Shown here: one piece after another, positions 1-64,000 of the stretch
How positions within the stretch are numbered: position 1 is the first letter of the stretch
Layout: the number at the start of each line of letters is the position of its first letter
NCBI GenBank assembly: GCA_026416845.1
Contig: JAOAEL010000002.1
Location: 47,422 to 111,421, forward strand
Length of the DNA: 64,000 nt
Direction of reading: 5' to 3'
Origin: Patescibacteria group bacterium
GTDB lineage: Bacteria > Patescibacteriota > Microgenomatia > UBA8517
Position numbers and translations under genes: made by a program
Notes under the pieces: generated by a model
The model's input: the letters and a program-made list of their open reading frames with translations, nothing else
Database searches by the model: none
Told to the model about the DNA's origin: nothing

Positions 1-150
1 CAAAGCATCCGCGATTGCGCCAAGATCTGCTCTTCTTTGAGCATCACGCGCTTTTCTTTCGGCAATTGAAAGATTTGAAATCATAAATACGAAAACGCCA
101 ATCAAGACAACCCCAACGGCTAAAAGTTCGTTCTTATTAAAAAATCTCAT
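1..150 (-). CDS. Partial pilin-like / pseudopilin N-terminus (gene continues beyond window start)
   Basis: Reverse translation MRFFNKNELLAVGVVLIGVFVFMISNLSIAERKARDAQRRADLGAIADAL: N-terminal hydrophobic helix followed by an ARD-QR-D-L-I-AL motif like the pilins at 1045 and 2008. No canonical G|FTLIE cleavage motif, so the class is uncertain. Confidence 0.4.
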   Translation of the reverse strand, partial: MRFFNKNELLAVGVVLIGVFVFMISNLSIAERKARDAQRRADLGAIADAL

Positions 151-153
151 GAT

Positions 154-963
154 CTAGAATTGATAGAAATAACTTAATCTATCAAAAAAAGCAAGTGTGA
201 TAAAAAAACCAATTACCAAAAACGGACCAAAGGCAATTTTGGACCTTAATTTTATTTTTTTGGCAAACAACAAAAAAGCAGAAAATATACCACCCACGAC
301 AAAACTAACCATAAGCCAATATATAGTTCCGTTTAATCCTAAAATTATTCCCACAGGTAATGACAACTTGACATCTCCAAGTCCCATGCCGCGTCCCCCT
401 GTAACAAAGTGCAAAAGCAATAAAAAATTAGACGCCAAAAATCCAGAGAATAGATAAGAATATAAAAAGCCATTGTTAAATAAAATTAAAAGCAAAATTG
501 AAACGCCCAATAAAAAAAACACAAGTTCGTCAGGAATAATCATATAATCATAATCTATCAAAAATATTGAAACCAAAATTGTAATAATCACAAAAAGCGA
601 CAAAAGAGATATGAAATGCTCGTAGCCTGATTTGTTGCAGAGTAGGGAAGTGTCTTGGCAAAATTTTAAGTAAAAACTCGCAAACACAAAAAGCGCGCCT
701 GTCACTATCTCAAGCAAGAAATATCTGTAGGATATTCTTTTGTGACAAAAAGCGCACCGCCCACGCAAAAGTAAAAATCCCAAAAGGGGAATGTTGTGTT
801 TCCAAATCAGCTTTTGTTTGCATTGGGGACAATAAGAAGGCTTGAAGACAAAATCCTCGCCTTTGGGGAGACGCGAAGTTAAAACAGATATAAAAGAGCC
901 AAAACAGGAACCAAGAATAAAAATTAATGATTCTAACATAATCCCAAAACCAAAAACCTGCAA
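154..963 (-). CDS. pilD: Prepilin peptidase (A24 family, PilD-like)
   Basis: Multi-TM protein with the CPQC...C..C zinc-binding motif (YCPQCKQKL...GRCAFCHKRIS) and the two-aspartate A24 architecture. Lies directly downstream of the pilin genes. Confidence 0.85.
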   Translation of the reverse strand: MQVFGFGIMLESLIFILGSCFGSFISVLTSRLPKGEDFVFKPSYCPQCKQKLIWKHNIPLLGFLLLRGRCAFCHKRISYRYFLLEIVTGALFVFASFYLKFCQDTSLLCNKSGYEHFISLLSLFVIITILVSIFLIDYDYMIIPDELVFFLLGVSILLLILFNNGFLYSYLFSGFLASNFLLLLHFVTGGRGMGLGDVKLSLPVGIILGLNGTIYWLMVSFVVGGIFSAFLLFAKKIKLRSKIAFGPFLVIGFFITLAFFDRLSYFYQF

Positions 964-989
964 TCATAGTATACAAATAGTTATCAATT

Positions 990-1019
990 AAAAAAAAGAT
1001 GCCAGCTTTTACTGGCATC
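990..1019 (-). terminator. Rho-independent terminator after pilin gene 1
   Basis: On the minus strand the hairpin GATGCCAGUAAAAGCUGGCAUC is followed by U8, about 25 nt downstream of the pilin stop at 1045. Confidence 0.7.
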
Positions 1020-1044
1020 CTCATAAAACACGAAAAATCGGCAA

Positions 1045-1584
1045 CTACTGAATAGAATTCCAATTTTGGTTGCCGGGAGTTGGCGGGGTATCACTACAAA
1101 CCAAACCGGCTCTTCCATCAATAGTTGAATACACAAAAAATGGCTGAAGCCCACTATTACATTTGCTTATCTCGCTTTCCGATTCCATTCTGGCAAAGAC
1201 AATTGCGTTATTTTCTATATCATCATAATCGTAGCATAGGTTGTTAGCACGTACAGCTCCTGCACCACAATTTGGATCATCAGCCCCTATAGAGTAGGTG
1301 ATAGCAGAAGGAACAGTAGAAAGTTCTCCTGAAACAGCTAAAGAATTTAGCCATTGATCATCCTCTGTTACATAAGTTGCGTTTCTTGCAGTGTAATAAG
1401 CTTGCAAAGTTCTTCCTACCTGACCTATCGCACTCTTTCTGCCCGCATCCCTTGTTCTTGCCAATTGTTGTACAGGATTAACAGCAACCAAGACCACAAC
1501 TGCTAAAACTCCTAGAATTGCAATAACAATTAAAAGCTCTATCAAGGTGAAACCAAAATAGTTCGAGTATGAATTCTTTTTCAT
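1045..1584 (-). CDS. Type IV pilin (major pilin paralog 1)
   Basis: Class III signal/N-methylation motif GFTLIELLIVIAILGVLAVVV. C-terminal Cys pair (NNLCYDYD...GLVCSD). Strong SD AAGGAGGTG sits 9 nt upstream of the ATG. Confidence 0.85.
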   Translation of the reverse strand: MKKNSYSNYFGFTLIELLIVIAILGVLAVVVLVAVNPVQQLARTRDAGRKSAIGQVGRTLQAYYTARNATYVTEDDQWLNSLAVSGELSTVPSAITYSIGADDPNCGAGAVRANNLCYDYDDIENNAIVFARMESESEISKCNSGLQPFFVYSTIDGRAGLVCSDTPPTPGNQNWNSIQ

Positions 1585-1863
1585 CTTTTTTTCACCTCCT
1601 TTTCTTGCAAGTTTTATCTAAAGTTTTAAAAAAACAAAAACTGGCAAAGCTAATTCCAGTATTCAGTCAAAGTGTATCTAATGTCAAGTTTTATCAAAGT
1701 TCTTGACTTTCAATTAAGAAACAATTGAGAAATAATGAGCCACATTTTTTGGAATTTTAAACTAACTCAAAAAAAGCGAAACGTATACATTAACACGAAC
1801 ACGCTAAATTTTTCCATTAAATTTATCCTTATCCTAGTTTACAATAACCAACACAACCCAATT

Positions 1864-1912
1864 AAGATTAGAAATGCAAAATCTAAATAAGATTAGAAAT
1901 GCAAAATCTAAA
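1864..1912. repeat. Tandem direct repeat, 2 x 24 bp (AAGATTAGAAATGCAAAATCTAAA) separated by 1 nt
   Basis: Perfect copies at 1864..1887 and 1889..1912, lying between the terminator of pilin 2 and the start of pilin 1. Confidence 0.8.
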
Positions 1913-1925
1913 ACAGAATAATCTA

Positions 1926-1957
1926 GGAAAAAAAGGGTACCCCTCGAGGCACCCTTT
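1926..1957 (-). terminator. Rho-independent terminator after pilin gene 2
   Basis: GC-rich hairpin (AAAGGGUGCC..GGGUACCCUUU) followed by a U-run on the minus strand, about 50 nt downstream of the pilin stop at 2008. Confidence 0.6.
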
Positions 1958-2007
1958 AAAAATTAAAAATAATTTTTGCTAATTTTGCAAATTAACCAAT
2001 TAGCCAA

Positions 2008-2568
2008 TTATTGCACACTATTCCACGTCCAACCACCAGTGGTACCATCCGTTGCAGCCGTAGGGGCAGAAGCACTACAAACTAAACCTCCTCTCCCTTG
2101 ACGGCTAGAGTAAACAAAATATGCTACAGTACCAGTTGCACATTTACTAGCTTCAACATTAGATTCCATTCGTGCATAAACGATAACACGTCCTAATGTT
2201 GTATCGTAATCATAACACAAGTTATTCTGCTCTGCGGCGCCAGAACATCCTGCATTGCCAGAAGCATAGGATATGGCTGAAGGCGCAGATGCTAGCTCTC
2301 CTGAAGTGACAAGCGAATCTAACCAAGTGGCATTCTCCGTAACATATGTACCATTCCTCGCAGTGTAATATGCCTGCAAAGCTCGTCCTAATTGAGTTAT
2401 CGCGCTTTTCCTACCTGAATCTCTAGTTCTTGCTAACTGCTGTACAGGATTAATAGCCACCAAAACCACAACCGCTAAAACTCCTAAAATCGCAATAACG
2501 ATGAGCAACTCAATGAGGGTAAAACCTGAAGGTTTGGCAGTATTTTTCAATTTATTCATCGTTCTCAC
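2008..2568 (-). CDS. Type IV pilin (major pilin paralog 2)
   Basis: GFTLIELLIVIAILGVLAVVVLVAINPVQQLARTRD is almost identical to the N-terminus of the 1045..1584 pilin. The central region is divergent and the C-terminal NNLCYDYD...GLVCS motif is shared. Confidence 0.85.
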   Translation of the reverse strand: MRTMNKLKNTAKPSGFTLIELLIVIAILGVLAVVVLVAINPVQQLARTRDSGRKSAITQLGRALQAYYTARNGTYVTENATWLDSLVTSGELASAPSAISYASGNAGCSGAAEQNNLCYDYDTTLGRVIVYARMESNVEASKCATGTVAYFVYSSRQGRGGLVCSASAPTAATDGTTGGWTWNSVQ

Positions 2569-2732
2569 CCCCTTGGCAGAAAACTAAAACTTTAAGGTTA
2601 TCTGAAACCTTAATTCAAGCCAAAAGAAAAATTGGCTTAAAAAAATTTATAATTTTCTTACATTTAAGTATTAAACACCAAAATACAACGTGTCAAGAGC
2701 AAAGCGAAGAAATTGAAAGATACAAAAAATAT

Positions 2733-3938
2733 TTACAAGTTTGTGGTCAGATTATAAATTGGCATGATTACAGAAATGATCAAAAAGGCAACCCCTATGC
2801 CTAAAATTATCAAAATGGCAGGCTCTATAGCCGTGGTAAGCGCTTTTACCTTCTGCTCACTCTCCACTTCGAAAACATGACTGACCTTTTGCAAAACCTC
2901 ATCCACCTTGCCTGTTTCCTCTCCCACGGATACCATTTGAGCCAAAATAAAAGGAAAAGCATCAGGATGTCTGGCAAAAGCGTATCCCAAAGGGAAGCCC
3001 TTTTCAACTAATTTCGCCACATCTTTGACAGCATTTGAAATTACAACATTTGGCACTGCTTCTCCCACTATGGATAAACTTTCAAGTATTGAAACACCAG
3101 CTCCAATCATAAGGCTTAAAGTTCTAGTAAAATCAGTCAAAAAAATTGTTCGCATAAGCTCGCCAATTATGGGAATTTTAAAAAGCATTTCATCTGTTGT
3201 CAGACGACCATCCTTTGTGTCCCTATATAGTTTAAAGCCCCAAGCTAAAGCTCCCATGATAATTAAAATTATCGGCCAAAAATTAACCATAAAGTCAGAT
3301 GTAGACATTAAAATCTTGGTCGTGATAGGCAAATCGGCATTTAATTGGCCATAAAGAGATGTAAGCCTTGGAACAACAAAAATCATCATTATAAAAGCAA
3401 CAATTATCATGCCAACCACTATAATTACAGGATATACTAAAGCCCCTTTTACTTTGCCTTGAAACTCTTGTTGTTTTTCTAAATCGTTTGCCAAACGAGT
3501 TAAAATTTCATCCAAAACTCCGCTAGTTTCACCTGCCTTCACAAGAGCGATATAGTTTTTTGAAAAGACTTTCGGATGCTTTGCCATCGCAAAAGAAAGC
3601 GATTCTCCCTGCTGAACATCGGCAAGTATCTGATTTACTATTTTTTGCACAGATTCTTTTGAACCAGCAGACAGAATTGACAATGCTTCAGTCAAGGGAA
3701 GTCCTGAATTAATCATGGTTGCAAGCTGTCTGGTAAATGCAACAAGATCTGCGAATTTGATTCTTTCGCTCATCTTTTGCAAAAACGATAAAGAAAAACC
3801 TGAAGCGTCTGATATGGAAATTACAAACAAACCTCGTTTTTGTAGAAGTTTGGCGGCTGTTTCAGCAGTAGGGGATTCTACTTCTCCCGTCATCAACTTT
3901 CCATCCTGATTTTTGGCTTTAAACTTAAATCTTTTCAT
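2733..3938 (-). CDS. pilC: Type IV pilus assembly platform protein PilC (GspF family)
   Basis: 401 aa with duplicated T2SS-F domain architecture and three TM segments. Lies between the pilT/pilB ATPase genes and the pilins. Confidence 0.8.
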   Translation of the reverse strand: MKRFKFKAKNQDGKLMTGEVESPTAETAAKLLQKRGLFVISISDASGFSLSFLQKMSERIKFADLVAFTRQLATMINSGLPLTEALSILSAGSKESVQKIVNQILADVQQGESLSFAMAKHPKVFSKNYIALVKAGETSGVLDEILTRLANDLEKQQEFQGKVKGALVYPVIIVVGMIIVAFIMMIFVVPRLTSLYGQLNADLPITTKILMSTSDFMVNFWPIILIIMGALAWGFKLYRDTKDGRLTTDEMLFKIPIIGELMRTIFLTDFTRTLSLMIGAGVSILESLSIVGEAVPNVVISNAVKDVAKLVEKGFPLGYAFARHPDAFPFILAQMVSVGEETGKVDEVLQKVSHVFEVESEQKVKALTTAIEPAILIILGIGVAFLIISVIMPIYNLTTNL

Positions 3939-3959
3939 GCTCAGAAAAAAGAGGTGGAA

Positions 3960-5018
3960 TTAATTCACTCGCACCAAACGCGAAAGCTCATCTGGCCTTT
4001 GTGCATATGACTTTGCAGTTTCTAAATCTACTTTGCCATCTCTCACATGTTTGGCTAAAGACATTTCAAGGGTATTCATGCCAAGTTCGGTTGATGTTTG
4101 GATAATATTATCTATCTGATGAACTTTGCCTTCTCTTATTGCCGTCCTCACTGCCGATGTCCCAAGCATTACTTCATACGCAACTACACGTCCGCCATGC
4201 AAATCAGGAACAAGCCTCATAGAAAACACCGCTTCCACTACGTTTGCCAATTGAAAACGAACTTGTTCTTGTTGTTCGTTGGGGAATACATCGACAATAC
4301 GGTCAATTGTTTGAGCCGCGGAATTTGTATGAAGTGTGGCAAATACCAAATGCCCAGTTTCTGCAACAGTTAAAGCAGATGCTATTGTCTCATAATCTCG
4401 CATTTCTCCTATTAAAACAACATCAGGATCTTCACGAAGAACGGATTTTAAAGCCATTTGCCAAGAAAGAGAATCTTTACCAATCTCACGTTGGGAAATA
4501 ATACATTTTATAGGCTTAAAAATGAATTCTATGGGATCTTCTATTGTAACTATATGTCCAGATCTAGAAGAGTTGATTTCATTTAACATCGCCGCGAGTG
4601 TGGTAGATTTACCATGTCCAGTAGGCCCAGTGACTAAAATTAATCCTTGCCTTAAACCAGTAAAAGTATGCAATACTGTAGGTAAACCCAATTCATCTAC
4701 CGTAGGAATCGAAAGAGGGATTAATCTAAACGCTATAGCAGGAGTACCTTTTTGTGTATAAGCATTAACGCGAAAACGAACTTTGTTGGAAAAAGAGTAA
4801 GAAAAATCAATTTCTTTGTTTAAAGTAAATTTTTCATACTGTTCCGCAGAAAGTATTTGTTTTAAATACTTTTCTATTACATCAGAAGTCAATACAAATT
4901 CTCCGGAAATAGGAGATAATACTCCATGAATACGCAAATAAGGCGGGACACCACTAATAACATGCAAATCTGAAGCACTTTTAGCTATAGTTAACTCTAA
5001 CAAATCCTTGATTTCCAT
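3960..5018 (-). CDS. pilT: Twitching motility ATPase PilT
   Basis: 352 aa. Walker A GPTGHGKSTT, the PilT-type DVVLIGEMRD Asp box and His box (ATLHTNSAAQTIDRI). Confidence 0.85.
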   Translation of the reverse strand: MEIKDLLELTIAKSASDLHVISGVPPYLRIHGVLSPISGEFVLTSDVIEKYLKQILSAEQYEKFTLNKEIDFSYSFSNKVRFRVNAYTQKGTPAIAFRLIPLSIPTVDELGLPTVLHTFTGLRQGLILVTGPTGHGKSTTLAAMLNEINSSRSGHIVTIEDPIEFIFKPIKCIISQREIGKDSLSWQMALKSVLREDPDVVLIGEMRDYETIASALTVAETGHLVFATLHTNSAAQTIDRIVDVFPNEQQEQVRFQLANVVEAVFSMRLVPDLHGGRVVAYEVMLGTSAVRTAIREGKVHQIDNIIQTSTELGMNTLEMSLAKHVRDGKVDLETAKSYAQRPDELSRLVRVN

Positions 5019-5019
5019 A

Positions 5020-6765
5020 TTACTCTTGTGCTACACGCAAAATTTCTTCAACTGTGGTAATCCCTTCTATTACTTTTAAATAACCATCTTGTTTCATAGT
5101 TACCATACCTTCTTCCCGAGCCTGTTTTTCTATTTCTCCGGAACTTGCTCGTTCCAAAATAAGCCTACTAATTTTTTCACTTACTGGCAATACTTCAAAA
5201 ATACCTACTCTTCCATAGTAACCTGTATTTCCACACTCAGAGCAACCAGCACCTTTGTAAAATTTTGATGACATATCTCTCTTCCATAAAGGTCCTAAGA
5301 CGTTCTGCATTTCTTCTAAAACCTTTGGTTCCAAATTTTGCTCAATTTTACAACTTGCATGTATTTTTCTGACAACACGCTGTGCAACAATTGCAGTTAC
5401 TGATGAAGCCAGCAAAAAAGGTTCAGCTTTCATATCAAGAAGTCTTGGCAATGCGCCAGCAGCGTCGTTTGTATGCAAAGTTGCAAACACAAGATGCCCT
5501 GTAAGCGACGCTTGAATTGCCAAGTCCGCAGTTTCTGAATCCCTAATTTCTCCAACCAAAATAATGTTTGGATCTTGTCTTAAAAAAGCTCTTAAACCAG
5601 ATGCAAAAGTTAGGCCAGCCGCTGGATTCACTTGAACCTGATTAACACCCGGAATTTTGTATTCAATTGGATCTTCGAGAGTAACAATATTTACCTTAGG
5701 AGTATTTAATTTTTGAATAATTGAATACAAAGTTGTCGTTTTCCCTGAACCAGTAGGCCCTGTAATTAAAATAATACCATGAGGCTTCAATATTGCTTCT
5801 TGTAAATTCTTTAATGCCAAACCTCTAAATCCCAAATCTGGCAAATCAGGAACGCCACCTGTTTTTTTAAGTATTCTCATAACAATTTTCTCACCAAGGG
5901 CAGTAGGCAATGTAGAAACACGCAAATCTACTTCTTGATTTTCAAATCTAAAATTAAACCTTCCATCTTGCGGAACTCGCTTTTCATCAATTTTCATATC
6001 AGACAATATTTTTATACGAGAAACCAAAGCATCGTGAAGCTCACGAGGAATAGTAAGACTTTCCTGCAATATTCCATCAATCCTATACCTCACTCGTGTC
6101 GAACGCTCTTGAGGTTCAATATGAATATCGGAAGCTCGAGCTTTAATCGAATAACTAAGAATATGCATAACAATTTCGCCAATCTTTTCCTCACGAATCA
6201 CACCAACACGTGTCGAATCAAATGTACGAACTTTTGAATTTGTTCCAATAACATCTTTTAAAGCTTCAGAAACTTCACGGGCCAATGTAGAACTGTAAGA
6301 AGTAGAAATCATTAAATCAATTTTCGTAGGTTCCGCAGCAAAAGGTTTAACTATCATTCCAGTCTTTCGCTCTATAAATTCTATTGCACCAAGATCGAGA
6401 GGATTTGCCATTGCCAAAGAAAACTGTTTTGATGATTTATCAACCGAAATAGGAAAAACTTTAAATCTATTTGCTATTTCCTGTGTAATTAAAGCTAAAG
6501 CTTCAGGAGAAATTGGGATAGAATCAAGATCAACATAAGAAACATTATAAAGTTCTGCTTTAGCCTTGGTAAGAGAACTTTCATCCACAAGATTTTGAGA
6601 TTTAATTATTTCTTCTTGGCTTTTGCCAGTTTGTACTTCCAAAAGTTTTACTTGCTTTGCACGATTTTCATCAAAAACTCCATAACCCAAAAGTATGTCA
6701 ACCAAAGTTCTAGCAGATGAAAATTGAGACAAATTATAATTTTTTGACATGCTTTGCATAAACAA
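5020..6765 (-). CDS. pilB: Type IV pilus assembly ATPase PilB (GspE family)
   Basis: 581 aa. An N-terminal GspE-N-like domain, Walker A GPTGSGKTTT and a CSECGNTGY tetracysteine zinc motif. Confidence 0.85.
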   Translation of the reverse strand: MFMQSMSKNYNLSQFSSARTLVDILLGYGVFDENRAKQVKLLEVQTGKSQEEIIKSQNLVDESSLTKAKAELYNVSYVDLDSIPISPEALALITQEIANRFKVFPISVDKSSKQFSLAMANPLDLGAIEFIERKTGMIVKPFAAEPTKIDLMISTSYSSTLAREVSEALKDVIGTNSKVRTFDSTRVGVIREEKIGEIVMHILSYSIKARASDIHIEPQERSTRVRYRIDGILQESLTIPRELHDALVSRIKILSDMKIDEKRVPQDGRFNFRFENQEVDLRVSTLPTALGEKIVMRILKKTGGVPDLPDLGFRGLALKNLQEAILKPHGIILITGPTGSGKTTTLYSIIQKLNTPKVNIVTLEDPIEYKIPGVNQVQVNPAAGLTFASGLRAFLRQDPNIILVGEIRDSETADLAIQASLTGHLVFATLHTNDAAGALPRLLDMKAEPFLLASSVTAIVAQRVVRKIHASCKIEQNLEPKVLEEMQNVLGPLWKRDMSSKFYKGAGCSECGNTGYYGRVGIFEVLPVSEKISRLILERASSGEIEKQAREEGMVTMKQDGYLKVIEGITTVEEILRVAQE

Positions 6766-6875
6766 TTTATTATTGTCAAAAAATAAAAAGCATTCAAGAA
6801 ACGAAAATTAAACTTAAAACTTTAACTTTAATTGATTACCCAAATATTATATTTTTACAATTATTAAGTGAAACC

Positions 6876-7499
6876 ATGCACGCATACCTTTTTGTCGGAA
6901 ATCAAGAAAATCTTAAAAATAATGTCAACAATTTAGCTAAAAAAATTTCTGCTCACGTCTATCCTATGCAAATAAAAAGTATCAAAGATGTTAATGTCAT
7001 AAGTTCATTTATTAAACTAGCTCAAAATCAAAAAATAATTATTACAATAGAAAACATCCAAAATGCCTCAAACGAAGCTTTGCAAGCATTTTTAAAAGAT
7101 TTAGAAGAACCACAAAAAAATGTATACTTCGCCTTACATGCATTAAACGAAAGTAATTTATTGCCAACAATAATTTCAAGGTGTCAGGTTATATATATTG
7201 GCAACAAAAACAACTTTAAAAAAGACCCATCTTTGTTAAAAGAATATTTCTCGGTTCCTCTTCAAGAAAAATTAAATATAATTGACAATCTAAAGGACAG
7301 AAATGAAACAATTGAATTTTTGGATGATATTCTAAAATTGCAACATCAAATTTTGCTAAAAAATCCTAATTTAGAAATGGTACGAGATATAGAAATTGTG
7401 CAAAAAACAAAAAGAAATATTATGCTAAATGGAAATTTGTTTTTGCATTTGTCGCAAATGACAATCTCACTTAGTCAAACCAAAAAAACTAGTGCTTAA
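6876..7499 (+). CDS. DNA polymerase III delta-prime-like protein (short, degenerate AAA+)
   Basis: The N-terminal MHAYLFVG resembles the HolB HAYLF.G start, but there is no Walker A. Sits just upstream of gyrB. Confidence 0.4.
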   Translation: MHAYLFVGNQENLKNNVNNLAKKISAHVYPMQIKSIKDVNVISSFIKLAQNQKIIITIENIQNASNEALQAFLKDLEEPQKNVYFALHALNESNLLPTIISRCQVIYIGNKNNFKKDPSLLKEYFSVPLQEKLNIIDNLKDRNETIEFLDDILKLQHQILLKNPNLEMVRDIEIVQKTKRNIMLNGNLFLHLSQMTISLSQTKKTSA

Positions 7500-7590
7500 A
7501 TTTGATTTTTAAGGCCTATCTCGTATAAACTGCCACAAGCACAATCTAAAAGGCTTAAGTAAAAATCGCAATCAAAAATCAAAAAAATAA

Positions 7591-9567
<1,977 letters not shown>

Positions 9568-9659
9568 AATTATCTTATTTATGCGAAAGAATCATTTTTG
9601 TAATATGCTTATGCATTCATAATTGCCAAAGTTTTTATTTTTGTTTTATAATAGCTTGT

Positions 9660-10196
9660 ATGAATTTGCTCCACGATATTCCCGCAGGCGATCCAGAAAA
9701 ACTGGTAAATGTAGTAATTGAAATACCAGTGGGAAGTCAAATAAAATATGAGTACAATAAGGAACTTGGCATAATCTCCGCCGATAGGTTTTTGTACACA
9801 GCTTTTACATATCCTTTTAATTATGGTTTTATCCCAGGCACATGGAGCGAAGACGAAGACCCGCTTGATATAGTGGTGATTGCAAGTCAACCAATATCAA
9901 CAGGTACTCTTGTTGAATGTCGAGTAATTGGTATGCTTGCAACAGAAGACGAAGAAGGAAAAGACGCTAAATTAATCGCTTTGCCAAAAGCAAAAGTTGA
10001 TCCAGTTTATGCTGAAATTGATGATATCAAAAATTTACCGGAAGCGCTAAAAAACAAAATCAAGCACTTCTACGAAAATTATAAAACCATCGAGCCGGGC
10101 AAATGGGTTAAAGTGACAGGATGGCAAGCAAAAGAAAAGGCAATAAAAACAGTCAAAGAGAGTATAACAAGATACCAACGCCATTTTAAAAAATAA
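9660..10196 (+). CDS. ppa: Inorganic pyrophosphatase (family I)
   Basis: VVIEIPVGSQIKYEY, DPLDIVV and FNYGFIP family I PPase motifs. 178 aa. Confidence 0.9.
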   Translation: MNLLHDIPAGDPEKLVNVVIEIPVGSQIKYEYNKELGIISADRFLYTAFTYPFNYGFIPGTWSEDEDPLDIVVIASQPISTGTLVECRVIGMLATEDEEGKDAKLIALPKAKVDPVYAEIDDIKNLPEALKNKIKHFYENYKTIEPGKWVKVTGWQAKEKAIKTVKESITRYQRHFKK

Positions 10197-10314
10197 CGCT
10201 TCTTGGCACGTTTTGCTTGATAAAATAAATCAAACACTCTACAATGTCTGATGTTTGGCGGCTAAATAGCTTAATTTTTTTCAACAAAACTTGAATTAAA
10301 AAAATTAATTTTCT

Positions 10315-12915
10315 ATGTCTATCGGCAAGATTATCCCCACAAAGATTGTGGAAGAAATGCAAAAGTCCTACTTGGATTACGCAATGAGTGTTATAGTGGC
10401 ACGGGCGCTTCCGGATGTGCGAGACGGGCTAAAACCTGTGCATAGAAGAATCCTGTACGCGATGAGCCAGATGAATCTGACTCCACAAGCAAAATTCATA
10501 AAATGCGCCAAGATAGTGGGAGAGACAATGGGCAAATACCACCCTCACGGGAATATGGCAATTTATGACGCATTAGTTAGACTCGCGCAAGATTTTTCTC
10601 TTCGCTATCCACTTGTTTGGGGGCAGGGAAATTTTGGATCGGTTGACGGAGATCCACCAGCGGCAGATCGTTATACCGAAGCAAAACTTAAACCAATAGC
10701 AATGGAAATGATTGCGGACATAGACAAAGATACGGTTGATTTCGTGCCAACTTATGACGACTCCGACGTGGAACCACTATACCTTCCGGCAAAAATTCCC
10801 AATTTGTTACTCAAGGGAGAAGAAGGCATTGCAGTTGGTATGGCAACAAAAATACCAACTCATAATTTAAAAGAAGTCTGCACAGCCATAATTGAAACCA
10901 TTAAAAAGGGTAGGGTAGTAGTTAATGAACAAACTTACAAAGAAGAAATAGAAAAAGCAATCCAAAAAATAAACCTGATTGCGGAAGGAAAAGAACAAAA
11001 AACAAACACAATCCGCACCGATAGTATCAGCTTTGAATCAGACATAACTATTGACGAATTAATGGAAATTATCAAGGGACCTGACTTCCCAACTGGAGGG
11101 GCTATTTACGATGCGGCAAGCTTAAAAGATGTTTACGCTACAGGAAGAGGCAAAATTGTAGTGCGGGGAATAGCAGAAATTGTGGAGGGACAAAAAGGCA
11201 AAACGCAAATTATAATCTCTGAAATACCATATCAAGTCAACAAAGCCGATCTTGTGGCAACAATTGCCAATCTTGCGAAAGACAAAAAAATAGTTGGCAT
11301 TGCTGACTTAAGAGACGAATCTGACAAAGAAGGGCTTCGCATCGCAATTGACCTGAAACGAGACGCAAAACCCAAATCAGTCCTAAATAATATTTATAAA
11401 CATACTAAACTTCAAACCACATTTCCGGCTAATTTTGTCGCTCTCGTGGACGGAGTCCCTCATACTCTAAATCTCAAACAGATTTTGGTTGAATACATCA
11501 AACACCGACAAAAAGTAGTAACAAGACGAACAATTTTTGATCTGACAGAAGCGAAAAAAAGATCTCATATATTAGAAGGCTACAAAATCGCTTTAGATCA
11601 CTTAGACGAAGTAATTCAAACAATTCGATCATCCCAAACGCAAGAAGACGCAAAAATAAATTTGATTGCCAAATTTGGATTTTCAGAAATCCAAGCCATA
11701 TCTATTCTGGATATGCAACTTAGAAGACTTGCGGCTTTGGAACGAGAGAAAATTGAGAATGAATATAATGAAATCAAAAAATTAATAGACAAATTAGTGG
11801 CAATTCTAGAAAATCCAACACAAGTATTAGAAATCATTGCTAGTGAATCATCTGAAATAAAAGAGAAGTACAAAGATGAGAGAAAAACAAGAATATATAA
11901 ATCCAAAATAGGTGAATTTTCTGAACAGGATCTAGTCCCCAAGGAAGAAGTGCTCATCACCGTTACTAAAACAGGTTATATAAAGCGAGTTCCGCGAGCC
12001 ACTTATAGATCACAAGCAAGAGGCGGTAAAGGAGTAACAGGAATGACAACAAAAGAAGAAGACGAAATTGAACACCTAATCTCTGCGACAAGCCACGACA
12101 CAATTTTGTTTTTCACAGACAAAGGAAAAGTTTATGGAGCAAAAGCATGGGAAATTGCCGAAGGATCCCGTCAATCCAAAGGACAAGCGATTGTGAATAT
12201 TATCAATCTGGAACAAGGAGAAAAAATAATGTCAATCTTGCCACTTAACGAAAAAGGTAAATATCTTGTAATGGCAACAAAAAAAGGAACAATCAAAAAA
12301 ACGGCAATATCAGAATTTGCAAATATGCGCGCGAGTGGACTTATAGCAATTAAACTTGATCAAAACGATTCACTTGTTTCTGTACACGAAACAAGCGGAG
12401 AAGATCATATTCTAATGATTACAAAACTAGGTCAATCTATAAGATTTCCTGAATCAAACGTGCGCCCAATGGGCAGAAGCACATCAGGGGTAACAGGCAT
12501 ATCTCTTTTAGAAAACGATTCAGTCATAGGAATGGAAGTTTTTCCTGTGGTTGAACCAACATCAGACAACAAAAAAGCAAAGCTATATCGACAAATCATG
12601 ACAATCTCTGAAAAAGGAATGGGGAAGAGAACACCTATTAATCTTTTTCCTATCCAAAAACGAGCAGGGAAGGGTGTAAGGGTAGCTACTATATCAGCAA
12701 AAACAGGACCACTCGCCGCTGAAGTAATGATTACTCAAGACACCGAGCAAGTAGTTATAACAAGCAAAGCAGGAGTTGTAATCAAACTCCCAATAAAAGA
12801 TATCCCTGAACTTGGGCGATCGACACAGGGAGTTATTCTAATGCGATTTGCAAAAAGCGATGACAGTGTGGCAGCTATCGCCGCGCTTAGTAAAGGGAAT
12901 AACGAAACTAACTAA
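10315..12915 (+). CDS. gyrA: DNA gyrase subunit A
   Basis: [21 protein letters not shown] with the catalytic Tyr region ([10 protein letters not shown]), plus C-terminal beta-pinwheel repeats. 866 aa. Confidence 0.95.
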
Positions 12916-13688
12916 CTTACAAGCAAAATTACTGAATACAATATCATTAATCCTTAGGACTTTGAATACCTCAGTTTGCTAAAATTACCCTCAGGATTAT
13001 TGAAGTCATTTATAATTTTCTGGAAATCATTTGAATTTATACCGCTATCTAAAATCTAAAATAGGTCCATAACGGTGTGGAGTAAATCCAATATAAGAAA
13101 TAGCATAAGCACCAACGCTACCTCCTAACTCTACAGCCGGACCGTATAGGACCACAGTTCGTTCAGTTTTCGGATTTTGGTAAACATACTGTGCGAATTA
13201 ACAAAAAAGCTTCTTTACCAGCCTTATCATATGCATTTACAAGAATATTTTCTACACTTGGCGAAATTTGCCTTGTCTTTCCAGCCGGTTTGTACGATTG
13301 TGCAACAATCTCATCTGTTAGACTTGCACCATTATTAATAGAATACAAATCTAATTTAATAAATAATTGAAACCTACCTCATACTATACGGATAGTTTAA
13401 CCATTTATCAACTTTTTCATAAAACTCGTCAATTTCTTTAAGGGCAATTGCGAGCTTCTTCTGTTTGTCCCCTCCAGTAAAATATCATAATTTGTTAATT
13501 TGATCTTCTTGTAACTCGCTTTGATATGTTTGAATAACACGCAAAGCTGACTCGGCAAATTCAAAAAATAATTCCATCTCTGGTGTGTTAGGATTCAATT
13601 CTTTCTCTTTGGAAATATTCACATAAAAATTAAAACATGTAGGATTATAAGAAATACTTATTTAAACCACAAATAAAAACCTTTTCAA
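12916..13688 (-). pseudogene. Decayed gene remnant (multiple frameshifts / internal stops), unknown function
   Basis: The minus strand gives consecutive ORF fragments in different frames: ...QSELQEDQINKL*, YFTGGDKQKKLAIALKEIDEFYEKVDKWLNYPYSMR*, MYSINNGASLTDEIVAQSYKPAGK...LPKSEN*, and ERTVVLYGPAVELGGSVGAYAISYIGF.... There is no intact ORF longer than 61 aa in about 770 bp. Confidence 0.45.
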
Positions 13689-14642
13689 CTAATTACGCCG
13701 GTGATACTTCTCATACACCTCGCGAAGTCTTTTGTGTGTCACATGAGTATAAATTTGCGTCGTAGACACATTTTTATGTCCGAGCATTTCTTGAACGCTC
13801 CTGAGATCAGCTCCCGCCATCAGCAAATCTGTTGCATAGCTATGTCTAATCACATGTGGAGTAACATCAATTGGCAATTTAATTTTTTGCCCATATTTCT
13901 TGATAATTCTTTGGATTGATCTAACTGTTAACCTAAAATCGTCATCAACTTTCGTAGGATCAATTTTGCCACGATGACGTATAAAAAGTGGACTAAATTT
14001 ATCATTGCGGGCATTAAGATAAATTGACAACCAATCCGCCGCCCTTGCCGACAAAAAAACTACTCTAGCGCGCCCTCCTTTGCCTACAACACCAAACTCG
14101 CGCCTTTGAAGATCAACTTTATCGCGATCAAGTTTCACAAGTTCAGAAACTCTAAGACCAGTGGAAAACAAAACTTCTAATATAGCCTTGTCCCTTTTGC
14201 CTGCTACAGAAGATAGCAAAGGAGCATTCAAAAGCCTTTCAACTTGCTCGCCTGTCAAAAATTTCACCTGCCTTTCTGATATTTTGGGTAATTCTATTTT
14301 GTCAGGAGACATGACATTATAGTCATTCTTTAAAAGCCAACGCAAAAAAGAACGAATAGCAATTGCATGATAGCTTTGAGTTTTACGGCCAAGAAACCTG
14401 CCCTTGCCATCAGTTTGTCGAGATAAATAAACCCTGTATTGCCTTATAACATCAGGATTAATGTCAAACAAGCTACATTCAGGATTTAACTTTGAATACC
14501 AACTGCAAAATCTCAAAAGATAATGTCGATAATTGCGAAGGGTTAGGGGAGAATACCCTTTTTCTATTTCCAAATATTCCAAAAAATCAAAAACATGCTT
14601 AGCAATTTTATTTTGATTGGCAAGTAGGGCAGTTTTGGGCAT
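13689..14642 (-). CDS. Tyrosine site-specific recombinase, XerC/XerD family
   Basis: C-terminal catalytic box HVIRHSYATDLLMAGADLRSVQEMLGHKNVSTTQIYTHV (R..HxxR..Y) and an N-terminal SAM-like core-binding domain. Confidence 0.85.
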   Translation of the reverse strand: MPKTALLANQNKIAKHVFDFLEYLEIEKGYSPLTLRNYRHYLLRFCSWYSKLNPECSLFDINPDVIRQYRVYLSRQTDGKGRFLGRKTQSYHAIAIRSFLRWLLKNDYNVMSPDKIELPKISERQVKFLTGEQVERLLNAPLLSSVAGKRDKAILEVLFSTGLRVSELVKLDRDKVDLQRREFGVVGKGGRARVVFLSARAADWLSIYLNARNDKFSPLFIRHRGKIDPTKVDDDFRLTVRSIQRIIKKYGQKIKLPIDVTPHVIRHSYATDLLMAGADLRSVQEMLGHKNVSTTQIYTHVTHKRLREVYEKYHRRN

Positions 14643-15639
14643 ATGAAAAATAATTGTGACTTAAATCATAAAATACAAATTTAATCTAGTCAATATTGTG
14701 CGACAATGGTTGTCAATTACTTATTAAATTATTTAACTGATTTCAAAATTATTTTGACTTTCAACAACATTTAATTTATTTAATCAAAATCTATCAACAA
14801 ATTTAACTTTAAACCGGATTATTTTTTCTAAAGAATTTTTATTAATAATTTTAAATCAACAATAAATAACCATTTTTTTATCATAAGTTTAATTTTTAAA
14901 ATATCTCTTAGTTTTAGAAATTTAGAAACTTTTTAAAACCGATTTTAAAGCCCTTCTTTTTTAAAAGACAATAAAACTATCGCCTGATATACAATTAAAA
15001 AACAATGGATTGTAGTAAAAAACAAAATGATTAAAAATTTAAAACCAATTTTCGGTATAAATTAGGATTTCAAAAATCAAGATAAATTTGTCAAAAGACA
15101 AACTTGGTCAAAATTTAATAAAAGACTAAAAAATATAAAATCAAGTGAAAAATAAATACCAAAAAATAAAAATTATACAAAAAGCCCTACTCTAATAAAT
15201 TCATAAATTGCGTCGTAAAAGTTATATTGTACGACAATTTTTCTCAAAACAAGAAAATAATTTTTTTACAAAAAAATAGGGTTAGGAAAGAACAGCAAGA
15301 AAGCATTTATCTTAAATTTCTGAATTATTTACATTACTTATTTTATGTACTCTGTTGTTAAAATTTAAAACACACTTAAATAGTTAAGGATAAATATCCA
15401 CAATCTCCAGTACCGCTCGTAAATATATCTATGCAAAAAAATACTAATTAACTCATAAAAAATTGTAAATGCAAAGATAAAAAAAGATAAAAATTGTGAA
15501 AAAATAAGTTTGCATCGTGAAAAGTGTTGCTGGCAAATTTTAAAACTATAGGACTACTGTCTCGAAAAACTAAAATCTACTATCCCCTTCTCCCTATCTC
15601 CTTAGTCTATTTAAACAGAAGTAAAATTAAACTTTCACC

Positions 15640-16398
15640 TCATAAAGTAACACCAAACATTCCAATAAATATTGCAGCACCCAAAATTAAATATTCTCTA
15701 ACAGTTTGAACAAATAATCTTTCTTCCAAATGCGATTGCCCTAAACCAAGTAAAACATAAGCAGTTGTTGTTAAAAATAAAGATCCCACAACTATACTTA
15801 CAGGCCAAAAATAAACTACAGCAGAAATTTGAGCACATATTAAAGATGAAATTACACTAATTTGAAATATTTTAGAAGAAAACTTTGTACCTAAACTGAC
15901 TACCCAATAACCCTGAAGAAAAATAGGAAAAGAAACTAAAAAAACATATAAAACATTTAAGTAAACTGGCAATCCAAAAGAAAGTATTGCATCAAATAAG
16001 AAAAAAAAAGTCGCTATTGTAAATACAAATCCCCCAGCCTTTGCTGTTCTAAATAAAGCAATGGTTTTAATTGTAGAAACATAATAAACATTTATGGTAA
16101 GAATCAAGAAATACATCAAAAGTCCGTACAAAACAACAATCAACCTTGTCAGAAAACTGGGTGGAAGCAAAAACCAAAAAAAACCAACACCAATAGTAAA
16201 AAAAGCAGGCAAAACAAGTAAAATAATAGAAGCATTAAATTTTAAAGACTCTTTTAAAGACCATGCTATTAAAATTGTTACAACTACAGATAAAAAAAAT
16301 ATGCTATGAATTTTATAATTTGAATTTATAAACTGTACACATATAAACCCCAAAGAAGCTAGAATTGAAGTTAATATAATCTTTAACCTTTTACTCAT
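15640..16398 (-). CDS. Hypothetical polytopic membrane protein
   Basis: 252 aa with around eight hydrophobic helices and no recognisable motif. Uses a TGA stop. Confidence 0.5.
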   Translation of the reverse strand: MSKRLKIILTSILASLGFICVQFINSNYKIHSIFFLSVVVTILIAWSLKESLKFNASIILLVLPAFFTIGVGFFWFLLPPSFLTRLIVVLYGLLMYFLILTINVYYVSTIKTIALFRTAKAGGFVFTIATFFFLFDAILSFGLPVYLNVLYVFLVSFPIFLQGYWVVSLGTKFSSKIFQISVISSLICAQISAVVYFWPVSIVVGSLFLTTTAYVLLGLGQSHLEERLFVQTVREYLILGAAIFIGMFGVTL

Positions 16399-16411
16399 AA
16401 ATAAATTTTTT

Positions 16412-17125
16412 TTAAATTAATGCATTTGTAAAAACTTTTTGCACATCATCATGTTCTTCTAAAGCATTTAAAAGCTGTTTTATTTTGTCACAAACTTTTA
16501 AATCCAAAATTTTAATTGGATTATTGGCTTTTCTAACGATATCAATAGATATAATTTTTTGATTATTCTGTGATAAAAAATTTCTTACCAGATTTATATT
16601 TTCGAACAAAACTAATAATTCAAAACCATGACCAACATCTTGAATATCGTCAGCTCCAGAATCTATCAAAAGTAAAACTTGTTCATCGGGATTTTCAGAC
16701 TTTGCAACTACTATAATTCCAAATTGTTTAAAATCATATGAAACAGCTCCTGGTGTCGCCATATTCCCTTCATTTTTTTCAAAAATATTTCTTATTTCCT
16801 GAAATGTCCGATTTTTATTATCGGTAGCCACCTCCACAAGTACACCTATACCCGAAGGTCCAAATCCTTCGTATATAACTTCTTCCAAATTTCCTTTTTC
16901 TTTAGCTTTATTAATTGCTTTCTCTATATTTTCTTTTGGCATGTTAGCAGAACGAGCAGCTTCTATTGCAGCTCTTAACTTTGGATTAGTTTCAGGATCC
17001 TCTCCTCCACCTGTCTTAACCGCCACTGAAATGGCAAGAGAAAGTTTAGTAAAAATTTTGCCTTTAACTTGATCGTTAATCTCCTTTTGTCTTTTAATAG
17101 TAGACCATTTAGAATGTCCAGACAT
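16412..17125 (-). CDS. YebC/PmpR family DNA-binding transcriptional regulator
   Basis: MSGHSKWSTIKRQK N-terminus is diagnostic of the YebC family. 237 aa. Confidence 0.9.
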   Translation of the reverse strand: MSGHSKWSTIKRQKEINDQVKGKIFTKLSLAISVAVKTGGGEDPETNPKLRAAIEAARSANMPKENIEKAINKAKEKGNLEEVIYEGFGPSGIGVLVEVATDNKNRTFQEIRNIFEKNEGNMATPGAVSYDFKQFGIIVVAKSENPDEQVLLLIDSGADDIQDVGHGFELLVLFENINLVRNFLSQNNQKIISIDIVRKANNPIKILDLKVCDKIKQLLNALEEHDDVQKVFTNALI

Positions 17126-17253
17126 AAGTTTATTTTAACAAAAAATCACTATTTAAAATCAAAAACTTCAACTCTTGACATAAATTTAGCCATATTTATA
17201 CTCAATTGAAAAGACTTGTTGACTAAAACTAAATAATAAAATTTCTGCCAAAC

Positions 17254-17988
17254 ATGAATGAAGAACTTGTTCAAGCAGCAATTTCAGCCGCCCTATCTGG
17301 AGAGTGGGAAGAAGCCATTTTGTTAAACAAAAAAATATTAGATCAAAATCCAAAAGATGTTGATGCTTTAACCAGACTCGCTCGTGCGTATGCAGAAATA
17401 AACAAAATCAAAAAAGCCAAAGCAACCTTGCAAGAAGTACTTCGCATAGATCCTTATAATTCAATAGCTATCAAAACTTTAACAAAATGGAAAAATTTCA
17501 GATGTCCCAAAAATGGTTCATTTTCAAAAGTATCAAATCCTCAAGTATTTTTAGAAGAACCCGGAAAAACAAAGGTGGTATTTCTTAAGCACCTTTCAAA
17601 CCCTGAAGTTATAGCAGAACTTGATGCCGGAGATCCAGTAAAATTAGTGATTAGTGCTCACAAAATTTCAATCATCTCTCAGCAAAACAAATACATTGGA
17701 AAACTACCAGATGATATTTCCGCCAGAATAAAAAAGCTATTTTCTCTTGGATACTCTTATTCAGGAGTAATCATATCTTCAGATAAAAATGGAGTCAGTG
17801 TTTTGATTAGAGAAATTACAAGACCAAAAAAGTACAGCGATATTCCATCCTTCCCAACTGAAAAAATAAATTATATAGCATTCACACCTCCAGAATTGGT
17901 TCATGAAGAAGATGAAATTAAAGAAAGTTTAGGCGAAGACGAAGAAGAAGTATTTGAAGAAATTTATACTGAAAAATCAAAAGAATAA
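17254..17988 (+). CDS. TPR-repeat protein with acidic C-terminal tail
   Basis: N-terminal TPR-like helical repeats (AILLNKKILDQNPKDVDALTRLARAYAEINKIKKAKATLQEVLRIDPYN) and an E/D-rich C-terminus. Confidence 0.5.
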   Translation: MNEELVQAAISAALSGEWEEAILLNKKILDQNPKDVDALTRLARAYAEINKIKKAKATLQEVLRIDPYNSIAIKTLTKWKNFRCPKNGSFSKVSNPQVFLEEPGKTKVVFLKHLSNPEVIAELDAGDPVKLVISAHKISIISQQNKYIGKLPDDISARIKKLFSLGYSYSGVIISSDKNGVSVLIREITRPKKYSDIPSFPTEKINYIAFTPPELVHEEDEIKESLGEDEEEVFEEIYTEKSKE

Positions 17989-18004
17989 AAAATTTAACTT
18001 CTAA

Positions 18005-18952
18005 CTATTCTTCTAAACTAAGAAAAAATATTTCTAAATTTTTGTTTTCTTTGTCAAAAACTTCTAAATTACACATTTGAAAATATTTTTTAATTTCCTT
18101 CGCTAATTGCTTATCATTCACTTTTAATTCACAAAAAATTTTCCTACCATCTTTTAAATATGCATTTTTTCTGTCTTGAATCTCCTTTGCCAATATAACT
18201 TTACCACCCAAAGATGCAAATGTATCTTTAATTTCATCTAAATCAACAGTAGAACCTACATAGTTCATAATAGAAACTGTAAAAACTTCATCGCTTACAT
18301 TAAAAAGCGATTGAACAAGCTGTGGCATAAATGGGGTTTTTATGTAACCTTCAGAACCATCAACAAGAATAGCCCTACGTAAAAAACTAGTTTGATCCAA
18401 ATTAATAGTAGTTTGTTTTATATCTTTGCTAAAAATAGTTTGTAAAGCAAAATTAACCTTTTCCGCAAAAGAAAAGCTAGAATCTAAATGAAAAAAAACA
18501 AATTTCAAATTCTCTATAAACGATCCTATTTCAAATTTTAAACTCCTTCCATAAACATAATGATAAACAGGCAAAGCAAGTGACAATGTAACAGTTTCAG
18601 AAATTAGCTGCCCTCCTAAACCTTCATTAATTCCAATGTTATAAACATTTTTAATCTTAGTTTTACCTAACCCTCTGGCTAAATTCACAAAAGTGTCTTG
18701 TGGAATCACTATATTCGTCAACTCTTTATAATAAGGATCAAAAACAACAACTTGTATATGCTCATTTTCTTTATAAACTACATAACTTAATTTTGACTTC
18801 CCATCCCACAATTTCTCCTGTGATAAACTAAAAAAAAGAAAAAAGAAAAAAAATAAAAAAATAAACAACAAAAGATAAACAAATTTTTGATAATTCAAAA
18901 AATATGAAAAAAAATTTAAGCTTTTTTTAATCTTCCTACTACGAGCAGTCAT
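18005..18952 (-). CDS. LytR-CpsA-Psr (LCP) family cell-envelope phosphotransferase-like protein
   Basis: N-terminal TM followed by an LCP core with D..IP.DT...KIN.AY..GG-type motifs (VVVFDP...NIVIPQDTFV...KIKNVYNIGINEGLGG). Confidence 0.6.
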   Translation of the reverse strand: MTARSRKIKKSLNFFSYFLNYQKFVYLLLFIFLFFFFFLFFSLSQEKLWDGKSKLSYVVYKENEHIQVVVFDPYYKELTNIVIPQDTFVNLARGLGKTKIKNVYNIGINEGLGGQLISETVTLSLALPVYHYVYGRSLKFEIGSFIENLKFVFFHLDSSFSFAEKVNFALQTIFSKDIKQTTINLDQTSFLRRAILVDGSEGYIKTPFMPQLVQSLFNVSDEVFTVSIMNYVGSTVDLDEIKDTFASLGGKVILAKEIQDRKNAYLKDGRKIFCELKVNDKQLAKEIKKYFQMCNLEVFDKENKNLEIFFLSLEE

Positions 18953-18959
18953 CCTAAAA

Positions 18960-20624
18960 TTAAATAATTGCTAAACTTTTCAAAGAATCAAGCTTCTTGA
19001 TATCAAATCTACCATTTTTAAATATAGTTTTAATATGAAACCCTGCAAGCATTTCAGGGACTACAACATAATAAGCTCCTTCGTTATACAACTTTCTCGC
19101 CTCATGTATATTCGCCGCAATTGCTATAAAAATCGCTTTTGACTTTTTCATCCTTAGGTATTCTAAAATCCTAAGATTATCCGCTAAAACACCAAAGGTA
19201 GTTATAATCACTTTTGCCCTAACCACATTTGCAGCTTCCAATATTTCAGGATCCGAAATATCACCAAATAAAATATTTACCCCTTCTTTGGAAAGTTCGT
19301 CAAATATCTTGGGATTAAAATCAACAACCACATATTTTTCGTAAGATCTAAGAAGTTTGGATAAAATGACATGCCCACTCCTGTCACAACCAACAATCAC
19401 ACAATGATCTTTAAGTTCATAGGATAATTTAGTAAACTTCTCAGCCTGATTATGCTTTGCTCTCTCAAAAAAACTCAATAAATGCTGCAATCTAACATAA
19501 ATTTTGTCAGAATACATAATCATATAAGTAGACAAGGTCATTGTGATAACAGCAACAACAATTACCAAAGAAACATCCGCTTGCGTGACATGAGATAACG
19601 AAAGTCCAATTGCCATTAATATAAGAGAAAACTCTGATATTTGCGCAACCGTAAGCCCGGCCATAAATGAAGTCCGCTTCTTGTAACCCATAATTCCCAA
19701 AAGTATTAAAACAATCAGCGGATTGCCAATTAAAACAAAAGCTGAAAAAATTAAAGCTTCTGGAAGTATAGATACAAACTCCCCTTCCATAGCAAGCTCT
19801 GTACCCAAGACAACAAAAAAAATTGTCAAGAAAAAATCGCGAAGTGGCTTGGCTCTAGTTGCGACTTGCAAGTGTTCAGGCAAATTAGAAAGAGCAAGTC
19901 CGGCCAAAAATCCTCCAACTTCCAAAGTAAAACCAAGTGGGCCGGCGACAAAAGATGAAAATCCAAGTGCCCAAGCAATGCTTGCAATGAATAAAAGCTC
20001 AGTTGAAGAAGTAAAGTATCTTTCAAAAATCAAAGGAATCATTCTTTTTGATAAAAACCACACTACAACAAATAAAAACAAAGCTTTAGCTAAGGTATAA
20101 AATATAGTCAACAAATCGGCATTACCATTTGAAATTCCAGCTAAAAAAAGAAGAATAAGTATTGCTACAAAATCTTGAACTAACAAAAAACCAATCGCAA
20201 TTCTTCCATATAAACTTTGCAAGTCTTTTTTTTCAGATAAAAGTTTAACCATAATAATTGTTGAAGAAAAAGTAAGAGCAACAGATATATACAAGGCTTG
20301 TAATGTATCAAAACCCAAAATCAGCGCCAAAAAATAACCTATTATAGAGGTAAAAACAATTTGTCCAATTCCTGTAATTAAGGCGGGCTTGCCAATAGTT
20401 GGCAATTCCGAAAGTTTCATTTCAAGCCCCAACAAAAATAAAAGAAGCGTTACACCAACTTGTGAAAGCGTCTTTAAATCTTTCGTATTGGAAATAATCC
20501 CAAAAGCACCAACAACAATCCCTGCTATTAAATAACCAACTAACAAAGGCTGTTTTATTGTTTTTGCAATAAAGCCAAATCCGGCGGCTATTACGATGAC
20601 GATTGCGATTTGAGCAAAATCCAT
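18960..20624 (-). CDS. Monovalent cation:proton antiporter (CPA2/Kef-type) with C-terminal RCK/TrkA-N domain
   Basis: About 12 TM segments in a Na_H exchanger fold, followed by a Rossmann-type RCK domain (CVIVGCDRSGHVILSKLL). Confidence 0.75.
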   Translation of the reverse strand: MDFAQIAIVIVIAAGFGFIAKTIKQPLLVGYLIAGIVVGAFGIISNTKDLKTLSQVGVTLLLFLLGLEMKLSELPTIGKPALITGIGQIVFTSIIGYFLALILGFDTLQALYISVALTFSSTIIMVKLLSEKKDLQSLYGRIAIGFLLVQDFVAILILLFLAGISNGNADLLTIFYTLAKALFLFVVVWFLSKRMIPLIFERYFTSSTELLFIASIAWALGFSSFVAGPLGFTLEVGGFLAGLALSNLPEHLQVATRAKPLRDFFLTIFFVVLGTELAMEGEFVSILPEALIFSAFVLIGNPLIVLILLGIMGYKKRTSFMAGLTVAQISEFSLILMAIGLSLSHVTQADVSLVIVVAVITMTLSTYMIMYSDKIYVRLQHLLSFFERAKHNQAEKFTKLSYELKDHCVIVGCDRSGHVILSKLLRSYEKYVVVDFNPKIFDELSKEGVNILFGDISDPEILEAANVVRAKVIITTFGVLADNLRILEYLRMKKSKAIFIAIAANIHEARKLYNEGAYYVVVPEMLAGFHIKTIFKNGRFDIKKLDSLKSLAII

Positions 20625-20669
20625 TTGCTTTAGTGTAAAAGCTTAAAAATCATTTGGCAAACTCAATTT

Positions 20670-21380
20670 TTAAGAAGAACTTAAATTTCTCAATGCTTCT
20701 TGCAGATCTGAAGGCAAATCTGAACTAAAAGTTAACTTTTCGCCTGAACGCGGATGCGAAAAAACAATTTCCGAAGCATGTAAAAATAATCTTTGACAAA
20801 ATTTGCTGTCTTTTCTAGCTGTTTTTCTGCCAGCGTAAAACTTATCCGAAACTATTGGATTTCCTAAATATTTAGCATGAACCCTAATTTGATGCGTTCT
20901 GCCAGTTTTAGGATAAAACTTAGTCAAAGAATACTTTTCGTTCCCTTTTACATATACCTCAACCACTTCGTAATCGCTTAAAGCTTGTCTGCCACTAGAA
21001 TAAACACCAAATCTTTCTCTGTTCCAAGGAAGTCTGCCAACAGGAGCATCTATTGTACCTTTTGGCTTTTTGGGAACCCCATGCAAAAGAGCCAAATATG
21101 TTTTTTGTACACTTCGATTTTTGAATTGAGATTGCAAGTTTTCAAAAGCATCTTTATCTTTGGCAACAAGAAGTATTCCGCTAGTTTCTTTGTCCAATCT
21201 ATGCACTACTCCATTTCTACATTCATAATTATCAACAATAGGGTATTTGAAATTCTTTGACAACCAATTTTGCACAACAAAAGTTGTCTTAACTGTTTTA
21301 GCATCATTTACTACCCATCCGGCAGGCTTTAGGATAACTAAAAGGGATTCGTCTTCAAAAATTATTTCAGGAGTCAACAT
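20670..21380 (-). CDS. RluA-family pseudouridine synthase
   Basis: HRLDKETSGILLVAKD catalytic motif. 236 aa. Confidence 0.85.
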   Translation of the reverse strand: MLTPEIIFEDESLLVILKPAGWVVNDAKTVKTTFVVQNWLSKNFKYPIVDNYECRNGVVHRLDKETSGILLVAKDKDAFENLQSQFKNRSVQKTYLALLHGVPKKPKGTIDAPVGRLPWNRERFGVYSSGRQALSDYEVVEVYVKGNEKYSLTKFYPKTGRTHQIRVHAKYLGNPIVSDKFYAGRKTARKDSKFCQRLFLHASEIVFSHPRSGEKLTFSSDLPSDLQEALRNLSSS

Positions 21381-21410
21381 TATAATTTAGCTAAGTGGCA
21401 GATAAAAAAA

Positions 21411-21791
21411 TTATTCCCTTTTTTGGGCGCATTTTGCACACATGGTGGCTTCCGGCTCTACCATAAGCCTGCCTGTGTCTATCATCTTTCCGCAATCTTC
21501 ACATATCCCATATTTACCCACTTTTATCATGCTAAGAGCTTTTTTAACTTGAATAATTCTTTTATCAACCTCAGACTTAAGCGAACTAGTTATAATGTGT
21601 CCATACTGCTCAGCTGCATCAGTATCAATAGAAGCGTTATCAGATAACCGAGAATTATCCAAAAACGGATCAGAACTAGAAACATTTACTTTAGTTTTTT
21701 GAAGTTGAGATAACCTTTTTGTTAAGAAACTTTTAACTTTAATAAGAAAATTATCCTTAAAATTAATATTTAAATTTTTGTTTTTTTTCAT
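21411..21791 (-). CDS. DksA/TraR-family C4 zinc-finger protein
   Basis: C-terminal CEDCGKMI...CAKC four-cysteine zinc finger. 126 aa. Confidence 0.7.
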   Translation of the reverse strand: MKKNKNLNINFKDNFLIKVKSFLTKRLSQLQKTKVNVSSSDPFLDNSRLSDNASIDTDAAEQYGHIITSSLKSEVDKRIIQVKKALSMIKVGKYGICEDCGKMIDTGRLMVEPEATMCAKCAQKRE

Positions 21792-22387
21792 ATTTTATTC
21801 AATTTGTAAAAACCAAATAGTACCAAAAACAAAAATAACAGTGAAAAACTCATCTCTAATCTTGAATTTAAGCTTAACACATCTGGCAAAAAAACTCCAA
21901 CTAAAAATCTTCCTAAAAAAAAGGCGAATAAAGTTATAACCCCAGCAATTCCAATTCTCCCTGATTTATACCAAACAAATTGTTTATAAGATCGAAAAAC
22001 AAAATGATACAAAAAAATTAAAGACACAACAGAACAAAAATTAATCAATTCAGCAAAATCGCGTTTAAATCCAAGCAAAATCGCCGCTCTTGCAAAAAAA
22101 CACCACAAACAAGAAATTGTCAAAACATCAACAATCTCAAAAAACTTAACTTTCTTTTTCTTGGACTGGATATAAACAGATACTCCTAAACCTAGTAAAA
22201 CAAACCAAAAAATTGCATCTTTGTAAAAGTAAGACGGGATTAGAAATAACGAAGTCAAGCCAAATATAGAAAGCCCGAGAGAAAAAATTAAATTTTCTGA
22301 CAAATCTTCACGCAACCTTCTCCATAAGAAAAATATTCCAACAAGAGACAAAAACAGAAAGAAAAATATTTCTAACGCAAAATACAT
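21788..22387 (-). CDS. Hypothetical membrane protein
   Basis: 199 aa with 5-6 TM helices. Overlaps the dksA-like start by 4 nt, so probably in an operon with it. Confidence 0.45.
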   Translation of the reverse strand: MYFALEIFFFLFLSLVGIFFLWRRLREDLSENLIFSLGLSIFGLTSLFLIPSYFYKDAIFWFVLLGLGVSVYIQSKKKKVKFFEIVDVLTISCLWCFFARAAILLGFKRDFAELINFCSVVSLIFLYHFVFRSYKQFVWYKSGRIGIAGVITLFAFFLGRFLVGVFLPDVLSLNSRLEMSFSLLFLFLVLFGFYKLNKI

Positions 22388-22455
22388 TTTAGTTTTGAAT
22401 TTAATGATACAAATTTGACATTAAAACTTCCACCTAGTAACATTTCTAGTAGTTT

Positions 22456-22947
22456 ATGCTAGAGACTCCCCATGTAGTAGTAGGGGCCGCACTTGCCGCT
22501 AAAGTCGTAAATCCTTTTCTTGCCATTCCTCTTTCCTTTGCAAGCCATTTTGTGCTTGACACTGTACCTCACTGGAACCCTCACATCTCCACAGAAAAAC
22601 GAAAATTTGGTCACATTACAAAAAAAAGCGTTTTTATAATATCTGCAGATGTTATTCTTGCTCTACTAATTGGAACCGCAATTTCAATCGCAATTTCTTA
22701 TACACAAGATCCGAATCAAGGGATAATTTTTAATTGGAAACAATTTGCAATCTCCATGCTTTGTTGCTTTGCGGCAGTTTTGCCCGATGTGATAGAAGCT
22801 CCATTGTTTTTCACAAAATACAGATCAAAATTTCTTGAAATTTGGCTTAAGTTTCAAAAATCTATCCAAAATGATACAAATTTCTTCTGGGGAATCATCA
22901 CTCAAGTTTTAACTATTTCCGCCGCTTTGTATTGGATATTTGGATAA
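22456..22947 (+). CDS. Hypothetical membrane protein
   Basis: 163 aa with 4 predicted TM helices and no recognisable motif. Confidence 0.45.
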   Translation: MLETPHVVVGAALAAKVVNPFLAIPLSFASHFVLDTVPHWNPHISTEKRKFGHITKKSVFIISADVILALLIGTAISIAISYTQDPNQGIIFNWKQFAISMLCCFAAVLPDVIEAPLFFTKYRSKFLEIWLKFQKSIQNDTNFFWGIITQVLTISAALYWIFG

Positions 22948-22949
22948 CT

Positions 22950-23513
22950 TTACTCTTTTACCCTTTCAACATACTCGCCTGTTCTTGTATCGACTCTTAC
23001 TTTATCTCCTTTTTCCACAAAAAGAGGGACGCGCACGGAAATTCCATTTTCCAAAACTGCAGACTTGTACATATTTGAAGCTGAATTACCCCTGACACCA
23101 GGATCTGTCTCTGCAACTTTTAGAATCACTTTGGGAGGAATATCTACACCCAAAACTTTATCTTCCCAGAGCACAACAGTAACAGTTTCTCCCTCTTTGA
23201 TATAAGGAAGCTCATTTTCCAAAACATCTTTTTGCACTTCCAACTGTTCATAATTTGAAGGATCCATGAACACCACATTTGCACCATCCTGATAAAGGTA
23301 CTGAAGAGTACGTTTAGTTGTTTTTGCTTCTTCAACTTTGACCGAAGAAGAAAAAGTTTTTTCAACAACAGATCCTGAGATTAAATCTCTTGCCAAAACA
23401 CGCACTGTGGCTCCGCCTCTGCCCATTTTTATGAAAGTGTACTTAAGCACTTTGTGCGGTTTGCCATCGTGCAAAAACGCTGTCCCGTTTCTTAAATCAG
23501 AAGCGCTTATCAT
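22950..23513 (-). CDS. efp: Elongation factor P
   Basis: MISASDLRNGTAF...KPHKVL...KMGRGGATVRV aligns to EF-P domain I. 187 aa with a three-domain layout. Confidence 0.9.
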   Translation of the reverse strand: MISASDLRNGTAFLHDGKPHKVLKYTFIKMGRGGATVRVLARDLISGSVVEKTFSSSVKVEEAKTTKRTLQYLYQDGANVVFMDPSNYEQLEVQKDVLENELPYIKEGETVTVVLWEDKVLGVDIPPKVILKVAETDPGVRGNSASNMYKSAVLENGISVRVPLFVEKGDKVRVDTRTGEYVERVKE

Positions 23514-23606
23514 AAAATTTTACCTACCTCAAAGGGTATTTTACTTTAAAAAATCTAAAAATCAAAGCCAGATGCAAAATCCTTGAAATACTTGAATTTT
23601 CAAAAT

Positions 23607-24779
23607 TCACCTGTTGCCCTTTGCCCGATTGTGAGTTTTGCAAAGCATTTGACAATTTTCCATGGTGCTTCCGCCACCTTTGCTCCATGCCGTCACATGA
23701 TCCGCGTCCATTTCCGAAAAATCCCAAATCTTTATTTTGTTTGAATCATTTCCCAGCGTGCAAAGCGGGCAATTAGAAATTCCGTTTGCTTTTGCTTGCT
23801 GAGTTTGTCTTTCATAAACGGTTTTCTTTATAGCATCATCAAATACGCGAACATCAAGAAGGGTAGTGTCTTGCATTCCGCCTAGAATGTACTCAAAAAT
23901 GCCTTTTCTGTTTCTCACATACGGGTCGGCATAAAGTCGGGACACTTCCTTGGAAACTTCTTGTGGATTATAGGAGTTTCCATGATACTCTTCATACATT
24001 CTCCCCCACTCTAACCCGCACATTTCGTCTTTAACATCAATAAAAACCCCTGATACCCAATCGATAACCGTATTAAAGTAAGTTTTAAGCTCATCGATAT
24101 TATCATCATACCTGTGCCTGCTCATATATTCGCTTACATTGCCGCGGCTTACCCAATCTAAAGCAGTGCGCAAAAAATCCTGTCTGTTGACATTGCCTCT
24201 CACATACGCTTTCCATTTATTCACATTAGCATTTTGACTGTTGCTAAATTCCGCTCTCGCCAGAGTTACAAAAGGACCAGAATAAACAGCGTTCAAAAGC
24301 TCCTGCTCGTTAAGCGGCACGCCGGCAATATTTATTGTCTTGAACCATTCTTTTATTTCGCTTTCTGTGCCCTCGCAGATGTAAATGAGAAGTTTGGTAT
24401 CCAAAATTCTTTGTTTTTTGTCAGAGGACATATTATGAAAATATTGCGGATTTCCATGTTCATCAAAAATAGCAAATTTACCGGTAATAAATCGTCCAAG
24501 ACTAGTGATGCGTTGTTGGCCATCCAAAACTTCATACTTATCCTCGGCAACTTTATTAAAATAAATCAAGCCGATTGGGTAACCTTTCAAAACAGACTCG
24601 ACCACCGCCATTTCCTTTTTCCCACCATCCATGCTGGAGTAAATATAATTTCGCTGGTATTCCGGCTGAATTACCAATCTGCCTGACCAACCAAAAAGCC
24701 CCTTGCCTTCAAGCTCGTTATAGACAAAGCCCTCGCAAACTTCTTTGATTGTTATATCTGTGCGAAGTGTGGTGTTCAT
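23607..24779 (-). CDS. DUF262 (ParB-like/GmrS-like) domain protein fused to a C-terminal HNH nuclease
   Basis: N-terminal IQPEYQRNYIY and DGQQRITSL are hallmark DUF262 motifs. The C-terminus carries a CPLC...DHVTAWSKGG...NCQMLCKTHNRAKGN HNH/His-Me finger. Its start overlaps the upstream MTase stop by 4 nt. Confidence 0.75.
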   Translation of the reverse strand: MNTTLRTDITIKEVCEGFVYNELEGKGLFGWSGRLVIQPEYQRNYIYSSMDGGKKEMAVVESVLKGYPIGLIYFNKVAEDKYEVLDGQQRITSLGRFITGKFAIFDEHGNPQYFHNMSSDKKQRILDTKLLIYICEGTESEIKEWFKTINIAGVPLNEQELLNAVYSGPFVTLARAEFSNSQNANVNKWKAYVRGNVNRQDFLRTALDWVSRGNVSEYMSRHRYDDNIDELKTYFNTVIDWVSGVFIDVKDEMCGLEWGRMYEEYHGNSYNPQEVSKEVSRLYADPYVRNRKGIFEYILGGMQDTTLLDVRVFDDAIKKTVYERQTQQAKANGISNCPLCTLGNDSNKIKIWDFSEMDADHVTAWSKGGGSTMENCQMLCKTHNRAKGNR

Positions 24780-25894
24780 AATTTCCTATGCTTTATAAAA
24801 ATTCTTTTAAACAACTCTTTCCCGTTCATAAAAACCCCACGACCATAAATGCCATTTGGATCTTGGTTTACACCACGACTAGATCCCACTATCTCAAACT
24901 GCTCCGGATTGTATTTATCCAAAAAACTAATCGGCACGCCCATTATACCATCATAATCGCTTGGGATAGCCTCTGTGTACGACACCTCTATGGCATCGTA
25001 ATTGTCGTACTTCTGGTAGCACGCGGGATTGTTTTGAACCTTTTTGTTGAACTTTTTGTTTTCTTCCATAGTCATCAGTTTTAGGGGCTGATGTCGCCTG
25101 CCATGGTCAAGGTTGGTGAACCAACAAGAATTCCCTAGCCTTGTATAATTGCCAACATACCCTAATCTGGCAGCTTTTTGTTTGTATTTTTCATCAACTG
25201 GGAATCCTTCAGGAACAGCAAAAACCATATCAACACCATTACCTGTTGCGCCAAGCCATATTTTATTTTGCTTGATAAGGGGAAAAATCTCTTTATAAGT
25301 TATCGCATTCATATTACCGATTATCAAAAACTTTTTGTCGTAATCTATAAGTTGTCTGACATACTCTCTAAAAAGAGAAAACGGCGGATTGGTGACAACA
25401 ATATCTGATTGCTTCAGAAGCTCTATGCATTCCTCGCTTCTGAAATCGCCATCACCTTTTAACGGTTCCCACTCGTTGTGTTTGTTTTCTTTGAGAATTT
25501 TGGCTATGTCTTCCAAATCAAATTGGCCATTTTCATCAACATCGGCAACATCATTGACAATAAATCTATTGGCGGTAACTTTAGGCCTGCCTTTTTGCGG
25601 TGGAAGGGTAGGATCGTCGCCAAATAGGGCAAGCTGAGTATTGGCGACAGGAGATGGTTTATAGCTTGTGGTAATCAACTTTTTAAGCCCAAGTTTTTTA
25701 AAGTTTAAAACAAAGTATTTAAAAAAATTACTTTCAAAGGGATCATCGCAATTGCAGTAAATTACTTTGTCTTTAAAAGCGTCCGGGTTGTATTCAAGAT
25801 AGGCTTCAACCTCCTTTTGGATATCCTGATATTGCGTGTAAAATTCATCGTTTTTGGCTTTTTTTGCTTTGGTCAGATTCGTGTTTGGCATCAA
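24776..25894 (-). CDS. N6-adenine DNA methyltransferase (gamma-class; EcoRI-methylase-like family by motif recollection)
   Basis: Motif IV VVTNPPFS. N-terminal KNDEFYTQ...VIYCNCDDPFESNFFKYF block resembles the EcoRI-methylase-type family. 372 aa. Confidence 0.7.
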   Translation of the reverse strand: MMPNTNLTKAKKAKNDEFYTQYQDIQKEVEAYLEYNPDAFKDKVIYCNCDDPFESNFFKYFVLNFKKLGLKKLITTSYKPSPVANTQLALFGDDPTLPPQKGRPKVTANRFIVNDVADVDENGQFDLEDIAKILKENKHNEWEPLKGDGDFRSEECIELLKQSDIVVTNPPFSLFREYVRQLIDYDKKFLIIGNMNAITYKEIFPLIKQNKIWLGATGNGVDMVFAVPEGFPVDEKYKQKAARLGYVGNYTRLGNSCWFTNLDHGRRHQPLKLMTMEENKKFNKKVQNNPACYQKYDNYDAIEVSYTEAIPSDYDGIMGVPISFLDKYNPEQFEIVGSSRGVNQDPNGIYGRGVFMNGKELFKRIFIKHRKL

Positions 25895-25942
25895 ACAAAA
25901 ATTTAGGCATAGAAAAAATTAGGCATAAAAAAATTTTTCAAG

Positions 25943-26027
25943 TGCCCAGGGCGAGATTTGAACTCGCACAAGATGTTACTCTTACAGGTTTTTGAGACCT
26001 GCGTGTCTACCGTTCCACCACCTGGGC
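25943..26027 (-). tRNA. tRNA-Leu (anticodon CAA), type II with long variable arm
   Basis: Reverse complement GCCCAGGTGGTGGAACGGTAGACACGCAGGTCTCAAAAACCTG-(long V arm)-GCGAGTTCAAATCTCGCCCTGGGCA. 7-bp acceptor stem, anticodon loop CUCAAAA, T-arm GTTCAAATC. CCA is not encoded. Confidence 0.8.
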
Positions 26028-26094
26028 ATAAGCAAAAATCAATAAGCTTAACTTTCGTATTTTAACATTTGAGAAAAAACTTATAAACAAATTA

Positions 26095-27411
26095 TTAAGC
26101 TCTTGCCGTCTCTCTGCTATAAAATTTCACCTGATCACCTTTGAAAAATAGTTTAATGGAAGCAAGAGGCCCGTTTCTATGTTTGGCAACATCAAGCGCT
26201 ATGTTATTCATATTTTCGTCGTCTTCGCGATACAAAAACATCACCACATCAGCATCTTGCTCTATGCTCCCACTCTCTCTAAGATCCGCAAGTTGAGGTT
26301 TTTTCTCCCCCCTGTGTTCCACAGCTCTTGAGAGTTGGGAAAGCGCAAGAACAGGAATTTTAAGTTCCCTTGCCAAATTTTTAAGCCCCTGTGAGATTTC
26401 GCCTACTTCTTGCACACGATTTTCTAAATTCCTGCTTCTGGCAAGTTGCAAATAATCAACTATCAAAAGCTCAAGCCCCTGTTCCACCTGAAGCCTGCGA
26501 GCGCGACTTCGCATCTCAAGTATGGATAATGCCGGAGTATCGTCTATAAAAATAGGAGCGTCATACAATATTCCCATTGCTTCGGATAATTTTGCAAATT
26601 CGTCTTCTGTGAGCCTGCCGGTTTTTAATTTCCAAGAGTCTATCTCCGCATGGGCAACCAAAAGCCTGTCATTAAGCTCTTCCTTGCTCATTTCCAAAGA
26701 AAAAAAACCAACAGGCTTTTTGTTTTTTACTGCCACATAAGAAGCTATATTAAGGGCAAGGGCAGTCTTCCCTACACCCGGTCTTGCCGCAAGAATTATG
26801 AGATTAGAAGGTTGCAATCCTGATAATGTTTTATCCAAATCAGCAAAGCCCGTTGCCACCCCGCGCATTTCTCCGGGATTTTTATAAAGCTCATCCAATC
26901 TGTCAAAACTAACAGTCAAAACATTTTTTATATGCTCAAAACCCTTGGAAGAACTTTGCGTGGATAATGAATAAACTTCAGACTCAGCTTTGTCCAAAAG
27001 CTCAGAAACGCTCATGCTGTCATCTGTGGACATCTCCACAAGCTTGCTTGCGGTTTTTAGAAGAGATCTTTTTATGGCAAAATCCCGAACAATCCTGCCA
27101 TAATGCTCAACGTGAGCGGTTGTGGGAACCTTGTTTGATAAGTCAGTCAAAAATGTTAAACCACCTATCGATTTTAGAAGCTTCTTTTTTTTAAGCCGCT
27201 CAGAAATTGTCAAAACATCAATTGGAATTCTTTCGTCAAAAAGCTCAAGCGCCACAAGGTAAACTTCTTTAAGCCTGCCGTCATAAAAATCATCAGGAGA
27301 CAAAAACTCCGCCACCGCAACAATTGCGTCTTTATCCAAAAGCAAGGACCCAACAACAGACTCCTCTGCTTCCTGAGAATGCGGAGGTATTCGTGGTGAT
27401 TTGTCAGCCAT
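26095..27411 (-). CDS. dnaB: Replicative DNA helicase DnaB
   Basis: N-terminal DnaB domain (PHSQEAEESVVGSLL), Walker A ARPGVGKTALALN and RecA-like C-terminal motifs. 438 aa. Confidence 0.9.
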   Translation of the reverse strand: MADKSPRIPPHSQEAEESVVGSLLLDKDAIVAVAEFLSPDDFYDGRLKEVYLVALELFDERIPIDVLTISERLKKKKLLKSIGGLTFLTDLSNKVPTTAHVEHYGRIVRDFAIKRSLLKTASKLVEMSTDDSMSVSELLDKAESEVYSLSTQSSSKGFEHIKNVLTVSFDRLDELYKNPGEMRGVATGFADLDKTLSGLQPSNLIILAARPGVGKTALALNIASYVAVKNKKPVGFFSLEMSKEELNDRLLVAHAEIDSWKLKTGRLTEDEFAKLSEAMGILYDAPIFIDDTPALSILEMRSRARRLQVEQGLELLIVDYLQLARSRNLENRVQEVGEISQGLKNLARELKIPVLALSQLSRAVEHRGEKKPQLADLRESGSIEQDADVVMFLYREDDENMNNIALDVAKHRNGPLASIKLFFKGDQVKFYSRETARA

Positions 27412-27486
27412 AATACTTTTTACAAAAATTACAAAAAAGCTTATTCTTCAGGGCAGATTAGAAGAAACAACCTAAAAATCAAATTA

Positions 27487-28170
27487 TCACTTTCTATTGA
27501 AGATAACAATTTTTCTCTCTTCGGCGACATCGGATTTTTTTATAGAAAGTTTGTCTAAAGTTTCAACCGGCATGGCGTAAGCCTTCACAAACTCGGAGAC
27601 TTCTTCCAGCATTCCAAATGCGCTTTGCGATAAACCCTCAGATTTATAATGCATCGGCACAACTATTGGAGCGTCTATGTCTTGCGCCACCTTTGCCGCC
27701 ACTTCTGAGTCTATGGTATAGACTCCGCCCGTGGGTATAAGCAATATATCTATAGATCCCATCTCTTCTATTAACTGATCGCTTAAAACATGCCCCAAAT
27801 CTCCCAAATGAGCAATCCTAAAACCATCTATTTCAATAACAAAAATTGTGTTTTTACCTCTAAGCTCTCCTTTCTTATCATCATGATATGAGGGAAATCC
27901 AAGAAAAGACACTCCCATAACTTCATACTCTCCAGGCGCGTCAATCACTTTTTTGGCATTTGCCACTCCCTGCAAATAATTATGATCCGCGTGCTGATGA
28001 GAAACGCAAACAATATCCGCTTCGGTTGTAGGAAATTTAATGCCAACAAAAGCAGGATCAAAAGGATCTGTAACTACTGTCGCGCTTTTGCCTTTTAATT
28101 TAAAGGATGAATGCCCCAAATAAGTAATATCCATACAAAAAATTACAAATCTTAAGATGCATAGTATCAA
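27487..28170 (-). CDS. MBL-fold metallo-hydrolase
   Basis: HQHADHNY metal-binding motif. 227 aa. Confidence 0.7.
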   Translation of the reverse strand: MILCILRFVIFCMDITYLGHSSFKLKGKSATVVTDPFDPAFVGIKFPTTEADIVCVSHQHADHNYLQGVANAKKVIDAPGEYEVMGVSFLGFPSYHDDKKGELRGKNTIFVIEIDGFRIAHLGDLGHVLSDQLIEEMGSIDILLIPTGGVYTIDSEVAAKVAQDIDAPIVVPMHYKSEGLSQSAFGMLEEVSEFVKAYAMPVETLDKLSIKKSDVAEERKIVIFNRK

Positions 28171-28273
28171 AACAAAAATTACAGAACAAGCTTAAGTTTT
28201 TTGTGTGACCACAAAACAAGATATAAAAGATATAATTTGTAAATACTAACCTTTATCTGATATAGTACTCAAG

Positions 28274-29314
28274 GTGCTATATTCTTTAAAGCACTTAATT
28301 AAGATGCGAAAAGAAGCATTGTTTGCAGTTTTGGCAGGAATTTTGCTGGGAATTGTAGTAGCCTTTGGTATATGGAGAACAAATAATGCTCTTGTTAAAA
28401 CGCAAACCAACAAATTTTTGACAGAAGAAAGTTCTCAAGTTCAACAATCTGCCACTAAAACTTCCAAAATACCCAACATCAACAGCCAAATTGTAATTGC
28501 TTACCCAAACAATCTAGATGTGTTTACGTACGAAACAGTCAACATTAAAGGTTTAGCCACACCAAATTCCAAAATTGTCATTTCAAACAACCAAAATGAC
28601 TATATAACAACAACAGACACTCAAGGCGCGTTTAACCAAGAAATCAGTTTAGACGGAGGTGAAAACAAAATTACAATTGCAATCCCCGAAAGCCACCAAA
28701 TAAACATGACAGTTTTTTATTCAAGCGAACTGCAAAAACAATTAAGTCAAAGTCCAAATACAGCTACACAAAGTGCTGAACAAAAAGCTCAAGAAAAAGC
28801 AAAATTTGCCGAATTAAAAATCAAGGCTTTTATGGGAACAATCACTGACAAATCAGATACCTATCTGCAAATGAAAAACTTGGACGGAACAATACAAATA
28901 ATCGGCATTGATGATAAAACAACCGCAATAAATGAAAAAACAAGAAAAACAATTGCAAAAACTGACATTGCCATTGGAGATTATGTTGTCGTTTTGGGAT
29001 CTAACATAGAAGATAAAGAAATTAAAGCTTTAAGAATAATTGTTTCATCTTACCAAGAAACAGAAAGTGTCAAATTCATAAAAGCTAGTGTGACAAAAAC
29101 CGCAAAAAACTTGCTTGAAATTAAAATTGGCGAAGATAAAAAAATGACACTTATTCCAACTAAAAACGCGAAAATAAAATCTGAAACAGAAGATCGGACA
29201 AATTACAAACCAATTAAACTAACAGATATAAAAACTAACAACACAATTATCGCCGTTGGACAAGAAAAAAAAGATGAATTTGAAGCAAGAACAATATTTA
29301 GGTTAATGTACTAA
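28274..29314 (+). CDS. Hypothetical N-terminally anchored extracytoplasmic protein
   Basis: Single N-terminal TM (ALFAVLAGILLGIVVAFGIW) then a beta-rich, Ig-like composition. The true start is probably the internal Met at about 28304. Confidence 0.45.
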   Translation: MLYSLKHLIKMRKEALFAVLAGILLGIVVAFGIWRTNNALVKTQTNKFLTEESSQVQQSATKTSKIPNINSQIVIAYPNNLDVFTYETVNIKGLATPNSKIVISNNQNDYITTTDTQGAFNQEISLDGGENKITIAIPESHQINMTVFYSSELQKQLSQSPNTATQSAEQKAQEKAKFAELKIKAFMGTITDKSDTYLQMKNLDGTIQIIGIDDKTTAINEKTRKTIAKTDIAIGDYVVVLGSNIEDKEIKALRIIVSSYQETESVKFIKASVTKTAKNLLEIKIGEDKKMTLIPTKNAKIKSETEDRTNYKPIKLTDIKTNNTIIAVGQEKKDEFEARTIFRLMY

Positions 29315-29390
29315 AAACAAAACACAAAAAGATAATGTCTATTCGTTTTGTTTTGAAATAAGCTTTTGATCGAAAACTGTAGTTGTTATA

Positions 29391-30650
29391 ATGACACCTA
29401 TGCTTACAAATCTTCAAACTCTAAAAGGATTTCGCGATTTTTTGCCAAATGAAGCAAGAAAAAGAGCTTACGCAATAGATGTGATAAAACAAGTTTTTGA
29501 AAATCACGGCTTTGAGCCCATAGAAACCCCTGCTTTAGAATATCAAGAACTTTTACTCGGAAAATATGGGAGCGAAGCTGATAAACTAATCTATAAATTC
29601 AAAGATAATGGTGGCAGGGATATTGCCCTTCGTTATGATCAAACAGTGCCTGCAGCTCGCGTTTTGGCAATGTATAACCAAAATCTTCCAATGCCTTTTC
29701 GACGATATCAAATTCAAACAGTCTGGAGAGCAGAAAACACTCAAAAAGGAAGATACAGAGAATTTTTGCAATGCGACGCGGATATTTTTGGCAGCCATGA
29801 TCCACTCGCCGATGCAGAGTGTATATTTCTTGCCTATGCGATTTACAAAAAACTAGGATTTAATGAATTAACAATCTATTTAAACGACAGAAACATACTT
29901 TTTGATATATTAGAACAAGTAGGAATTAGCCAAAGTTTGCAACTTTCAGTCATTCAGACTATAGATAAACTTGACAAAAAACAAAAAGATGAAGTAGCAA
30001 GTGAACTTTCACAAAAAGGGCTAAGCGCAAAAACAATTGACAATTTATTTGAACTCCTGAAGTACCAAGCCCCAAGCGATTATCTTCAAAAAGTGATAAA
30101 ACACTCTAAAGCTTTAGGTGTGCCAGAGAATTCGATAGCCTTTTTTCCAGCTCTTGCTCGCGGGCTTGACTACTACACTAGCACGATTTTTGAAATCAAA
30201 GCCAAAGGCTACGAATCAGGATCCTTACTTGGGGGAGGACGCTATGACAAGCTCATTGCAAATTTATGCGGCATTGACATTCCAGCAGTTGGTTTTGCAA
30301 TTGGATTTGATAGAACAATTGATGCGATGACTCAACTTAATTTATTCAATCAAAGCGCAGGTAATTTAGGAACTTTGGTTGCAGTATTCTCAGAAAACTT
30401 GCTAGAAAAATCTATAGAAATTGTAAATCTGTTAAGAAATCAGAATATCAGCGCAGAAATTTATCCAGATGTATCAACAAAACTTGACAAACAGTTAAAG
30501 TATGCCGATAAAAAGGGATTGACGTGGTTTATTGTAGTAGGACCATCTGAAGCGGAAAAAGATACCGCAATCATCAAAAATCTAAAAACTGGACATCAAG
30601 AAGAAGTAAAAGCAAAAGAAATTTGCAAAAAGATAAATCAATTTTCTTAA
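29391..30650 (+). CDS. hisS: Histidine--tRNA ligase
   Basis: GFRDFLP, class II motif 2 (RRYQIQTVWRAE) and a C-terminal anticodon-binding domain. 419 aa. Confidence 0.9.
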   Translation: MTPMLTNLQTLKGFRDFLPNEARKRAYAIDVIKQVFENHGFEPIETPALEYQELLLGKYGSEADKLIYKFKDNGGRDIALRYDQTVPAARVLAMYNQNLPMPFRRYQIQTVWRAENTQKGRYREFLQCDADIFGSHDPLADAECIFLAYAIYKKLGFNELTIYLNDRNILFDILEQVGISQSLQLSVIQTIDKLDKKQKDEVASELSQKGLSAKTIDNLFELLKYQAPSDYLQKVIKHSKALGVPENSIAFFPALARGLDYYTSTIFEIKAKGYESGSLLGGGRYDKLIANLCGIDIPAVGFAIGFDRTIDAMTQLNLFNQSAGNLGTLVAVFSENLLEKSIEIVNLLRNQNISAEIYPDVSTKLDKQLKYADKKGLTWFIVVGPSEAEKDTAIIKNLKTGHQEEVKAKEICKKINQFS

Positions 30651-30685
30651 AAAACTAAAAAAACAAACTTGCGGTTAATAATTTC

Positions 30686-31624
30686 TTGCCCATGAATCAC
30701 AAACAATTCGCATTCTTTCTCCTTTTTATTGTTTCTTTGATATGGGGATTCGCGGCAGTGGTTATAAAATTCACTCTTGACGGTATATCTCCTCTCCCCT
30801 TTCTGACCTATCGATTTTTAATATCCGCGGCAATCGCAATAGCAATCTTTACTCTTACGAAAAACAAATATAGTTATAAGCCAAAAACATGGCTTGGTAT
30901 CTTCATATATTCGGTTTTGTCCACCACATTCGCTCTGGGATTTCTGTTTCTAGGGCTAGATAAAACAACAGTACTTGAGCTTTCCTTAATCACTTTAATC
31001 GGACCACTTATTACTTCCTATGCGGGAGTTGTTTTCTTAAACGAACACATAACAAAACGAGAAAAAATAGGCACATTGATAGCTTTTTTAGGAACAATAT
31101 TTACAATAGTCGAACCAATACTTAAAGCAGGAGATAACTTTAGTAGTATAGCCGGAAACATTTTGCTTTTTGTTTATTTAGCAGGAGACGTTGCATCTGT
31201 GATCTTGTTGAAAAAATTGGTTAGAGAAAAAATACCACCACTTTTTTTGACAAATATCTCTTTTACCATCGGATTTATTGTTTTAATTCCCATTTCGTTT
31301 GTGTTTTTGGGAATTAACAAATTTATAAACACTTTGATAAACTTAGACTTCATTTACCATTTAGGAGTAATCTATATGGCAATTATATCAGGAACAACGG
31401 CATATGCTTTGCGCGCCAAAGCCCAAAAGACTCTGGAGGTTGGACAAACAGCAATATTCGGTTACCTTACACCTGTTCTTTCGATGCCACTTGCTGTCAT
31501 TTTTCTAAACGAAAAAATAACACCAATGTTTATCTTGGGCGCAATTATTGTCATTACAGGAATATTTATCGCGGAAACCAAAACAAATTCTAAAAAACAT
31601 ACTCATATTGCTCACAAAAAATAA
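30686..31624 (+). CDS. EamA/DMT-family transporter
   Basis: 10-TM protein with duplicated EamA halves. 312 aa. Confidence 0.65.
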   Translation: MPMNHKQFAFFLLFIVSLIWGFAAVVIKFTLDGISPLPFLTYRFLISAAIAIAIFTLTKNKYSYKPKTWLGIFIYSVLSTTFALGFLFLGLDKTTVLELSLITLIGPLITSYAGVVFLNEHITKREKIGTLIAFLGTIFTIVEPILKAGDNFSSIAGNILLFVYLAGDVASVILLKKLVREKIPPLFLTNISFTIGFIVLIPISFVFLGINKFINTLINLDFIYHLGVIYMAIISGTTAYALRAKAQKTLEVGQTAIFGYLTPVLSMPLAVIFLNEKITPMFILGAIIVITGIFIAETKTNSKKHTHIAHKK

Positions 31625-31648
31625 ATCAAGTATAATCATGCTGCTACT

Positions 31649-31981
31649 ATGAAAGCTCAAATTCATCCCAAATGGTTTGAAAATGTAACTGTGACATGCG
31701 CTTGTGGCAATACTTTTGTAACCGCTTCAACAATCAACAAATACCAAGTGGAAATCTGCGCCAAGTGTCACCCTTTTTACACAGGACAAATGAAATTTGT
31801 GGACACTGCAGGAAGAGTTGACGCCTTTATGAATAAAATGAAAAAAGCTTCAAGCAAGGTAATTTCAAAATCCGAAAAAAGAAGAATTAAAAAAGAGAAA
31901 AAGATTCAAAAAGAGCTAGAACGCCCCGAAACGCTTGCTGAACTAAGAAAACAAACAAAAAAGAAAAATAATTCTAAGTAG
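31649..31981 (+). CDS. rpmE: 50S ribosomal protein L31 with Lys-rich C-terminal extension
   Basis: MKAQIHPKW...CACGNTF...[12 protein letters not shown]31 zinc ribbon. About 40 extra basic residues at the C-terminus. Confidence 0.85.
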
Positions 31982-32011
31982 GTATTTCTTTTACTTCACT
32001 TCCCGCCACTT

Positions 32012-32725
32012 ATGCATAACCAAACACTTTCATCTAACCAGACAGCTTATATTGAAATTCGAGCGGCAACCGGAGGCGACGAAGCCAAAATCTGGGCAAC
32101 GGATCTTTATCGTATGTATTTTCGCTATGCACAACAAAAAAACTGGAAGGTTGCACCAATTGATGAAACAACTTTAATGGTTTCAGGAGAGGGAGTCTTT
32201 GAACTGCTTAAAAACGAAGCGGGAGTCCACCGGGTGCAAAGAATCCCAGCAACTGAACGCAAAGGCAGAATTCACACATCTACAGCAACAGTTGCAGTGC
32301 TTCCAAAAATCAACCAAACAGAAATAGTCATCAAACCAGACGAAATAGAGTATCAATTTTACCGAAGCGGCGGACACGGCGGTCAAAATGTAAATAAAGT
32401 CTCAACGGCTGTACGAATTACTCACAAGCCATCAGGAATAGTTGTCACCGCATCGGAAGAAAGATTTCAAGAAAGAAATCGCGAAATAGCAATGGAACTT
32501 TTACGAGCGAAATTATGGCAAAAAGAAGAAGAAAAAAAAGTAAAAACAATAGCAGGTTATAGAAGTGTAATAGGCAGAGGAATGAGAGCAGAAAAAATAA
32601 GAACCTACAACTTTCCTCAAGATAGAATCACAGACCATAGAATTGGCAAATCATGGGGTAACTTGCAAACAATCATAGACGGAGAGTTAGATAAAATATT
32701 AGAAGCGACAAAAAACATTAATTAA
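32012..32725 (+). CDS. Class I peptide chain release factor, RF1-like, lacking N-terminal domain 1
   Basis: GGQ motif (RSGGHGGQNVNK) and an RF1-type PxT tripeptide (RIPATERKGRIHTS). Alignment by eye to E. coli RF1 begins at about residue 115. Only 30 bp separate it from the upstream L31 gene. Confidence 0.75.
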   Translation: MHNQTLSSNQTAYIEIRAATGGDEAKIWATDLYRMYFRYAQQKNWKVAPIDETTLMVSGEGVFELLKNEAGVHRVQRIPATERKGRIHTSTATVAVLPKINQTEIVIKPDEIEYQFYRSGGHGGQNVNKVSTAVRITHKPSGIVVTASEERFQERNREIAMELLRAKLWQKEEEKKVKTIAGYRSVIGRGMRAEKIRTYNFPQDRITDHRIGKSWGNLQTIIDGELDKILEATKNIN

Positions 32726-33032
32726 AAACTCCAAAAACTTGCAAAGGATACTTAAAACATGCGATTATATTTACAAGTTAATGTTTACAGCAATAATCAA
32801 TTTCCTAAGGTCAAAAAAGTTTAGAATAGCGCTTTCGGTGGGACTTATAATAGGATTGCTCATTCATTGGGATACACAATTTGATCAAAACGCTCCACTG
32901 TTAATATGGTTAATTTCTTCTTTATTTAGATAAATATTTAGATAAATATATGGAATATTTTCAGAATTTATACTGCAACAAAATTATATCATACTAGACG
33001 ATGCGTTAATAATAGGATTTTTATTTTTAATC

Positions 33033-33329
33033 TTGCCCCTTTCTTCTATTTCATTAACAATCGTTTTTTCTTTTGTCCAAGATAAACATCGGATATTTTC
33101 AATTGCTGGTATAATGACAATAATAATCAATTCTTTTTATCTTTTTGCACACACATCATTCGCGCGACACAGAAATTGCAGTCTTCTTTTCGCACCATGT
33201 CAGCCAACAAATTTTATGGAATTGGAACCACTAGTATTTATACCAACCATTCTTATAATAATCGTTTTGATTGGTTATTTGTTAAACTTCACAATTGAAC
33301 TTTTTTACTCAAAGAAAGTAATTAAATGA
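33033..33329 (+). CDS. Hypothetical small membrane protein
   Basis: 98 aa with three hydrophobic segments. No other support. Confidence 0.25.
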   Translation: MPLSSISLTIVFSFVQDKHRIFSIAGIMTIIINSFYLFAHTSFARHRNCSLLFAPCQPTNFMELEPLVFIPTILIIIVLIGYLLNFTIELFYSKKVIK

Positions 33330-33398
33330 ATGTGCTTTTGCAAACCAAAAATATTATCAGAAAAACCATCCACAAAAAATCCCTGAAGAAAGAATTTC

Positions 33399-34562
33399 CT
33401 AATTTGACTGAGAAAGAGTAGCAGAAATTTTAACAACTTCTCCATCTCTCCATATCTCCACACTTATCGTTTGACCAGGTTTCTTCTTTGATATTACATC
33501 AGCTAAAGAACTTTTTTCATTTATTTCTTCATCATCAATTTTTGTAATTATATCTCCAGGCTTAATTCCAGATTTCTCAGCCGCGGAGCCTTCGGTTATA
33601 TCTACAACATAAGCCCCCTGAGGAACCTTATTTAAAAGAGCCACCTCTTTAGAGATCATTTCGTATCGCACTCCTAAAAATGGCTTGGAAGCAAAACTGC
33701 CTGTTTCTCTATATAAACTCAAAGCCTTTTTAAGGATATCAACAGGTATGGCAAAACCAATATTTTCTGCTCCTTGCGCAACAGCCACATTTACACCAAT
33801 CACTTGTCCAGCAGAATTTAAAAGAGGTCCTCCTGAATTGCCAGGGTTTATGGCAGCATCAGTTTGTATAACATCATCAAGTCGCTCTATATAACCTTCA
33901 AATACACTACCGGCAACTATGCCTCTTCCTAATCCAGATATAACACCTGTAGTTACAGTATGCCTAAACTCCCCCAAAGCTGTGCCTATTGCTATAACCA
34001 TTTGTCCCACTTTAAGATTTTCTGAGCTACCTAGCTCCAAAGGAGTAAGATTGGAAGCCCCCTTTAACTTGATAATAGCCAAATCATTGGTAGGGTCACG
34101 ACTTATTTGCTCAACTTCATATTCTTTATTGTCTTTAGTAATAACTTTGTACTTAGCATTAGCATTTGATACAACATGCTTATTAGTAACAACAAGACCA
34201 TCTTCAGAAACGATAAAGCCAGTACCAATATCTTGCGGATCTCCTCCTTCAAATCTTTGACTAAATCCTCCAAAAGGAGAAAAATTAAGTATCCTTCTTC
34301 TTGGGACTTGTACAGAAATAGTAACCACAGAAGGAGAGGCTTTTTCTGCAACTTCTATGACAACAGACTCTTCAGACAATACACGCTGATTAGCCAAACC
34401 AGGGAAACGGTCCGATATATATTGCCCATTTCTTGGCACAAAAGCATCCAAGGGTTTAAAAACAAAAACACGATCTGCTATGGCACCTACAAAAAGAGAA
34501 ACAATTGTTATAACACTAAAACTTAGACCAATTAAAAAGCCTTTTGCTGTTTGGTTATTCAT
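33399..34562 (-). CDS. HtrA/DegP-family serine protease with PDZ domain
   Basis: Catalytic GNSGGPL, a trypsin-like domain and a C-terminal PDZ. 387 aa. Confidence 0.85.
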   Translation of the reverse strand: MNNQTAKGFLIGLSFSVITIVSLFVGAIADRVFVFKPLDAFVPRNGQYISDRFPGLANQRVLSEESVVIEVAEKASPSVVTISVQVPRRRILNFSPFGGFSQRFEGGDPQDIGTGFIVSEDGLVVTNKHVVSNANAKYKVITKDNKEYEVEQISRDPTNDLAIIKLKGASNLTPLELGSSENLKVGQMVIAIGTALGEFRHTVTTGVISGLGRGIVAGSVFEGYIERLDDVIQTDAAINPGNSGGPLLNSAGQVIGVNVAVAQGAENIGFAIPVDILKKALSLYRETGSFASKPFLGVRYEMISKEVALLNKVPQGAYVVDITEGSAAEKSGIKPGDIITKIDDEEINEKSSLADVISKKKPGQTISVEIWRDGEVVKISATLSQSN

Positions 34563-34698
34563 AAACTATTCAACCACCTTAAGTTTATAAAGCATTTACA
34601 ATTTAAAAGCAAGTTTTTAACACTCAAATGCATTTACATTTATTACACATACATTTAAATTAACACAAATTTACAAAATCAAAAATACCAGATATTTA

Positions 34699-35982
34699 CT
34701 AACCTGATAAAAACTTAACAGCCTCTTCTAATTGCTCATCTGCCTCAGTTTGTTTATCTTGAGAAATTTTTATATCTGGTGTAAGACCGGTAGTATTAAC
34801 CCAAACACCTTTCGGTGTTAGCCACTTGGCAACAGTTACATGCAAGCCTCCTCCTCCATTTAAATCAACAGGCTCTTGGATAGTCCCCTTGCCAAAACTA
34901 TTCTCGCCAATTAATTTTGCTCTTCCATGGTCCCTTAAAGCTCCTGCTAAAATTTCCGAAGCGGAAGCTGATCCTCTATTTATCAAAACCACAACAGGCA
35001 TGGATCTTAAACGACCTAATTTTTGCACTTTGTATTCTTTTTTAGTTTTCCCATTATCTTCAATTACTACAACATCATTTACTTCAAGAAAATCAGTTCC
35101 TAAATCCACAGCTTGGGTTAGATAACCACCAGGATTGTTACGCAAATCAAGAACAATTCCTTTTACATTTCGTTTCAAGACAATATCTGAAATCGCATCA
35201 TTCCATTCTTTAAGAGTATCAGCGGCAAATTTATTTACTCGCAAATGAGCTAAATTGGAATCTTTTCCTACAAAAGAAAGTGAAACACTCGGCACATTAA
35301 TTATTGCACGAGTTAATTCAACATCAAAAGGCTCATCACCCCCTTCGCGTATTAAACTTAAAGTAACTTTTGTGCCAACTTGTCCCCTAATCAAAGACAC
35401 AGCTTCACCTAAACTTATACCATCAGTATCTCGATCAACATTTTTAGCCTTATCTTTAATCCTTAAAATATAATCACCTGCTTGAATATTTGCTCTTTCT
35501 GCAGGTGTACCTGGAACAGGGGCCTCAACAACAAGTTGATTGTTAACCATGTGAATATTTATTCCTACCCCTCCAAAACTACCCTGCAAATCTTCTTGAA
35601 CTATTTTGTTTTCTTCAGGTTTAAAAAAAGATGTATAAGGATCTCCTACAGCAGAAACCATGCCGCGAATAGCGCCATAGACTAGCTCTGAATCAATTAG
35701 TTTTGATTTGTCATAATACTTTGAAGAAAGTATATCCCAAACCTTCCAAAACAACGAAAAATCAAGATCTGTCTTCTCTAGCGGGACAGACCTATTTATC
35801 GTAACTTTAGGATATGAATCGACCTTTGTTAAGCTAAAATTGGAATGTGTAACAATATATCCATTATCTCTTAGAGAATAACCAAGACTAAAACCTAAAG
35901 CTACAAAAAAAACTAAAACCAATATCTTTCTTAAAAGAGCAAAACTTAAACCATTTCCTGAAGAAACATTTGCACCTTTCAT
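34699..35982 (-). CDS. S41-family C-terminal processing peptidase
   Basis: GSASASEILAGAL serine motif and PDZ-like domain, with an N-terminal TM. 427 aa. Confidence 0.8.
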   Translation of the reverse strand: MKGANVSSGNGLSFALLRKILVLVFFVALGFSLGYSLRDNGYIVTHSNFSLTKVDSYPKVTINRSVPLEKTDLDFSLFWKVWDILSSKYYDKSKLIDSELVYGAIRGMVSAVGDPYTSFFKPEENKIVQEDLQGSFGGVGINIHMVNNQLVVEAPVPGTPAERANIQAGDYILRIKDKAKNVDRDTDGISLGEAVSLIRGQVGTKVTLSLIREGGDEPFDVELTRAIINVPSVSLSFVGKDSNLAHLRVNKFAADTLKEWNDAISDIVLKRNVKGIVLDLRNNPGGYLTQAVDLGTDFLEVNDVVVIEDNGKTKKEYKVQKLGRLRSMPVVVLINRGSASASEILAGALRDHGRAKLIGENSFGKGTIQEPVDLNGGGGLHVTVAKWLTPKGVWVNTTGLTPDIKISQDKQTEADEQLEEAVKFLSG

Positions 35983-36047
35983 AGATCAAAATTGTATCAC
36001 TCAATCAAAAAAAGATAAAACACTTTTGCTGTTACCTAAAACAAAAA

Positions 36048-36296
36048 CTAAACTGAAGCGCTAAACGGCAGTAAAGCCAAATGTCTGGCTCTTTTTATTT
36101 CCCGTGGCAACTTCCTGGCATGCTTGCTACATAAACCTGTTCTTTCTTTCCCAAGAATTTTAGCTCTATCGGACAAAAATTTTTCAAGGAACTTATAATC
36201 TTTGTAGTCAGGTTCTTTTTTAGCTTCGCAAAAAGCGCATTTTGATGGAACCTCAATTTTTTGTTTTTTGATAACTTTTTTCTTTTTGCTTGCCAT
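36048..36296 (-). CDS. rpsR: 30S ribosomal protein S18
   Basis: CAFCEAKKEPDYKDYKFLEKFLSDRAKILGKERTGLCSKHARKL. Lies in the conserved rpsF-ssb-rpsR order. Confidence 0.85.
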   Translation of the reverse strand: MASKKKKVIKKQKIEVPSKCAFCEAKKEPDYKDYKFLEKFLSDRAKILGKERTGLCSKHARKLPREIKRARHLALLPFSASV

Positions 36297-36321
36297 ATAT
36301 TTCTAAATCCTTCTGAATTAA

Positions 36322-36801
36322 TCAAAACGGTATATCATCATCTACTTGATCGGAAGGTATTTTTTCTTCTTTTTTACTAGCTATTTTGACATCTTCTTCG
36401 ACAACTGGAGTCTCCAAATCTTCAGGAATATCAAAATCTCCAGCTTGACTTTCGGGCATGCTTGTACCTTTTGAATCAAGAATAACCATATCACTTATAA
36501 CAATTTCTGTGATTGTTTTTTCAGAACCATCTTGCGATTGCCATTTGCGAGTCTGAAGCCTGCCTTCAACATAAACTTTTCTGCCTTTTTTTAGAAGTTG
36601 ACCGCAAAGTTCACCTAATTTATTCCACGCAACTATTCTATGATACTCAACTTCTTCCTTTTTTTCTCCTGTGTCTGTATTCCACTGCCTATTGGTGGCA
36701 ATTGAAAAAGTGCAAACAGCAGAACCAGATGGAGTGTATCTAAGTTCAGGATCTCTTGTTAAATTTCCTATCAACATCACTTTGTTTAAACTTCGTGTCA
36801 T
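36322..36801 (-). CDS. ssb: Single-stranded DNA-binding protein
   Basis: OB-fold NKVMLIGNLTRDPELRYTPSG and an acidic C-terminal DDDIPF tail. Confidence 0.9.
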   Translation of the reverse strand: MTRSLNKVMLIGNLTRDPELRYTPSGSAVCTFSIATNRQWNTDTGEKKEEVEYHRIVAWNKLGELCGQLLKKGRKVYVEGRLQTRKWQSQDGSEKTITEIVISDMVILDSKGTSMPESQAGDFDIPEDLETPVVEEDVKIASKKEEKIPSDQVDDDIPF

Positions 36802-36822
36802 ACTTTTTGATTAACTTTAATT

Positions 36823-37164
36823 TTATTCACTTTTTTCTTTAGTATTTTCCCTTTTTTGACATTTTACCAAAAGAATTCTAATTATGTCTTCCTCAGTTTT
36901 TAGTTTATCAGATAAAGACTTAACATTTTTCGACTCAAGTTCAACTACAAAATGCAAAAAAACTCCTTCAGTATGCTTTTTGATTTTATAAGCTAGAGGA
37001 ATCTCGCCCCAATCCAAAAAAGAATTTATTTTGCCAGAAAGAAGTTTGATAAGCTTTTCTATTCTTTCTTGAACAACTTTTTTTTTCGCAGAAGAAGACT
37101 TTCCTGGAAGAACAACTGTTAATTCATACTGACCCATAAACTGGTAAAGTATATCATTAAACAC
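36823..37164 (-). CDS. rpsF: 30S ribosomal protein S6 (by synteny and weak similarity)
   Basis: Small 113-aa protein with a YELTVVL start. Placed on position upstream of ssb-rpsR. Confidence 0.55.
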   Translation of the reverse strand: MFNDILYQFMGQYELTVVLPGKSSSAKKKVVQERIEKLIKLLSGKINSFLDWGEIPLAYKIKKHTEGVFLHFVVELESKNVKSLSDKLKTEEDIIRILLVKCQKRENTKEKSE

Positions 37165-37227
37165 AATTTAATTTCAATCACCAAGCAAGTAAGCAAATAA
37201 GTAAACCAGAAAACAAAAAAACAAAAT

Positions 37228-37656
37228 TCACTTCTCCAATTTTTGAGTGTCTTCTTTTGATTTTGCCCAATATTTTTCATGAAGCTTGCGCCTTCTTGCT
37301 ATTTCCTTTTCGTACTTTTTCTCGACAAAAGACATAAAAAGCAAAACATCTTCAATTGCTTTTGTGTGAAATTGGTATTTTTCTCTCAAATAGTATTTAA
37401 TATCTGGAAGCTCCTTGGGTTTTTTTAAACTTAAATTGCACTTAAGCAACAAATCAACTAAATCCATTTGCAACCCCGTGGCAATTTTTTCCAACACATC
37501 AATGCCAACAGTTTTATAATCTCCTTTTTCAAGCCTGAACAAATAAGAAGAGTTAACACCAATTTTCTGGGCAAAATCTGCAAGCGTATCTTTCCTTTTC
37601 ATTCTCTGGTATCTCAAATACTTCCCTATTTTGGCAGCAGCATTCATCACAGACAT
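37228..37656 (-). CDS. XRE-family helix-turn-helix transcriptional regulator
   Basis: HTH MKRKDTLADFAQKIGVNSSYLFRLEKGDYKTVGIDVLEKIATGL. The six-frame ORF extends to 37824, but the extra 56 N-terminal residues are low-complexity. Likely start is the Met at 37656. Confidence 0.65.
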   Translation of the reverse strand: MSVMNAAAKIGKYLRYQRMKRKDTLADFAQKIGVNSSYLFRLEKGDYKTVGIDVLEKIATGLQMDLVDLLLKCNLSLKKPKELPDIKYYLREKYQFHTKAIEDVLLFMSFVEKKYEKEIARRRKLHEKYWAKSKEDTQKLEK

Positions 37657-37865
37657 ATTTTTTACTTGTTGACAACCATAGTATACCAAATTAAATTTAA
37701 TTGACTGGTGTAAAAATATATATTGATTTTTGTCAATACTACTTTTCCTAAAATATGATTGGTATTGTTTTTGTTTCAAAAAAATTAGTAATAGAACGAT
37801 ATTCATTTCCAAAAATCTTCTCAAAGCCTTTCACTTCTTGTCTTTATCCAACAAAAAACACATAA

Positions 37866-38489
37866 ATGCAAACTGAAAGGCTCACTAGACAAAATGGTAA
37901 TCTAAACAATAATTTAGAGCCCGCATTTTATCTCCTACACGAAATCAACGCTGCATTTTACGAACAAATAGAGTCAATTTTGGCTCGTCCTAAAGGATTT
38001 GATAAAAATCAACGAATTTGGTTGTTATTGCGTGACCAAGGATGTGCTTTCCAAAATGAAAATTTTATATCATGGTGCAAGAAAAGAGGCTTGTCATACA
38101 AACACAAATGTTCGGAAGAACTTCACTGTCATCACATATACCCAAAAACTTTTCTTGCATATTTAGGATTTGATGAACTTTATATAAACCGGGCTGAAAA
38201 CGGAATCGTTGTATGCAAGTTTGCTCATCTAAACTGGATACACCCTGATATGGGAGAAGCAATGAGAAATTATCGAACCAATCCGAATAGTATTGAACAA
38301 GTTTTTGAAAAAAGATCAGATTTGTTAAAACAAGGCAGAAAATATTGGATTGATTTATGGGATGATCTTTTTTATGCTCTTGCTCTACTTAACACAAGCC
38401 AATTTGTAATAAATCATGGTATACCCTACCCAATCGGTAAAAGATCAAATTCACCAAACCCAAACATCAACGGACATCAAAAAAAATAA
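37866..38489 (+). CDS. HNH-nuclease-like protein
   Basis: Cys/His pattern GCAFQNENFISWC...ELHCHHIYPK...NGIVVCKFAHLN fits an HNH beta-beta-alpha metal finger. Transcribed divergently from the XRE regulator. Confidence 0.4.
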   Translation: MQTERLTRQNGNLNNNLEPAFYLLHEINAAFYEQIESILARPKGFDKNQRIWLLLRDQGCAFQNENFISWCKKRGLSYKHKCSEELHCHHIYPKTFLAYLGFDELYINRAENGIVVCKFAHLNWIHPDMGEAMRNYRTNPNSIEQVFEKRSDLLKQGRKYWIDLWDDLFYALALLNTSQFVINHGIPYPIGKRSNSPNPNINGHQKK

Positions 38490-38538
38490 ATTCTTTCGCT
38501 TCTTGGTTTAAATATAATCATAATTAACTTAGAAATTT

Positions 38539-39666
38539 TTAAGTTCCTATTTTAAATTCAATAACATCTCCATCTTTAACAACATAATCCTTGCCTTCAA
38601 TTTTTACCATTCCTTTCTCTCTGGCCATTTTCCATCCACCACAACGCACGAAATCGTCAAAATCGCAAACATCAGCTTTTATAAATTTATTTTCAAAGTC
38701 GCTGTGTATTGCCGCCGCCGCTTGAGGAGCAAGTGTTCCATTTCTGATTGTCCATGCCCGCGCTTCTTTGACTCCTGCGGTTAGAAATGTAATAAGTCCT
38801 AATGTGTTAAATGCTTTTCTAATAAGTTTTTCAAGACCGCTTTCTGTTATTCCCAAGCTAGCCAGATATTCTTTCTGATCGTTCTCTGCAAGAGCGGCTA
38901 ATTCACTTTCCACTTTAGCGCAAATTCCTATCACACAACCTGCAGGAATCCCAAATTCTAAAGCATAATCGGATTCTATTTTCTCAACATTAACTAAATC
39001 GTTCTCATCAACATTTAAAACAATCAACACTGGTTTGGCTGTGAGCAGGTGAAATTCATAAGACGCCTTTCGCTCTTCATCTGATAACTTCACATCACGC
39101 GCGGGAATCCCCTTTGACAAACCATCCATCAATTTTGTCAAAGCCGAAACTTTATGGTGTAAATTTTCACTAGCACCTTTTTTTTGCGCATTTTTAATCC
39201 GTTCTAATGTTTGCAAATCAGCAAGTTTAAGTTCTGTCTCAACTACTTCTAAATCAGATTTTGGGTCAACAGATCCTTCTTTTACAATATTTTCATCCTT
39301 AAAAGCTCTTAGCACATGACAAATCGCGTCTGTCTCTCTGATATGAGACAAGAATTTATTACCAAGTCCTTCGCCTTTATGCGCTCCAGCAATAAGTCCA
39401 GCTATATCAACAAATTCGCAAGTCGCGGGAACTTGAGGTGGAAGTTGATCCAATTTTTCAGAAGTTTTTACAACTTCAGCCAGTCGTGCTAGTCTTTCAT
39501 CGGGAACTGGAACAATACCAACATTTGGCTCTATTGTGGCAAAAGGAAAATTAGCGGCATAAGCCGCCTGTTTTTTCAGTAAAGCGTTAAAAAGAGTAGA
39601 CTTGCCAACATTTGGTAGACCAACAATCCCGACACTTAGTTTTGTGCTTGCCATTTCAAGTTTCAA
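38539..39666 (-). CDS. ychF: Ribosome-binding ATPase YchF (Obg-family GTPase with TGS domain)
   Basis: GIVGLPNVGKSTLFNAL P-loop and a C-terminal TGS domain. 375 aa. Confidence 0.9.
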   Translation of the reverse strand: MKLEMASTKLSVGIVGLPNVGKSTLFNALLKKQAAYAANFPFATIEPNVGIVPVPDERLARLAEVVKTSEKLDQLPPQVPATCEFVDIAGLIAGAHKGEGLGNKFLSHIRETDAICHVLRAFKDENIVKEGSVDPKSDLEVVETELKLADLQTLERIKNAQKKGASENLHHKVSALTKLMDGLSKGIPARDVKLSDEERKASYEFHLLTAKPVLIVLNVDENDLVNVEKIESDYALEFGIPAGCVIGICAKVESELAALAENDQKEYLASLGITESGLEKLIRKAFNTLGLITFLTAGVKEARAWTIRNGTLAPQAAAAIHSDFENKFIKADVCDFDDFVRCGGWKMAREKGMVKIEGKDYVVKDGDVIEFKIGT

Positions 39667-39756
39667 GTTTCCTTTTAATACACAAAGCTAATTATAGCTG
39701 AAGTTAAGCCTGATTGCTTACAAACTTGTATAAACTTATAGCTAAAAATTTTTTGA

Positions 39757-40320
39757 TTGTATAATTCAAACTATCCCGCTTGTACAATTTGTTATACTAA
39801 AGTCACAAAATTAGATAAATACAAATGCACACCAGAAACTCTACATACGGCCTACAAATTGGCAAAGATCAACCCCAACTACCATAAATTGATCTTTGAT
39901 CTTGAAAATAATAAAAAACCAATAGAGGTAGAAATGACAGGTCTAGCTCTTTTTTCAATTAAGAAATATTTTTCTGATCGTGTGGTTTTCTCTGTAATTC
40001 CTTATGAAGAGATTCAGCAAAGAAAGCTTTCCAAGAGTGATACCATGGAAGGAGAAGGATTAGTAGTTAACTTACTTAGAACAGTAATTGGATGGGATCT
40101 GGTTGCAAGTTTAGTTGAAGCAGAACCTGACATTGTAACGGTAAGCCTAAGGACACGAGACGAAAACAAGTTTGAAGTTAGCAAGATTGCAAAATCGGTT
40201 GGGGAAAAAGGTGGAGGACACAAAGGAGCAGCAGGAACAACAATTAAAGAACCATTAAATAAAGCAAAGGCCACTCTCTTAAAAGCTATTGGACAAACTT
40301 TCCCTGAACTCAGGAAATAA
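39757..40320 (+). CDS. Stand-alone DHHA1-domain protein
   Basis: C-terminal GGGHKGAAG motif typical of the DHHA1 domain of NrnA/RecJ-like phosphoesterases. No DHH catalytic domain is present. Confidence 0.45.
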   Translation: MYNSNYPACTICYTKVTKLDKYKCTPETLHTAYKLAKINPNYHKLIFDLENNKKPIEVEMTGLALFSIKKYFSDRVVFSVIPYEEIQQRKLSKSDTMEGEGLVVNLLRTVIGWDLVASLVEAEPDIVTVSLRTRDENKFEVSKIAKSVGEKGGGHKGAAGTTIKEPLNKAKATLLKAIGQTFPELRK

Positions 40321-40411
40321 CTGTAATTTAAATAACTTGATAAAAATAAAAAAGATACTTCAAGTCAAGTTTTCATTCACCAAAAAATTTAAACTTCCAA
40401 TAACACAAACT

Positions 40412-40999
40412 TCACAATTTTAGACTTGAATAATCCGCATCAAAAGGAACAGTTCTACGCCAGTTCCTATGTAATAAAGATTCAACTAAAGCCTTCAAAG
40501 TAGATTTGGGCAGAATTCTAGCTGTTGATCTGTCTTTAAAAGCTGAATTAAGACACTCTGCAAAAGCTCTACAAAAATCAACTACGTGCCAACTTGCCAA
40601 AGAAGCAATAGCGTACCTTGAAGCTATCGTGGCTAAACGCTCCCATCGATTGGCATCTTTTGAAGCTCGCAATGATTGATTATAGGAATTTCTTAGATTG
40701 TTAAACGATTCTTCATCTTTGCTCAATCGTGCCCTTAAAAGGTCCCTTTGAAACTCAAGCAGTGTTTTTACAGTCATTTCGTTAGCAATTCTCACAGCTT
40801 CATCCAACATTTCAACCGCGGTATTAATCAAAGACGGATCTCCAACTAATGCCGATAATGTTACTAAGTAATCAGCCATCCAATTAATCATTTCAATACG
40901 AAATTCATACGGATTGCCTTTGGTATCTTGTCTAATAGCAATTGACATTTCTCTAACTTGGCAATTTTCCGTACAATAAAGAAAACCCTTTTCTTGCAT
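40412..40999 (-). CDS. Hypothetical protein (slightly higher GC than surroundings)
   Basis: 195 aa, mainly helical, no recognised motif. A possible 38-50 aa small ORF lies just upstream at about 41050..41215 on the same strand. Confidence 0.4.
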   Translation of the reverse strand: MQEKGFLYCTENCQVREMSIAIRQDTKGNPYEFRIEMINWMADYLVTLSALVGDPSLINTAVEMLDEAVRIANEMTVKTLLEFQRDLLRARLSKDEESFNNLRNSYNQSLRASKDANRWERLATIASRYAIASLASWHVVDFCRAFAECLNSAFKDRSTARILPKSTLKALVESLLHRNWRRTVPFDADYSSLKL

Positions 41000-41404
41000 T
41001 AGACTAATAATGAGCTACCGTAGGAAATTCCAGAGAAGACTTTCTTGACTTATGTTAGGCACACAATATATATCCCTAAAGCCATTAAAACAAGTTTCTT
41101 TTGCTCTTCAGACAAAGAATAAAAATCTTCAGGTAACATTCCTGACACAACACCCGTAGCTCGCATGGCTCTAACAAGATTGCCCTCAAACCTTTGTCTC
41201 TTTGCCTGAAAAACTTATTCTTTTATCAAAAAACTGTTTTGTACACTCATAAAAATGACCTACTTTAATTTGCTTTTGCTTTCCTAAAATGCTGCATACA
41301 AACATTTTTATTAAAAAAGCATTAAGCATTGCATAATTTAAATTATATTATATAATTTTCTTATAATCTTAATTATTATTTAATTTTAGGATTATTATTT
41401 AGGC

Positions 41405-41968
41405 TTGATCCAAAATACAAAAACCATGGAAGAAAAATTTTCTCAATATTCTGATTTTATTCCTGAATTGTGGGCAGAAAAAAAGGGGATAAAAATTGCG
41501 CGATTAATTTTGGATTCTCAACTAATAGCAAGACAAGCGATCAGAAATATAAGAAGTATTGACTGCAAAAAAATGAGAAGTATCGATCAAAAAGAAGATG
41601 GAAATGAAATAAACATAGTTGACGTATATGCAAAAATTTATCTAGAAGCTCTTACTCTTCAGTTGTTGTCTGATGAATCAATATTTAATCATGTTGCCCT
41701 ATCTTTTTTCGAACAAACAATTAAAGAAATAAAAGAGAACCCCAATTCAGAGTTTGGAAACAAACCAGATCAAGAAATTGCTAGATCAATCATTAACAAT
41801 TTGCTAGAAGAAATTAAAAGTGGTAAAAATTCAGAACAATTGATGACAATCAGTGGTTACGCTACTTTAAATAATTTCACTTTTGGACATGATACACAAG
41901 AAAGTGTGATCAAAAACATTCTCCATATGCATTACATAGCGCAAACACAAAATTCAGATAGTAATTAA
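41405..41968 (+). CDS. Hypothetical protein
   Basis: 187 aa, helical, no motif. Confidence 0.4.
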   Translation: MIQNTKTMEEKFSQYSDFIPELWAEKKGIKIARLILDSQLIARQAIRNIRSIDCKKMRSIDQKEDGNEINIVDVYAKIYLEALTLQLLSDESIFNHVALSFFEQTIKEIKENPNSEFGNKPDQEIARSIINNLLEEIKSGKNSEQLMTISGYATLNNFTFGHDTQESVIKNILHMHYIAQTQNSDSN

Positions 41969-42261
41969 TAGGTATGCAAAACCTTAATCTTCGATCCTTA
42001 GAGTCTGCAAACAAAAGTAAGTAACATTAATAAAATTTTTGTTCATCAAAATTAAAATTTTGTGGTTTAAGTCAAAAAAATTGTGCTTAAGCTGGATTTT
42101 ATCTTGCAAATTAGGTTAAAAATTTTAATTGTTTAAAAAAAATTTAAGCAAAACGGTATTAATTAAAAAACGTAGCGTAAAAAAATTTAAATTTGCCATA
42201 AAAACCAACTTCATATAAAGTTAAATTGATAAAAAAACGTTTTTTCCAAAAAAGGTAAAAC

Positions 42262-45200
42262 ATGTCCAAAAAAACAAAAATCATAATATTTATTCACACT
42301 TTATTAATAACCCTAATCTTAGTTATTCTTTCAAATTTGATAATCAACAAGTTAACCAAAGCATCTCCTCCCGGCAATACACAATACAGACGCATGATTC
42401 ATATAGATAACACTAACAACAATAACGCTCTCACAGATTATCAAGTCATGGTAACTATAGACACAGCTTCTTTAATCTCGCAAAGCAAAATGAAATCAAA
42501 CTGCGATGATATTAGATTTCTGGATTCCAACAACAGTACCAATTTAAACTACTGGATAGAAACTGGCAATTCTAACTCCTGTAATTCAACAAACACAAGA
42601 ATTTGGGTAAAAATTCCAAACATAAATGCCAATTCAAGAAAAACAATCTACATGTATTATGGCGATAATTCTTTAGCGGCAGGATCATCTGGAGAAGATA
42701 CTTTCATATTCTTTGACGAGTTTAACAGTTTCAACGCAACAAAATGGTCATCAACAAATGGCACAAATGGCTACTCTATCTCAGGAGGAGCTATCACTAT
42801 AAATTCTGGAGCAGTTTATACAAATAGTACAGTTGGCAATCAACCAGGTCAGATGGTTGAAGCTCAAATGCGATGGCTAAACACTGGTTTGCAATCAGGT
42901 CTTATGATAGCTAACCAACAAAACACACAGTCAGGGAATAGTTCGGGTGCAGCTCTCTCTTATATCCTAAGGGGGGCTTCTCCAAATTTTGACATTTATT
43001 TATACGGATTAGCCGCAAGTGGAAATAGTGGCGGTTATGATATCGCAAATGTAGCAAATATACTCAATATCACCTTCAATCAAAATACTAAATACATTGT
43101 TGGCACTAGTCTGGATTCAAGCAACTTAAGGTTCTTTATAAACAGATCAAATCCTCAAACATCAACTTACAGCACATGGAGTTCAAGCCAAAACTATTAT
43201 CTTTGGCTTGGTTATTTCATGGGAGGAAATTCAGGAACAACTGACATCTCTGACATAGAAGTTGATTGGGTTTTGGTAAGAAAATATACCTCTTCCGCGC
43301 CAAGTGTGAGTGTCGGAGCGGAAACAATATCAAACCCCAAATATTCGCTTCGTTTCTACGGAAATGGAGTCAATGCTCCAGATCTGGACAGAGTGAAAAT
43401 TGCTCTTGACAATCCCGAAAGACCTGTGGATGTGGCGCAAAATTTCACCTTGGAATTCTGGATGAAAGCAAGCAACATCAATAACCAGAGTCCTACTTGC
43501 TCAGGCGGCGCAAACACAAATTGGATAAATGGAAACATAATCTTTGACAAGGATATTTACGGAAATGGAGATTATGGAGACTGGGGAATATCTCTTTATG
43601 GTGGAGTAATTTCGTTTGGGGTTTCTGTTGGATCAAATGACAGAACCATTTGCGGCGCAACCAATGTGGCAAACAACCAATGGCATCATATTGCAGTAAC
43701 AAGAAATTCCTCCACAGGAGAAATGCGAATATTCGTTAATGGCAACCAAGACGCTACAGGAACTGGACCAACAGGAAATATAAGTTACAGAAACAACAGA
43801 ACCACGAGTTACCCAAACAGCGATCCTTACTTGGTAATTGGCGCAGAGAAACATGACGCTGGTTCAAATTATCCTTCCTATAATGGATATGTGGACGAAG
43901 TTCGCATCTCAAATATTGTAAGATACACATCAAACTTTACTCCACTTACTCAACCTTTTACACCTGATAGTAACACACTTGCTCTGTACCATTTTGATGA
44001 AGGTCAAGGCACAACAGCTCATGACACTTCTGGCACGCAAACTGGGCCAAGTGATGGGATTTTAAATGTTGGAGGCAATCCCACCGGTCCAATTTGGTCT
44101 ACCGATCAACCTTTTGCCAATACAACACCAACATCGACAAATACTCCAACACCAGCGCCAACTCCAACCCCAACTCCTAGTCCCACCCTAACCGCTACTC
44201 CTACTCCAACTGCTACTCTTACACCAAGTCCTACTACTACTCCAACTCCTTACCCTAACAATTACTATCATGTCCTTCTATCAGGGCAGAGTTTAGCAAC
44301 AGGTTATGATGGTGCTCCACCTCTTAGTACTAGTCAACCCTACAACAACGTAAAATTAAACCAATCCCAAAACGCCTTTGTGCCACTTATAGAAAACGAA
44401 GATGTAAATGACAACTTGCCAAATACGCCAGTAGAAACACCGGCAAGTGCGCTCGGTAACACAATTACCGCCTTAACTGGAGGAACAAGAAGAATGGTTG
44501 TAACAAGAAACGCAATACCGGGAGCTACTTACGCGCAATTAAAGAAAAATGGCACTACAAGCGCTTATGCTGATGGACTTACTCAAATCACAAACGCAAA
44601 ATCTATCGCAAATGGTTTAGGTTACGGATTAATTGTCCCAGCTGTTGCTTTGATACATGGACCAGCAAATTTTGCGGACGGACTTGCCTACCAATCCATG
44701 CTTAATGAATGGCAGTCTGATTACAACACCGACATAAAACAAATCACAGGACAAACCGGCAATATACCAATGTTTATAGACCAAAGTAGCAATTTCACAG
44801 CTTACAATTACTCAAGCTCAGATCTAGTCCAAGCCCAATATCTAGCCGCAAAACAAAACCCAAACATATATATGATTGGACCTAGATACCATTTTACCTA
44901 CGCAAGCGATAATATTCATATTCCAAATACTGGTTACAGATGGCTTGGAGAATATTATGGCAAAGCAATTAGCAGAGTTCTAAACGGACAAACAATCACA
45001 GCATTAACACCTGCAGAAGTAGTTAGAAGAAATAATGTAATCACAACGCGGTTTAATGTCCCCCATCCCCCACTTGTATTTGACACTATAAATGTTCTGC
45101 CACGAGCTAACTATGGATTTGAATACACAGACAATGGCACTCCACCTTCTATTAGTTCCATTCAATTACTTGGGAACGATTCAGTAAGAATCACACTCTC

Positions 45201-46812
45201 AAGCACACCCACTGGTTCAAATCAAAGACTACGATACGCTTTTACCGGCACAGCAGGAGCAAGGCCTGGAGCTGATTCCACAGGATCAGCAAGAGGAAAT
45301 CTAAGAGATAGCGACAACACTATATCGCTTTATGGTAATAATCTTTACAACTGGTCGGTGCACTTTGAAGAATCAATCACACTTGATGAAACAGCTCCAA
45401 ATTTTGTCACAAATCCGGTATTCTCCCCCAATACTTCCGGATTCACCGCCACATGGACAACAAACGAACCATCATCAAGCCAGATACTTTATGGTTTAAC
45501 AAATACCAATCAAAGCAATACTGAAACAAATATCTCTCCACGAGTAACAAATCATACTTCATCAGTATCATCTCTTCTCCCATGCGCCACATACACATTA
45601 AGAGCAAGGTCGGAAGATTTGGCAGGAAACTCGGCATTAGGACAAGAAACACAATCAACAACCACAGGCTGTTTGGGAAATTCTCTAGTAGAAAACTACA
45701 CCACAGCAATCGCTCCAACTAATTTCAATACTAATCTTGAACTAAAACAAAACAATTTGGGTATTCAAATATCAATCCCTGCTAACTACAATTTGACACA
45801 AGCTCAATTCCAAATCCATAAACTAAATAAGAACTCGGTTATAAACGCAACCGGATCACCAACGGAAAAAAGTCCACTTAACTACTTTTACGATCTAAAA
45901 GCATTAACAAGTGAAAGCACAGAAATAACAAATTTCAGCTCTAACATAAATGTTACAATAACATATCAAGACGGCGATCTTGGCAATATAGAAAGTGAAA
46001 GTTCTCTTTCTATTTACAGGTGGACAGGTAGCGCTTGGAGCAATTTACAAAATTGCAATGTTAATCAACAAACAAACACAGTCACTTGCAGTACCAACCA
46101 GTTTTCTGTGTTTGGACTTTTTGGCAAAACAAAAAACGAATCTTCACAACAATCAAACTCAAGTCAAACAGTATCATCATCAAACTCCGCCACAATTTGC
46201 ACAAGTGAAAGACCATCAGGCAACCCAGTTTGGCTTTTTGGCGCCTTGCAATCAGGCAGAAATTCACTGCTTTTGCACTTTGTTCCCAACAGCAAACCTT
46301 TCAATAAAATGGCCTTGGTGTACGGCACAGAACCAAACAAGTACACATTTGGAACCCATTTCAATGCAAATGAATCAACTTATACATTTAATGTAGGTAA
46401 TCTAAACCCACGATTAAATTACTATTTCAGATTGCTACCTATAAATAACTGCATGCCCGGAGAGTGGTCCAATGAATTGAGAGCAAGATTAACTCAAAAC
46501 TTTGCGACAACCAAACCAGATCAAGTTCCTGAATCTTCTTCCAAAAACGATTCTTTCCCACAATACTCACAAGATACTGACAAATCAAAGTCCAATCCTC
46601 CTTCTAATAGGTTCACAGACACAGAAGATGATGAAAGCATAACAACAGTTACACCAACCACAAAAACTCACAGTTTAAATGAAAATAATCAACTCTCCCA
46701 AGAAAAGAAAGACTTTCAAAACAGAAATTACATAATAGCAATAGGAGTAGTATTGTTAGCTTTCATTATAGGTCTGACCTGGGCAATTAAAACATTCTTA
46801 TCAAAAAAATAA
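42262..46812 (+). CDS. Giant multidomain cell-surface protein (DUF2341 / LamG lectin-like / PT linker / SASA-SGNH esterase-like / FN3-like repeats / C-terminal TM anchor)
   Basis: N-terminal signal anchor. DUF2341-like block ([20 protein letters not shown]...RIWVKIPNI...IYMYYGDNS). LamG/ConA-like block ([22 protein letters not shown]). The (PT)n linker [14 protein letters not shown]. Sialate-O-acetylesterase-like [10 protein letters not shown]. Two FN3-like modules. S/T/P-rich stalk and a C-terminal hydrophobic anchor [19 protein letters not shown]. Confidence 0.8.
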
Positions 46813-46978
46813 ATATTGTACCAACAAAAAAATTTGTAAAGTTTGTGCAATTACCTAAAATTAGATTCTGATCATTACAATGTAAATGCTTACAATAAGA
46901 TTTCTAACAAGCTTATCAAAAAATTTATCTTCAAGTCTCAATAGAAATTATGTTTAATTTCTATTTAAACTTTAATTT

Positions 46979-48466
46979 CTATTTAAACTCAGACACAATT
47001 TCTTGATGCAATATTTGGGCAGAAATCAAGACCATAGGCATTCCTATGCCCGGATGAGTATATTGACCAACATAAAACAAGTTTGACAATTTTCTACTCC
47101 TAAAAGACGGCCTGAAGAAAGCAGACTGAAAAAGCGTGTGAGAAATTCCCAAAGAAGTGCCTTTGTATGCATTAAAAACATTCGCAAAATCGCTTTGAGC
47201 AAATATTCTCTTCACCAAAATATGTTTTTTTACATCTTCTCCTGTTGTTCTTTCCAGATCCTCAATTATTTTGTCAAAAAACTCTTTACGCTTTTCCGCT
47301 GTGTCTTTTATCCCAACCGCAATAGGAACAAGAATAAACATATTCTCTCCTTTTGACGGAGCAACAGTTGAATCAGTTTTGGAAGGAACACAAACATAAT
47401 AAGATGGCCTGTCAGGCCAAGATGGATTCTCAAATATTTGGTCAAAATGCGACATCCAATCATTTACCAAAAATAAATTGTGATGAGCAAGTCTACTAAG
47501 CTTTTTATTAAGACCCAAGTAAATAATGTAAGCAGAAGGAGCAATAGTACGCTTATTCCAATAACTTTTAGGATAAGATTGATACTCTCTTGGAAGCAAA
47601 ACAGTCTCTGTATAAGCATAATCAGCATTTGAGACAACTAAATCGCAAGGCACACTTGCATTTTTTGTTTTTACAGAAACAATTTTGTCATCCTTGAAAG
47701 TAAATCCTAAAGCCGGCGTGCTTTTGCAAATTTTCACCTTGTGCGTCTTGGCAAGCTCAACAAGCGCTTCAACTATTTTTCCTATTCCACCCATCGGATA
47801 CCAAACACCCAAGTTAAAATCAATATGCGCCATTATGGCATATAAAGCTGGTGTGTTTTTTGGAGTGCCACCCAAAAACACAATGTTGTAAAGAAGAATT
47901 TTTTTTGCAGTTTCATTTGAAAAATGTTGATCAACATAATTTTGAATACTGTCAAATATCTTCATTTTATAAGCCTCAAAGGCAAGTTTCGGGTTGAGAA
48001 ACTTAAGGTAAGATGAAATTCTGCCGTAATTGATATAAACAAAGCGCTTCATGGCAACATCGTACTGATACTTGCTTTTATCTAAATACTCAATTAATTT
48101 TTTGCCACCTTCCCTTTCCAACTTGTCAAAAAGTTTGACATTTTTCTTAAGCGATGCAGAAATATCAAAAACTTTCTTGTTTTCAAAAAAAATTCTATAA
48201 GAAGGATCTAGTCTTTTTAAAGTATAAAAATCGCTTGGTTTTTTGCCAAACTCGGCAAAAAACTTTTCAAAAACATCAGGCATCAAATACCACGATGGCC
48301 CCATATCAAACTTGAAACCATCTTTCTCCCAAACCATAGCGCGACCGCCAAAATTTAGATTCTTCTCAATTAAAGTAACATCAAAACCATCTCTGGCTAA
48401 AAGCGAAGCGCTTGCCAAGCCACCAATGCCTCCTCCTATAACTACCACTTTTTTGCTCATAAGCAT
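46979..48466 (-). CDS. FAD-dependent oxidoreductase of the phytoene desaturase (CrtI/CrtD) family
   Basis: N-terminal dinucleotide fold VVVIGGGIGGLASASLLARDGFDVTLIEKNLNFGGRA and a 495-aa length typical of CrtI-like amine-oxidase-fold enzymes. Confidence 0.65.
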   Translation of the reverse strand: MLMSKKVVVIGGGIGGLASASLLARDGFDVTLIEKNLNFGGRAMVWEKDGFKFDMGPSWYLMPDVFEKFFAEFGKKPSDFYTLKRLDPSYRIFFENKKVFDISASLKKNVKLFDKLEREGGKKLIEYLDKSKYQYDVAMKRFVYINYGRISSYLKFLNPKLAFEAYKMKIFDSIQNYVDQHFSNETAKKILLYNIVFLGGTPKNTPALYAIMAHIDFNLGVWYPMGGIGKIVEALVELAKTHKVKICKSTPALGFTFKDDKIVSVKTKNASVPCDLVVSNADYAYTETVLLPREYQSYPKSYWNKRTIAPSAYIIYLGLNKKLSRLAHHNLFLVNDWMSHFDQIFENPSWPDRPSYYVCVPSKTDSTVAPSKGENMFILVPIAVGIKDTAEKRKEFFDKIIEDLERTTGEDVKKHILVKRIFAQSDFANVFNAYKGTSLGISHTLFQSAFFRPSFRSRKLSNLFYVGQYTHPGIGMPMVLISAQILHQEIVSEFK

Positions 48467-48515
48467 TATTATATGCTTTTGTTCAGAATTAAGAAAATAT
48501 CTTTAGCATAAAAAC

Positions 48516-49643
48516 ATGGCAATTCCTTTTCTAGTATCCGCCTCATTGTATAATTATAAATACATCACCAAACCAATACTCTTTAGATTTGATGCAGAAA
48601 TCGTACATCAAATTGCGACTCGTACGGGCGAACTTTTTGGTAAAAGCTCTTTTGTAAAAGACGCAATATCGAAAATCTTCGCATTTGAATCAGACTACTT
48701 AAAGCAAAACATATGTGGAATAGATTTCAAAAATCCTTTAGGTTTAGCCGCCGGATTTGATTACGAAGCAAGATTAACCCAAATACTTGCAAGTTTTGGA
48801 TTTGGGTTTCAAAGTGTTGGGACAATTACAAATATGGCCTATGAAGGCAATCCTAAACCAAGATTGGGAAGACTGCCAGAATCAAATTCTTTGATGGTTT
48901 ATAAAGGGTTCAAAAACGATGGCGCTGATTATGTTGCGCGCAAACTCCAAGGCTTGCAATTTCCGATACCTCTTGGGATTAGCATTGGCAAAACAAACAG
49001 CAAACAAATATCAACTCAGAATGAAGCTGTAAAAGACATTACCCAAGCTTTTGAAAAATTTGAAAACGCAAAAATTGCCAACAAATATTATGAACTTAAT
49101 ATAAGTTGCCCTAATTTGTTTGGGAATGTAGATTTTTATTCGCCAAAGAAGTTGAGAAATTTGCTATCCGCCATTGAATCTCTAAAGATCAAAAAACCAA
49201 TATTTGTCAAAATGCCAATAGACAAATCAAATTACGAAACGCTTTTATTGCTTGAAGCGATATCTTCTAGCTCTATACAAGGAGTTATATTTGGAAATCT
49301 TTTGAGAGACAGAAATCACAAAGGGCTCATAAAAAACGAGGTTGAAAAATTCCCAAAGGGAAACTTTAGCGGCAAACCTTGCTTTCATAGATCAAATCAA
49401 CTCATACAACTCGCAAGAAAAAATTACAAAAAAAGATTTGTGATTGTCGGTTGTGGCGGAATCTTTTCTCCTGAAGACGCATTTATAAAAATAGCTTTGG
49501 GCGCAAATCTGACACAACTTATTACAGGAATGATTTATAAAGGACCGGGTTTGATATCTCAAATAAATATGGAGCTAGAAAAAATAATAAAAAATCACGG
49601 TTTAAAAAACATATCTGAAGCTGTTGGTATTTTTACTGATTAA
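48516..49643 (+). CDS. pyrD: Dihydroorotate dehydrogenase (class 2-like)
   Basis: GLAAGFD...GFGFQSVGTIT...GNPKPRLGRLPE...GFKNDG motifs of the DHOD family. 375 aa. Confidence 0.8.
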   Translation: MAIPFLVSASLYNYKYITKPILFRFDAEIVHQIATRTGELFGKSSFVKDAISKIFAFESDYLKQNICGIDFKNPLGLAAGFDYEARLTQILASFGFGFQSVGTITNMAYEGNPKPRLGRLPESNSLMVYKGFKNDGADYVARKLQGLQFPIPLGISIGKTNSKQISTQNEAVKDITQAFEKFENAKIANKYYELNISCPNLFGNVDFYSPKKLRNLLSAIESLKIKKPIFVKMPIDKSNYETLLLLEAISSSSIQGVIFGNLLRDRNHKGLIKNEVEKFPKGNFSGKPCFHRSNQLIQLARKNYKKRFVIVGCGGIFSPEDAFIKIALGANLTQLITGMIYKGPGLISQINMELEKIIKNHGLKNISEAVGIFTD

Positions 49644-49665
49644 TTTTCTTTGAATTTGAAAATTT

Positions 49666-50304
49666 TTATCCACCTCCCAAGTGATTTATATCATTGAAGT
49701 ACTTAAGTCTCCATTTGTTTGTCTCTTTTTCATATTCCAGAAGCGAGATTCCAGTATTGGTATATACAAACTGCGTCAAAAGTTTCATCAGCATCTTCTC
49801 ATCAAACTTATTATCCAAAATCGCAACCATAATAAAACAAAACAAAAATACTCCATGTGTAACAACCAAAATATTTTCGCTTCTGTAGTTTTTTAATATA
49901 TGCTTTTTAAATCGCATCGCTCTTTTGTAGACTTGAGCAACTGACTCGCCCTTGCCTTTAAATTTCCAATTAAAATCTGTGTAATTGGCATGAAGTTTTT
50001 CTACATATGATCTATTTATATCACTATCCAGACTTGCATAATACAAATTCGGATGAAGTTTTCTTTCGTGTATATAATTAACTACTTCTACTGGAAGTCT
50101 GATAACATCCGAAATTATTTTTGCAGTTTGCAAGGCTCTTTCCCAAGGACTTGACAATATCAACGATAATTCAAATTTTGCCAAAACTTCAGCAACTTTT
50201 CTTGATTGCAATACTCCTTCTTCGCTTAGTGGAGTTTTGGGACCTTGCCTATTGCCAGTAACACGTGCTTGGCTTTGTCCATGCCTAATCAAATATACTC
50301 TCAT
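49666..50304 (-). CDS. Histidine phosphatase family protein (phosphoglycerate-mutase-like)
   Basis: RHGQS catalytic motif in MRVYLIRHGQSQ. 212 aa. Confidence 0.75.
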   Translation of the reverse strand: MRVYLIRHGQSQARVTGNRQGPKTPLSEEGVLQSRKVAEVLAKFELSLILSSPWERALQTAKIISDVIRLPVEVVNYIHERKLHPNLYYASLDSDINRSYVEKLHANYTDFNWKFKGKGESVAQVYKRAMRFKKHILKNYRSENILVVTHGVFLFCFIMVAILDNKFDEKMLMKLLTQFVYTNTGISLLEYEKETNKWRLKYFNDINHLGGG

Positions 50305-50340
50305 TTAGATATTTTACATTTTCAGATCAAAGATAAATAA

Positions 50341-51942
50341 CTAATTTTTCAGACTTTGCAAGATCTCCTCTATCTCTGAAACACTTAAAGCTCTCCAAGG
50401 CGAACTGTCAGGATCAAATTTGGATGCTTCTGGACTATCCCCTTGTGTCCACCATTTAGCCTGATAAGCCTCGCCTTCATACATAACTCTATCCAATTTA
50501 TTATAAATTTTTTTACCATCCCACTCAGGATAGTAGTTTTCAGGCAGTTTAGGCAATGAAACTGGCTTTTCTCCTGGCAATACAGGACCTAACAATTCCC
50601 AAGGCGTTTGCCACGAATGCAAGACTGGATTATCAGGTAAATCGCCTTTTGTCCACCACTTTGCTTTATAAACATTTTTTCGCCAAACAACTTTTGAACC
50701 CTCCAGATAAACAGCCTTCTCGTTCCAGATAGGATAAGGGCTTTCATTAGGATTGTCTATTATATCTTCGACCGTCTCGCTTAAAGTGACTTGGGCTAAA
50801 TTGCTTTCAAGTTTGTTTGCAAAACCATCGCTTAATATTTTGGAAAATTCATGTTTTTCCTGCTTAATGCCGCTACATGAGTCAGAAACAATACGCAAAT
50901 TTACATAATTATCGCCACAAGCAGAATCTCTATTGGCAGACCAAATAGAAACTCTTGAAACACCTTTTTCCTTGGCAAAATGGTTTATTGATTTTGCGTC
51001 ATCAAGTGTGAATATCTCTTTTGGGATATCATTTTGACCAATCATTACTGTCAAACCAATTTTTTTCCATAAAGTATTACTCCCTAAAGTAATTCCAAAC
51101 TTGTTATAAATAACTCCTAATTGTCTATGAGCTTCGATAACAGATCTTTTTGCCGCAGAAAACATTGATTCATGCTCCGACTTCGAATTGCCAAAATTCA
51201 TAGTCATGATATTTACCCCAGTCACATCAACATTGTTTTTTAGCATTATCTCTAAAGCAAAAGCGCCTTCTTCTGTTAAACCAAAAGTAGCTACCGGCAA
51301 TGTAAGCCAAACAGCAAGCATTTTATTATCTTCTTGTCTTTGCAACTTGCTTACCACTCTTGCCCGTCTTTCCAAAGATTCTTGATCCAAAAGCGCGTTT
51401 CCTTCTAAATCAAAATCCAATGTATTAACTTGATATCTAGAAATCACTTTTTTGTAAGCTGATAAAAGTTTTTCTTCATCTTTGCAAACAAGAGCCAGTT
51501 CTTCATTAAGCAGTCCGCCAAATGACACAGATATCTCTCCGCCTAATTGCCTAAATCTTGCAATTCTTCTGTCCAAGTCCAACTCATTATTGGCATCATC
51601 TAAAGTGTAATAAGTTCCCCAAGTTGGCTCGCAAGGATCATTTTTGGAAGCAACAATAAAGGATAAGATAACATTTTTGTGATTACTTGCCGCATCCACT
51701 TTTTCAAAACCATACAAAGGCTTGGCGGTTACATCAACATATGCTCCATACCATGGCTTCAAATCATAATATTTGTTAATGCCTTCATTTGCCTTTATAT
51801 ACATATAAACCGCATAACAAGATAAAATTACTAATGCAAAAAGGATAAACAACCTTCGAATTGATAGCTTTTTTTTAGTATTATTATTGCTCATAATTTC
51901 TTTAATTAAATTGGCGTGCCATGAAATAAAATCTTTCTCCAA
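50341..51942 (-). CDS. GH18 chitinase-like protein with two C-terminal CBM5/12 chitin-binding domains
   Basis: N-terminal TM. GH18-like DxDxE catalytic motif (NTLDFDLEG). Two C-terminal repeats of the CBM5/12 pattern (YKAKWWTKGDLPDNP and YQAKWWTQGDSPEAS). Confidence 0.65.
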   Translation of the reverse strand: MEKDFISWHANLIKEIMSNNNTKKKLSIRRLFILFALVILSCYAVYMYIKANEGINKYYDLKPWYGAYVDVTAKPLYGFEKVDAASNHKNVILSFIVASKNDPCEPTWGTYYTLDDANNELDLDRRIARFRQLGGEISVSFGGLLNEELALVCKDEEKLLSAYKKVISRYQVNTLDFDLEGNALLDQESLERRARVVSKLQRQEDNKMLAVWLTLPVATFGLTEEGAFALEIMLKNNVDVTGVNIMTMNFGNSKSEHESMFSAAKRSVIEAHRQLGVIYNKFGITLGSNTLWKKIGLTVMIGQNDIPKEIFTLDDAKSINHFAKEKGVSRVSIWSANRDSACGDNYVNLRIVSDSCSGIKQEKHEFSKILSDGFANKLESNLAQVTLSETVEDIIDNPNESPYPIWNEKAVYLEGSKVVWRKNVYKAKWWTKGDLPDNPVLHSWQTPWELLGPVLPGEKPVSLPKLPENYYPEWDGKKIYNKLDRVMYEGEAYQAKWWTQGDSPEASKFDPDSSPWRALSVSEIEEILQSLKN

Positions 51943-54128
51943 TCTTTCTCTATCATGTTATTGCTTATAGACAGCTCTTGCGCTTTAGCTTTTTTATCAA
52001 CAACATCGATATATAACCAATCCATAATTCCAAACCAAATGTCTGACACTAAGTTGCGAATGCCAATATAAGAAACTATTGCCCAAGAAGCGGTAAAAGC
52101 GTTAAAGGTGGCAAAAATAGCATTTCCCCAATTTTCTAATAAAATGTTCCGCCAAGCTGTAAAAATTGAAAAAGCAACAATCAATATAGGTACTACCAAG
52201 TAGATTATTCCCGCTCTTGTGCGATTTTTTACCTTTGGCGTCCTTGCAAAAGGGATTTTCTTGCCGGTTATTGCTTGTTCTATGGACTTCAAAACTCCAG
52301 CTAAATTCACAGGAAGCATAATTAAATTAAATCCATATATCCTAAAAATATCGCTGTACCTATAACCACAATACTTTAAATCGCTAGCCATTGAGATGAA
52401 ATAAGGCATGGCCGCAAGCAAAACCAAAGGACTTAGAAGCCTTCCATCGTAAGGATAAACAAGCAAAAACATAAGCCCAAATGTTGCCCAAGCAATAGAA
52501 GCCATATAATTTACCCTAAGTAAAAATTCTGTCCAAGTAATTGGATCATTCTTTATTTTCCTAATGCGCATTTGCTTTAACAACTTTGCAAGTATAATTA
52601 GTCCGCCATTTGCCCATCTTCTTCTTTGAACAATTAGCGATCCGAAATCAGGAGGTGTTGCACTGTAGCTTAACCTTTCCGGATAATTCATTAATGTCCA
52701 CCCATGCATCCCCAAATCAATGCTGGATTCCGTATCCTCTATTACTGTTCTATCTTGAATATATCTTTTGACTTCCACCCCATTTATATTTTCTATTTCA
52801 ACAATATCTTCGATGGCTTTTTTCCTGATAATCGCATTCGCTCCCACCCAAAAGGTAGCATTGTAATAACTTTTACCTTGATGAAGAATATGTTGGATAT
52901 CTGTTGTAGCTCCAGCAAGATATTCTATTCTTGTATAAGCGCCACGGAACGAGGAATACGGAGTTTGAGCGACAGCAACTCTTTGATTTTCTGGTTGTTG
53001 CATGTAGTAAACAAGTCTTAAGCAATATTCCCTTAGAAGTATAGAGTCCGCATCCAAACTCAAAATAAAATCACTATCCGGTATTACAATAGTGCTTTTG
53101 CCTACATTTTTCGTTGGTATAAGCTCAAGCCCTCTGTCTGTAACCACTTCTTTGTAAGCTTTGCCCATAAGTCCTATATAACTGTTTAAATTCATTGCCT
53201 TGTTCGGCTCGTGGGATAATGAAGCGTACTTTTTGCGTTCAAATACATCTATTTCAGATTTAAAAGTCCAAACAAGCCTATTGTAAAGACTTAAAACTAT
53301 TCGCTTATCAATTTTTGACTTCTCAGAGATAGCATTGTCCAAAGCTTTTTTTACTTCCAAAAAATCTTTTGCCAATTCCAAAATGACTTGATTTACAAAA
53401 AAATCATCAACATGATCTTCTATAACTTCTCTTTTGGCAAAATTTTTCAACCAACTTGCCGCCCACAAATAACAATTAGACAACTTATTTAATTCAGAAA
53501 AATTAGCGGTCTTAGATTCTTTATAACTTTTTAAGAACTCAGACTTTGATTTCCGCATCTTTTTAAAAGGCGCGGAAAACAAATCTCTAATATCGTTTTT
53601 TATATTCCTTGCCCGATTAAGTCTCTCTATTTCTTCCTGTGAGGTTGGATTAGGTTTGTCATCAAGCAGTAAAACCACCCTCAGGTTTGGGTACTCCTGC
53701 AAGAAAGCGGAGATTAAAGTTTTTCTAATAACCGAATATTCCTCATTATAAGAAGGAACCAAAACAGTGATTGAAGGTTTGTATTTTGAAAAATATTTAT
53801 CCAGCGTAAGCCTTGAAACTCTTTTGTGAGCGCTAAAACGCTTCAAGGCTCCATATCTTGCCACAAGATACATCAAAGAAGAGAAAATAAGCATTGAAAC
53901 CACAAAAGAATATCCAATAGCCTCCATAGCGAAACTGTAATTTTGGGGACCATCCATAAGTTGTCTTACTATCACAGACAAAATATAAAAAAACCAAAGA
54001 ATTACAGTTAAAACAATTGCAAGTTTGCTTAAAGCAATTTTTCTAAGCGATGGAACCTCATGAAGAATGCTAAGAGGTATAGTAGACTTTTCAGTACCCC
54101 ATTGACGTTTGCGCTTGGTTGTAATCAT
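51906..54128 (-). CDS. Processive family-2 glycosyltransferase, chitin-synthase-like (QRRRW motif)
   Basis: Membrane-embedded GT2 with DD (VLLLDDKPN), DxD (SLDADS), TED and QRRRWANG motifs. TM helices at both ends. 740 aa. Overlaps the downstream GH18 gene by 37 nt. Confidence 0.75.
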   Translation of the reverse strand: MITTKRKRQWGTEKSTIPLSILHEVPSLRKIALSKLAIVLTVILWFFYILSVIVRQLMDGPQNYSFAMEAIGYSFVVSMLIFSSLMYLVARYGALKRFSAHKRVSRLTLDKYFSKYKPSITVLVPSYNEEYSVIRKTLISAFLQEYPNLRVVLLLDDKPNPTSQEEIERLNRARNIKNDIRDLFSAPFKKMRKSKSEFLKSYKESKTANFSELNKLSNCYLWAASWLKNFAKREVIEDHVDDFFVNQVILELAKDFLEVKKALDNAISEKSKIDKRIVLSLYNRLVWTFKSEIDVFERKKYASLSHEPNKAMNLNSYIGLMGKAYKEVVTDRGLELIPTKNVGKSTIVIPDSDFILSLDADSILLREYCLRLVYYMQQPENQRVAVAQTPYSSFRGAYTRIEYLAGATTDIQHILHQGKSYYNATFWVGANAIIRKKAIEDIVEIENINGVEVKRYIQDRTVIEDTESSIDLGMHGWTLMNYPERLSYSATPPDFGSLIVQRRRWANGGLIILAKLLKQMRIRKIKNDPITWTEFLLRVNYMASIAWATFGLMFLLVYPYDGRLLSPLVLLAAMPYFISMASDLKYCGYRYSDIFRIYGFNLIMLPVNLAGVLKSIEQAITGKKIPFARTPKVKNRTRAGIIYLVVPILIVAFSIFTAWRNILLENWGNAIFATFNAFTASWAIVSYIGIRNLVSDIWFGIMDWLYIDVVDKKAKAQELSISNNMIEKDWRKILFHGTPI

Positions 54129-54283
54129 TTTGGAAAAAATTAATACTATTGATTAAATTAATAACTAAATCAAAAAATTTGAGGTAAAAAATTTTCGCAG
54201 GTATAATTATAGGGTATTATTCACATCTTTTCAACTATAGGATTTACATATATTATTAATCAGAGGGTATACCAATCAAATAT

Positions 54284-56098
54284 CTAAACAAGAACAACTT
54301 GAGAATCTTCAAGAATAGGTAATAACCTAATTTTTTCAAACAACTTAGCTTCTTGATATAAATCCACACCTCTAACTACTAAAAGCAGGACAAAGCTTTC
54401 ATCAGAAAATACATTTGATTTGATTTTAATAATATCACCGCCAAATTCGGATATCACACCTGATAAAGCAAATAATATACCTTGTCTGTTTCTCCCAAAC
54501 ACTCCGACAGAAGAATATCCTAGTCTTTCTTTAGTAACACCAAGATCCTGCAAACTAAAAGCAAGTTCTTCCAAATTTTTCGCTCCCGAACCTATATCAT
54601 GGTATAAATCAAAAATAGTTGAAATACTCAAATGATTCAAAATCTGATTTAACAAATGCTCTGGCAAGTCAGTTAAATCAATTACCCCAATTCTATTCTC
54701 AATAAGAAAATTTCGCACTTTATTAAATCCAAGCTTCTGTTTATTTTTATCATCTATTCTACGGTTAACTTCCATCAAGCACTTCCTAGTGCCAAAGCCA
54801 ACTTTATCTAGAATTTCTTTTGGGTAAGGATCAACTCTTTCCTCATCTAAAATTGAAACTTCTACAACTTGCGCATTTTCCAAAGGTTGATCCGAAGAAA
54901 CAATTTGATTGTTCACACGTATTTCAAAATTTTTACCAAGCATTTGAGGATCATACTTATACACAAAATCCAACCCTTTGCTTCCGGGTGGCAAAAACCA
55001 AATTCTATTCTCTGTGTCAAGAAACATCACAATGTTGCGTTGTGACAAGCCATTTCTCAAATCATAAACCGCTCCCCACATATTTCTCTCATGAACTGAT
55101 TTGGTTTCAAAAACTATCTCAACAGCTCCTTGTTCCATAATTAGTGTTGTCTGCATGGCCTCATAGCCGGAATCAGACTTCTTTGGACCAACATAAAAAT
55201 TATTACGCGATTCATCTATAAATACGCCAAGCTTTGACGCGGCAAGTCTGCCAACCATTCGATGCAAAAACTCAATTCTTTCCTCTTCATTGCCAATGTC
55301 AGGGAAAATTAAATGGCAACTCGCAACATCACCTATATCTGAAATTTCCCCAAGCCTTCTTCTTCTTGCTTTATCATATATGTGCCAGATACCGCCACGA
55401 ATTATTTTTACACAACAATCATTACCAAAAAGGCTCTGAAAATAAATTTCCATTTGTCTAACAAAAGACTCATTTAAACGAGGATCACTATCTACAAGAC
55501 AAGAGATTCGTGAAAACTCTGAAGGATTGAATACTTCAAAAGCATTATCACAAATTCTATTTCTTATCTCCCACATCCCAAGCGCTTCCGCCAAACCAAG
55601 TCCATAAACTCTCAATGATTCTTCCGCTTTTCTAAATCTTTTCTCAGTATCTCTTATCGCACCCAAAGTTTGACTATTATGAAAATGGTCAGCCATTTTA
55701 AGAATTAAAACCCTGATGTCTAAACTTCCTTCCTTAAGAAGTTTCTCAAAGTATATTCTTACACTATCTTCCCTACTATTGCCCAATCTAAATTTAGAAA
55801 CAGCCATCACTAACTTTGTAACTTCTTCGCCAAAAAGCCGAATCAATGTTTTTTCATTTGCTTTTCCATCCTCAATAACATCGTGCAACCATGCGGCGAC
55901 AACAAGATTGGGATCATTATTAATTCTAAAAACTTCTTCAATATTTCTTGCAGTTTCTTCCAGATGAGTATATACAGGAGTTGTTCCATCGTCCCGTAAA
56001 GCTCCTGAGTACCATCTTTTGACTACTGTCTTTGCCAAATCAACTAAAGAAATAGGAATCTCTTTTGTACTTGCGTCTGTGCCTCTCTCCAAAAGCAT
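54284..56098 (-). CDS. rel: Bifunctional (p)ppGpp synthetase/hydrolase Rel (RelA/SpoT homolog)
   Basis: HD hydrolase motif AAWLHDVIEDG, a RelA_SpoT nucleotidyltransferase domain and C-terminal TGS/ACT-like regions. 604 aa. Confidence 0.8.
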   Translation of the reverse strand: MLLERGTDASTKEIPISLVDLAKTVVKRWYSGALRDDGTTPVYTHLEETARNIEEVFRINNDPNLVVAAWLHDVIEDGKANEKTLIRLFGEEVTKLVMAVSKFRLGNSREDSVRIYFEKLLKEGSLDIRVLILKMADHFHNSQTLGAIRDTEKRFRKAEESLRVYGLGLAEALGMWEIRNRICDNAFEVFNPSEFSRISCLVDSDPRLNESFVRQMEIYFQSLFGNDCCVKIIRGGIWHIYDKARRRRLGEISDIGDVASCHLIFPDIGNEEERIEFLHRMVGRLAASKLGVFIDESRNNFYVGPKKSDSGYEAMQTTLIMEQGAVEIVFETKSVHERNMWGAVYDLRNGLSQRNIVMFLDTENRIWFLPPGSKGLDFVYKYDPQMLGKNFEIRVNNQIVSSDQPLENAQVVEVSILDEERVDPYPKEILDKVGFGTRKCLMEVNRRIDDKNKQKLGFNKVRNFLIENRIGVIDLTDLPEHLLNQILNHLSISTIFDLYHDIGSGAKNLEELAFSLQDLGVTKERLGYSSVGVFGRNRQGILFALSGVISEFGGDIIKIKSNVFSDESFVLLLVVRGVDLYQEAKLFEKIRLLPILEDSQVVLV

Positions 56099-56351
56099 TT
56101 TTAAATAATTTTAACTAATTGGCAATATTATCTCCAATGTAATAAAAAAAAGCCCATGTCAACCTTGTCTCCCGCACAAATATCAGCTCTTTTGTGGAAA
56201 TTATACCGATTTAAAGGGAAAATGCAAAGAAAGACTTTGTGCTTTCTATTTAAAAAAACCACGGAAGTTGATCTAACACCAGCCTTATACGGCATACCAA
56301 TAGTAAAACAACTTCTTGAATTGACAGAATAAAGTTAACAAAGTTAATATA

Positions 56352-56894
56352 TTGAAATTTAATATAAGACTTTGTATCCCCATTTTATTTGGAATAAAAA
56401 TGGACAATGAAAATAATAAAACAAATAAGCTATCAACTTTGGGAGTTATTGCTATTTCTGCCTTTCTTATAATCTTTTTATTGAACCAAAATCTACAAAC
56501 AAAAAACAATATCAATAATAAACTACAATCCGAAGAAAAATCAGCAGTTGAAACAAAAACAGAAGAAGAAAACGAGCTTGAGATAGAAGACCTTGTGATT
56601 GGCACTGGGAAGGAAGCCCAAAACGGCAAAAAGGTCAGCGTAAATTACAAAGGAACACTAACCAACGGCGTTCAATTTGATAATTCCTACGATCGCGGAA
56701 GACCTTTTACTTTCACCTTAGGTGTTGGCGAAGTTATCAAAGGCTGGGATCAAGGCATTGTTGGAATGAAAGTAGGAGGAAAAAGAAAACTTACAATTCC
56801 ACCATCGCTAGCTTACGGCAGTAAGAACTTGGGAACTATACCGCCCCACTCTACTCTTATTTTCGAAGTTGAATTGTTAGAAGTAAAAGATTAG
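56352..56894 (+). CDS. FKBP-type peptidyl-prolyl cis-trans isomerase
   Basis: KVSVNYKGTLTNGVQFDNSYDRGRPFTFTLGVGEVIKGWDQGIVGMKVGGKRKLTIP. Confidence 0.9.
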   Translation: MKFNIRLCIPILFGIKMDNENNKTNKLSTLGVIAISAFLIIFLLNQNLQTKNNINNKLQSEEKSAVETKTEEENELEIEDLVIGTGKEAQNGKKVSVNYKGTLTNGVQFDNSYDRGRPFTFTLGVGEVIKGWDQGIVGMKVGGKRKLTIPPSLAYGSKNLGTIPPHSTLIFEVELLEVKD

Positions 56895-57673
56895 TTTTGG
56901 TGTTGCTCAAGCTCCTTTCCTTCATTAACTTCATCATGTTCATGAGGTAAAGTTTGGTTAATTGCAAACATCAGAGCTACCCCAACCAAAAAAGGTAACA
57001 AAATTTTAGCTCCATCTTTCCTAATCTGAAAAAAATTTGGCATGAATTCAAAAATCGCCAAATACAAAAAAACCCCGGCAGAGATAGACATAAAAATTCC
57101 AACTGCAAAAGGATCAACTCCTGATAAATAATAGGCTAAAAAAGCTCCAATGATAGCAGTTGCAGAAGACAATAAATTTACAATAATAATGTTTTGCTTT
57201 CTCATGCCAGATTTTAACATTACCCCAAAATCGGCTATTTCATGTGGCACTTCATGGGCAAAAGCCGAAAGCGCGGCAAAAAACCCCAAAACTGGATTAA
57301 TAACAAAGCTTGTTCCTATTGCAACACCATCAAGAAAATTATGAATGCTATCCCCAAATACTAAAAAGAAAATTTGTCCCTTTATCCTAGCAGTGTGCGA
57401 TTTTTCATGAATTTTATTTAACAAAACCTTTGCAAAAAATATCAAAACCAAAAAAAATAAAACATAGAAATAAGCAATATTCCCAAGGTAGTGTAATGAT
57501 TCTGGAACTAAATTTTGCAGTGAAACAAATATTAAAACACCCGCGGCAAAAGAAGTTGCAAACCTAGATAAAAAATTTTCCCAAGTTTTTTTGTACAAAA
57601 ATATCAAGCCACCCACAAGCCCTAACACACTTGCAAGCAAGCTAATTAAAAATAAGTACAAAATTTCACCCAT
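56891..57673 (-). CDS. ZIP-family divalent metal transporter (ZupT-like)
   Basis: HEVPHEIADFGV signature and 8 TM segments. 260 aa. Confidence 0.8.
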   Translation of the reverse strand: MGEILYLFLISLLASVLGLVGGLIFLYKKTWENFLSRFATSFAAGVLIFVSLQNLVPESLHYLGNIAYFYVLFFLVLIFFAKVLLNKIHEKSHTARIKGQIFFLVFGDSIHNFLDGVAIGTSFVINPVLGFFAALSAFAHEVPHEIADFGVMLKSGMRKQNIIIVNLLSSATAIIGAFLAYYLSGVDPFAVGIFMSISAGVFLYLAIFEFMPNFFQIRKDGAKILLPFLVGVALMFAINQTLPHEHDEVNEGKELEQHQN

Positions 57674-57716
57674 CTTCTTATTTTAATATCACTTTAGTTT
57701 ATATTAAAATAATGCG

Positions 57717-59162
57717 ATGAAAAATATTTTATACCCAGCGCATAGCTTAAAACGTACCAAAATAGTCGCAACTATCGGACCAGCTTCTGACTCTTCAAAA
57801 ATAATTGAAAAACTAATCAAAAACGGCCTAAATGTCGCCAGACTTAATTTTTCCCATGGCACACACGAGACTCATTTGGCAAATGCGCAAAAAATTAGAG
57901 AGGCATCGAAAAAATTAGGCAAGCCAGTTGCGATATTGCAAGATTTACAAGGACCAAAAATCAGACTTGGAATTCTTTCAGAAGAAAAAATCAATTTAAA
58001 AAAAGGACAAATTGTTACCTTTTACCATGCCAATCTGCAAATTGACAATAGAATACCAATTCAGGTTGATATTTTCCCTTATCTGGAAAAAAATAATCAC
58101 ATACTCATAAACGATGGTTTAACACGTTTGTCCGTGATCTCTGTTAACAAACAAAAAAAAGAGGCGGTTTGCGAAGTTAAAGTTGCAAATCCAATATCGT
58201 CAAAAAAAGGCATAAACCTTCCAGACACAAAATTGCCAACAATGTCGTTAACTCAAAAAGACATTGAAGATCTTAAAATTACAGAAAAATTAGACGCGGA
58301 TTATGTCGCACTGTCGTTTGTCCAAAGTATAGATGATATTTACGCTTTGAGAAAAATTTTAGGAAAGATGGCAAACCCACCAAAAATAATAGTTAAACTA
58401 GAAACAAAAGAAGCTGTAAAAAATCTTGAATCTTTAATTAAAGAAAGCGATGCTGTAATGGTGGCTCGAGGAGATTTGGCTATAGAAATTGATCCGGAAA
58501 ATGTGCCAATTGTCCAAAAACAAGTCATAAAATTGGCTCGCAAGCATCACACCCCAGTTATTATTGCGACACAAATGCTAGAATCTATGGTCAACAATCC
58601 TGAACCAACAAGAGCAGAAGTAAATGATGTAGCTACTGCCGTGCTTGACAGAGTGGATGCAATAATGCTTTCGGCAGAAACAGCAACTGGAAACTATCCT
58701 GTTGAAGCAGTGGCAATGCAAAAAAGAATTATCAAAAGAGTTGAAAAGCACTACCATGAATCATCCTCTAATTATGCTCTTGACGCTTTGGAAGAAAGTA
58801 CAGACCAAACTACAGGTGTGGCGGCTGCGGCTTGCATACTTGCTCACCAACTAAAAGCATCTTTAATAATTGTAGTCACTTCGTCGGGAAAAACTGCCGC
58901 AAGAGTTGCTTCTTACCGTCCAACAGCTCCAATTATTGGTATTACCGATAACGCAAAAACATTGAATCAACTAACTCTATTATGGGGGGTGAAAGCATTT
59001 CGGTCTCCAGATTATAAAACTGACTTTGAAATCTTTGAATTTGCAAAATTGCAAATAACAAAGCTCGGCTATGTTCAGAAAGGAGACAAAATCGTATTTG
59101 TATCAGGACAAAAACCACATCAACCGGGTAGCACAAATACTATTTCAGTTTTTACCATATAA
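57717..59162 (+). CDS. pyk: Pyruvate kinase
   Basis: RTKIVATIGPAS, NFSHG, MVARGDLAIE and a C-terminal allosteric domain. 481 aa. Confidence 0.9.
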   Translation: MKNILYPAHSLKRTKIVATIGPASDSSKIIEKLIKNGLNVARLNFSHGTHETHLANAQKIREASKKLGKPVAILQDLQGPKIRLGILSEEKINLKKGQIVTFYHANLQIDNRIPIQVDIFPYLEKNNHILINDGLTRLSVISVNKQKKEAVCEVKVANPISSKKGINLPDTKLPTMSLTQKDIEDLKITEKLDADYVALSFVQSIDDIYALRKILGKMANPPKIIVKLETKEAVKNLESLIKESDAVMVARGDLAIEIDPENVPIVQKQVIKLARKHHTPVIIATQMLESMVNNPEPTRAEVNDVATAVLDRVDAIMLSAETATGNYPVEAVAMQKRIIKRVEKHYHESSSNYALDALEESTDQTTGVAAAACILAHQLKASLIIVVTSSGKTAARVASYRPTAPIIGITDNAKTLNQLTLLWGVKAFRSPDYKTDFEIFEFAKLQITKLGYVQKGDKIVFVSGQKPHQPGSTNTISVFTI

Positions 59163-59255
59163 AAACTTAATTTCTTTTACCCAAAAATAACAACTGAAAC
59201 TTAAATAAGTCACAAGCAATTAAAAATTAATCTTAAAAAAAAAAACTTAGCCTTC

Positions 59256-60686
59256 TTAATCAATAAACCTTTTAATTTTAGAAAGAATTATCTGTTTATA
59301 GTTTAGACAACTCTTAGTTTCATACTCCTCTGCAATAAGTTCATAAAAACTTGAATAAAGTAAAAAAGTTAAGTATTGCTTATCTAACGAAGTTGTATAA
59401 ATAGCCAAATTTTGATTTCTACCAACTATTTTTCTTAAAGCATCACTAGTAATCTGCACCGTATTAACGGTATGCTCATCATAAGCATTGTGATAATTTT
59501 CTTCAGAAAATTTCTGGCCCAACAAAGGATGCACTCTTGTTAAGACTTTAATATTGTGTCCTTCACTAACAACATCATTTTTTATAATTTGTATATTCTG
59601 CAAGGCCCCTTGATGTATATCCATGTATGAAGCAGACATCCTGCCACCATTTTTAGCATGAGCATATTCTATTATTTGGGGATCATATAAATTCATTCTT
59701 GGAGCATATGCGGAGTAATCAACGATGAAATTGCAACAACCAACTTTTCTGCCTTTTTTGTCAAAAAAAGTAAGCAGGAAATGGAAATCTATCTCTGCGG
59801 CAAGTATACTGCGAGGAATAAACAATTTATCGTTAAATTTTTTATTGCCTTCTACTAAATTACGAAGAGTACGATAACTTTTGGCGGCAAGATAATCACT
59901 AATTCTCAAAACATAAGGCATGTTAATTTTTATAAACTCAATATCACCGGGAGCACAAGAAATATACCATGCAATCAAATCTATAAAATGATAACTGGTA
60001 TGACTTAAAGTACCTATGCCTTCAAGGTATCCGTGAGCGCCACCTTTGGCTATTTCTTGCGGATATTTATGAATTCCACCATTTAAGATGACATGCATGT
60101 ACCTAATACCTTCTTTGGTCTTGTCATAAATCTCCTGCAAAGACTGAGCAGTCTTCAAATAAGGAGTTAAAGCTCTTCTGCGAAGCGGAGTCATAAAAAT
60201 ATACTTGGGATTACTACTTACAGCCTTTTTATATTTAATTAACAAATCCTCATACTCTATCCTAATTTTTTTTGCGCTAGAAACATTAGAACTACAATTC
60301 ACTTCTGCAATAAGAGGTTTATCACAAAAAACATTAACATGATTTTCAACAGCCCAAGAACAATAAAGATAATGAACACTAGGATTAGTAGACACTATAA
60401 CTAAGTTAGCACCAGTTCTGGCTTTTAAATCATTAAGCATCTGAAAAATAAGTTCACGCTCATAATTGGGCGGATTCAGATAAATTGGTTTGAAAAGCTT
60501 AAGAACCTCATTTAAGTTTGTTCTAACTTCACCTTTGGGAGGAGTGTTTGGGTTAATCTTGTCAATGATCGCAACAACCTTAACATCAATACCTTCTCGT
60601 AAAACAGATAATATTGCAGGATAATAATTTTCCTCACACCATTTTCCTGTGCCTCCTATTACAATGATTCTGATAGATTCCGACAT
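59256..60686 (-). CDS. Gfo/Idh/MocA-family NAD(P)-dependent oxidoreductase (long form)
   Basis: N-terminal Rossmann IRIIVIGGTGKW and a VFCDKPLI (EKP-like) motif. 476 aa. Confidence 0.5.
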   Translation of the reverse strand: MSESIRIIVIGGTGKWCEENYYPAILSVLREGIDVKVVAIIDKINPNTPPKGEVRTNLNEVLKLFKPIYLNPPNYERELIFQMLNDLKARTGANLVIVSTNPSVHYLYCSWAVENHVNVFCDKPLIAEVNCSSNVSSAKKIRIEYEDLLIKYKKAVSSNPKYIFMTPLRRRALTPYLKTAQSLQEIYDKTKEGIRYMHVILNGGIHKYPQEIAKGGAHGYLEGIGTLSHTSYHFIDLIAWYISCAPGDIEFIKINMPYVLRISDYLAAKSYRTLRNLVEGNKKFNDKLFIPRSILAAEIDFHFLLTFFDKKGRKVGCCNFIVDYSAYAPRMNLYDPQIIEYAHAKNGGRMSASYMDIHQGALQNIQIIKNDVVSEGHNIKVLTRVHPLLGQKFSEENYHNAYDEHTVNTVQITSDALRKIVGRNQNLAIYTTSLDKQYLTFLLYSSFYELIAEEYETKSCLNYKQIILSKIKRFID

Positions 60687-60714
60687 GAAAATTTAAAATT
60701 TCTGGAAAAAATTT

Positions 60715-61683
60715 TTACTTGAAAAGCATTTCATAAACTTCGCTTGATATAGAAACAAAAACTTTATTTTTGGCTTGTAAACTTAACTCCTCAGCATGAT
60801 CCCCCGGTAGGTATACTTTCTCAGCTACAAAATCATTAACCTTAGATTCACTAAACGAGTTTCTAAGATCTTGAACAGACTTCATTAGATTATCAAACAT
60901 CAAAAAGCCATAAGGATTTATACATAAAATTAAATAACCCAAATCATATTTGCTTTTTTTGCTAACACTAGACCTGCCAATTGTTAATCCACTAGTTAAA
61001 ATTTCTATTAACACAGACAACGCAAAACCTTTTCTGCCACCAAAAACCTCAACATATTTTGCACTTTCAGGCAAGACTGTATATGAACCTTTATCATCTA
61101 AAAAAGTTTCCTCTGGCAAATTTTCTCTTAACTTACAAGCAAGCCAAGTGTTGGCCATTGCTTTTTTGGAAGTCGCATAATCAATAACAAGAGGTCTTTC
61201 ACCCGGAATAAAAGCTGCCAAAGGATTAGTGCCGGTAATTCCTTTATATCCAACTGCCGGCGATACAACAGCCTCTGATGAATTCATAAGCAAACCAATA
61301 TAATTAGCGCTAGAAAACAGCTTAACCAAAGGTCTTAAGCTACCAATTCTTTGGATGTTATAAATCGATACTAGAGAGATTCCGTATTCTCTAGCTTTAT
61401 TAATCGACAAAAATATTGCATTCCTAATTGCCAAATCACCTATTTGTTTATTGCCATTTAAAAAAATTGTAGCCTTAAATTCTTTTTCAATTTTAGGTTC
61501 ACCTAATTTTTCTTTAAAATATTGCGATTCCCATAATAACTTCCAAACTCCATGAGACTCCCTGCCAGTAATCTCAGAATCTATATAACAATCTGCTAAG
61601 AAAGAAGCATCTTCTTCTTTAATATCTAATTTTCGCAAATAAGCAATCAACCTTAATCTTAGTTCTTCAATTTTTACTTTCAT
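60715..61683 (-). CDS. Ldh_2-family (malate/L-lactate/sulfolactate dehydrogenase-like) oxidoreductase
   Basis: The GRESHGVWKL motif resembles the conserved SHG..R segment of the Ldh_2 family. 322 aa. Confidence 0.4.
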   Translation of the reverse strand: MKVKIEELRLRLIAYLRKLDIKEEDASFLADCYIDSEITGRESHGVWKLLWESQYFKEKLGEPKIEKEFKATIFLNGNKQIGDLAIRNAIFLSINKAREYGISLVSIYNIQRIGSLRPLVKLFSSANYIGLLMNSSEAVVSPAVGYKGITGTNPLAAFIPGERPLVIDYATSKKAMANTWLACKLRENLPEETFLDDKGSYTVLPESAKYVEVFGGRKGFALSVLIEILTSGLTIGRSSVSKKSKYDLGYLILCINPYGFLMFDNLMKSVQDLRNSFSESKVNDFVAEKVYLPGDHAEELSLQAKNKVFVSISSEVYEMLFK

Positions 61684-62635
61684 ACATTATTTGTAGCAAA
61701 ATTTTTGAATCAAAGGAACCCTTTTTTTGATTTAAAAAATTTCTAATTTTTGAAACAAGATTTATTTTTTCATCAACAGTAAAATTAGTTTTATAAGGAA
61801 TGGCCCCCTTCTCAAGCCTATAAAGCATAATAGATAAACACAAAATAAGTGTCATTTTGTAATTAATTTTAGAATTTATTTTGTTCAAGTACATTTCAAA
61901 AAAATCTTCAAACACTTCACTGGGATTCATGCCACTTACTCCTTGAATAATTAAATGAGCCAAAACATATGAAATCTCAAACTCATAATTTCCTCTATGA
62001 CAATACTCCAAATCAAGAAATACAGTCCTGCTTTTATTTATTATGATATTCTTAGGGCAAACATCTCCAAGAATTATATTCCTTTTCAACTTGCACAAAA
62101 GCTTAACCGCATACTTTGCTAATTGTAATGTTTTTGCATGATTTAAAATTCTGTATTTAATATTCAAACGATAAATTCTCTTGTCACAATCACCATGTAT
62201 TGATTGTTTAAGATTTTTAGTTCGTAAATGCACATCAGAAATGGCGTTTATTATTTTCTCACAAATTTGACGCGAAAGTTGAATATCGTCACAAACTAAA
62301 GAATTCTCATCCAAAACATCTTCCATTAGAATTGAGTTGAGACGCAAACTATACCCAAGAAGCTTAGGGAAATATTTTTCCAAACCAGCATTATGCATAA
62401 TTTCCAAAGCCCTTTTTTCATAAAAAATTTTCTTATAATCAACATACAAACTAGGTAATGCTGAATAATGGCTCAATCTTTGTTTAAGAATGTATTTTTT
62501 ACCGCTTTTGGTATATATCCTAAAAACTTTGTGCACTAATCCACCATGAACATGTACACATTTTAAAATTTCATCATTTAACAAATTTGAAACAAATCCC
62601 TCTAATTTATCATCCATAAAAAAGCAAAACCCCAC
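61667..62635 (-). CDS. APH/choline-kinase-like phosphotransferase family protein
   Basis: Brenner-like motif IILGDVCPKNIIIN and a downstream DLEY (DFE-like) motif. Overlaps the upstream gene by 17 nt. Confidence 0.5.
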   Translation of the reverse strand: MGFCFFMDDKLEGFVSNLLNDEILKCVHVHGGLVHKVFRIYTKSGKKYILKQRLSHYSALPSLYVDYKKIFYEKRALEIMHNAGLEKYFPKLLGYSLRLNSILMEDVLDENSLVCDDIQLSRQICEKIINAISDVHLRTKNLKQSIHGDCDKRIYRLNIKYRILNHAKTLQLAKYAVKLLCKLKRNIILGDVCPKNIIINKSRTVFLDLEYCHRGNYEFEISYVLAHLIIQGVSGMNPSEVFEDFFEMYLNKINSKINYKMTLILCLSIMLYRLEKGAIPYKTNFTVDEKINLVSKIRNFLNQKKGSFDSKILLQIMYESKN

Positions 62636-62670
62636 TAAATATAAGTTATTTTTTTTGTTAATATAAACAT

Positions 62671-63798
62671 ATGAAAATTTTAATAGACGCCAGGATGTAC
62701 GGTGTAGAACACACAGGCATAGGCCGTTATACTCAAAACTTAATCACAAATATACTTAAAGTGGACAACAAAAACAAATATTTAATATTGCTTAAAGAGC
62801 CATACTTTAATCAATTAAAATTACCCCAAAACGCTGAAAAAATATTTGCGCCGTATAATCATTACTCAATCGATGAACAATTAAAACTGCCATTTCTAAT
62901 TCAATCTCTAAAACCAGATTTTGTTCATTTTTTACACATAAATGTGCCAATTATTTACAACCAACCTTTTATCGCAACCATTCACGATCTCATCATTCTA
63001 AAACAGAACAAAGAAAAAGAACTTCTGCCTATACATAAATATGTGGCAAAAAAAGCTTTTTTTGCCTTTGTTGCAAGACACGCTATTAAACAAGCATCTT
63101 ATATTATCACCCCATCAAAACATGTGAAAGACACAATAATCAAAAAGTTTAACATCAAACCAGGCAAAATCTTTCCTATCTACGAAGGGATAGAAAAATG
63201 TAACAATAAAACTCTCAAACATCCAAATCACAAAACCTTGAAAAATTACTTCCTTTATGTAGGCAACGCATTCCCACATAAAAATTTAGACAAACTTCTA
63301 GAGGCTTTAAAAATTATTAATCAAAGTTTTCAAAAAAGTTTGAAATTGGTAATTGTCACAAAGAAAAATAAATTCTTAGATTCTTTGAAAAACCAAATTA
63401 ACAAACTGAAACTAGAAAAAAATATTCTAATCAAAAGCCAGATAAACGACTCCGAGCTTTATTTTTTGTACAAAAATTCAATTGCCTTTGTTTTTCCATC
63501 TCTCGATGAGGGATTTGGTTTGCCAGGGCTGGAAGCTATCAATGCGGGAACCATCTTATGCGCTTCCAAAATTCGGGTATTCAAGGAGATATATAAGGAT
63601 AATGCTTTCTATTTTGACCCATACAACGCACACGATATGGCAAACACAATGATTAAAGCCATAAAATTATCCTCAGAAAAAAGGCAAAGAATTACAAAAA
63701 AAAGCTTTAAATATTCTCAATCTTTTAATTGGATAAAAACTGCCAAAGAGACTTTGAATGTTTATAATAATCTCTATTCCCAATTAGGTCTTAAATAG
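62671..63798 (+). CDS. GT4-family glycosyltransferase (GT-B fold)
   Basis: EGFGLPGLEA motif of the retaining GT4 family. 375 aa. Confidence 0.8.
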   Translation: MKILIDARMYGVEHTGIGRYTQNLITNILKVDNKNKYLILLKEPYFNQLKLPQNAEKIFAPYNHYSIDEQLKLPFLIQSLKPDFVHFLHINVPIIYNQPFIATIHDLIILKQNKEKELLPIHKYVAKKAFFAFVARHAIKQASYIITPSKHVKDTIIKKFNIKPGKIFPIYEGIEKCNNKTLKHPNHKTLKNYFLYVGNAFPHKNLDKLLEALKIINQSFQKSLKLVIVTKKNKFLDSLKNQINKLKLEKNILIKSQINDSELYFLYKNSIAFVFPSLDEGFGLPGLEAINAGTILCASKIRVFKEIYKDNAFYFDPYNAHDMANTMIKAIKLSSEKRQRITKKSFKYSQSFNWIKTAKETLNVYNNLYSQLGLK

Positions 63799-63824
63799 TA
63801 AAATTTTAGTAATTTAATATATTT

Positions 63825-64000
63825 ATGCCAAAGTATAAAGAGTACGTCATGAAGATGATTAACGATCATAAAGAGATTTTTGAAGAATTCAAAGCAATTC
63901 ACGAAAAATATGCTCTTGACCCCGATGGATTGCAGGCTGAGTTTAATAAAAAAGGTGAAATCGTTAGAGACATAATACGAGAATACGAAAACAAACTATG
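63825..64000 (+). CDS. Hypothetical protein, 5' part (runs off window end)
   Basis: ATG at 63825 preceded by an AT-rich leader. An open frame continues to the window end. Confidence 0.3.
   Translation, partial: MPKYKEYVMKMINDHKEIFEEFKAIHEKYALDPDGLQAEFNKKGEIVRDIIREYENKL

Follow-up and report, generated by a model that had tools for sequence, protein, structure and literature searches.

Nucleases with an N-terminal DUF262 domain are known from the type IV enzymes GmrSD and BrxU, and from SspE (SspABCD-SspE) and DndI (DndBCDE-DndI), which work with self-modification of the host DNA; the NTPase of SspE is described in a review as triggered by the modification (PMC10952713). N6-adenine methylases of the EcoRI family are known from the type IIP system EcoRI. 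In this study, we analysed a window of 64,000 nt from a Patescibacteria group bacterium (GenBank GCA_026416845.1, contig JAOAEL010000002.1), to whose full length all positions refer, in which a methylase of the latter family (M) is encoded together with a DUF262 nuclease (R) that ends in an HNH finger. Within the texts reached by full-text searches of the literature, no description of this pairing was found; the pair is very widespread and already modelled in PADLOC as type II components, yet uncharacterised. We consider it a two-gene restriction-modification operon, self-contained and horizontally mobile with M ahead of R, in which the methylase would hold the specificity and direct a generic, nucleotide-gated nuclease, and we put the probability of this whole explanation at roughly 60%. 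The restriction-modification identity of the pair is well supported in itself. The locus is laid out as follows.

22950-23513, neighbouring gene: EF-P (efp)
23514..23606, minus strand: spacer that separates the nuclease stop from the start of efp, the insertion's right boundary
23607..24779, minus strand: nuclease (R) gene, DUF262(ParB-like)-helical-HNH, ORF of 390 aa
24776..24779, minus strand: ATGA, 4 nt in which the stop codon of M and the start codon of R overlap; the genes are translationally coupled
24776..25894, minus strand: EcoRI-family N6-adenine DNA methyltransferase (M) gene, ORF of 372 aa from a TTG start
25895..25941, minus strand: leader from the tRNA to the methylase start, read from the sequence
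25942..26027, minus strand: tRNA-Leu(CAA), found by ARAGORN, left boundary of the insertion and outside the system
26095-27411, neighbouring gene: DnaB (dnaB)

Only two genes, overlapping and both on the minus strand, lie between tRNA-Leu(CAA) and efp, and Pfam labels the same efp and dnaB genes in L089. A preliminary description of this DNA, made from the letters alone, had reported overlapping MTase and DUF262-HNH genes here, and its coordinates and features all hold by ORF, Pfam and ARAGORN analysis. The methylase probably starts at the ATG at 25891 rather than at TTG, since this ATG is the codon right after the annotated start and the product in a 97%-identical relative has 371 aa. Given the minus-strand position of the tRNA, its 3' end points to the methylase start. 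The intervening leader holds a 9-nt direct repeat, TATGCCTAA, in two exact copies 16 nt apart (25919-25927 and 25903-25911), a possible promoter or operator; a promoter and terminator scan that included the leader gave nothing above chance.

The M-R module is an insertion between tRNA-Leu and efp. In the syntenic comparison that the preliminary description had proposed, 80 relatives lack the pair and have dnaB–tRNA-Leu–efp without these genes, with about 0.05-0.4 kb from tRNA-Leu to efp compared with 2429 nt here, and in most of them dnaB is followed by tRNA-Leu wherever the contig reaches far enough beyond dnaB. The description had further read the position as an island integrated at the tRNA. 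The insertion beside tRNA-Leu stands, but a tRNA-targeted integrative island was rejected: no integrase gene occurs between tRNA-Leu and efp, where M and R are the only genes, and a search for an att-type direct repeat of the tRNA 3' end found none, leaving a bare two-gene insert.

A collection with one genome per species has homologues at no fewer than 528 places, and 44 plasmids carry them as well; the pair occurs in hundreds of species that range from Patescibacteria to Bacteroidota, in archaea and on enterococcal resistance plasmids. M likewise precedes R on plasmids from Moraxella, Enterococcus, Pediococcus, Rhodococcus, Lactiplantibacillus, Variovorax and Macrococcoides. An EcoRI-family methylase lies upstream on the same strand at 80 of 84 loci, and the remaining four, whose upstream sequence is shorter than 210 nt, were too short to count, so that all 80 testable loci carry it. 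An EcoRI_methylase gene likewise always precedes the nucleases of a subfamily with only about 40% identity. When homologues were searched for again with a mixed alignment, the dominant nuclease subfamily alone came back. The linkage is thus obligatory across phyla and nuclease subfamilies, and the gene pair does recur, as had been asked of it. One natural M-R fusion was found, on a single metagenomic contig and with a degenerate motif IV (FPSF); at another locus, two methylases with different modules share a single nuclease. The inspected loci showed no dnd or ssp genes, and the neighbours in the window are the methylase, efp, the tRNA and dnaB. The exclusive partnership with one methylase family, despite its many module types, argues for co-adaptation of M and R through protein-protein contact.

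The nuclease carries the following features.

24645-24668, minus strand: QPEYQRNY, residues 38-45, read from the sequence
24282..24674, minus strand: DUF262/GmrSD_N domain (PF03235), residues 36-166, Pfam E 1.4e-20
24510-24524, minus strand: DGQQR, residues 86-90, read from the sequence
23697-23699, minus strand: catalytic His361 of the HNH finger
23610..23732, minus strand: HNH finger (PF01844), residues 350-390, Pfam E 6.4e-7

Pfam matched HNH PF01844 together with HNH_5 and gave no DUF1524 (PF07510); the expected families DUF262/PF03235, HNH and, for the methylase, EcoRI_methylase/PF13651 were all recovered. The C-terminal motif CPLC...DH...N...C..LC..HN (residues 337-384) includes the zinc cysteines C337/C340 and C376/C380. 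Across nuclease subfamilies only 32-47% identical, P39, Q42, R43, D86, G87 and R90 are invariant, and Q88 and Q89 invariant or nearly so; in the HNH part, H361 and C337 are invariant and C340, N375 and C380 invariant or nearly so. The NTP-pocket and HNH residues are thus intact and conserved. A profile search related the HNH part to Gme HNH (4h9d) and EcoKMcrA (6ghc), whereas searching the PDB by plain sequence was of no use for either protein. An AlphaFold model of the nuclease from an 80-sequence alignment across two subfamilies reached a pLDDT of 87 (a model from 12 close homologues, pLDDT 48, was discarded); its closest solved folds were BrxU, the best structural match, SspE and DndI, and its DUF262 domain matched ParB CTPase N-domains and sulfiredoxin. 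Its DGQQR pocket, ParB-like and invariant, suggests nucleotide binding. The coupling of a DUF262 nuclease to a modifying methylase had been called mechanistically odd, an argument weakened by SspE and DndI, in which such nucleases are paired with self-modification.

In the methylase, the features are these.

25460..25663, minus strand: var1, residues 78-145, located between motifs I and IV, in 9 types of 24-79 aa
25379..25390, minus strand: motif IV, NPPF (catalytic), residues 169-172, read from the sequence
25124..25249, minus strand: var2, residues 216-257, in the window type 1 of 17 discrete types
24809..24889, minus strand: var3, residues 336-362, one of 36 types

The protein is a member of the EcoRI_methylase family (PF13651, E 1.6e-129, full-length) and is 45% identical to M.EcoRI over its full length (E 3e-88); NCBIfam has a model for neither methylase nor nuclease. 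NPPF is at least 97% conserved among 73 linked methylases and is present in M.EcoRI, and in the core of the linked methylases, which is 69% conserved, 60 of 62 near-invariant positions are common to M.EcoRI. New here is that the linked methylases combine this conserved core with discrete, reshuffled hypervariable modules. The pairwise identity of var2 is bimodal with a gap at 0.4-0.5, each variable-segment type is strongly conserved within itself across phyla, and 61 combinations of var2 and var3 types occur in 74 proteins, reshuffled independently. Cultured carriers with different module types include Enterococcus faecium pBN83-1 and Pediococcus pentosaceus XY62, both with EcoRI-type var2, Moraxella osloensis NBRC 115781 with type 0, Spirabiliibacterium falconis NCTC 11878, Maribellus sediminis and Macrococcoides canis Epi0082. 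A methylase whose partner is an EcoRI-family REase with 63% identity to R.EcoRI served as the control: its var2 (82%) and var3 (85%) are of EcoRI type, while its core is only 69% identical, below both modules. This discrete, recombining pattern and the single positive control suggest that var2 and var3 set the sequence specificity, with var2 as a candidate determinant; alternatively, they could be surface loops diversifying for some other reason. The var2 and var3 types of the window both differ from those of M.EcoRI, and its target is probably not GAATTC given the unlike var2. The genome sequences were uninformative about the target: k-mer avoidance, examined in the window and in carrier loci totalling 0.9 Mb, revealed nothing attributable to the pair, only a generic avoidance of palindromes (GGCC, CTAG, GATC and others), and GAATTC showed no depletion in the window (O/E 0.93).

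If the nuclease read the target itself, its sequence might be expected to follow the methylase modules, and it does not. Nucleases stay about 74% identical whatever the module type, with identities of 0.745 for the same var2 type versus 0.735 for different ones, and the same var2 type is found with both nuclease subfamilies. Per nuclease column, within-minus-between identity did not exceed 0.21 for var2 and peaked at 0.18 for var3, and no nuclease position tracks module type. In a sliding-window analysis of covariation with the methylase modules, the nuclease showed no signal for var2; modest correlations were confined to the methylase core and to residues 41-70 and 341-390 of the nuclease, and may be plain phylogenetic signal. 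The lack of tracking argues against site reading by the nuclease, provided that the modules have the specificity role proposed above.

Taken together, the following mechanism is proposed. The EcoRI-family methylase would mark its target in host DNA with N6-methyladenine, its exchangeable modules var2 and var3 holding the specificity, and the DUF262-helical-HNH protein would cleave DNA without this mark. The nuclease, not reading the target sequence, would be generic, nucleotide-gated, and licensed or recruited by the methylase at unmethylated sites, with the ParB-like domain as a nucleotide switch as in BrxU and SspE. This methylase-directed targeting is what we infer from the sequence patterns. 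Against it counts that M.EcoRI works with a fully independent REase, so that its family need not be a specificity subunit. Of the two alternatives offered in the preliminary description, the evidence points in the direction of the first, a methylation-sensitive nuclease with an NTP-dependent DUF262 domain, and nothing in the data favours the second, a nuclease that recognises a different modification.

The foremost competing explanation, although an unlikely one, is a classical type IIP system, in which the DUF262-HNH protein would be a sequence-specific REase for the same fixed site as the methylase (such as GAATTC or a close relative) and the variable segments would have no specificity role. 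Both proteins match curated PADLOC models for type II components, the nuclease REase_II (PDLC03418, E 4.8e-88, residues 9-389 against 8-371 of 372) and the methylase MTase_II (PDLC03297, E 5.1e-114, full-length), with scores of relatives reaching 498 bits, and the cognate genes adjoin, overlapping by 4 nt in the window and standing together at 80/80 testable loci. These matches bear out the claim of a restriction or defence module and take away its 'non-canonical' label, and the type II REase label may reflect a characterised enzyme. The closeness to M.EcoRI, both in overall identity and at the near-invariant positions, likewise favours a type IIP enzyme, and constant specificity would account for the strong conservation of the nuclease. 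However, segments that are discrete, conserved within type across phyla and independently recombining behave as specificity modules, and they exceed the core in conservation precisely when an EcoRI-type REase is the partner. Moreover, a classical type IIP enzyme would have no use for the invariant DGQQR/QR nucleotide pocket, and GAATTC is unavoided in the window.

Less probable still is a sensor of the self mark like SspE, whose DUF262 domain would read N6-methyladenine in any context, so that host marks trigger nucleotide hydrolysis and turn the nuclease off or tune it, DNA without the mark is nicked or cut non-specifically, and M-R contact is unneeded. SspE and DndI, both self-modification-coupled, are among the closest folds, the modification-triggered NTPase of SspE (PMC10952713) offers a precedent, and indifference to module type would be accounted for; but any N6-adenine methylase should then serve, yet the EcoRI family is the partner at all testable loci and in the distant subfamily. 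A type IV-like nuclease (GmrSD-like) attacking foreign modified DNA, with a methylase of unrelated or merely protective function, is very improbable, for despite the DUF262 domain and the BrxU match, GmrSD-family enzymes are solitary and carry DUF1524, and here a PF01844 HNH finger never occurs without the methylase, whose obligatory co-inheritance, gene overlap and one fusion indicate a single functional unit.

Beyond the methylase-directed operon, we tentatively raise the possibility, which we would not rate as even odds, that the pair represents a restriction-modification system of a distinct kind, so far filed as type II, in which a monomeric EcoRI-like methylase, its recognition modules exchangeable in combination, is the only sequence reader and directs a generic ParB-like nuclease. 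By analogy with ParB, the nuclease would then be a nucleotide switch and might clamp or slide on DNA, and methylase module swaps would yield new specificities with the nuclease unchanged. A generic, methylase-directed nuclease would make the pair a compact, re-targetable and very abundant two-protein system and would account for new specificities arising without lethal intermediates; a ParB-type nucleotide switch would join the known restriction motors, and thousands of 'type II' annotations would need re-reading. If the type IIP explanation holds, the locus is a routine restriction-modification insertion. Among the plasmid records examined, the family to which the textbook M.EcoRI belongs is most often partnered by something other than an EcoRI-like enzyme.

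Compared with known systems, the pair shares with EcoRI a homologous methylase and the form of a two-gene mobile module, often on small plasmids. R.EcoRI, in contrast, is a PD-(D/E)XK enzyme unrelated to the DUF262-HNH nuclease, its gene precedes M whereas M precedes R here, and the methylase here has variable modules of its own and the nuclease a nucleotide-binding domain. With GmrSD and BrxU, the nuclease shares the N-terminal DUF262/GmrSD_N domain with DGQQR; it differs in having about 390 aa rather than about 580-600 aa, a classical HNH (PF01844) in place of DUF1524, and a methylase always encoded with it in place of a stand-alone life, so that, unlike those enzymes, it presumably spares modified DNA. 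SspE and DndI are likewise DUF262 nucleases working with self-modification, but the mark here is the N6-methyladenine of a single methylase and there the sulphur (phosphorothioate) set in the backbone by several genes, and nuclease domain and protein size differ as well. Type III systems by ancestry were rejected, as Pfam shows GmrSD_N+HNH and EcoRI_methylase only: there is no homology to Res, an SF2 helicase with PD-(D/E)XK, or to the beta-class Mod, and an M-R complex is here a proposal. The likeness to type III Mod/Res is one of logic only, namely exchangeable specificity modules on a conserved methylase core, a conserved, nucleotide-dependent nuclease subunit without modules that would act as a nucleotide switch, and the order mod then res with overlap.

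The module can firmly be regarded as a restriction-modification operon, in which the gene of an EcoRI-family N6-adenine methylase is followed by that of a DUF262 (ParB-like)-HNH nuclease:

23607-24779, minus strand, nuclease ORF, 390 aa
24776-24779, minus strand, ATGA overlap of the two ORFs, read in the sequence
24776-25894, minus strand, methylase ORF, 372 aa from a TTG start
25942-26027, minus strand (that of the methylase), tRNA-Leu(CAA), identified by ARAGORN

The two overlapping minus-strand frames of the preliminary description, sharing ATGA, were recovered; the ATG at 25891, the codon after the TTG, is the likelier methylase start, because the product of a 97%-identical relative has 371 aa. 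Pfam annotations bore out the proposed domains, assigning the methylase to EcoRI_methylase (PF13651, E 1.6e-129), nuclease residues 36-166 to GmrSD_N/DUF262 (PF03235, E 1.4e-20) and residues 350-390 to HNH (PF01844, E 6.4e-7), and every motif named earlier was located, namely QPEYQRNY, DGQQR and the finger CxxC...DH...N...CxxxC...HN in the nuclease and NPPF in the methylase. The proposed PADLOC search matched both proteins to type II restriction-modification models, the nuclease at full length to REase_II (PDLC03418, E 4.8e-88) and the methylase to MTase_II (PDLC03297, E 5.1e-114).

The region is flanked by the EF-P and DnaB genes, and the 3' end of tRNA-Leu(CAA) faces the module, as had been described, 47 nt from the methylase start. 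Scanning metagenomes with the DnaB of the window retrieved 80 relatives (62-73% identity), and in most of those with long enough contigs tRNA-Leu(CAA) comes after dnaB. In about half of the relatives' loci efp was detected just past this tRNA, often at only ∼0.05-0.4 kb (e.g., L124, L145, L148, L160, and L121), compared with 2429 nt in the window. None of the 80 carries the methylase or the nuclease at the dnaB-tRNA site, which supports the suggestion that the module is an insertion; the near-identical genome GCA_025057695.1 shares it. The idea of a classic tRNA island did not hold, since neither an integrase gene nor a repeat of the tRNA-Leu 3' end was found at the insertion. As the G+C content of the module is not distinct either, it is a bare two-gene insert, of a kind common among restriction-modification pairs. 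Within the 47-nt leader, two exact TATGCCTAA copies lie 16 nt apart (25903-25927) and could be a candidate promoter or operator of the operon. In addition, among the dnaB loci of relatives (L090-L169) the tRNA is mostly on the strand opposite to dnaB; the two are co-stranded in the window and about 10 other relatives, including several of the closest by DnaB identity, which suggests a small local inversion within the clade of the window.

The family to which the pair belongs is very large, catalogued yet uncharacterised. More than 8000 nuclease homologues at 73-79% identity occur in Patescibacteria, Bacteroidota, Planctomycetota, Verrucomicrobiota, Armatimonadota and others; an exhaustive search of 50%-identity representatives gave 448 clusters at E <= 1e-30, and a one-genome-per-species scan placed homologues at at least 528 places, one archaeon included. 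The recurrence of the pair, proposed earlier as a check, was clear: 80 of 84 loci have a co-directional EcoRI-family methylase gene upstream, and the other four have <210 nt of upstream sequence. Full-length copies were found in 44 plasmid records, with the same gene order in all seven genera inspected, and an EcoRI_methylase gene precedes every member of a second nuclease subfamily (∼360 aa, ∼40% identical), to which PDLC03418 is nearer (up to 498 bits). The linkage is obligatory across testable loci. NCBI names are limited to "DUF262 domain-containing protein" and "adenine-specific methyltransferase EcoRI family protein," and our literature search found no account of the pair. In the reviews consulted, DUF262 is listed only for GmrSD, BrxU, SspE, Menshen, Dazbog, and PD-T4-2 (PMC10952713; PMC12065111).

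Several loci showed further arrangements. In a few, unrelated genes stand between methylase and nuclease (L006:2898-5999, L017:2940-5999, and L042:4935-5984), the sets being an AAA_15/OLD-like ATPase with DUF2130, AlbA_2-HATPase_c_4 with Bro-N, and RhuM; passenger genes of this kind are a usual feature of type I restriction-modification operons. The resistance plasmids pBN83-1 of E. faecium (L002) and pMiCAN82a of Macrococcoides canis (L178) carry the pair next to optrA and erm(A), or mef(F), and may be stabilized by it; an identical-scoring copy occurs on 10 E. faecium megaplasmids. EcoRI-family methylases also stand beside other partners (L179:1997-5317, Psychrobacter plasmid pA3H10; L180:2249-3957; L087:2594-4576), one with a RelB/DinJ-like N-terminal fusion and a phospholipase-D family gene alongside, the others with small uncharacterised ORFs; therefore, the family is common to several restriction partners.

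The nuclease was modeled with AlphaFold2 from an 80-sequence alignment (pLDDT 87.3, pTM 0.70). Further Foldseek matches were to the Gme HNH nickase and to N-domains of ParB CTPases, these all short of E < 0.001, and a profile search of PDB sequences agreed with them. P39, Q42, R43, D86, G87, R90, Q159, E160, N163, C337, and H361 are invariant, and Q88, Q89, C340, N375, and C380 invariant or nearly so; because this holds across subfamilies 32-47% identical, the nucleotide pocket and HNH site are both under selection. The preliminary description found such a nuclease odd beside a methylase, taking DUF262 nucleases to be enzymes that attack modified DNA. That premise is not general and the oddness mostly disappears, as SspE and DndI, according to PMC10952713 and to PDB entry titles, are likewise DUF262 nucleases operating with a self-modification.

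The methylase, in turn, is modular. It is 45% identical over its whole length to M.EcoRI (E 3e-88), taken from a genuine EcoRI plasmid that also encodes R.EcoRI, and M.EcoRI shares 60 of the 62 positions conserved at >=97% among 73 nuclease-linked methylases. Outside a core of 69% mean identity are three variable segments (window numbering): var1 (78-145; 9 types), var2 (216-257; 17 discrete types), and var3 (336-362; 36 types), the last reshuffled independently of var2, with 61 var2-var3 combinations in 74 methylases. Pairwise var2 identity is bimodal, hardly any pair falling at 0.4-0.5, and individual types are well conserved in distant hosts. The M.EcoRI type, from which that of the window differs, recurs in methylases encoded on an E. 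faecium megaplasmid and a Pediococcus plasmid and at four metagenomic loci. Photocrosslinking reportedly placed Tyr204 of M.EcoRI, presumably within var2, beside the target base.

The nuclease does not follow these modules. Mean identity in the close subfamily is 74% for the nucleases versus 55% for whole methylases, and nuclease identity is 74.5% when var2 types are shared and 73.5% when they differ. No nuclease column tracks var2 type above 0.21 or var3 type above 0.18 (within-type minus between-type identity), sliding windows along the nuclease gave zero correlation with var2, and one var2 type can accompany nucleases of either subfamily (L170/L009, L088/L052, and L173/L065). In the Staphylococcus rostri control, the methylase partner is an EcoRI-family endonuclease (63% identical to R.EcoRI), and the methylase keeps var2 (82%) and var3 (85%) of EcoRI despite a core only 69% identical; the modules thus stay constant with a partner that reads a fixed sequence and are freely variable with DUF262-HNH.

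We infer that sequence specificity would lie in the methylase alone, the nuclease being a generic partner whose activity nucleotide binding would gate. This reading is favored because a single methylase family is the exclusive partner despite many module types, because the overlapping genes run methylase first without a controller gene, and because both a natural fusion of the methylase to DUF262-HNH and a locus with two differing methylases and one nuclease exist. The fusion (P0178, L176:3001-5067, 688 aa) is encoded on a contig of 24% G+C needing genetic code 4; because motif IV is FPSF instead of NPPF, DNA recognition may be the only role left to its methylase part. The latter locus, on Variovorax sp. 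PBL-E5 plasmid 2 (L088:1252-5089), has its two EcoRI-family methylase genes, which differ in var2 and var3, ahead of the nuclease gene, and a tyrosine recombinase gene adjoins it. Against it weigh that M.EcoRI itself is paired with an endonuclease acting independently, that the PADLOC type II label may derive from some characterised enzyme of type IIP, and that the modules are presumed, from comparison, to set specificity. The main rival is a classical type IIP enzyme with one fixed site. Sequence-independent sensing of m6A by the nuclease is a weaker alternative.

K-mer avoidance in the window and 0.9 Mb of carrier loci gave no target signal. Over the whole window (1-64000), GGCC (O/E 0.40), ACGT (0.52), TCGA (0.57), and GAGCTC (0 observed, 8.9 expected) fall far below Markov expectation, a sign that further restriction systems act or once acted in this genome; none of these palindromes is attributable to the module.

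The module is a real, ordinary-looking restriction-modification insertion. The combination of a modular methylase and an invariant nuclease, a comparative result new in this analysis, gives a concrete, testable reason to suspect a family unlike type IIP enzymes, resembling type III restriction-modification in logic only, with a methylase that would carry specificity and a generic nuclease.

Follow-up and report, generated by a model that had tools for sequence, protein, structure and literature searches.

The window, a 64,000-nucleotide stretch of DNA from a Patescibacteria group bacterium, encodes a Patescibacteria (CPR) cell-surface protein of 1516 residues in which putative sugar-binding modules are combined with a sugar O-acetylesterase module like those at the tip of phage tail fibres. 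Given this combination of modules, its probable role is to recognise polysaccharides outside the cell and to de-acetylate them.

Gene and domain organization

The open reading frame is real. It had been described as the largest gene of the window, taking up about 7% of it, and the ORF list agrees exactly (7.1%, with a runner-up of 866 aa; Table 1). A stop-free run of 1516 codons has a chance expectation of ~1e-47 at the base composition of the window, and full-length homologs were found at 95% (P0001), 75% (P0002) and 49% (P0003) identity, the first of which is named 'DUF2341 domain-containing protein [Patescibacteria group bacterium]'. The N/S/T content is 33%; the protein is nevertheless not generic low-complexity sequence. 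Its 10 cysteines make up five pairs, each within one domain or across neighbouring domains, which is the arrangement expected of an extracytoplasmic protein. The cysteines, the hydrophobic segment at aa 5-30 near the N-terminus and the domains at aa 165-358 and aa 1133-1296 were not mentioned in the original prediction.

Table 1. Features of the gene and its product, with positions in the window.
Feature	Residues (aa)	Position	Strand	Basis
Whole gene, modular surface protein	1-1516	42262..46812	+	ORF list and translation; ATG 42262, TAA 46810-46812
Basic stretch and hydrophobic segment	1-36 (KD>1.6 over 3-34)	42262..42369	+	hydropathy
DUF2341 domain	80-164	42499..42753	+	Pfam PF10102
Conserved domain, always after DUF2341	165-358	42754..43335	+	17 homologous copies
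LamG / ConA-like jelly-roll module	359-620	43336..44121	+	Pfam core aa 387-553
Pro/Thr-rich linker	621-666	44122..44259	+	read from sequence
SASA-type SGNH esterase α/β domain	667-910	44260..44991	+	AF2 model, Foldseek, Pfam matches of relatives
Block I	G675-Q676-S677	44284-44292	+	esterase domain motif
Block III	H799-G800-P801-A802-N803	44656-44670	+	esterase domain motif
Loop	D840-Q-S-S-N844	44779-44793	+	esterase domain motif
Block V	D883-N-I-H886	44908-44919	+	esterase domain motif
β-sandwich fused to esterase	911-1041	44992..45384	+	model secondary structure, alignments
FN3-type domain a (FN3a), Pur_ac_phosph_N-like	1042-1132	45385..45657	+	33 homologous copies
Conserved ~160-aa domain	1133-1296	45658..46149	+	24 homologous copies, alignment A4
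FN3-type domain b (FN3b)	1319-1412	46216..46497	+	homologous segments match fn3
S/T/D/E/K/N-rich stalk	1413-1487	46498..46722	+	composition
C-terminal TM helix and short basic tail KTFLSKK	~1489-1510 (helix)	46723..46809	+	hydropathy peak 2.77

The N-terminal segment may be a Sec signal peptide, possibly cleaved after LTKA, or a signal anchor; family members P0124, P0125 and P0133 carry canonical signal peptides at the equivalent place. The conserved DUF2341 unit begins at about aa 37, and the predicted DUF2341 and LamG domains both passed the Pfam cut-offs (PF10102: E=2.9e-25, 89 bits against 23.4; Laminin_G_3: E=1.8e-16, with Laminin_G_2 and Laminin_G_1 likewise past cut-off). The unit as a whole (aa 37-355) is present in 2-4 copies in the homologs P0004, P0083, P0084 and P0104. 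Its second part (aa 165-358) has no Pfam match, either in the protein itself or via homologs, and no PDB match with profile A3, and hhalign against a LamG profile gave a probability of 0.7%; the sole hint of its fold is a sub-threshold match (E=0.005) of the P0104 equivalent to the ConA-like 3keto-disac_hyd family.

The LamG module contains the motif WHHIAVT...FVNGN on which its prediction was based (aa 474-495, within the Pfam match) and carries a conserved tail of ~65 aa (ALYHFDEG...GPxWSxDxPF). Profile A5 of this module matches neurexin and laminin LG domains in the PDB (to 2e-13), and LamG modules 50-62% identical to it are found in ~100 proteins from other phyla. LamG folds bind proteins as well as sugars. 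The linker that follows holds the anticipated PT-rich runs, at aa 628-642 and 654-663, and differs in length among orthologs (gaps of 18, 16 and 4 residues).

Behind the esterase module, the expected FN3-like modules could be supported as two FN3-type domains via homologs. The FN3a equivalent in P0003 (aa 1045-1123) matches Pur_ac_phosph_N past cut-off (E=3e-9), and a domain of this type also lies behind the esterase in P0125, P0128, P0131, P0133, P0137, P0166 and P0171. For FN3b, the fn3 match of the protein itself stays under the 25-bit cut-off (E=3.7e-4, 21.1 bits), and homologous segments pass it in P0003 (6.5e-11) and P0125 (3.1e-8). The domain between the two FN3 domains matches neither Pfam nor PDB entries; all 24 copies sit downstream of an esterase-FN3 arrangement, and Cys1137 and the pair Cys1265/Cys1276 are invariant or nearly so. 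The stalk is probably disordered, judging from its composition, and is less conserved among the orthologs than any other region (88/16/22%).

The chain ends in a hydrophobic helix (aa 1489-1510) followed by KTFLSKK, in line with the C-terminal membrane anchor proposed originally; LPXTG, NPXTG and PEP motifs were not found at this end, which also matched no NCBIfam sorting-signal model. A comparable TM helix and basic tail close P0121, P0125, P0166 and P0261, and the anchors at the ends of relatives are a TM helix, PG_binding_1 or LysM; surface display appears to be a trait of the family.

Fold and catalytic residues of the esterase module

The SASA/SGNH assignment had been a guess drawn from a single ten-residue motif, located at aa 672-681; fold and transitive homology to Pfam SASA bear it out, and at these levels the esterase call is confirmed. 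The AF2 model (m4bd24edced44) has a pLDDT of 94.8 and a pTM of 0.93, and a Foldseek search of the PDB returned XAC1771 (2e-11), mammalian SIAE (5e-10) and 1zmb (8e-10, rmsd 2.8 Å) in addition to 2apj, CE20 and NanS entries. In the direct domain searches DUF2341 and LamG reached significance; the protein itself has no Pfam SASA match. SASA is matched by 20 of 26 relatives (best E=4e-12), the equivalent domain of P0005 aligning with profile positions 6-224 of 226, and about half of the closest homologs have a precomputed PF03629 match, some being called 'sialate O-acetylesterase' by NCBI. 'Sialate' is not to be taken literally, the family name coming from the founding members and not from the substrate of this protein.

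Motif conservation was assessed in 32 sequences and in 252 sequences. G675-Q676-S677 and H799-G800 are invariant (32/32) and H886 is present in 31/32, the adjoining β-sandwich having invariant RYA...GN.RD.D...W..F motifs. The QS...DH signature is retained in 10 of the 11 members of the clade of this protein, though identity falls to ~59%, and no other domain is as well conserved among the orthologs as the esterase (100/93/66%).

Block III is where the clade departs from the family. The SASA (H)QGE is replaced by HGP(A)(N/D), with E801P fixed in 11/11 clade members as against Glu in 230/252 family domains; this change co-varies with M842S and S844N, which adjoin the invariant Gln841. Position 803 is Asn here and Asp in 30/32 sequences, and the clade member P0122 also has His886 replaced by Tyr. 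The Glu network of (H)QGE positions the oxyanion-hole Gln, and substitutions in it abolish activity, while SGNH enzymes with non-canonical oxyanion holes or triads do exist (PMC9487903); PDB 9h4u, with a 'diluted triad', was among the Foldseek matches. Because this clade carries HGP in place of the (H)QGE that SASA enzymes require, esterase activity is not assured.

Relationship to phage and cellular proteins

The module is akin to the receptor-binding esterases of phages. PHROG 4201 ('tail fiber protein') matches it with E=2.6e-92 over profile positions 270-674, that is, over the distal ~400 positions only, the N-terminal virion-attachment part being absent, and 76 phage records are 30-32% identical across ~97% of the module. 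PHROG 4201, the Pan3 cyanopodophage tailspike (PDB 9vyh) and tail fibres of Vibrio phage VvAW1 and of the Acinetobacter phages SH-Ab 15497, fEg-Aba01, DMU1 and PD-6A3 have the same ~375-aa combination of a SASA-type α/β esterase and a β-sandwich (TM 0.80-0.89), with common GQS, HGE-type and DxxH motifs and RYA...RG..RD in the sandwich. Against the Pan3 tail spike the family profile scores E=4e-22; Foldseek aligned the esterase and β-sandwich jointly to this tail spike (E=1.6e-24, TM 0.80 over 442 columns) and gave BFVD matches at TM 0.84-0.89. Phages carry the module as the C-terminal tip of a virion-attached fibre; in the present case it lies in the interior of a cellular protein with a membrane anchor, is flanked by LamG/DUF2341 and FN3 domains and has HGP in place of HGE in block III. 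Phage fibres of this type are presumably trimeric. The same Acinetobacter tail fibres carry an SGNH/SASA annotation (PMC11058221).

A functional analogy extends to tailspike deacetylases of proven activity, namely Aristophanes gp41, G7C gp63.1, the PP99 tail spike and the Vi-capsule esterases of ViI and Vi06: their receptor-binding proteins bear an SGNH esterase that strips a surface polysaccharide of O-acetyl groups without depolymerising the chain (PMC8471582, PMC13123978). ViI, Vi06 and PP99 proteins are among the BFVD matches (E=2e-10 to 6e-5, TM 0.37-0.49), a much weaker likeness than that of the PHROG 4201 group. O-deacetylation of the K26 capsule by Aristophanes gp41 (PMC8471582) and pNP-acetate hydrolysis by Klebsiella prophage SGNH fibres (PMC13123978) are likewise comparable at the level of function.

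With the cellular SASA family (PF03629; CE6-type, NanS 3pt5, At4g34215 2apj, CAC0529 1zmb, SIAE 8f9o) the module shares the SGNH fold, block I GQS with the Gln adjoining the nucleophile, and block V DxxH (Foldseek E 5e-6 to 8e-10), at only 11-15% identity; it differs in HGPAN for (H)QGE and in the fused β-sandwich within a 1516-aa surface protein, and nothing in the comparison points to sialic acid as its substrate. The CE20 enzyme XacXaeA (XAC1771, PDB 7kmm) also joins an SGNH/SASA-like core to a β-sandwich (E=2e-11, TM 0.61 over ~405 columns, 13-14% identity), but in CE20 two iso-structural β-sandwiches lie on the N- and the C-terminal side and an X448 domain is inserted, as against one C-terminal sandwich here, and XacXaeA sits in a xyloglucan-utilisation locus, a context that our gene lacks.

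Like the giant Patescibacteria DUF2341 proteins, the present one carries its DUF2341 unit at the N-terminal (distal) end of what appears to be a large secreted protein; unlike these and the DUF2341 proteins of type IV pilus loci, it has a single unit, an enzymatic module and a TM anchor of its own. To our knowledge, no function of DUF2341 has been demonstrated. Very large proteins with FhaB and/or DUF2341 domains are reported to be numerous in Patescibacteria and have been proposed to act in adhesion or host interaction (PMC11809585), and DUF2341 has been linked to pilus-tip adhesins (PMC4858521).

Gene neighbourhood and distribution

No conserved synteny was detected around the gene at this locus and at L001 and L002, nor a conserved neighbourhood pointing to a host-interaction system. 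No phage context was seen either: the gene sits among housekeeping genes (YchF, DHODH, amine oxidase, gyrase, DnaB), and its GC3 equals that of its surroundings. A CBM5/12 protein and a GT2 are encoded 3.5-7 kb downstream; the nearest PilB-like ATPase is ~36 kb off, placing the gene outside any pilus locus. The 375-aa combination of esterase and β-sandwich falls in a large family that has no name and counts 5,123 cluster representatives. It is widespread among free-living lineages such as Myxococcota, Acidobacteriota and Gammaproteobacteria. The module is therefore not a signature of episymbiosis, and a host-directed role does not follow from it alone; the original interpretation is right at the domain level and partly supported as a whole.

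Discussion

The explanation we favour, with moderate confidence, is a C-terminally anchored stalk that displays esterase and lectin-like tip modules and acts on acetylated extracellular glycans. The protein would be exported by Sec and held in the membrane at its C-terminus, and from the anchor outward would present the disordered S/T/acidic stalk, FN3b, the Cys-containing spacer, FN3a and the esterase with its β-sandwich, followed by the flexible PT linker and a distal tip of LamG jelly roll and DUF2341 unit. Binding of a polysaccharide outside the cell by the distal lectin-like modules would deliver the esterase onto it. Ser677 would then serve as nucleophile, His886 and Asp883 completing the triad and Gln676 contributing to a SASA-type oxyanion hole, and O-acetyl groups would be removed with the polysaccharide chain left uncut.

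A nutrient-scavenging role, in which environmental poly- or oligosaccharides (xylan, mannan, xyloglucan, chitin-derived, EPS) are de-acetylated and so opened to glycosidases or uptake, as by CE6/CE20 enzymes such as XacXaeA, with LamG and DUF2341 as CBM-like targeting modules, is possible, if rather unlikely. The structural likeness to XAC1771/CE20, 1zmb and the CE20 member PpCE20_II is consistent with it, as are the abundance of the family in free-living degraders (e.g. Myxococcota, Acidobacteriota) and the CBM5/12 and GT2 genes nearby. Against this, the genes flanking ours, here and in L001 and L002, include no glycoside hydrolase, transporter or polysaccharide-utilisation gene, and identity to CE enzymes is only 10-15%, compared with E=1e-92 to phage receptor-binding proteins. 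Patescibacteria, moreover, have few secreted catabolic enzymes. Around 15 extracellular proteins are predicted per MAG in this group (PMC11495043), which also speaks against scavenging, while XacXaeA itself, a carbohydrate esterase specific for O-acetyl groups, has appended β-sandwiches (PMC8245568), which speaks for it. We regard as unlikely the idea that the HGE to HGP change disabled turnover and left a multivalent lectin or adhesin whose SASA module merely binds acetylated glycans. The fixed E801P, Asn803, the His886 replacement in P0122 and the loss of activity on Gln/(H)QGE network substitutions (PMC9487903) are what it would predict; yet Gln676, Ser677, Asp883 and His886 are kept in 10/11 clade members despite the divergence of the clade, the catalytic domain is better conserved than any other part of the protein, the co-variation of E801P with M842S and S844N looks like remodelling, not decay, and the non-canonical SGNH sites cited above (including 9h4u) offer a precedent.

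Self-directed envelope maintenance, that is, Ape-like O-deacetylation in cis of the cell's own peptidoglycan, secondary wall polymers or S-layer glycans, seems improbable. The membrane anchor, the PG_binding_1 and LysM wall-binding domains of relatives and the weaker Foldseek matches to peptidoglycan O-acetylesterase/O-acetyltransferase structures (4k3u, PatB) would fit, but a ~470-residue stalk and the PT linker would hold the esterase and the lectin modules at a great distance from the membrane, the Ape/PatB likeness is generic to SGNH proteins (E>1e-3) and far inferior to that of SASA and phage modules, and the wall-binding domains of relatives occupy the anchoring end, where an anchor function is the better reading. 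That a prophage tail-fibre gene or remnant has been misread as a cellular surface protein, as the strong match to PHROG 4201 and phage tail fibres might suggest, is effectively refuted by the putative signal peptide, the TM anchor and the DUF2341/LamG/FN3 domains, besides the missing virion-attachment part and the housekeeping neighbours; no close relative was found in IMG/VR, the single locus recovered being 29% identical.

For the anchored stalk with its esterase and lectin-like tip, the original suggestion, a lectin and an O-acetylesterase that together recognise and edit acetylated surface glycans, is a reasonable one, and it is strengthened by the kinship of the module with phage receptor-binding esterases. 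Because phage fibre and tailspike esterases probably built on the same module treat capsules and O-antigens in this way, the likeliest substrate would be the acetylated surface polysaccharide of another cell; by this analogy, it is most likely that of a host or partner organism, and a host cell may be the target. What is new is the placing of the module in a large unnamed family and its match to the distal part of phage tail fibres.

Gene and genomic context

The query gene consists of a single ATG-to-TAA frame of 1516 codons on the + strand (42262..46812), as seen in the ORF listing and its translation, and the probability of such an open frame arising by chance at the composition of the window (34.8% G+C) is approximately 1e-47. 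As originally predicted, it is the largest gene in the window and takes up about 7% of it, the second-largest ORF being GyrA with 866 aa. A deposited protein titled 'DUF2341 domain-containing protein [Patescibacteria group bacterium]' is 95% identical to the query, and two relatives from metagenomes match it over the full length, at 75% and 49% identity. The near-identical copy was recovered on a contig of the Patescibacteria MAG SKYG105 by a scan of species-representative genomes with an alignment (A1).

The surroundings of the gene are those of an ordinary chromosome, with YchF, DHODH, amine oxidase, gyrase, DnaB, HisRS and pyruvate kinase as neighbours. A spacer of approximately 290 bp (41969-42261), very AT-rich and with long A/T runs, lies 5' of the gene, the gene on its 3' side is convergent, and scans for promoters and terminators around it gave no excess over the shuffled expectation. 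The ORFs immediately upstream (40412-40999, - strand, 195 aa; 41405-41968, + strand, 187 aa) are without a Pfam match. A comparison with homologues and their loci had been proposed along with the original prediction. Homologues were found up to full length; the loci of two of them, P0003 (the relative at 49% identity) and P0004, have no neighbours in common with the window, hence no operon-level inference is possible.

Two further gene groups were recorded. At 50341-54128 (- strand), the gene of a 740-aa family-2 glycosyltransferase (Glyco_trans_2_3) is followed on the same strand by that of a 533-aa protein carrying two CBM5/12 modules, which overlaps its 3' end by 37 nt; given this overlap, the two probably form an operon. 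At the P0003 locus, too, a Glyco_trans_2_3 glycosyltransferase is encoded approximately 4 kb from the gene of the giant homologue, which may be a coincidence or a weak linkage to polysaccharide synthesis. A PilB-type ATPase (T2SSE + MshEN) is encoded at 5020-6765 (- strand), approximately 36 kb from the query gene, with two more same-strand ORFs directly downstream, and a type IV pilus cluster probably occupies the region 2733-6765 (- strand). Pilus genes (two T2SSE, T2SSF and a weak N_methyl pilin) are likewise present 6-10 kb downstream of P0004 (22405-26369 of its locus). In the literature, DUF2341 has been tied to pilus-tip adhesins (PMC4858521), and large DUF2341 proteins have been put forward as candidate adhesins (PMC11809585).

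Domain organization and topology

Domain organization of the 1516-aa query protein
Feature	Position (nt)	Position (aa)	Strand	Evidence or remarks
N-terminal segment		1-36	+	Basic N-terminus, then a long hydrophobic stretch; homologues have canonical signal peptides here
DUF2341 (PF10102)		80-164	+	Pfam 89 bits (gathering score 23.4); profile positions 1-83 of 84
DUF2341-following domain	42754-43335	165-358	+	Conserved in homologues
LamG jelly roll with ~65-aa tail	43336-44121	359-620	+	Pfam above cut-offs; profile matches
PT linker		621-666	+	Length differs among orthologues
Esterase module		667-1041	+	AF2 model, Foldseek, family profile
FN3a, Pur_ac_phosph_N-type		1042-1132	+	Supported via homologues
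Cys-containing conserved domain	45658-46149	1133-1296	+	Homologous copies in relatives
FN3b		1319-1412	+	Homologues above cut-off; own match of the query just under
Polar stalk		1413-1487	+	Poorly conserved
TM helix, then KTFLSKK		1489-1510	+	Hydropathy

The domain search confirmed the DUF2341 and LamG assignments of the original prediction, both of which score above the Pfam gathering thresholds; for LamG, the Laminin_G_3 model (PF13385) gave 61.1 bits against a threshold of 27.6, and a profile of this part of the query (A5) matched neurexin and laminin LG domains in the PDB (E=2e-13 to 1e-5). For the SASA esterase that was also expected, the same search gave no match in the query itself, and the assignment was reached via relatives and structure. 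The FN3-like modules proposed earlier stand on homologous segments above the cut-off, namely those of P0003 (fn3, 42.7 bits; Pur_ac_phosph_N, 37.7 bits) and of the homologue P0125 (34.2 bits), whereas FN3b of the query itself scores 21.1 bits in fn3 against a cut-off of 25. The PT linker is as read from the sequence.

The C-terminal membrane anchor was likewise predicted correctly, a hydrophobic segment followed by a short basic tail being present. We searched the C-terminus for sorting motifs (LPxT[GAS], NPxTG, LAxTG, PEP) and found none, nor was there a match to the NCBIfam sorting-signal models, and a sortase substrate was rejected on these grounds; the simplest reading is a TM anchor without such a signal. 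With the anchor at the C-terminus, the parts nearest the membrane would be the FN3 and spacer domains, with the esterase midway and the LamG and DUF2341 modules at the distal tip. The ten Cys residues make five plausible pairs within a domain or between neighbouring domains, the esterase having none, which fits an extracytoplasmic protein.

The LamG module together with its tail is 50-62% identical in approximately 100 proteins of distant phyla (Roseiflexus, Caldilineales, Bipolaricaulota and others), where its partners are wholly different: PQQ β-propellers, glucose/sorbosone dehydrogenase (PF07995), glycoside hydrolase-like PF03537, peptidase M23, SpoIID and subtilase. Such conservation is unusually high for a cross-phylum domain and points to a mobile module whose ligand is constrained.

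Two conserved domains of the protein lack a family assignment. One always follows DUF2341 and carries the invariant pattern ...YLWLGYF.G...G....D..VDWV.VR; with DUF2341 it makes up the true repeating unit, which occurs 2-4 times in some homologues and, at approximately 320 aa, has about four times the length of the Pfam domain. This domain is outside the Pfam DUF2341 model and every other model, and Pfam searches via homologues, a PDB profile search and hhalign against the LamG profile were all negative. PF06439 was considered as its identity and rejected, given that the precomputed match in the homologue P0105 falls elsewhere in that protein. The other has an invariant N-terminal Cys, a near-invariant Cys pair and a C-terminal end of the form ...FS.FGLFG, and at least 24 proteins carry it after their esterase and FN3 domains. 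It had no Pfam match via homologues and no PDB match by profile search, and is a candidate for an undescribed domain family.

Fold and family of the esterase module

The middle segment of the protein had no match in Pfam and NCBIfam even at E ≤ 10, and the query accordingly stays below the gathering threshold of Pfam SASA (PF03629). PDB searches with the single sequence and with a 6-sequence profile returned nothing useful for it, and the esterase fold became clear only after structure prediction. A first AF2 model from 6 sequences was mediocre (pLDDT 64.5) and was superseded by a model from 26 diverse members (pLDDT 94.8, pTM 0.93), in which an α/β domain (aa 668-907) is followed by a β-sandwich (aa 915-1041). 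With Foldseek, the modelled α/β domain was recognized as an SGNH α/β/α fold with a five-stranded parallel sheet. The top PDB match is the tailspike of cyanopodophage Pan3 (E=1.6e-24, TM 0.80 over the whole module), followed by XAC1771/CE20, the dog and guinea-pig sialic acid esterases (SIAE), CAC0529 (1zmb, rmsd 2.8 Å), At4g34215 (2apj) and NanS; the matches to 1zmb, 2apj, NanS, SIAE and CE20 all have a probability of 1.00 and a core rmsd of 2.8-3.8 Å. Identity to the CE20 enzyme XacXaeA is 13-14% (TM 0.61), and the core of that enzyme is placed between two iso-structural β-sandwiches with an inserted X448 (PMC8245568), whereas the model of the query has one C-terminal sandwich and no insertion.

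The original prediction of a SASA-like esterase, made from a single ten-residue motif, thus proved right, with the SGNH fold emerging from the structure prediction that had been suggested as a check. Among 26 relatives, 20 match Pfam SASA at E ≤ 0.1 (best E=4.3e-12), and the equivalent in the homologue P0005 matches it end to end with 22.4 bits against a threshold of 24.8. About half of the closest homologues have a precomputed PF03629 match and some bear the NCBI title 'sialate O-acetylesterase'. An exhaustive profile search gave 5,123 cluster representatives at E ≤ 1e-3, 1,666 of them at E ≤ 1e-30, in proteins ranging from stand-alone forms of ~365-440 aa to more than 2,000 aa. By profile similarity, this is a family of over 5,000 representatives that is common to phage receptor-binding and bacterial surface proteins and only patchily caught by Pfam SASA.

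A variant active site

Blocks I and V of the SASA active site are retained in the query. In block I, which has the predicted nucleophile (Ser) and, next to it, the oxyanion-hole Gln, all of 32 sequences have G675-Q676-S677, and 251 of 252 family domains have the Q-S pair; the residue after the Ser is Leu in the query, against the usual Asn of GQSN. Block V (D883-N-I-H886) would contribute the Asp (acid) and His (base) of the triad; 31 of 32 sequences have the His, and 230 of 252 domains have the D...H pair, D883 being predominant. A defining SASA feature, (H)QGE of block III, is absent from the query, which has H799-G800-P801-A802-N803; H799-G800 is invariant, and Asn803 stands where 30 of the 32 sequences have Asp. 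All 11 members of the DUF2341-linked query clade have Pro in place of the Glu, whereas 230 of the 252 family domains have HGE. The full pattern QS|HGE|DH is found in 210 of the 252, against QS|HGP|DH in the clade, with DY in one member. The HGP motif co-varies with M842S and S844N, which adjoin the invariant Gln841.

SASA enzymes have been described as having an inverted oxyanion hole in which the block I Gln owes its position to the hydrogen-bond network of block III (H)QGE, and substitutions there abolish activity (PMC9487903). Since the block III feature was looked for and was absent, we did not file the query as a plain SASA member. The block I Gln and Ser and the block V Asp and His are retained in 10 of the 11 clade members, and among the orthologues at 95, 75 and 49% identity conservation is highest in the α/β domain (100/93/66%, compared to 88/16/22% for the stalk). 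Both points argue for function being kept, and the site is regarded as remodelled and probably still active. Elsewhere in the family, Gly occupies the position of the block III Glu in 9 of 252 domains (DGG in 8, QGG in 1), and in P0122, the DY member of the HGP clade, His886 is replaced by Tyr; block III and the triad are therefore not uniformly fixed. A clade without a Glu held to be essential probes the rigidity of the SASA oxyanion-hole design.

The module in cells and in phages

Cellular proteins with the module were found in Patescibacteria (including Saccharibacteria and Nomurabacteria), Gammaproteobacteria, Verrucomicrobiota, Myxococcota, Acidobacteriota, Chloroflexota, Armatimonadota, Actinomycetota and Bacillota, a spread that makes the module alone uninformative on episymbiosis. 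On its C-terminal side it typically has the same FN3 and often the Cys-containing domain, and on its N-terminal side variable binding modules (DUF2341/LamG, FN3, IG_AIR9, FIVAR, FG-GAP); the proteins end in variable envelope anchors (TM helix, PG_binding_1, LysM). Judged by its domain context, this combination is the signature of a surface-displayed enzyme. The full DUF2341-LamG-esterase-FN3-TM architecture was seen in a few metagenomic proteins only, the query and its three full-length relatives (P0001-P0003); P0004-P0006, P0121 and P0125 have related versions of it. Many Myxococcota members (P0289, P0339, P0374 and others) have an N-terminal Stig1-type cysteine-rich domain (PF04885), and the NCBI name 'MXAN_6577-like cysteine-rich protein' hides the esterase in them.

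On the viral side, the query module matches PHROG 4201 'tail fiber protein' (E=2.6e-92, 311.6 bits) at profile positions 270-674 of 676. Positions 1-269, the N-terminal virion-attachment/shaft part, have no counterpart in the query, and the N- and C-terminal thirds of the query had no PHROG match. With tblastn, the module was located in 76 phage records, mainly of Klebsiella, Acinetobacter, Serratia and Vibrio phages, at 30-32% identity over ~97% of its length, in genes annotated as tail fibre or hypothetical. The family profile also matches the Pan3 tail spike sequence (E=4e-22), β-sandwich motifs included, and three predicted viral structures match the module at TM 0.84-0.89. C-terminal SGNH/SASA domains have been reported independently in the same Acinetobacter phage fibres (PMC11058221), and SGNH receptor-binding proteins in general show esterase activity with deacetylation of capsule or O-antigen (PMC13123978, PMC8471582), though the assayed proteins may belong to another subfamily. 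A recent phage-to-CPR transfer was rejected: scanning IMG/VR by two peptide patterns gave one distant locus only, at 29% identity, and the GC3 of the gene is like that of its surroundings. These observations, together with the ~30% identity to the phage copies, indicate that the relationship between the cellular and phage modules is old.

Functional interpretation

The explanation that we favour, at somewhat better than an even chance, is a surface protein on a stalk: its distal lectin-like modules would bind polysaccharide outside the cell, and its esterase would strip O-acetyl groups from the bound polysaccharide. By analogy with the phage module, the target is most likely the surface glycan of another cell. 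A carbohydrate-esterase-type enzyme for nutrient scavenging is a minor possibility; it would agree with the structural similarity to CE20 and with the abundance of the family in degraders, but no utilisation locus accompanies the gene. The missing block III Glu speaks for a catalytically dead lectin or adhesin, which we regard as unlikely given the retained residues of blocks I and V. Upkeep of the organism's own envelope is improbable, and the lack of a conserved neighbourhood gives no help in deciding among these readings. A prophage remnant was rejected as extremely improbable, since the N-terminal part of the PHROG profile is absent and the neighbours are housekeeping genes.

The individual kinds of domain, and a near-identical deposited protein named after DUF2341, are known already; the present analysis adds the detection of the hidden esterase, the large cell-phage module family, the full architecture and the HGP variant of block III. 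Our literature search found no paper that ties Patescibacteria to SGNH/SASA surface esterases. CPR/Patescibacteria encode few secreted proteins, and little is known of how their cells recognise and hold hosts. Should the esterase be inactive or act on generic plant-type substrates, the query would be an ordinary modular surface carbohydrate esterase. A more specific and tentative proposal, doubtful as a whole, is that a reduced-genome Patescibacteria cell displays, on a stalk below lectin-like modules, the receptor-modifying esterase found at phage tail-fibre tips, that host polysaccharide is recognised and de-O-acetylated in episymbiotic attachment, and that HGP/DQSSN is a previously undescribed SASA oxyanion-hole solution. 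The query is a clonable candidate for host recognition, combining lectin-type modules with an enzyme module of the kind that phages use to read and edit capsule and O-antigen acetylation, and if the host-attachment reading were true, cells would have their own equivalent of phage adsorption through deacetylation.

Follow-up and report, generated by a model that had tools for sequence, protein, structure and literature searches.

The GT2 synthase gene and the GH18 gene described here are one dedicated unit, as is evident from their adjacency, co-divergence and occasional fusion across genomes. We hold, with slightly better than even confidence, that they form a self-contained two-gene exopolysaccharide module, in which the GT2 polymerises a beta-glycan and a GH18 protein with two CBM5/12 domains (GH18-CBM) cuts it, the polymer being chitin-like. 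Both genes lie on the minus strand of the window, the whole 64,000-nt stretch of Patescibacteria DNA analysed here. The GT2 gene (51906..54128, 740 aa) is present as an open reading frame where an earlier note on this DNA had placed it. Read from a TTG at 51942, the GH18-CBM gene spans 50341..51942 (533 aa); more probably, it starts at the ATG at 51894 (517 aa), as in the deposited annotation (P0121). The 37-nt overlap of the two genes claimed in the earlier note holds only with the doubtful longest-ORF TTG start, and the ATG leaves an 11-nt gap between the GT2 stop and the GH18-CBM start. Rel (56098..54284, minus strand), which had been put immediately downstream, lies upstream of the GT2 with 155 nt between them; the gene truly downstream of GH18-CBM encodes a histidine phosphatase (50304..49666, minus strand). 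The Rel/GT2 spacer holds the top-scoring promoter-like site within 49500-54400, TTGAAA-17-TATAAT (54206..54234, minus strand, 11/12 matches), about 78 nt 5′ of the GT2 start codon. As the total of promoter-like sites in the region did not exceed the shuffle expectation, this site is suggestive only.

The pairing of the two genes is obligatory. Using peptide patterns drawn from the query, we gathered 80 loci from related genomes of Patescibacteria, Bacillota and Actinomycetota, and a GH18 gene with two CBM domains adjoined the GT2 gene in 79 of them; the sole exception, L024, stops at a contig edge. Three arrangements occurred among the 79 loci: co-directional (49), divergent (29) and reversed order (1). 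Pairwise identities of GT2 and GH18 were tightly correlated (r = 0.95; Mantel, 0 of 999), indicating co-divergence, and rare single-chain GT2-GH18 fusions were found (P0082, P0246). Six neighbours from the window, including Rel and the histidine phosphatase (His_Phos), stood beside the module in no locus but the near-identical L001, and the genes flanking the Paenibacillus module are unrelated. The presence of Rel beside the module is incidental, and the linkage to it drawn earlier does not hold. The grouping of synthase, hydrolase and binding functions into one unit, also made in the earlier note, was borne out in all three phyla; its description as unexpected in a reduced genome was not, the pair being common in Patescibacteria and present in many of their lineages.

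The GT2 matches Pfam PF13632 (E 3.5e-33; residues 354-579) and PF00535, and its AF2 model is of high quality (pLDDT 89.9, pTM 0.90). Its motifs DD (155-156), DAD (359-361), IED (464-465) and QRRRW (501-505) align with their BcsA equivalents; of the set named previously, only the literal TED was wrong, as the sequence reads IED. D156 of the DD motif is invariant among the aligned relatives, including the wider family. At the N terminus, a transmembrane hairpin (residues 28-100; 53829..54047, minus strand) comprises model helices 28-58 and 64-100, with hydrophobic segments at 36-54 and 71-89. From the charge distribution, with a basic N terminus and a basic stretch past TM2, the GT domain is probably cytoplasmic. 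The first part of the GT-A domain (residues 117-160; 53649..53780, minus strand) contains the DD motif as LLLDDKP, aligned with VVLCDDGG of BcsA and YVVDDGS of NodC. Between DD and KAMNLN, some 145 aa (residues 161-305; 53214..53648, minus strand) form a helical insertion with five helices (pLDDT >90) and a conserved EDHVDxFF. It is kept throughout the wide GT2 family, of which it is a hallmark, and searches of PDB and Pfam found nothing related to it in sequence. In plant CesA, the P-CR, also a helical insertion, falls between DD and KAxN/DxD, a position that we take to be equivalent. The second part of the GT-A domain, with the interface helices (residues 306-525; 52554..53213, minus strand), corresponds motif by motif to E. 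coli BcsA (NKAMNLN, DADS, QTPY, ATFWVGA, IEDTE, QRRRW). In the model, the C-terminal channel region (residues 526-702; 52023..52553, minus strand) has four transmembrane helices and an amphipathic helix, and it includes FARTPK (residues 627-632; 52233-52250, minus strand), a gating-loop motif of the FxVTxK type like FNVTAK of BcsA.

By sequence, motifs and fold, the GT2 is BcsA/CesA-like and not chitin-synthase- or NodC-like. The top Foldseek matches of its model were BcsA (E 1e-12) and plant CesA (E 1e-11; TM 0.46-0.51 over >800 alignment columns), whereas Chs1 of S. cerevisiae was a distant match (E 6e-6, TM 0.28). The sequence profile reached a single solved family, BcsA; in hhalign comparisons, NodC aligned over only 47 N-terminal columns, and PgaC (1.8e-8) and BcsA (7e-8) scored similarly. 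No significant Pfam chitin-synthase match was found in the GT2, and the family models for chitin synthase, NodC and PgaC remained far under their cut-offs without exception (bits/cut-off: NodC 28/550, PgaC 56/422; for CelA 85/699). All motifs of the BcsA set occur in the GT2, the gating loop among them (DD, KAxN, DxD, QTP(H/Y), FFCGS-like, xED with ED followed by T, QRxRW, FxVTxK), and PgaC lacks four motifs common to GT2 and BcsA (KAGN, QTPH, FFCGS and the gating loop). The earlier note had read QRRRW as the mark of a chitin synthase, a reading against which it would count a phylogenetic grouping with cellulose or PNAG synthases; the GT2 sides with the cellulose synthases. Because QRRRW is near-invariant over the whole wider GT2 family, it says nothing on substrate identity.

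The second protein is a genuine GH18 enzyme, although Pfam PF00704 (under threshold) and NCBIfam missed the domain. Its predicted N-terminal signal anchor (residues 27-49 in TTG numbering; 51796..51864, minus strand) consists of KKKLSIRR followed by LFILFALVILSCYAVYMYI, with the hydrophobic segment at 31-49 (KD 2.42), in agreement with the membrane anchoring suggested earlier; such a segment precedes the barrel in 77 of 79 orthologues. The catalytic barrel (residues 64-370; 50833..51753, minus strand) is of the minimal type without the chitinase insertion domain, and its best matches among solved structures were 9buf (E 3.5e-48) and the P. furiosus chitinase ChiA domain 2dsk (E 1.4e-21). The DFDLE motif (residues 176-180; 51403-51417, minus strand) aligns, as LDFDLE, with DFDIE, and the catalytic Glu, whose absence would have spoken against the assignment made in the earlier note, is in place at the position that carries the mutation in the 3a4w variant. 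SxGG, DxDxE, GQND and WSxNRD are kept in 79/79 module-linked orthologues; the MxDY positions read N-F instead of D-Y in the window protein, and both are variable within the family. Two CBM5/12 copies (Pfam PF02839, 46.8 bits vs a cut-off of 26.2, two stretches) were confirmed, one at residues ~403-450 (YKAKWWTKGD; 50593..50736, minus strand), kept in orthologues, and the best-scoring at 473-516 (YQAKWWTQGD; 50395..50526, minus strand). The second copy matches the chitin-binding domains 4txg, 2d49 and 6z40 in PDB. CBM5/12 modules can bind cellulose besides chitin. The window GH18 shares SxGG, DxDxE and the minimal barrel with 2dsk and with 9buf, which belongs to the insertion-less Clade I of GH18; chitinase activity was measured for one enzyme of this clade (bioRxiv 10.64898/2026.01.15.699799). 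Unlike these two, the module GH18s are membrane-anchored, always carry two C-terminal CBM5/12 and always have a GT2 beside them.

In sister clades, whose GT2s are 37-45% identical, seven proteins join the GT2 to a CE4 deacetylase (P0262, P0266, P0268, P0276, P0310, P0333, P0461), and a CE4 gene is adjacent at L085 and L086. Their partners are not uniform, with CE4 at two of five sampled loci; at L089, a carbamoyltransferase (Pfam Carbam_trans_N/C), presumably NodU-type, adjoins the GT2. More distant members of the GT2 family clearly include ones that have no GH18 partner. An EAL domain is present at the C terminus of some module GT2s, with the GH18 still following (L038), and additional GT2-EAL fusions were detected (P0245, P0250, P0251, P0254). 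The EAL fusions are in keeping with an exopolysaccharide system. Together with the GT2-GH18 fusions, which run through the GH18 anchor, they place the GT2 C terminus most likely in the cytoplasm.

We propose that the GT2, with two N-terminal and four C-terminal transmembrane helices, a cytoplasmic GT-A domain and a gating loop, would use a UDP-sugar to build a beta-linked glycan, extruding the chain via its own channel. GH18-CBM, anchored in the membrane outside the cytoplasm, would bind the emerging chain and cut it, leading to release, sizing or remodelling of the polymer; BcsZ, KORRIGAN, PgaB and PssZ have this role on their own polymers. GH18 catalysis requires a 2-acetamido group on the sugar at the -1 subsite, and therefore the polymer is most likely GlcNAc-based and beta-1,4-linked, i.e., chitin-like. 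Its precursor would be UDP-GlcNAc, which is on hand in every peptidoglycan-making cell. The CBM5/12 domains and the CE4 enzymes fused or adjacent in sister clades point in the same direction, and the GlcNAc polymer put forward in the earlier note is still the best reading. The GT2 sequence motifs, all of cellulose-synthase type, speak against a chitin-like product.

Being closest to BcsA and CesA in sequence, motifs and fold, the GT2 could make cellulose or another beta-glucan, with GH18-CBM opening the peptidoglycan wall for the chain or anchoring the fibre through its CBMs. Hevamine-type (insertion-less) GH18 enzymes can cleave peptidoglycan, some with lysozyme activity, and CBM5 was first described from a cellulase; the minimal barrel and the N-F residues of the window GH18 would also fit. 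We regard this as unlikely, given the DxDxE motif invariant in 79 orthologues, chitinases as nearest solved relatives (with the activity measured in Clade I) and the recruitment of CE4 deacetylases in sister clades, which would be senseless for a glucan; to our knowledge, all characterised synthase-associated hydrolases (BcsZ, PgaB, PssZ) act on the polymer of their own synthase. It appears rather improbable that the product is an N-acetylhexosamine polymer other than chitin (beta-1,6 PNAG, a ManNAc polymer or a mixed heteropolymer) to which the GH18 has adapted. The PgaC profile score on par with BcsA, the CE4 partners reminiscent of PgaB/IcaB and Streptomyces MatB, and the beta-1,4-ManNAc polymer of Listeria Pss, made by a synthase system in a single-membrane bacterium, would favour it. 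However, PgaC lacks the four motifs named above, the CBM5/12 domains and close chitinase homology indicate beta-1,4-GlcNAc, and the hydrolases known to act on PNAG are of families GH153 (PMC5933820) and GH20, with none in GH18.

We give little credence to a module yielding short soluble chito-oligosaccharides, with GT2 chains cut into diffusible signals or nutrients, e.g., in host-cell interaction. The ever-present GH18 with its apparently intact catalytic motif and the NodC/NodB-like partner logic of the sister clades (CE4, NodU-type carbamoyltransferase) would suit it, and many Patescibacteria are attached to other cells; yet the GT2, far larger than NodC (740 vs 426 aa), has the complete channel and the gating loop of synthases that translocate polymers, two CBM5/12 modules fit an insoluble substrate, and the EAL-fused variants hint at matrix-type regulation. 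That an ordinary nutritional chitinase and an unrelated envelope glycosyltransferase are neighbours by chance, as the separate labels in public annotations ('glycosyltransferase' and 'carbohydrate-binding protein / chitinase') might imply, is scarcely credible and already contradicted by the comparative data: adjacency in 79/80 loci across three phyla and three arrangements, co-divergence and fusions, a GH18 predicted to be anchored rather than secreted, and no conservation of other neighbours.

The preferred chitin-like module resembles the E. coli bcs operon in that a synthase gene stands beside a hydrolase gene, and BcsA is the best match of the GT2 in sequence, motifs and fold. Unlike in the BcsA system, the GT2 lacks a PilZ domain, and none of the Bcs partners, such as BcsB or BcsC, lies nearby; the GT2 has two N-terminal transmembrane helices versus four in BcsA and adds the 145-aa GT-domain insertion, and its hydrolase is a GH18 with CBM5/12 versus GH8 for BcsZ. 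The fold match to CesA, whose partner KORRIGAN is a membrane-anchored endoglucanase, is almost equal to that of BcsA, but the GT2 has neither the zinc-finger N terminus nor the class-specific region. Chs and NodC are likewise processive GT2 enzymes with QxxRW (QRRRW in Chs, too) and share the presumed substrate UDP-GlcNAc, and NodC adjoins the CE4 deacetylase NodB as sister-clade GT2s do CE4; the window GT2 has T after ED, whereas NodC and Chs have EDR. The 'bacterial CHS' described so far are horizontally acquired division-1 enzymes, mostly from Proteobacteria plus one cyanobacterium, with partners that differ from those of the module (PMC5122149). PNAG systems (PgaC/PgaB, IcaA/IcaB, MatB) also combine a GlcNAc-polymer GT2 with an extracytoplasmic modifying or cleaving enzyme, and the sister-clade CE4 fusions mirror Streptomyces MatB, a GT2-CE4 fusion making PNAG (PMC5972031); the module differs by having no PgaD- or IcaD-like partner and GH18 with CBM5/12 in place of CE4/GH153. 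The Listeria Pss operon, with five genes and a c-di-GMP receptor, yields beta-1,4-ManNAc with Gal branches, and its PssZ is a membrane-bound, outward-facing GH126 hydrolase (PMC13492145). It shares with the module a single-membrane bacterium and a GT2 (PssC, likened by description) with an anchored outward hydrolase, which is GH18 here versus GH126.

So far the module is known chiefly from bacteria with one membrane (Patescibacteria, Bacillota, Actinomycetota), among them the cultured genera Paenibacillus, Microbacterium and Actinoplanes; its polymer may serve as sheath, in adhesion or as matrix. We found no published description of a GT2/GH18-CBM module in the literature, and our results suggest that the pair is a machine, not described before, to make and trim a chitin-like polymer.

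On the minus strand of the window, the genes follow one another in the order Rel-like gene (56098..54284), GT2 gene (54128..51906; 740 aa), GH18-CBM gene (51942..50341; 533 aa counted from a TTG start) and histidine phosphatase gene (His_Phos; 50304..49666). The earlier note had reported the two ORFs for a GT2 and a GH18-CBM protein, and both are present; the observation was essentially correct in all but three details. The 37-nt overlap between the two genes exists only with the TTG start of the longest ORF, as the deposited annotation (P0121) begins at an ATG at 51894, giving a protein of 517 aa and leaving 11 nt between the GT2 stop codon and this ATG. The residues N-terminal to the membrane anchor are not conserved across the GH18 orthologues, and the genes overlap by 4 nt in Paenibacillus and by 8 nt in an Acidimicrobiales genome. 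With either start codon, GT2 and GH18 are tightly linked. The Rel-like gene, which had been placed downstream of the pair, lies upstream, 5′ of GT2, the downstream neighbour, 3′ of the GH18 gene, being the histidine phosphatase gene, and the GT2 motif given as TED reads IED. Of the promoter-like sites in the region, the best one, TTGAAA-17-TATAAT (54234..54206, minus strand), is located within the 155-nt spacer between the Rel-like and GT2 genes; because the total number of such sites in the region was not above shuffle expectation, this GT2 promoter candidate is only suggestive.

Pfam found HD_4, HD and ACT domains in the Rel-like protein, and no RelA_SpoT synthetase or TGS match at E ≤ 0.01. 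TIGR00691 gave it 164 bits, the cut-off being 499 bits; it may represent a RelA/SpoT homologue that is divergent or biased towards hydrolysis. Its counterpart in the near-identical sister genome (L001) shares just 89% identity, compared to 95–99% for the flanking genes. Five kb from the module, a 1516-aa predicted surface protein (42262–46812, plus strand) combines DUF2341 and LamG/concanavalin-like domains with a long linker rich in Pro and Thr and, at its C terminus, a hydrophobic anchor. Further away, an EcoRI-type adenine methyltransferase gene (E 1.6e-129) overlaps a GmrSD_N and HNH endonuclease gene by 4 nt (23607–25894, minus strand). The two genes, which adjoin tRNA-Leu(CAA) (25942–26027) and dnaB, look like a restriction-modification or modification-dependent restriction pair.

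A database protein from Patescibacteria (P0001) is 100% identical to the window GT2, and close homologues of the GT2 protein are numerous, with 61–83% identity at full length. Scanning one genome per species gave 80 related loci. By the taxon labels of the records, these included Patescibacteria (Collierbacteria, Moraniibacteriota, WWE3, Saccharibacteria and Parcubacteria), Bacillota (Paenibacillus, Cohnella, Neobacillus and Paenisporosarcina) and Actinomycetota (Microbacterium and relatives, Actinoplanes, Blastococcus/Geodermatophilus, Acidimicrobiia and Streptosporangiaceae). A gene encoding GH18 with two CBM5/12 copies adjoins GT2 in 79 of the 80 loci, and the remaining locus stops at a contig edge. 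The two genes point the same way in 49 loci and diverge in 29, and their order is reversed in one. The six genes flanking the module in the window, including those for Rel and His_Phos, flank it elsewhere only in L001, and its neighbours in Paenibacillus are unrelated genes. Pairwise identities of the GT2 and GH18 proteins were tightly correlated (r = 0.95; Mantel test, 0 of 999). The Microbacteriaceae copies are 54% identical to those of Patescibacteria and Bacillota vs 47–49% to those of other Actinomycetota, which indicates that the pair was transferred together. Moreover, GT2, GH18 and CBM are joined in a single chain in two proteins, P0082 (1294 aa; locus L081, 8001–11885) and P0246 (1345 aa, with C-terminal CBM5/12). 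In both, the reading frame may be fused at the gene junction, either as a real fusion or through a sequencing frameshift. Adjacency, co-divergence and fusions together couple the hydrolase genetically to the synthase, as in exopolysaccharide systems, and bear out the suggestion that the synthase, hydrolase and binding genes constitute a dedicated unit.

When stop-to-stop ORFs were clustered all against all for a third conserved module gene, shadow ORFs from high-GC loci dominated the result; among the remainder, which we inspected, only lineage-specific neighbours were left (histidine kinase, response regulator, SDR). Genes for an OmpR-type response regulator and a histidine kinase are found a few kb or less from the module in L015, L018–L022, L025, L026, L032, L076 and L077, which are Microbacterium, Actinoplanes and one Paenibacillus loci. 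This pair could be a dedicated regulator of the module or mere lineage synteny. Five loci (L004, L008, L012, L026, L069) carry the labels Micavibrio, Bdellovibrionales, Pseudomonadales, Stenotrophomonas maltophilia or ‘Candidatus Micrarchaeia archaeon’. Their modules (55–61% identical to the window protein, 45% in L069) resemble Patescibacteria, Microbacterium or Actinomycetota copies, which points to binning errors, contaminant contigs or recent transfer.

Pfam recognized a GT2 domain in the synthase, in two parts about 175 residues apart, and gave no chitin synthase match (PF03142/PF01644 type) at E ≤ 0.01; faint, sub-threshold N-terminal matches to these models appeared in only a few relatives. 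The family models for NodC (TIGR04242, 28.1 bits vs a cut-off of 550), BcsA/CelA (TIGR03030, 85.3 vs 699), BcsA (PRK11498, 42 vs 992) and PgaC/IcaA (TIGR03937, 55.8 vs 422) all scored far below their thresholds. BcsA was the sole solved structure reached, with 4e-10 for the single sequence and 1e-11 for the family profile. For hhalign, the references were drawn from E. coli K-12 and pSymA, where nodC was located by tblastn and ORF listing; the alignments extended over 216 columns for BcsA (7e-8), 137 for PgaC (1.8e-8) and merely 47 N-terminal columns for NodC (3.4e-6). GT2 and E. coli BcsA have in common the motifs DD(G/K), HExxKA(G/M)N, D(C/A)D, QTP(H/Y), ATF(F/W)(C/V)G(S/A), (T/I)ED, QRxRW and the gating-loop F-x-(V/R)-T-x-K (FARTPK, residues 627–632), four of which are missing from PgaC. 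The QRRRW motif (residues 501–505), on which the earlier note had based a chitin-synthase-like GT2, is near-invariant across the whole BcsA-like family examined and is therefore no substrate marker. The residue following DxD is His in BcsA, Ser in the window GT2 and NodC, and Ala in PgaC; given three reference sequences, its possible value as a substrate marker is only a lead.

An AlphaFold2 model built on 40 close homologues was of low quality (pLDDT 65.9 overall and < 50 in the catalytic loops, low TM scores in the fold search) and was replaced by one from a 98-sequence alignment (pLDDT 89.9, pTM 0.90). With the latter, Foldseek against the PDB retrieved BcsA (E 1e-12, TM 0.47–0.49), plant CesA (E 1e-11 to 1e-8, TM 0.46–0.51), hyaluronan synthases (E 8e-10 to 2e-7) and, at a distance, S. 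cerevisiae Chs1 (E 6e-6, TM 0.28). The model begins with two transmembrane helices and a cytoplasmic GT-A domain. After the interface helices come four further transmembrane helices in two pairs, between which lie an amphipathic helix and then the gating loop. Together with the fold matches, the model corresponds to a membrane-integrated processive enzyme with its own channel. A five-helix insertion (about residues 161–305, pLDDT > 90) separates DD from KAMNLN. Searched alone, it had no relative in the PDB or Pfam; including an EDHVDxFF motif, it is conserved throughout the family and presumably occupies the position of the P-CR of plant CesA. Speculatively, it may regulate the enzyme or mediate oligomerisation. 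In the proposed comparison of the model with BcsA and Chs and of the sequence with NodC, BcsA was closest. The GT2 is thus a cellulose-synthase-fold enzyme outside the Chs and NodC families, and the chitin-synthase assignment of the earlier note does not stand. It is not a BcsA by family score either, PilZ had no match in the protein, and a BcsB partner was absent among the module neighbours in the window and in Paenibacillus, which are unrelated genes.

The second protein had no match to Pfam PF00704 or in NCBIfam, and its Paenibacillus orthologue reached 24.4 bits vs the PF00704 cut-off of 29.6. Nevertheless, its homology to solved GH18 chitinase structures is clear (9buf, E 3.5e-48; Pyrococcus furiosus chitinase domain 2dsk, E 1.4e-21). 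As a representative of GH18 ‘Clade I’, 9buf has a minimal barrel that lacks the chitinase insertion domain; chitinase activity was measured for one Clade I member, which is distant from the window GH18 (bioRxiv 10.64898/2026.01.15.699799). The motifs SFGG, DFDLE, GQND and WSANRD each have an aligned counterpart in the chitinases; D176-F-D-L-E180 aligns with DFDIE, its Glu matching the position changed in the 3a4w variant, and the catalytic DxDxE is invariant in 79 module orthologues. Two CBM5/12 copies (AKWWTKGD and AKWWTQGD; Pfam 46.8 bits vs a cut-off of 26.2) follow. Neither a missing catalytic Glu nor spurious CBMs, which the earlier note had named as grounds for doubt, were encountered, and the alignments identify the protein as a true GH18. 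A hydrophobic signal anchor after a KKK..RR stretch, kept in 77 of 79 orthologues, implies that the barrel and both CBMs face outward. At the MxDY positions (residues 248–249, nt about 51196–51201), the window protein and several unrelated lineages have N-F, vs D-Y in most orthologues. We rejected N-F as a decisive sign of inactivation, since D/N and Y/F alternate freely with DxDxE invariant; it may reflect a tuned activity, lower or transglycosylating. The Actinoplanes locus L079 contains a second, much more divergent GH18-like ORF (DVDIE) besides the module GH18.

At E ≤ 1e-30, an exhaustive search of 50%-identity representatives yielded 507 proteins. Among the best 150 of these, identity ranges over 31–69%, and most match nearly the whole query, some being fragments. 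Seventeen representatives clearly longer than the query were scanned for extra C-terminal domains. Six have a CE4 polysaccharide deacetylase (P0262, P0266, P0268, P0276, P0310 and P0333, the last with apparently two copies), as has P0461 in addition, and four an EAL domain (P0245, P0250, P0251, P0254). Two carry LytR-CpsA-Psr (P0303, P0329), one CBM5/12 (P0246) and one DMFA2_C (P0267, Nitrospirota), and no extra domain was found in three. The GT2 of L053 has a 190-aa extension without a Pfam match. The fusions to LytR-CpsA-Psr, a wall ligase, hint that some products of the family may be attached to the cell wall. In an Acidimicrobiales locus (L038), an EAL-fused GT2 (6001–9015) is directly followed by the GH18 gene (9008–10639), which connects the module with c-di-GMP wherever a lineage signals through it; the position of the fusion also implies a cytoplasmic GT2 C terminus. 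The domain composition suggests that in some actinobacterial GT2s an EAL-based c-di-GMP control may replace the PilZ of BcsA. In a sister clade (GT2 about 40–45% identical; Pseudomonadota, Nitrospirota and Chloroflexota), five loci were sampled. A CE4 gene was adjacent in two, a carbamoyltransferase (Pfam Carbam_trans_N/C), presumably NodU-type, in one (L089), and unrelated neighbours in two. In L089 (8307–10157), the carbamoyltransferase and an SxtJ-like gene lie directly 3′ of the GT2 gene, which recalls Nod-factor decoration.

GH18, CBM5/12 and CE4 act mainly on N-acetylated glycans, typically GlcNAc-based, although CE4 also includes acetylxylan esterases, and GH18 catalysis uses the acetamido group of its own substrate. 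To our knowledge, every characterised synthase-associated hydrolase (BcsZ, PgaB, PssZ) acts on the polymer of its own synthase. By analogy, the GH18 protein would act on the GT2 product, and the most economical reading of that product is a β-1,4-linked, GlcNAc-based, chitin-like polymer. Of the unit envisaged in the earlier note, the dedication of the genes to one another was right and a GlcNAc-type polymer is favoured by this reasoning, with a synthase of another type than proposed. In such a mechanism, a UDP-sugar, probably UDP-GlcNAc, would bind the cytoplasmic GT-A site (DD, DAD, IED, QRRRW, gating loop), and the growing chain would be translocated via a channel of six transmembrane helices. 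Outside, the anchored GH18 would capture it by CBM5/12 and cleave it for release, sizing or clearing of stalled chains. In Patescibacteria, the polymer might serve as a sheath, as a matrix or in attachment to host cells.

Other explanations have to be weighed against a chitin-like product. The GT2 motifs would suit a glucan, be it cellulose or not, with peptidoglycan as the GH18 substrate or GH18 serving as an anchor; the invariant catalytic motif, the homology to chitinases and the CE4 partners argue against this, so that we consider it unlikely, if worth keeping in mind, and were the product cellulose, the obligatory GH18 partner would need an explanation of its own. Another HexNAc polymer (PNAG, ManNAc or mixed) would fit the PgaC scores, which are as good as those of BcsA, and appears rather improbable in view of the four BcsA motifs that PgaC lacks. 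Chito-oligosaccharides as the product are distinctly improbable for an enzyme much larger than NodC and with a full polymer-translocating channel. As for GT2 and GH18 being neighbours by chance, the comparative data exclude it, leaving this explanation next to no room. Going beyond a chitin-like product, we tentatively entertain the possibility, to which we give less than even weight, that a cellulose-synthase-fold lineage unrelated to eukaryotic chitin synthases independently evolved true bacterial chitin (β-1,4-GlcNAc) synthesis, and that synthase and chitinase genes move as one two-gene cassette that is common in Patescibacteria. On this view, chitin in bacteria would be a structural or adhesive polymer that has been overlooked, and the helical insertion of the synthase could assemble it into oligomers spinning microfibrils.

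Making chitin counts as an essentially eukaryotic trait, and bacteria are known for NodC oligosaccharides. Public annotations of both proteins are generic, and in the literature searched, with most subscription journals outside its scope, we found no description of the GT2 and GH18 module; an earlier one is possible. The bacterial chitin synthases described so far are division-1 CHS of eukaryotic origin, a few horizontally acquired genes mostly in Proteobacteria and one cyanobacterium, with other partners and activity not established (PMC5122149). In contrast, the window GT2 has the BcsA/CesA fold and a GH18 partner. It shares motifs and fold with BcsA but lacks PilZ and BcsB, some of its relatives carrying EAL instead. 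A PgaC-like GT2-CE4 fusion, MatB, makes PNAG in Streptomyces (PMC5972031). The module belongs with the synthase-plus-hydrolase exopolysaccharide systems, as a widespread, uncharacterised one in culturable bacteria. It also occurs in cultured Paenibacillus, Microbacterium, Actinoplanes and Geodermatophilaceae, which makes the question directly testable. If the product is chitin-like, the module would represent a second, independent enzymatic origin of chitin synthesis, and the reading of environmental ‘chitinase’ genes and chitin stains would be affected. For the ultra-small Patescibacteria, whose envelope and attachment biology is poorly understood, there would then be a candidate polymer for the cell surface, a sheath or adhesion.
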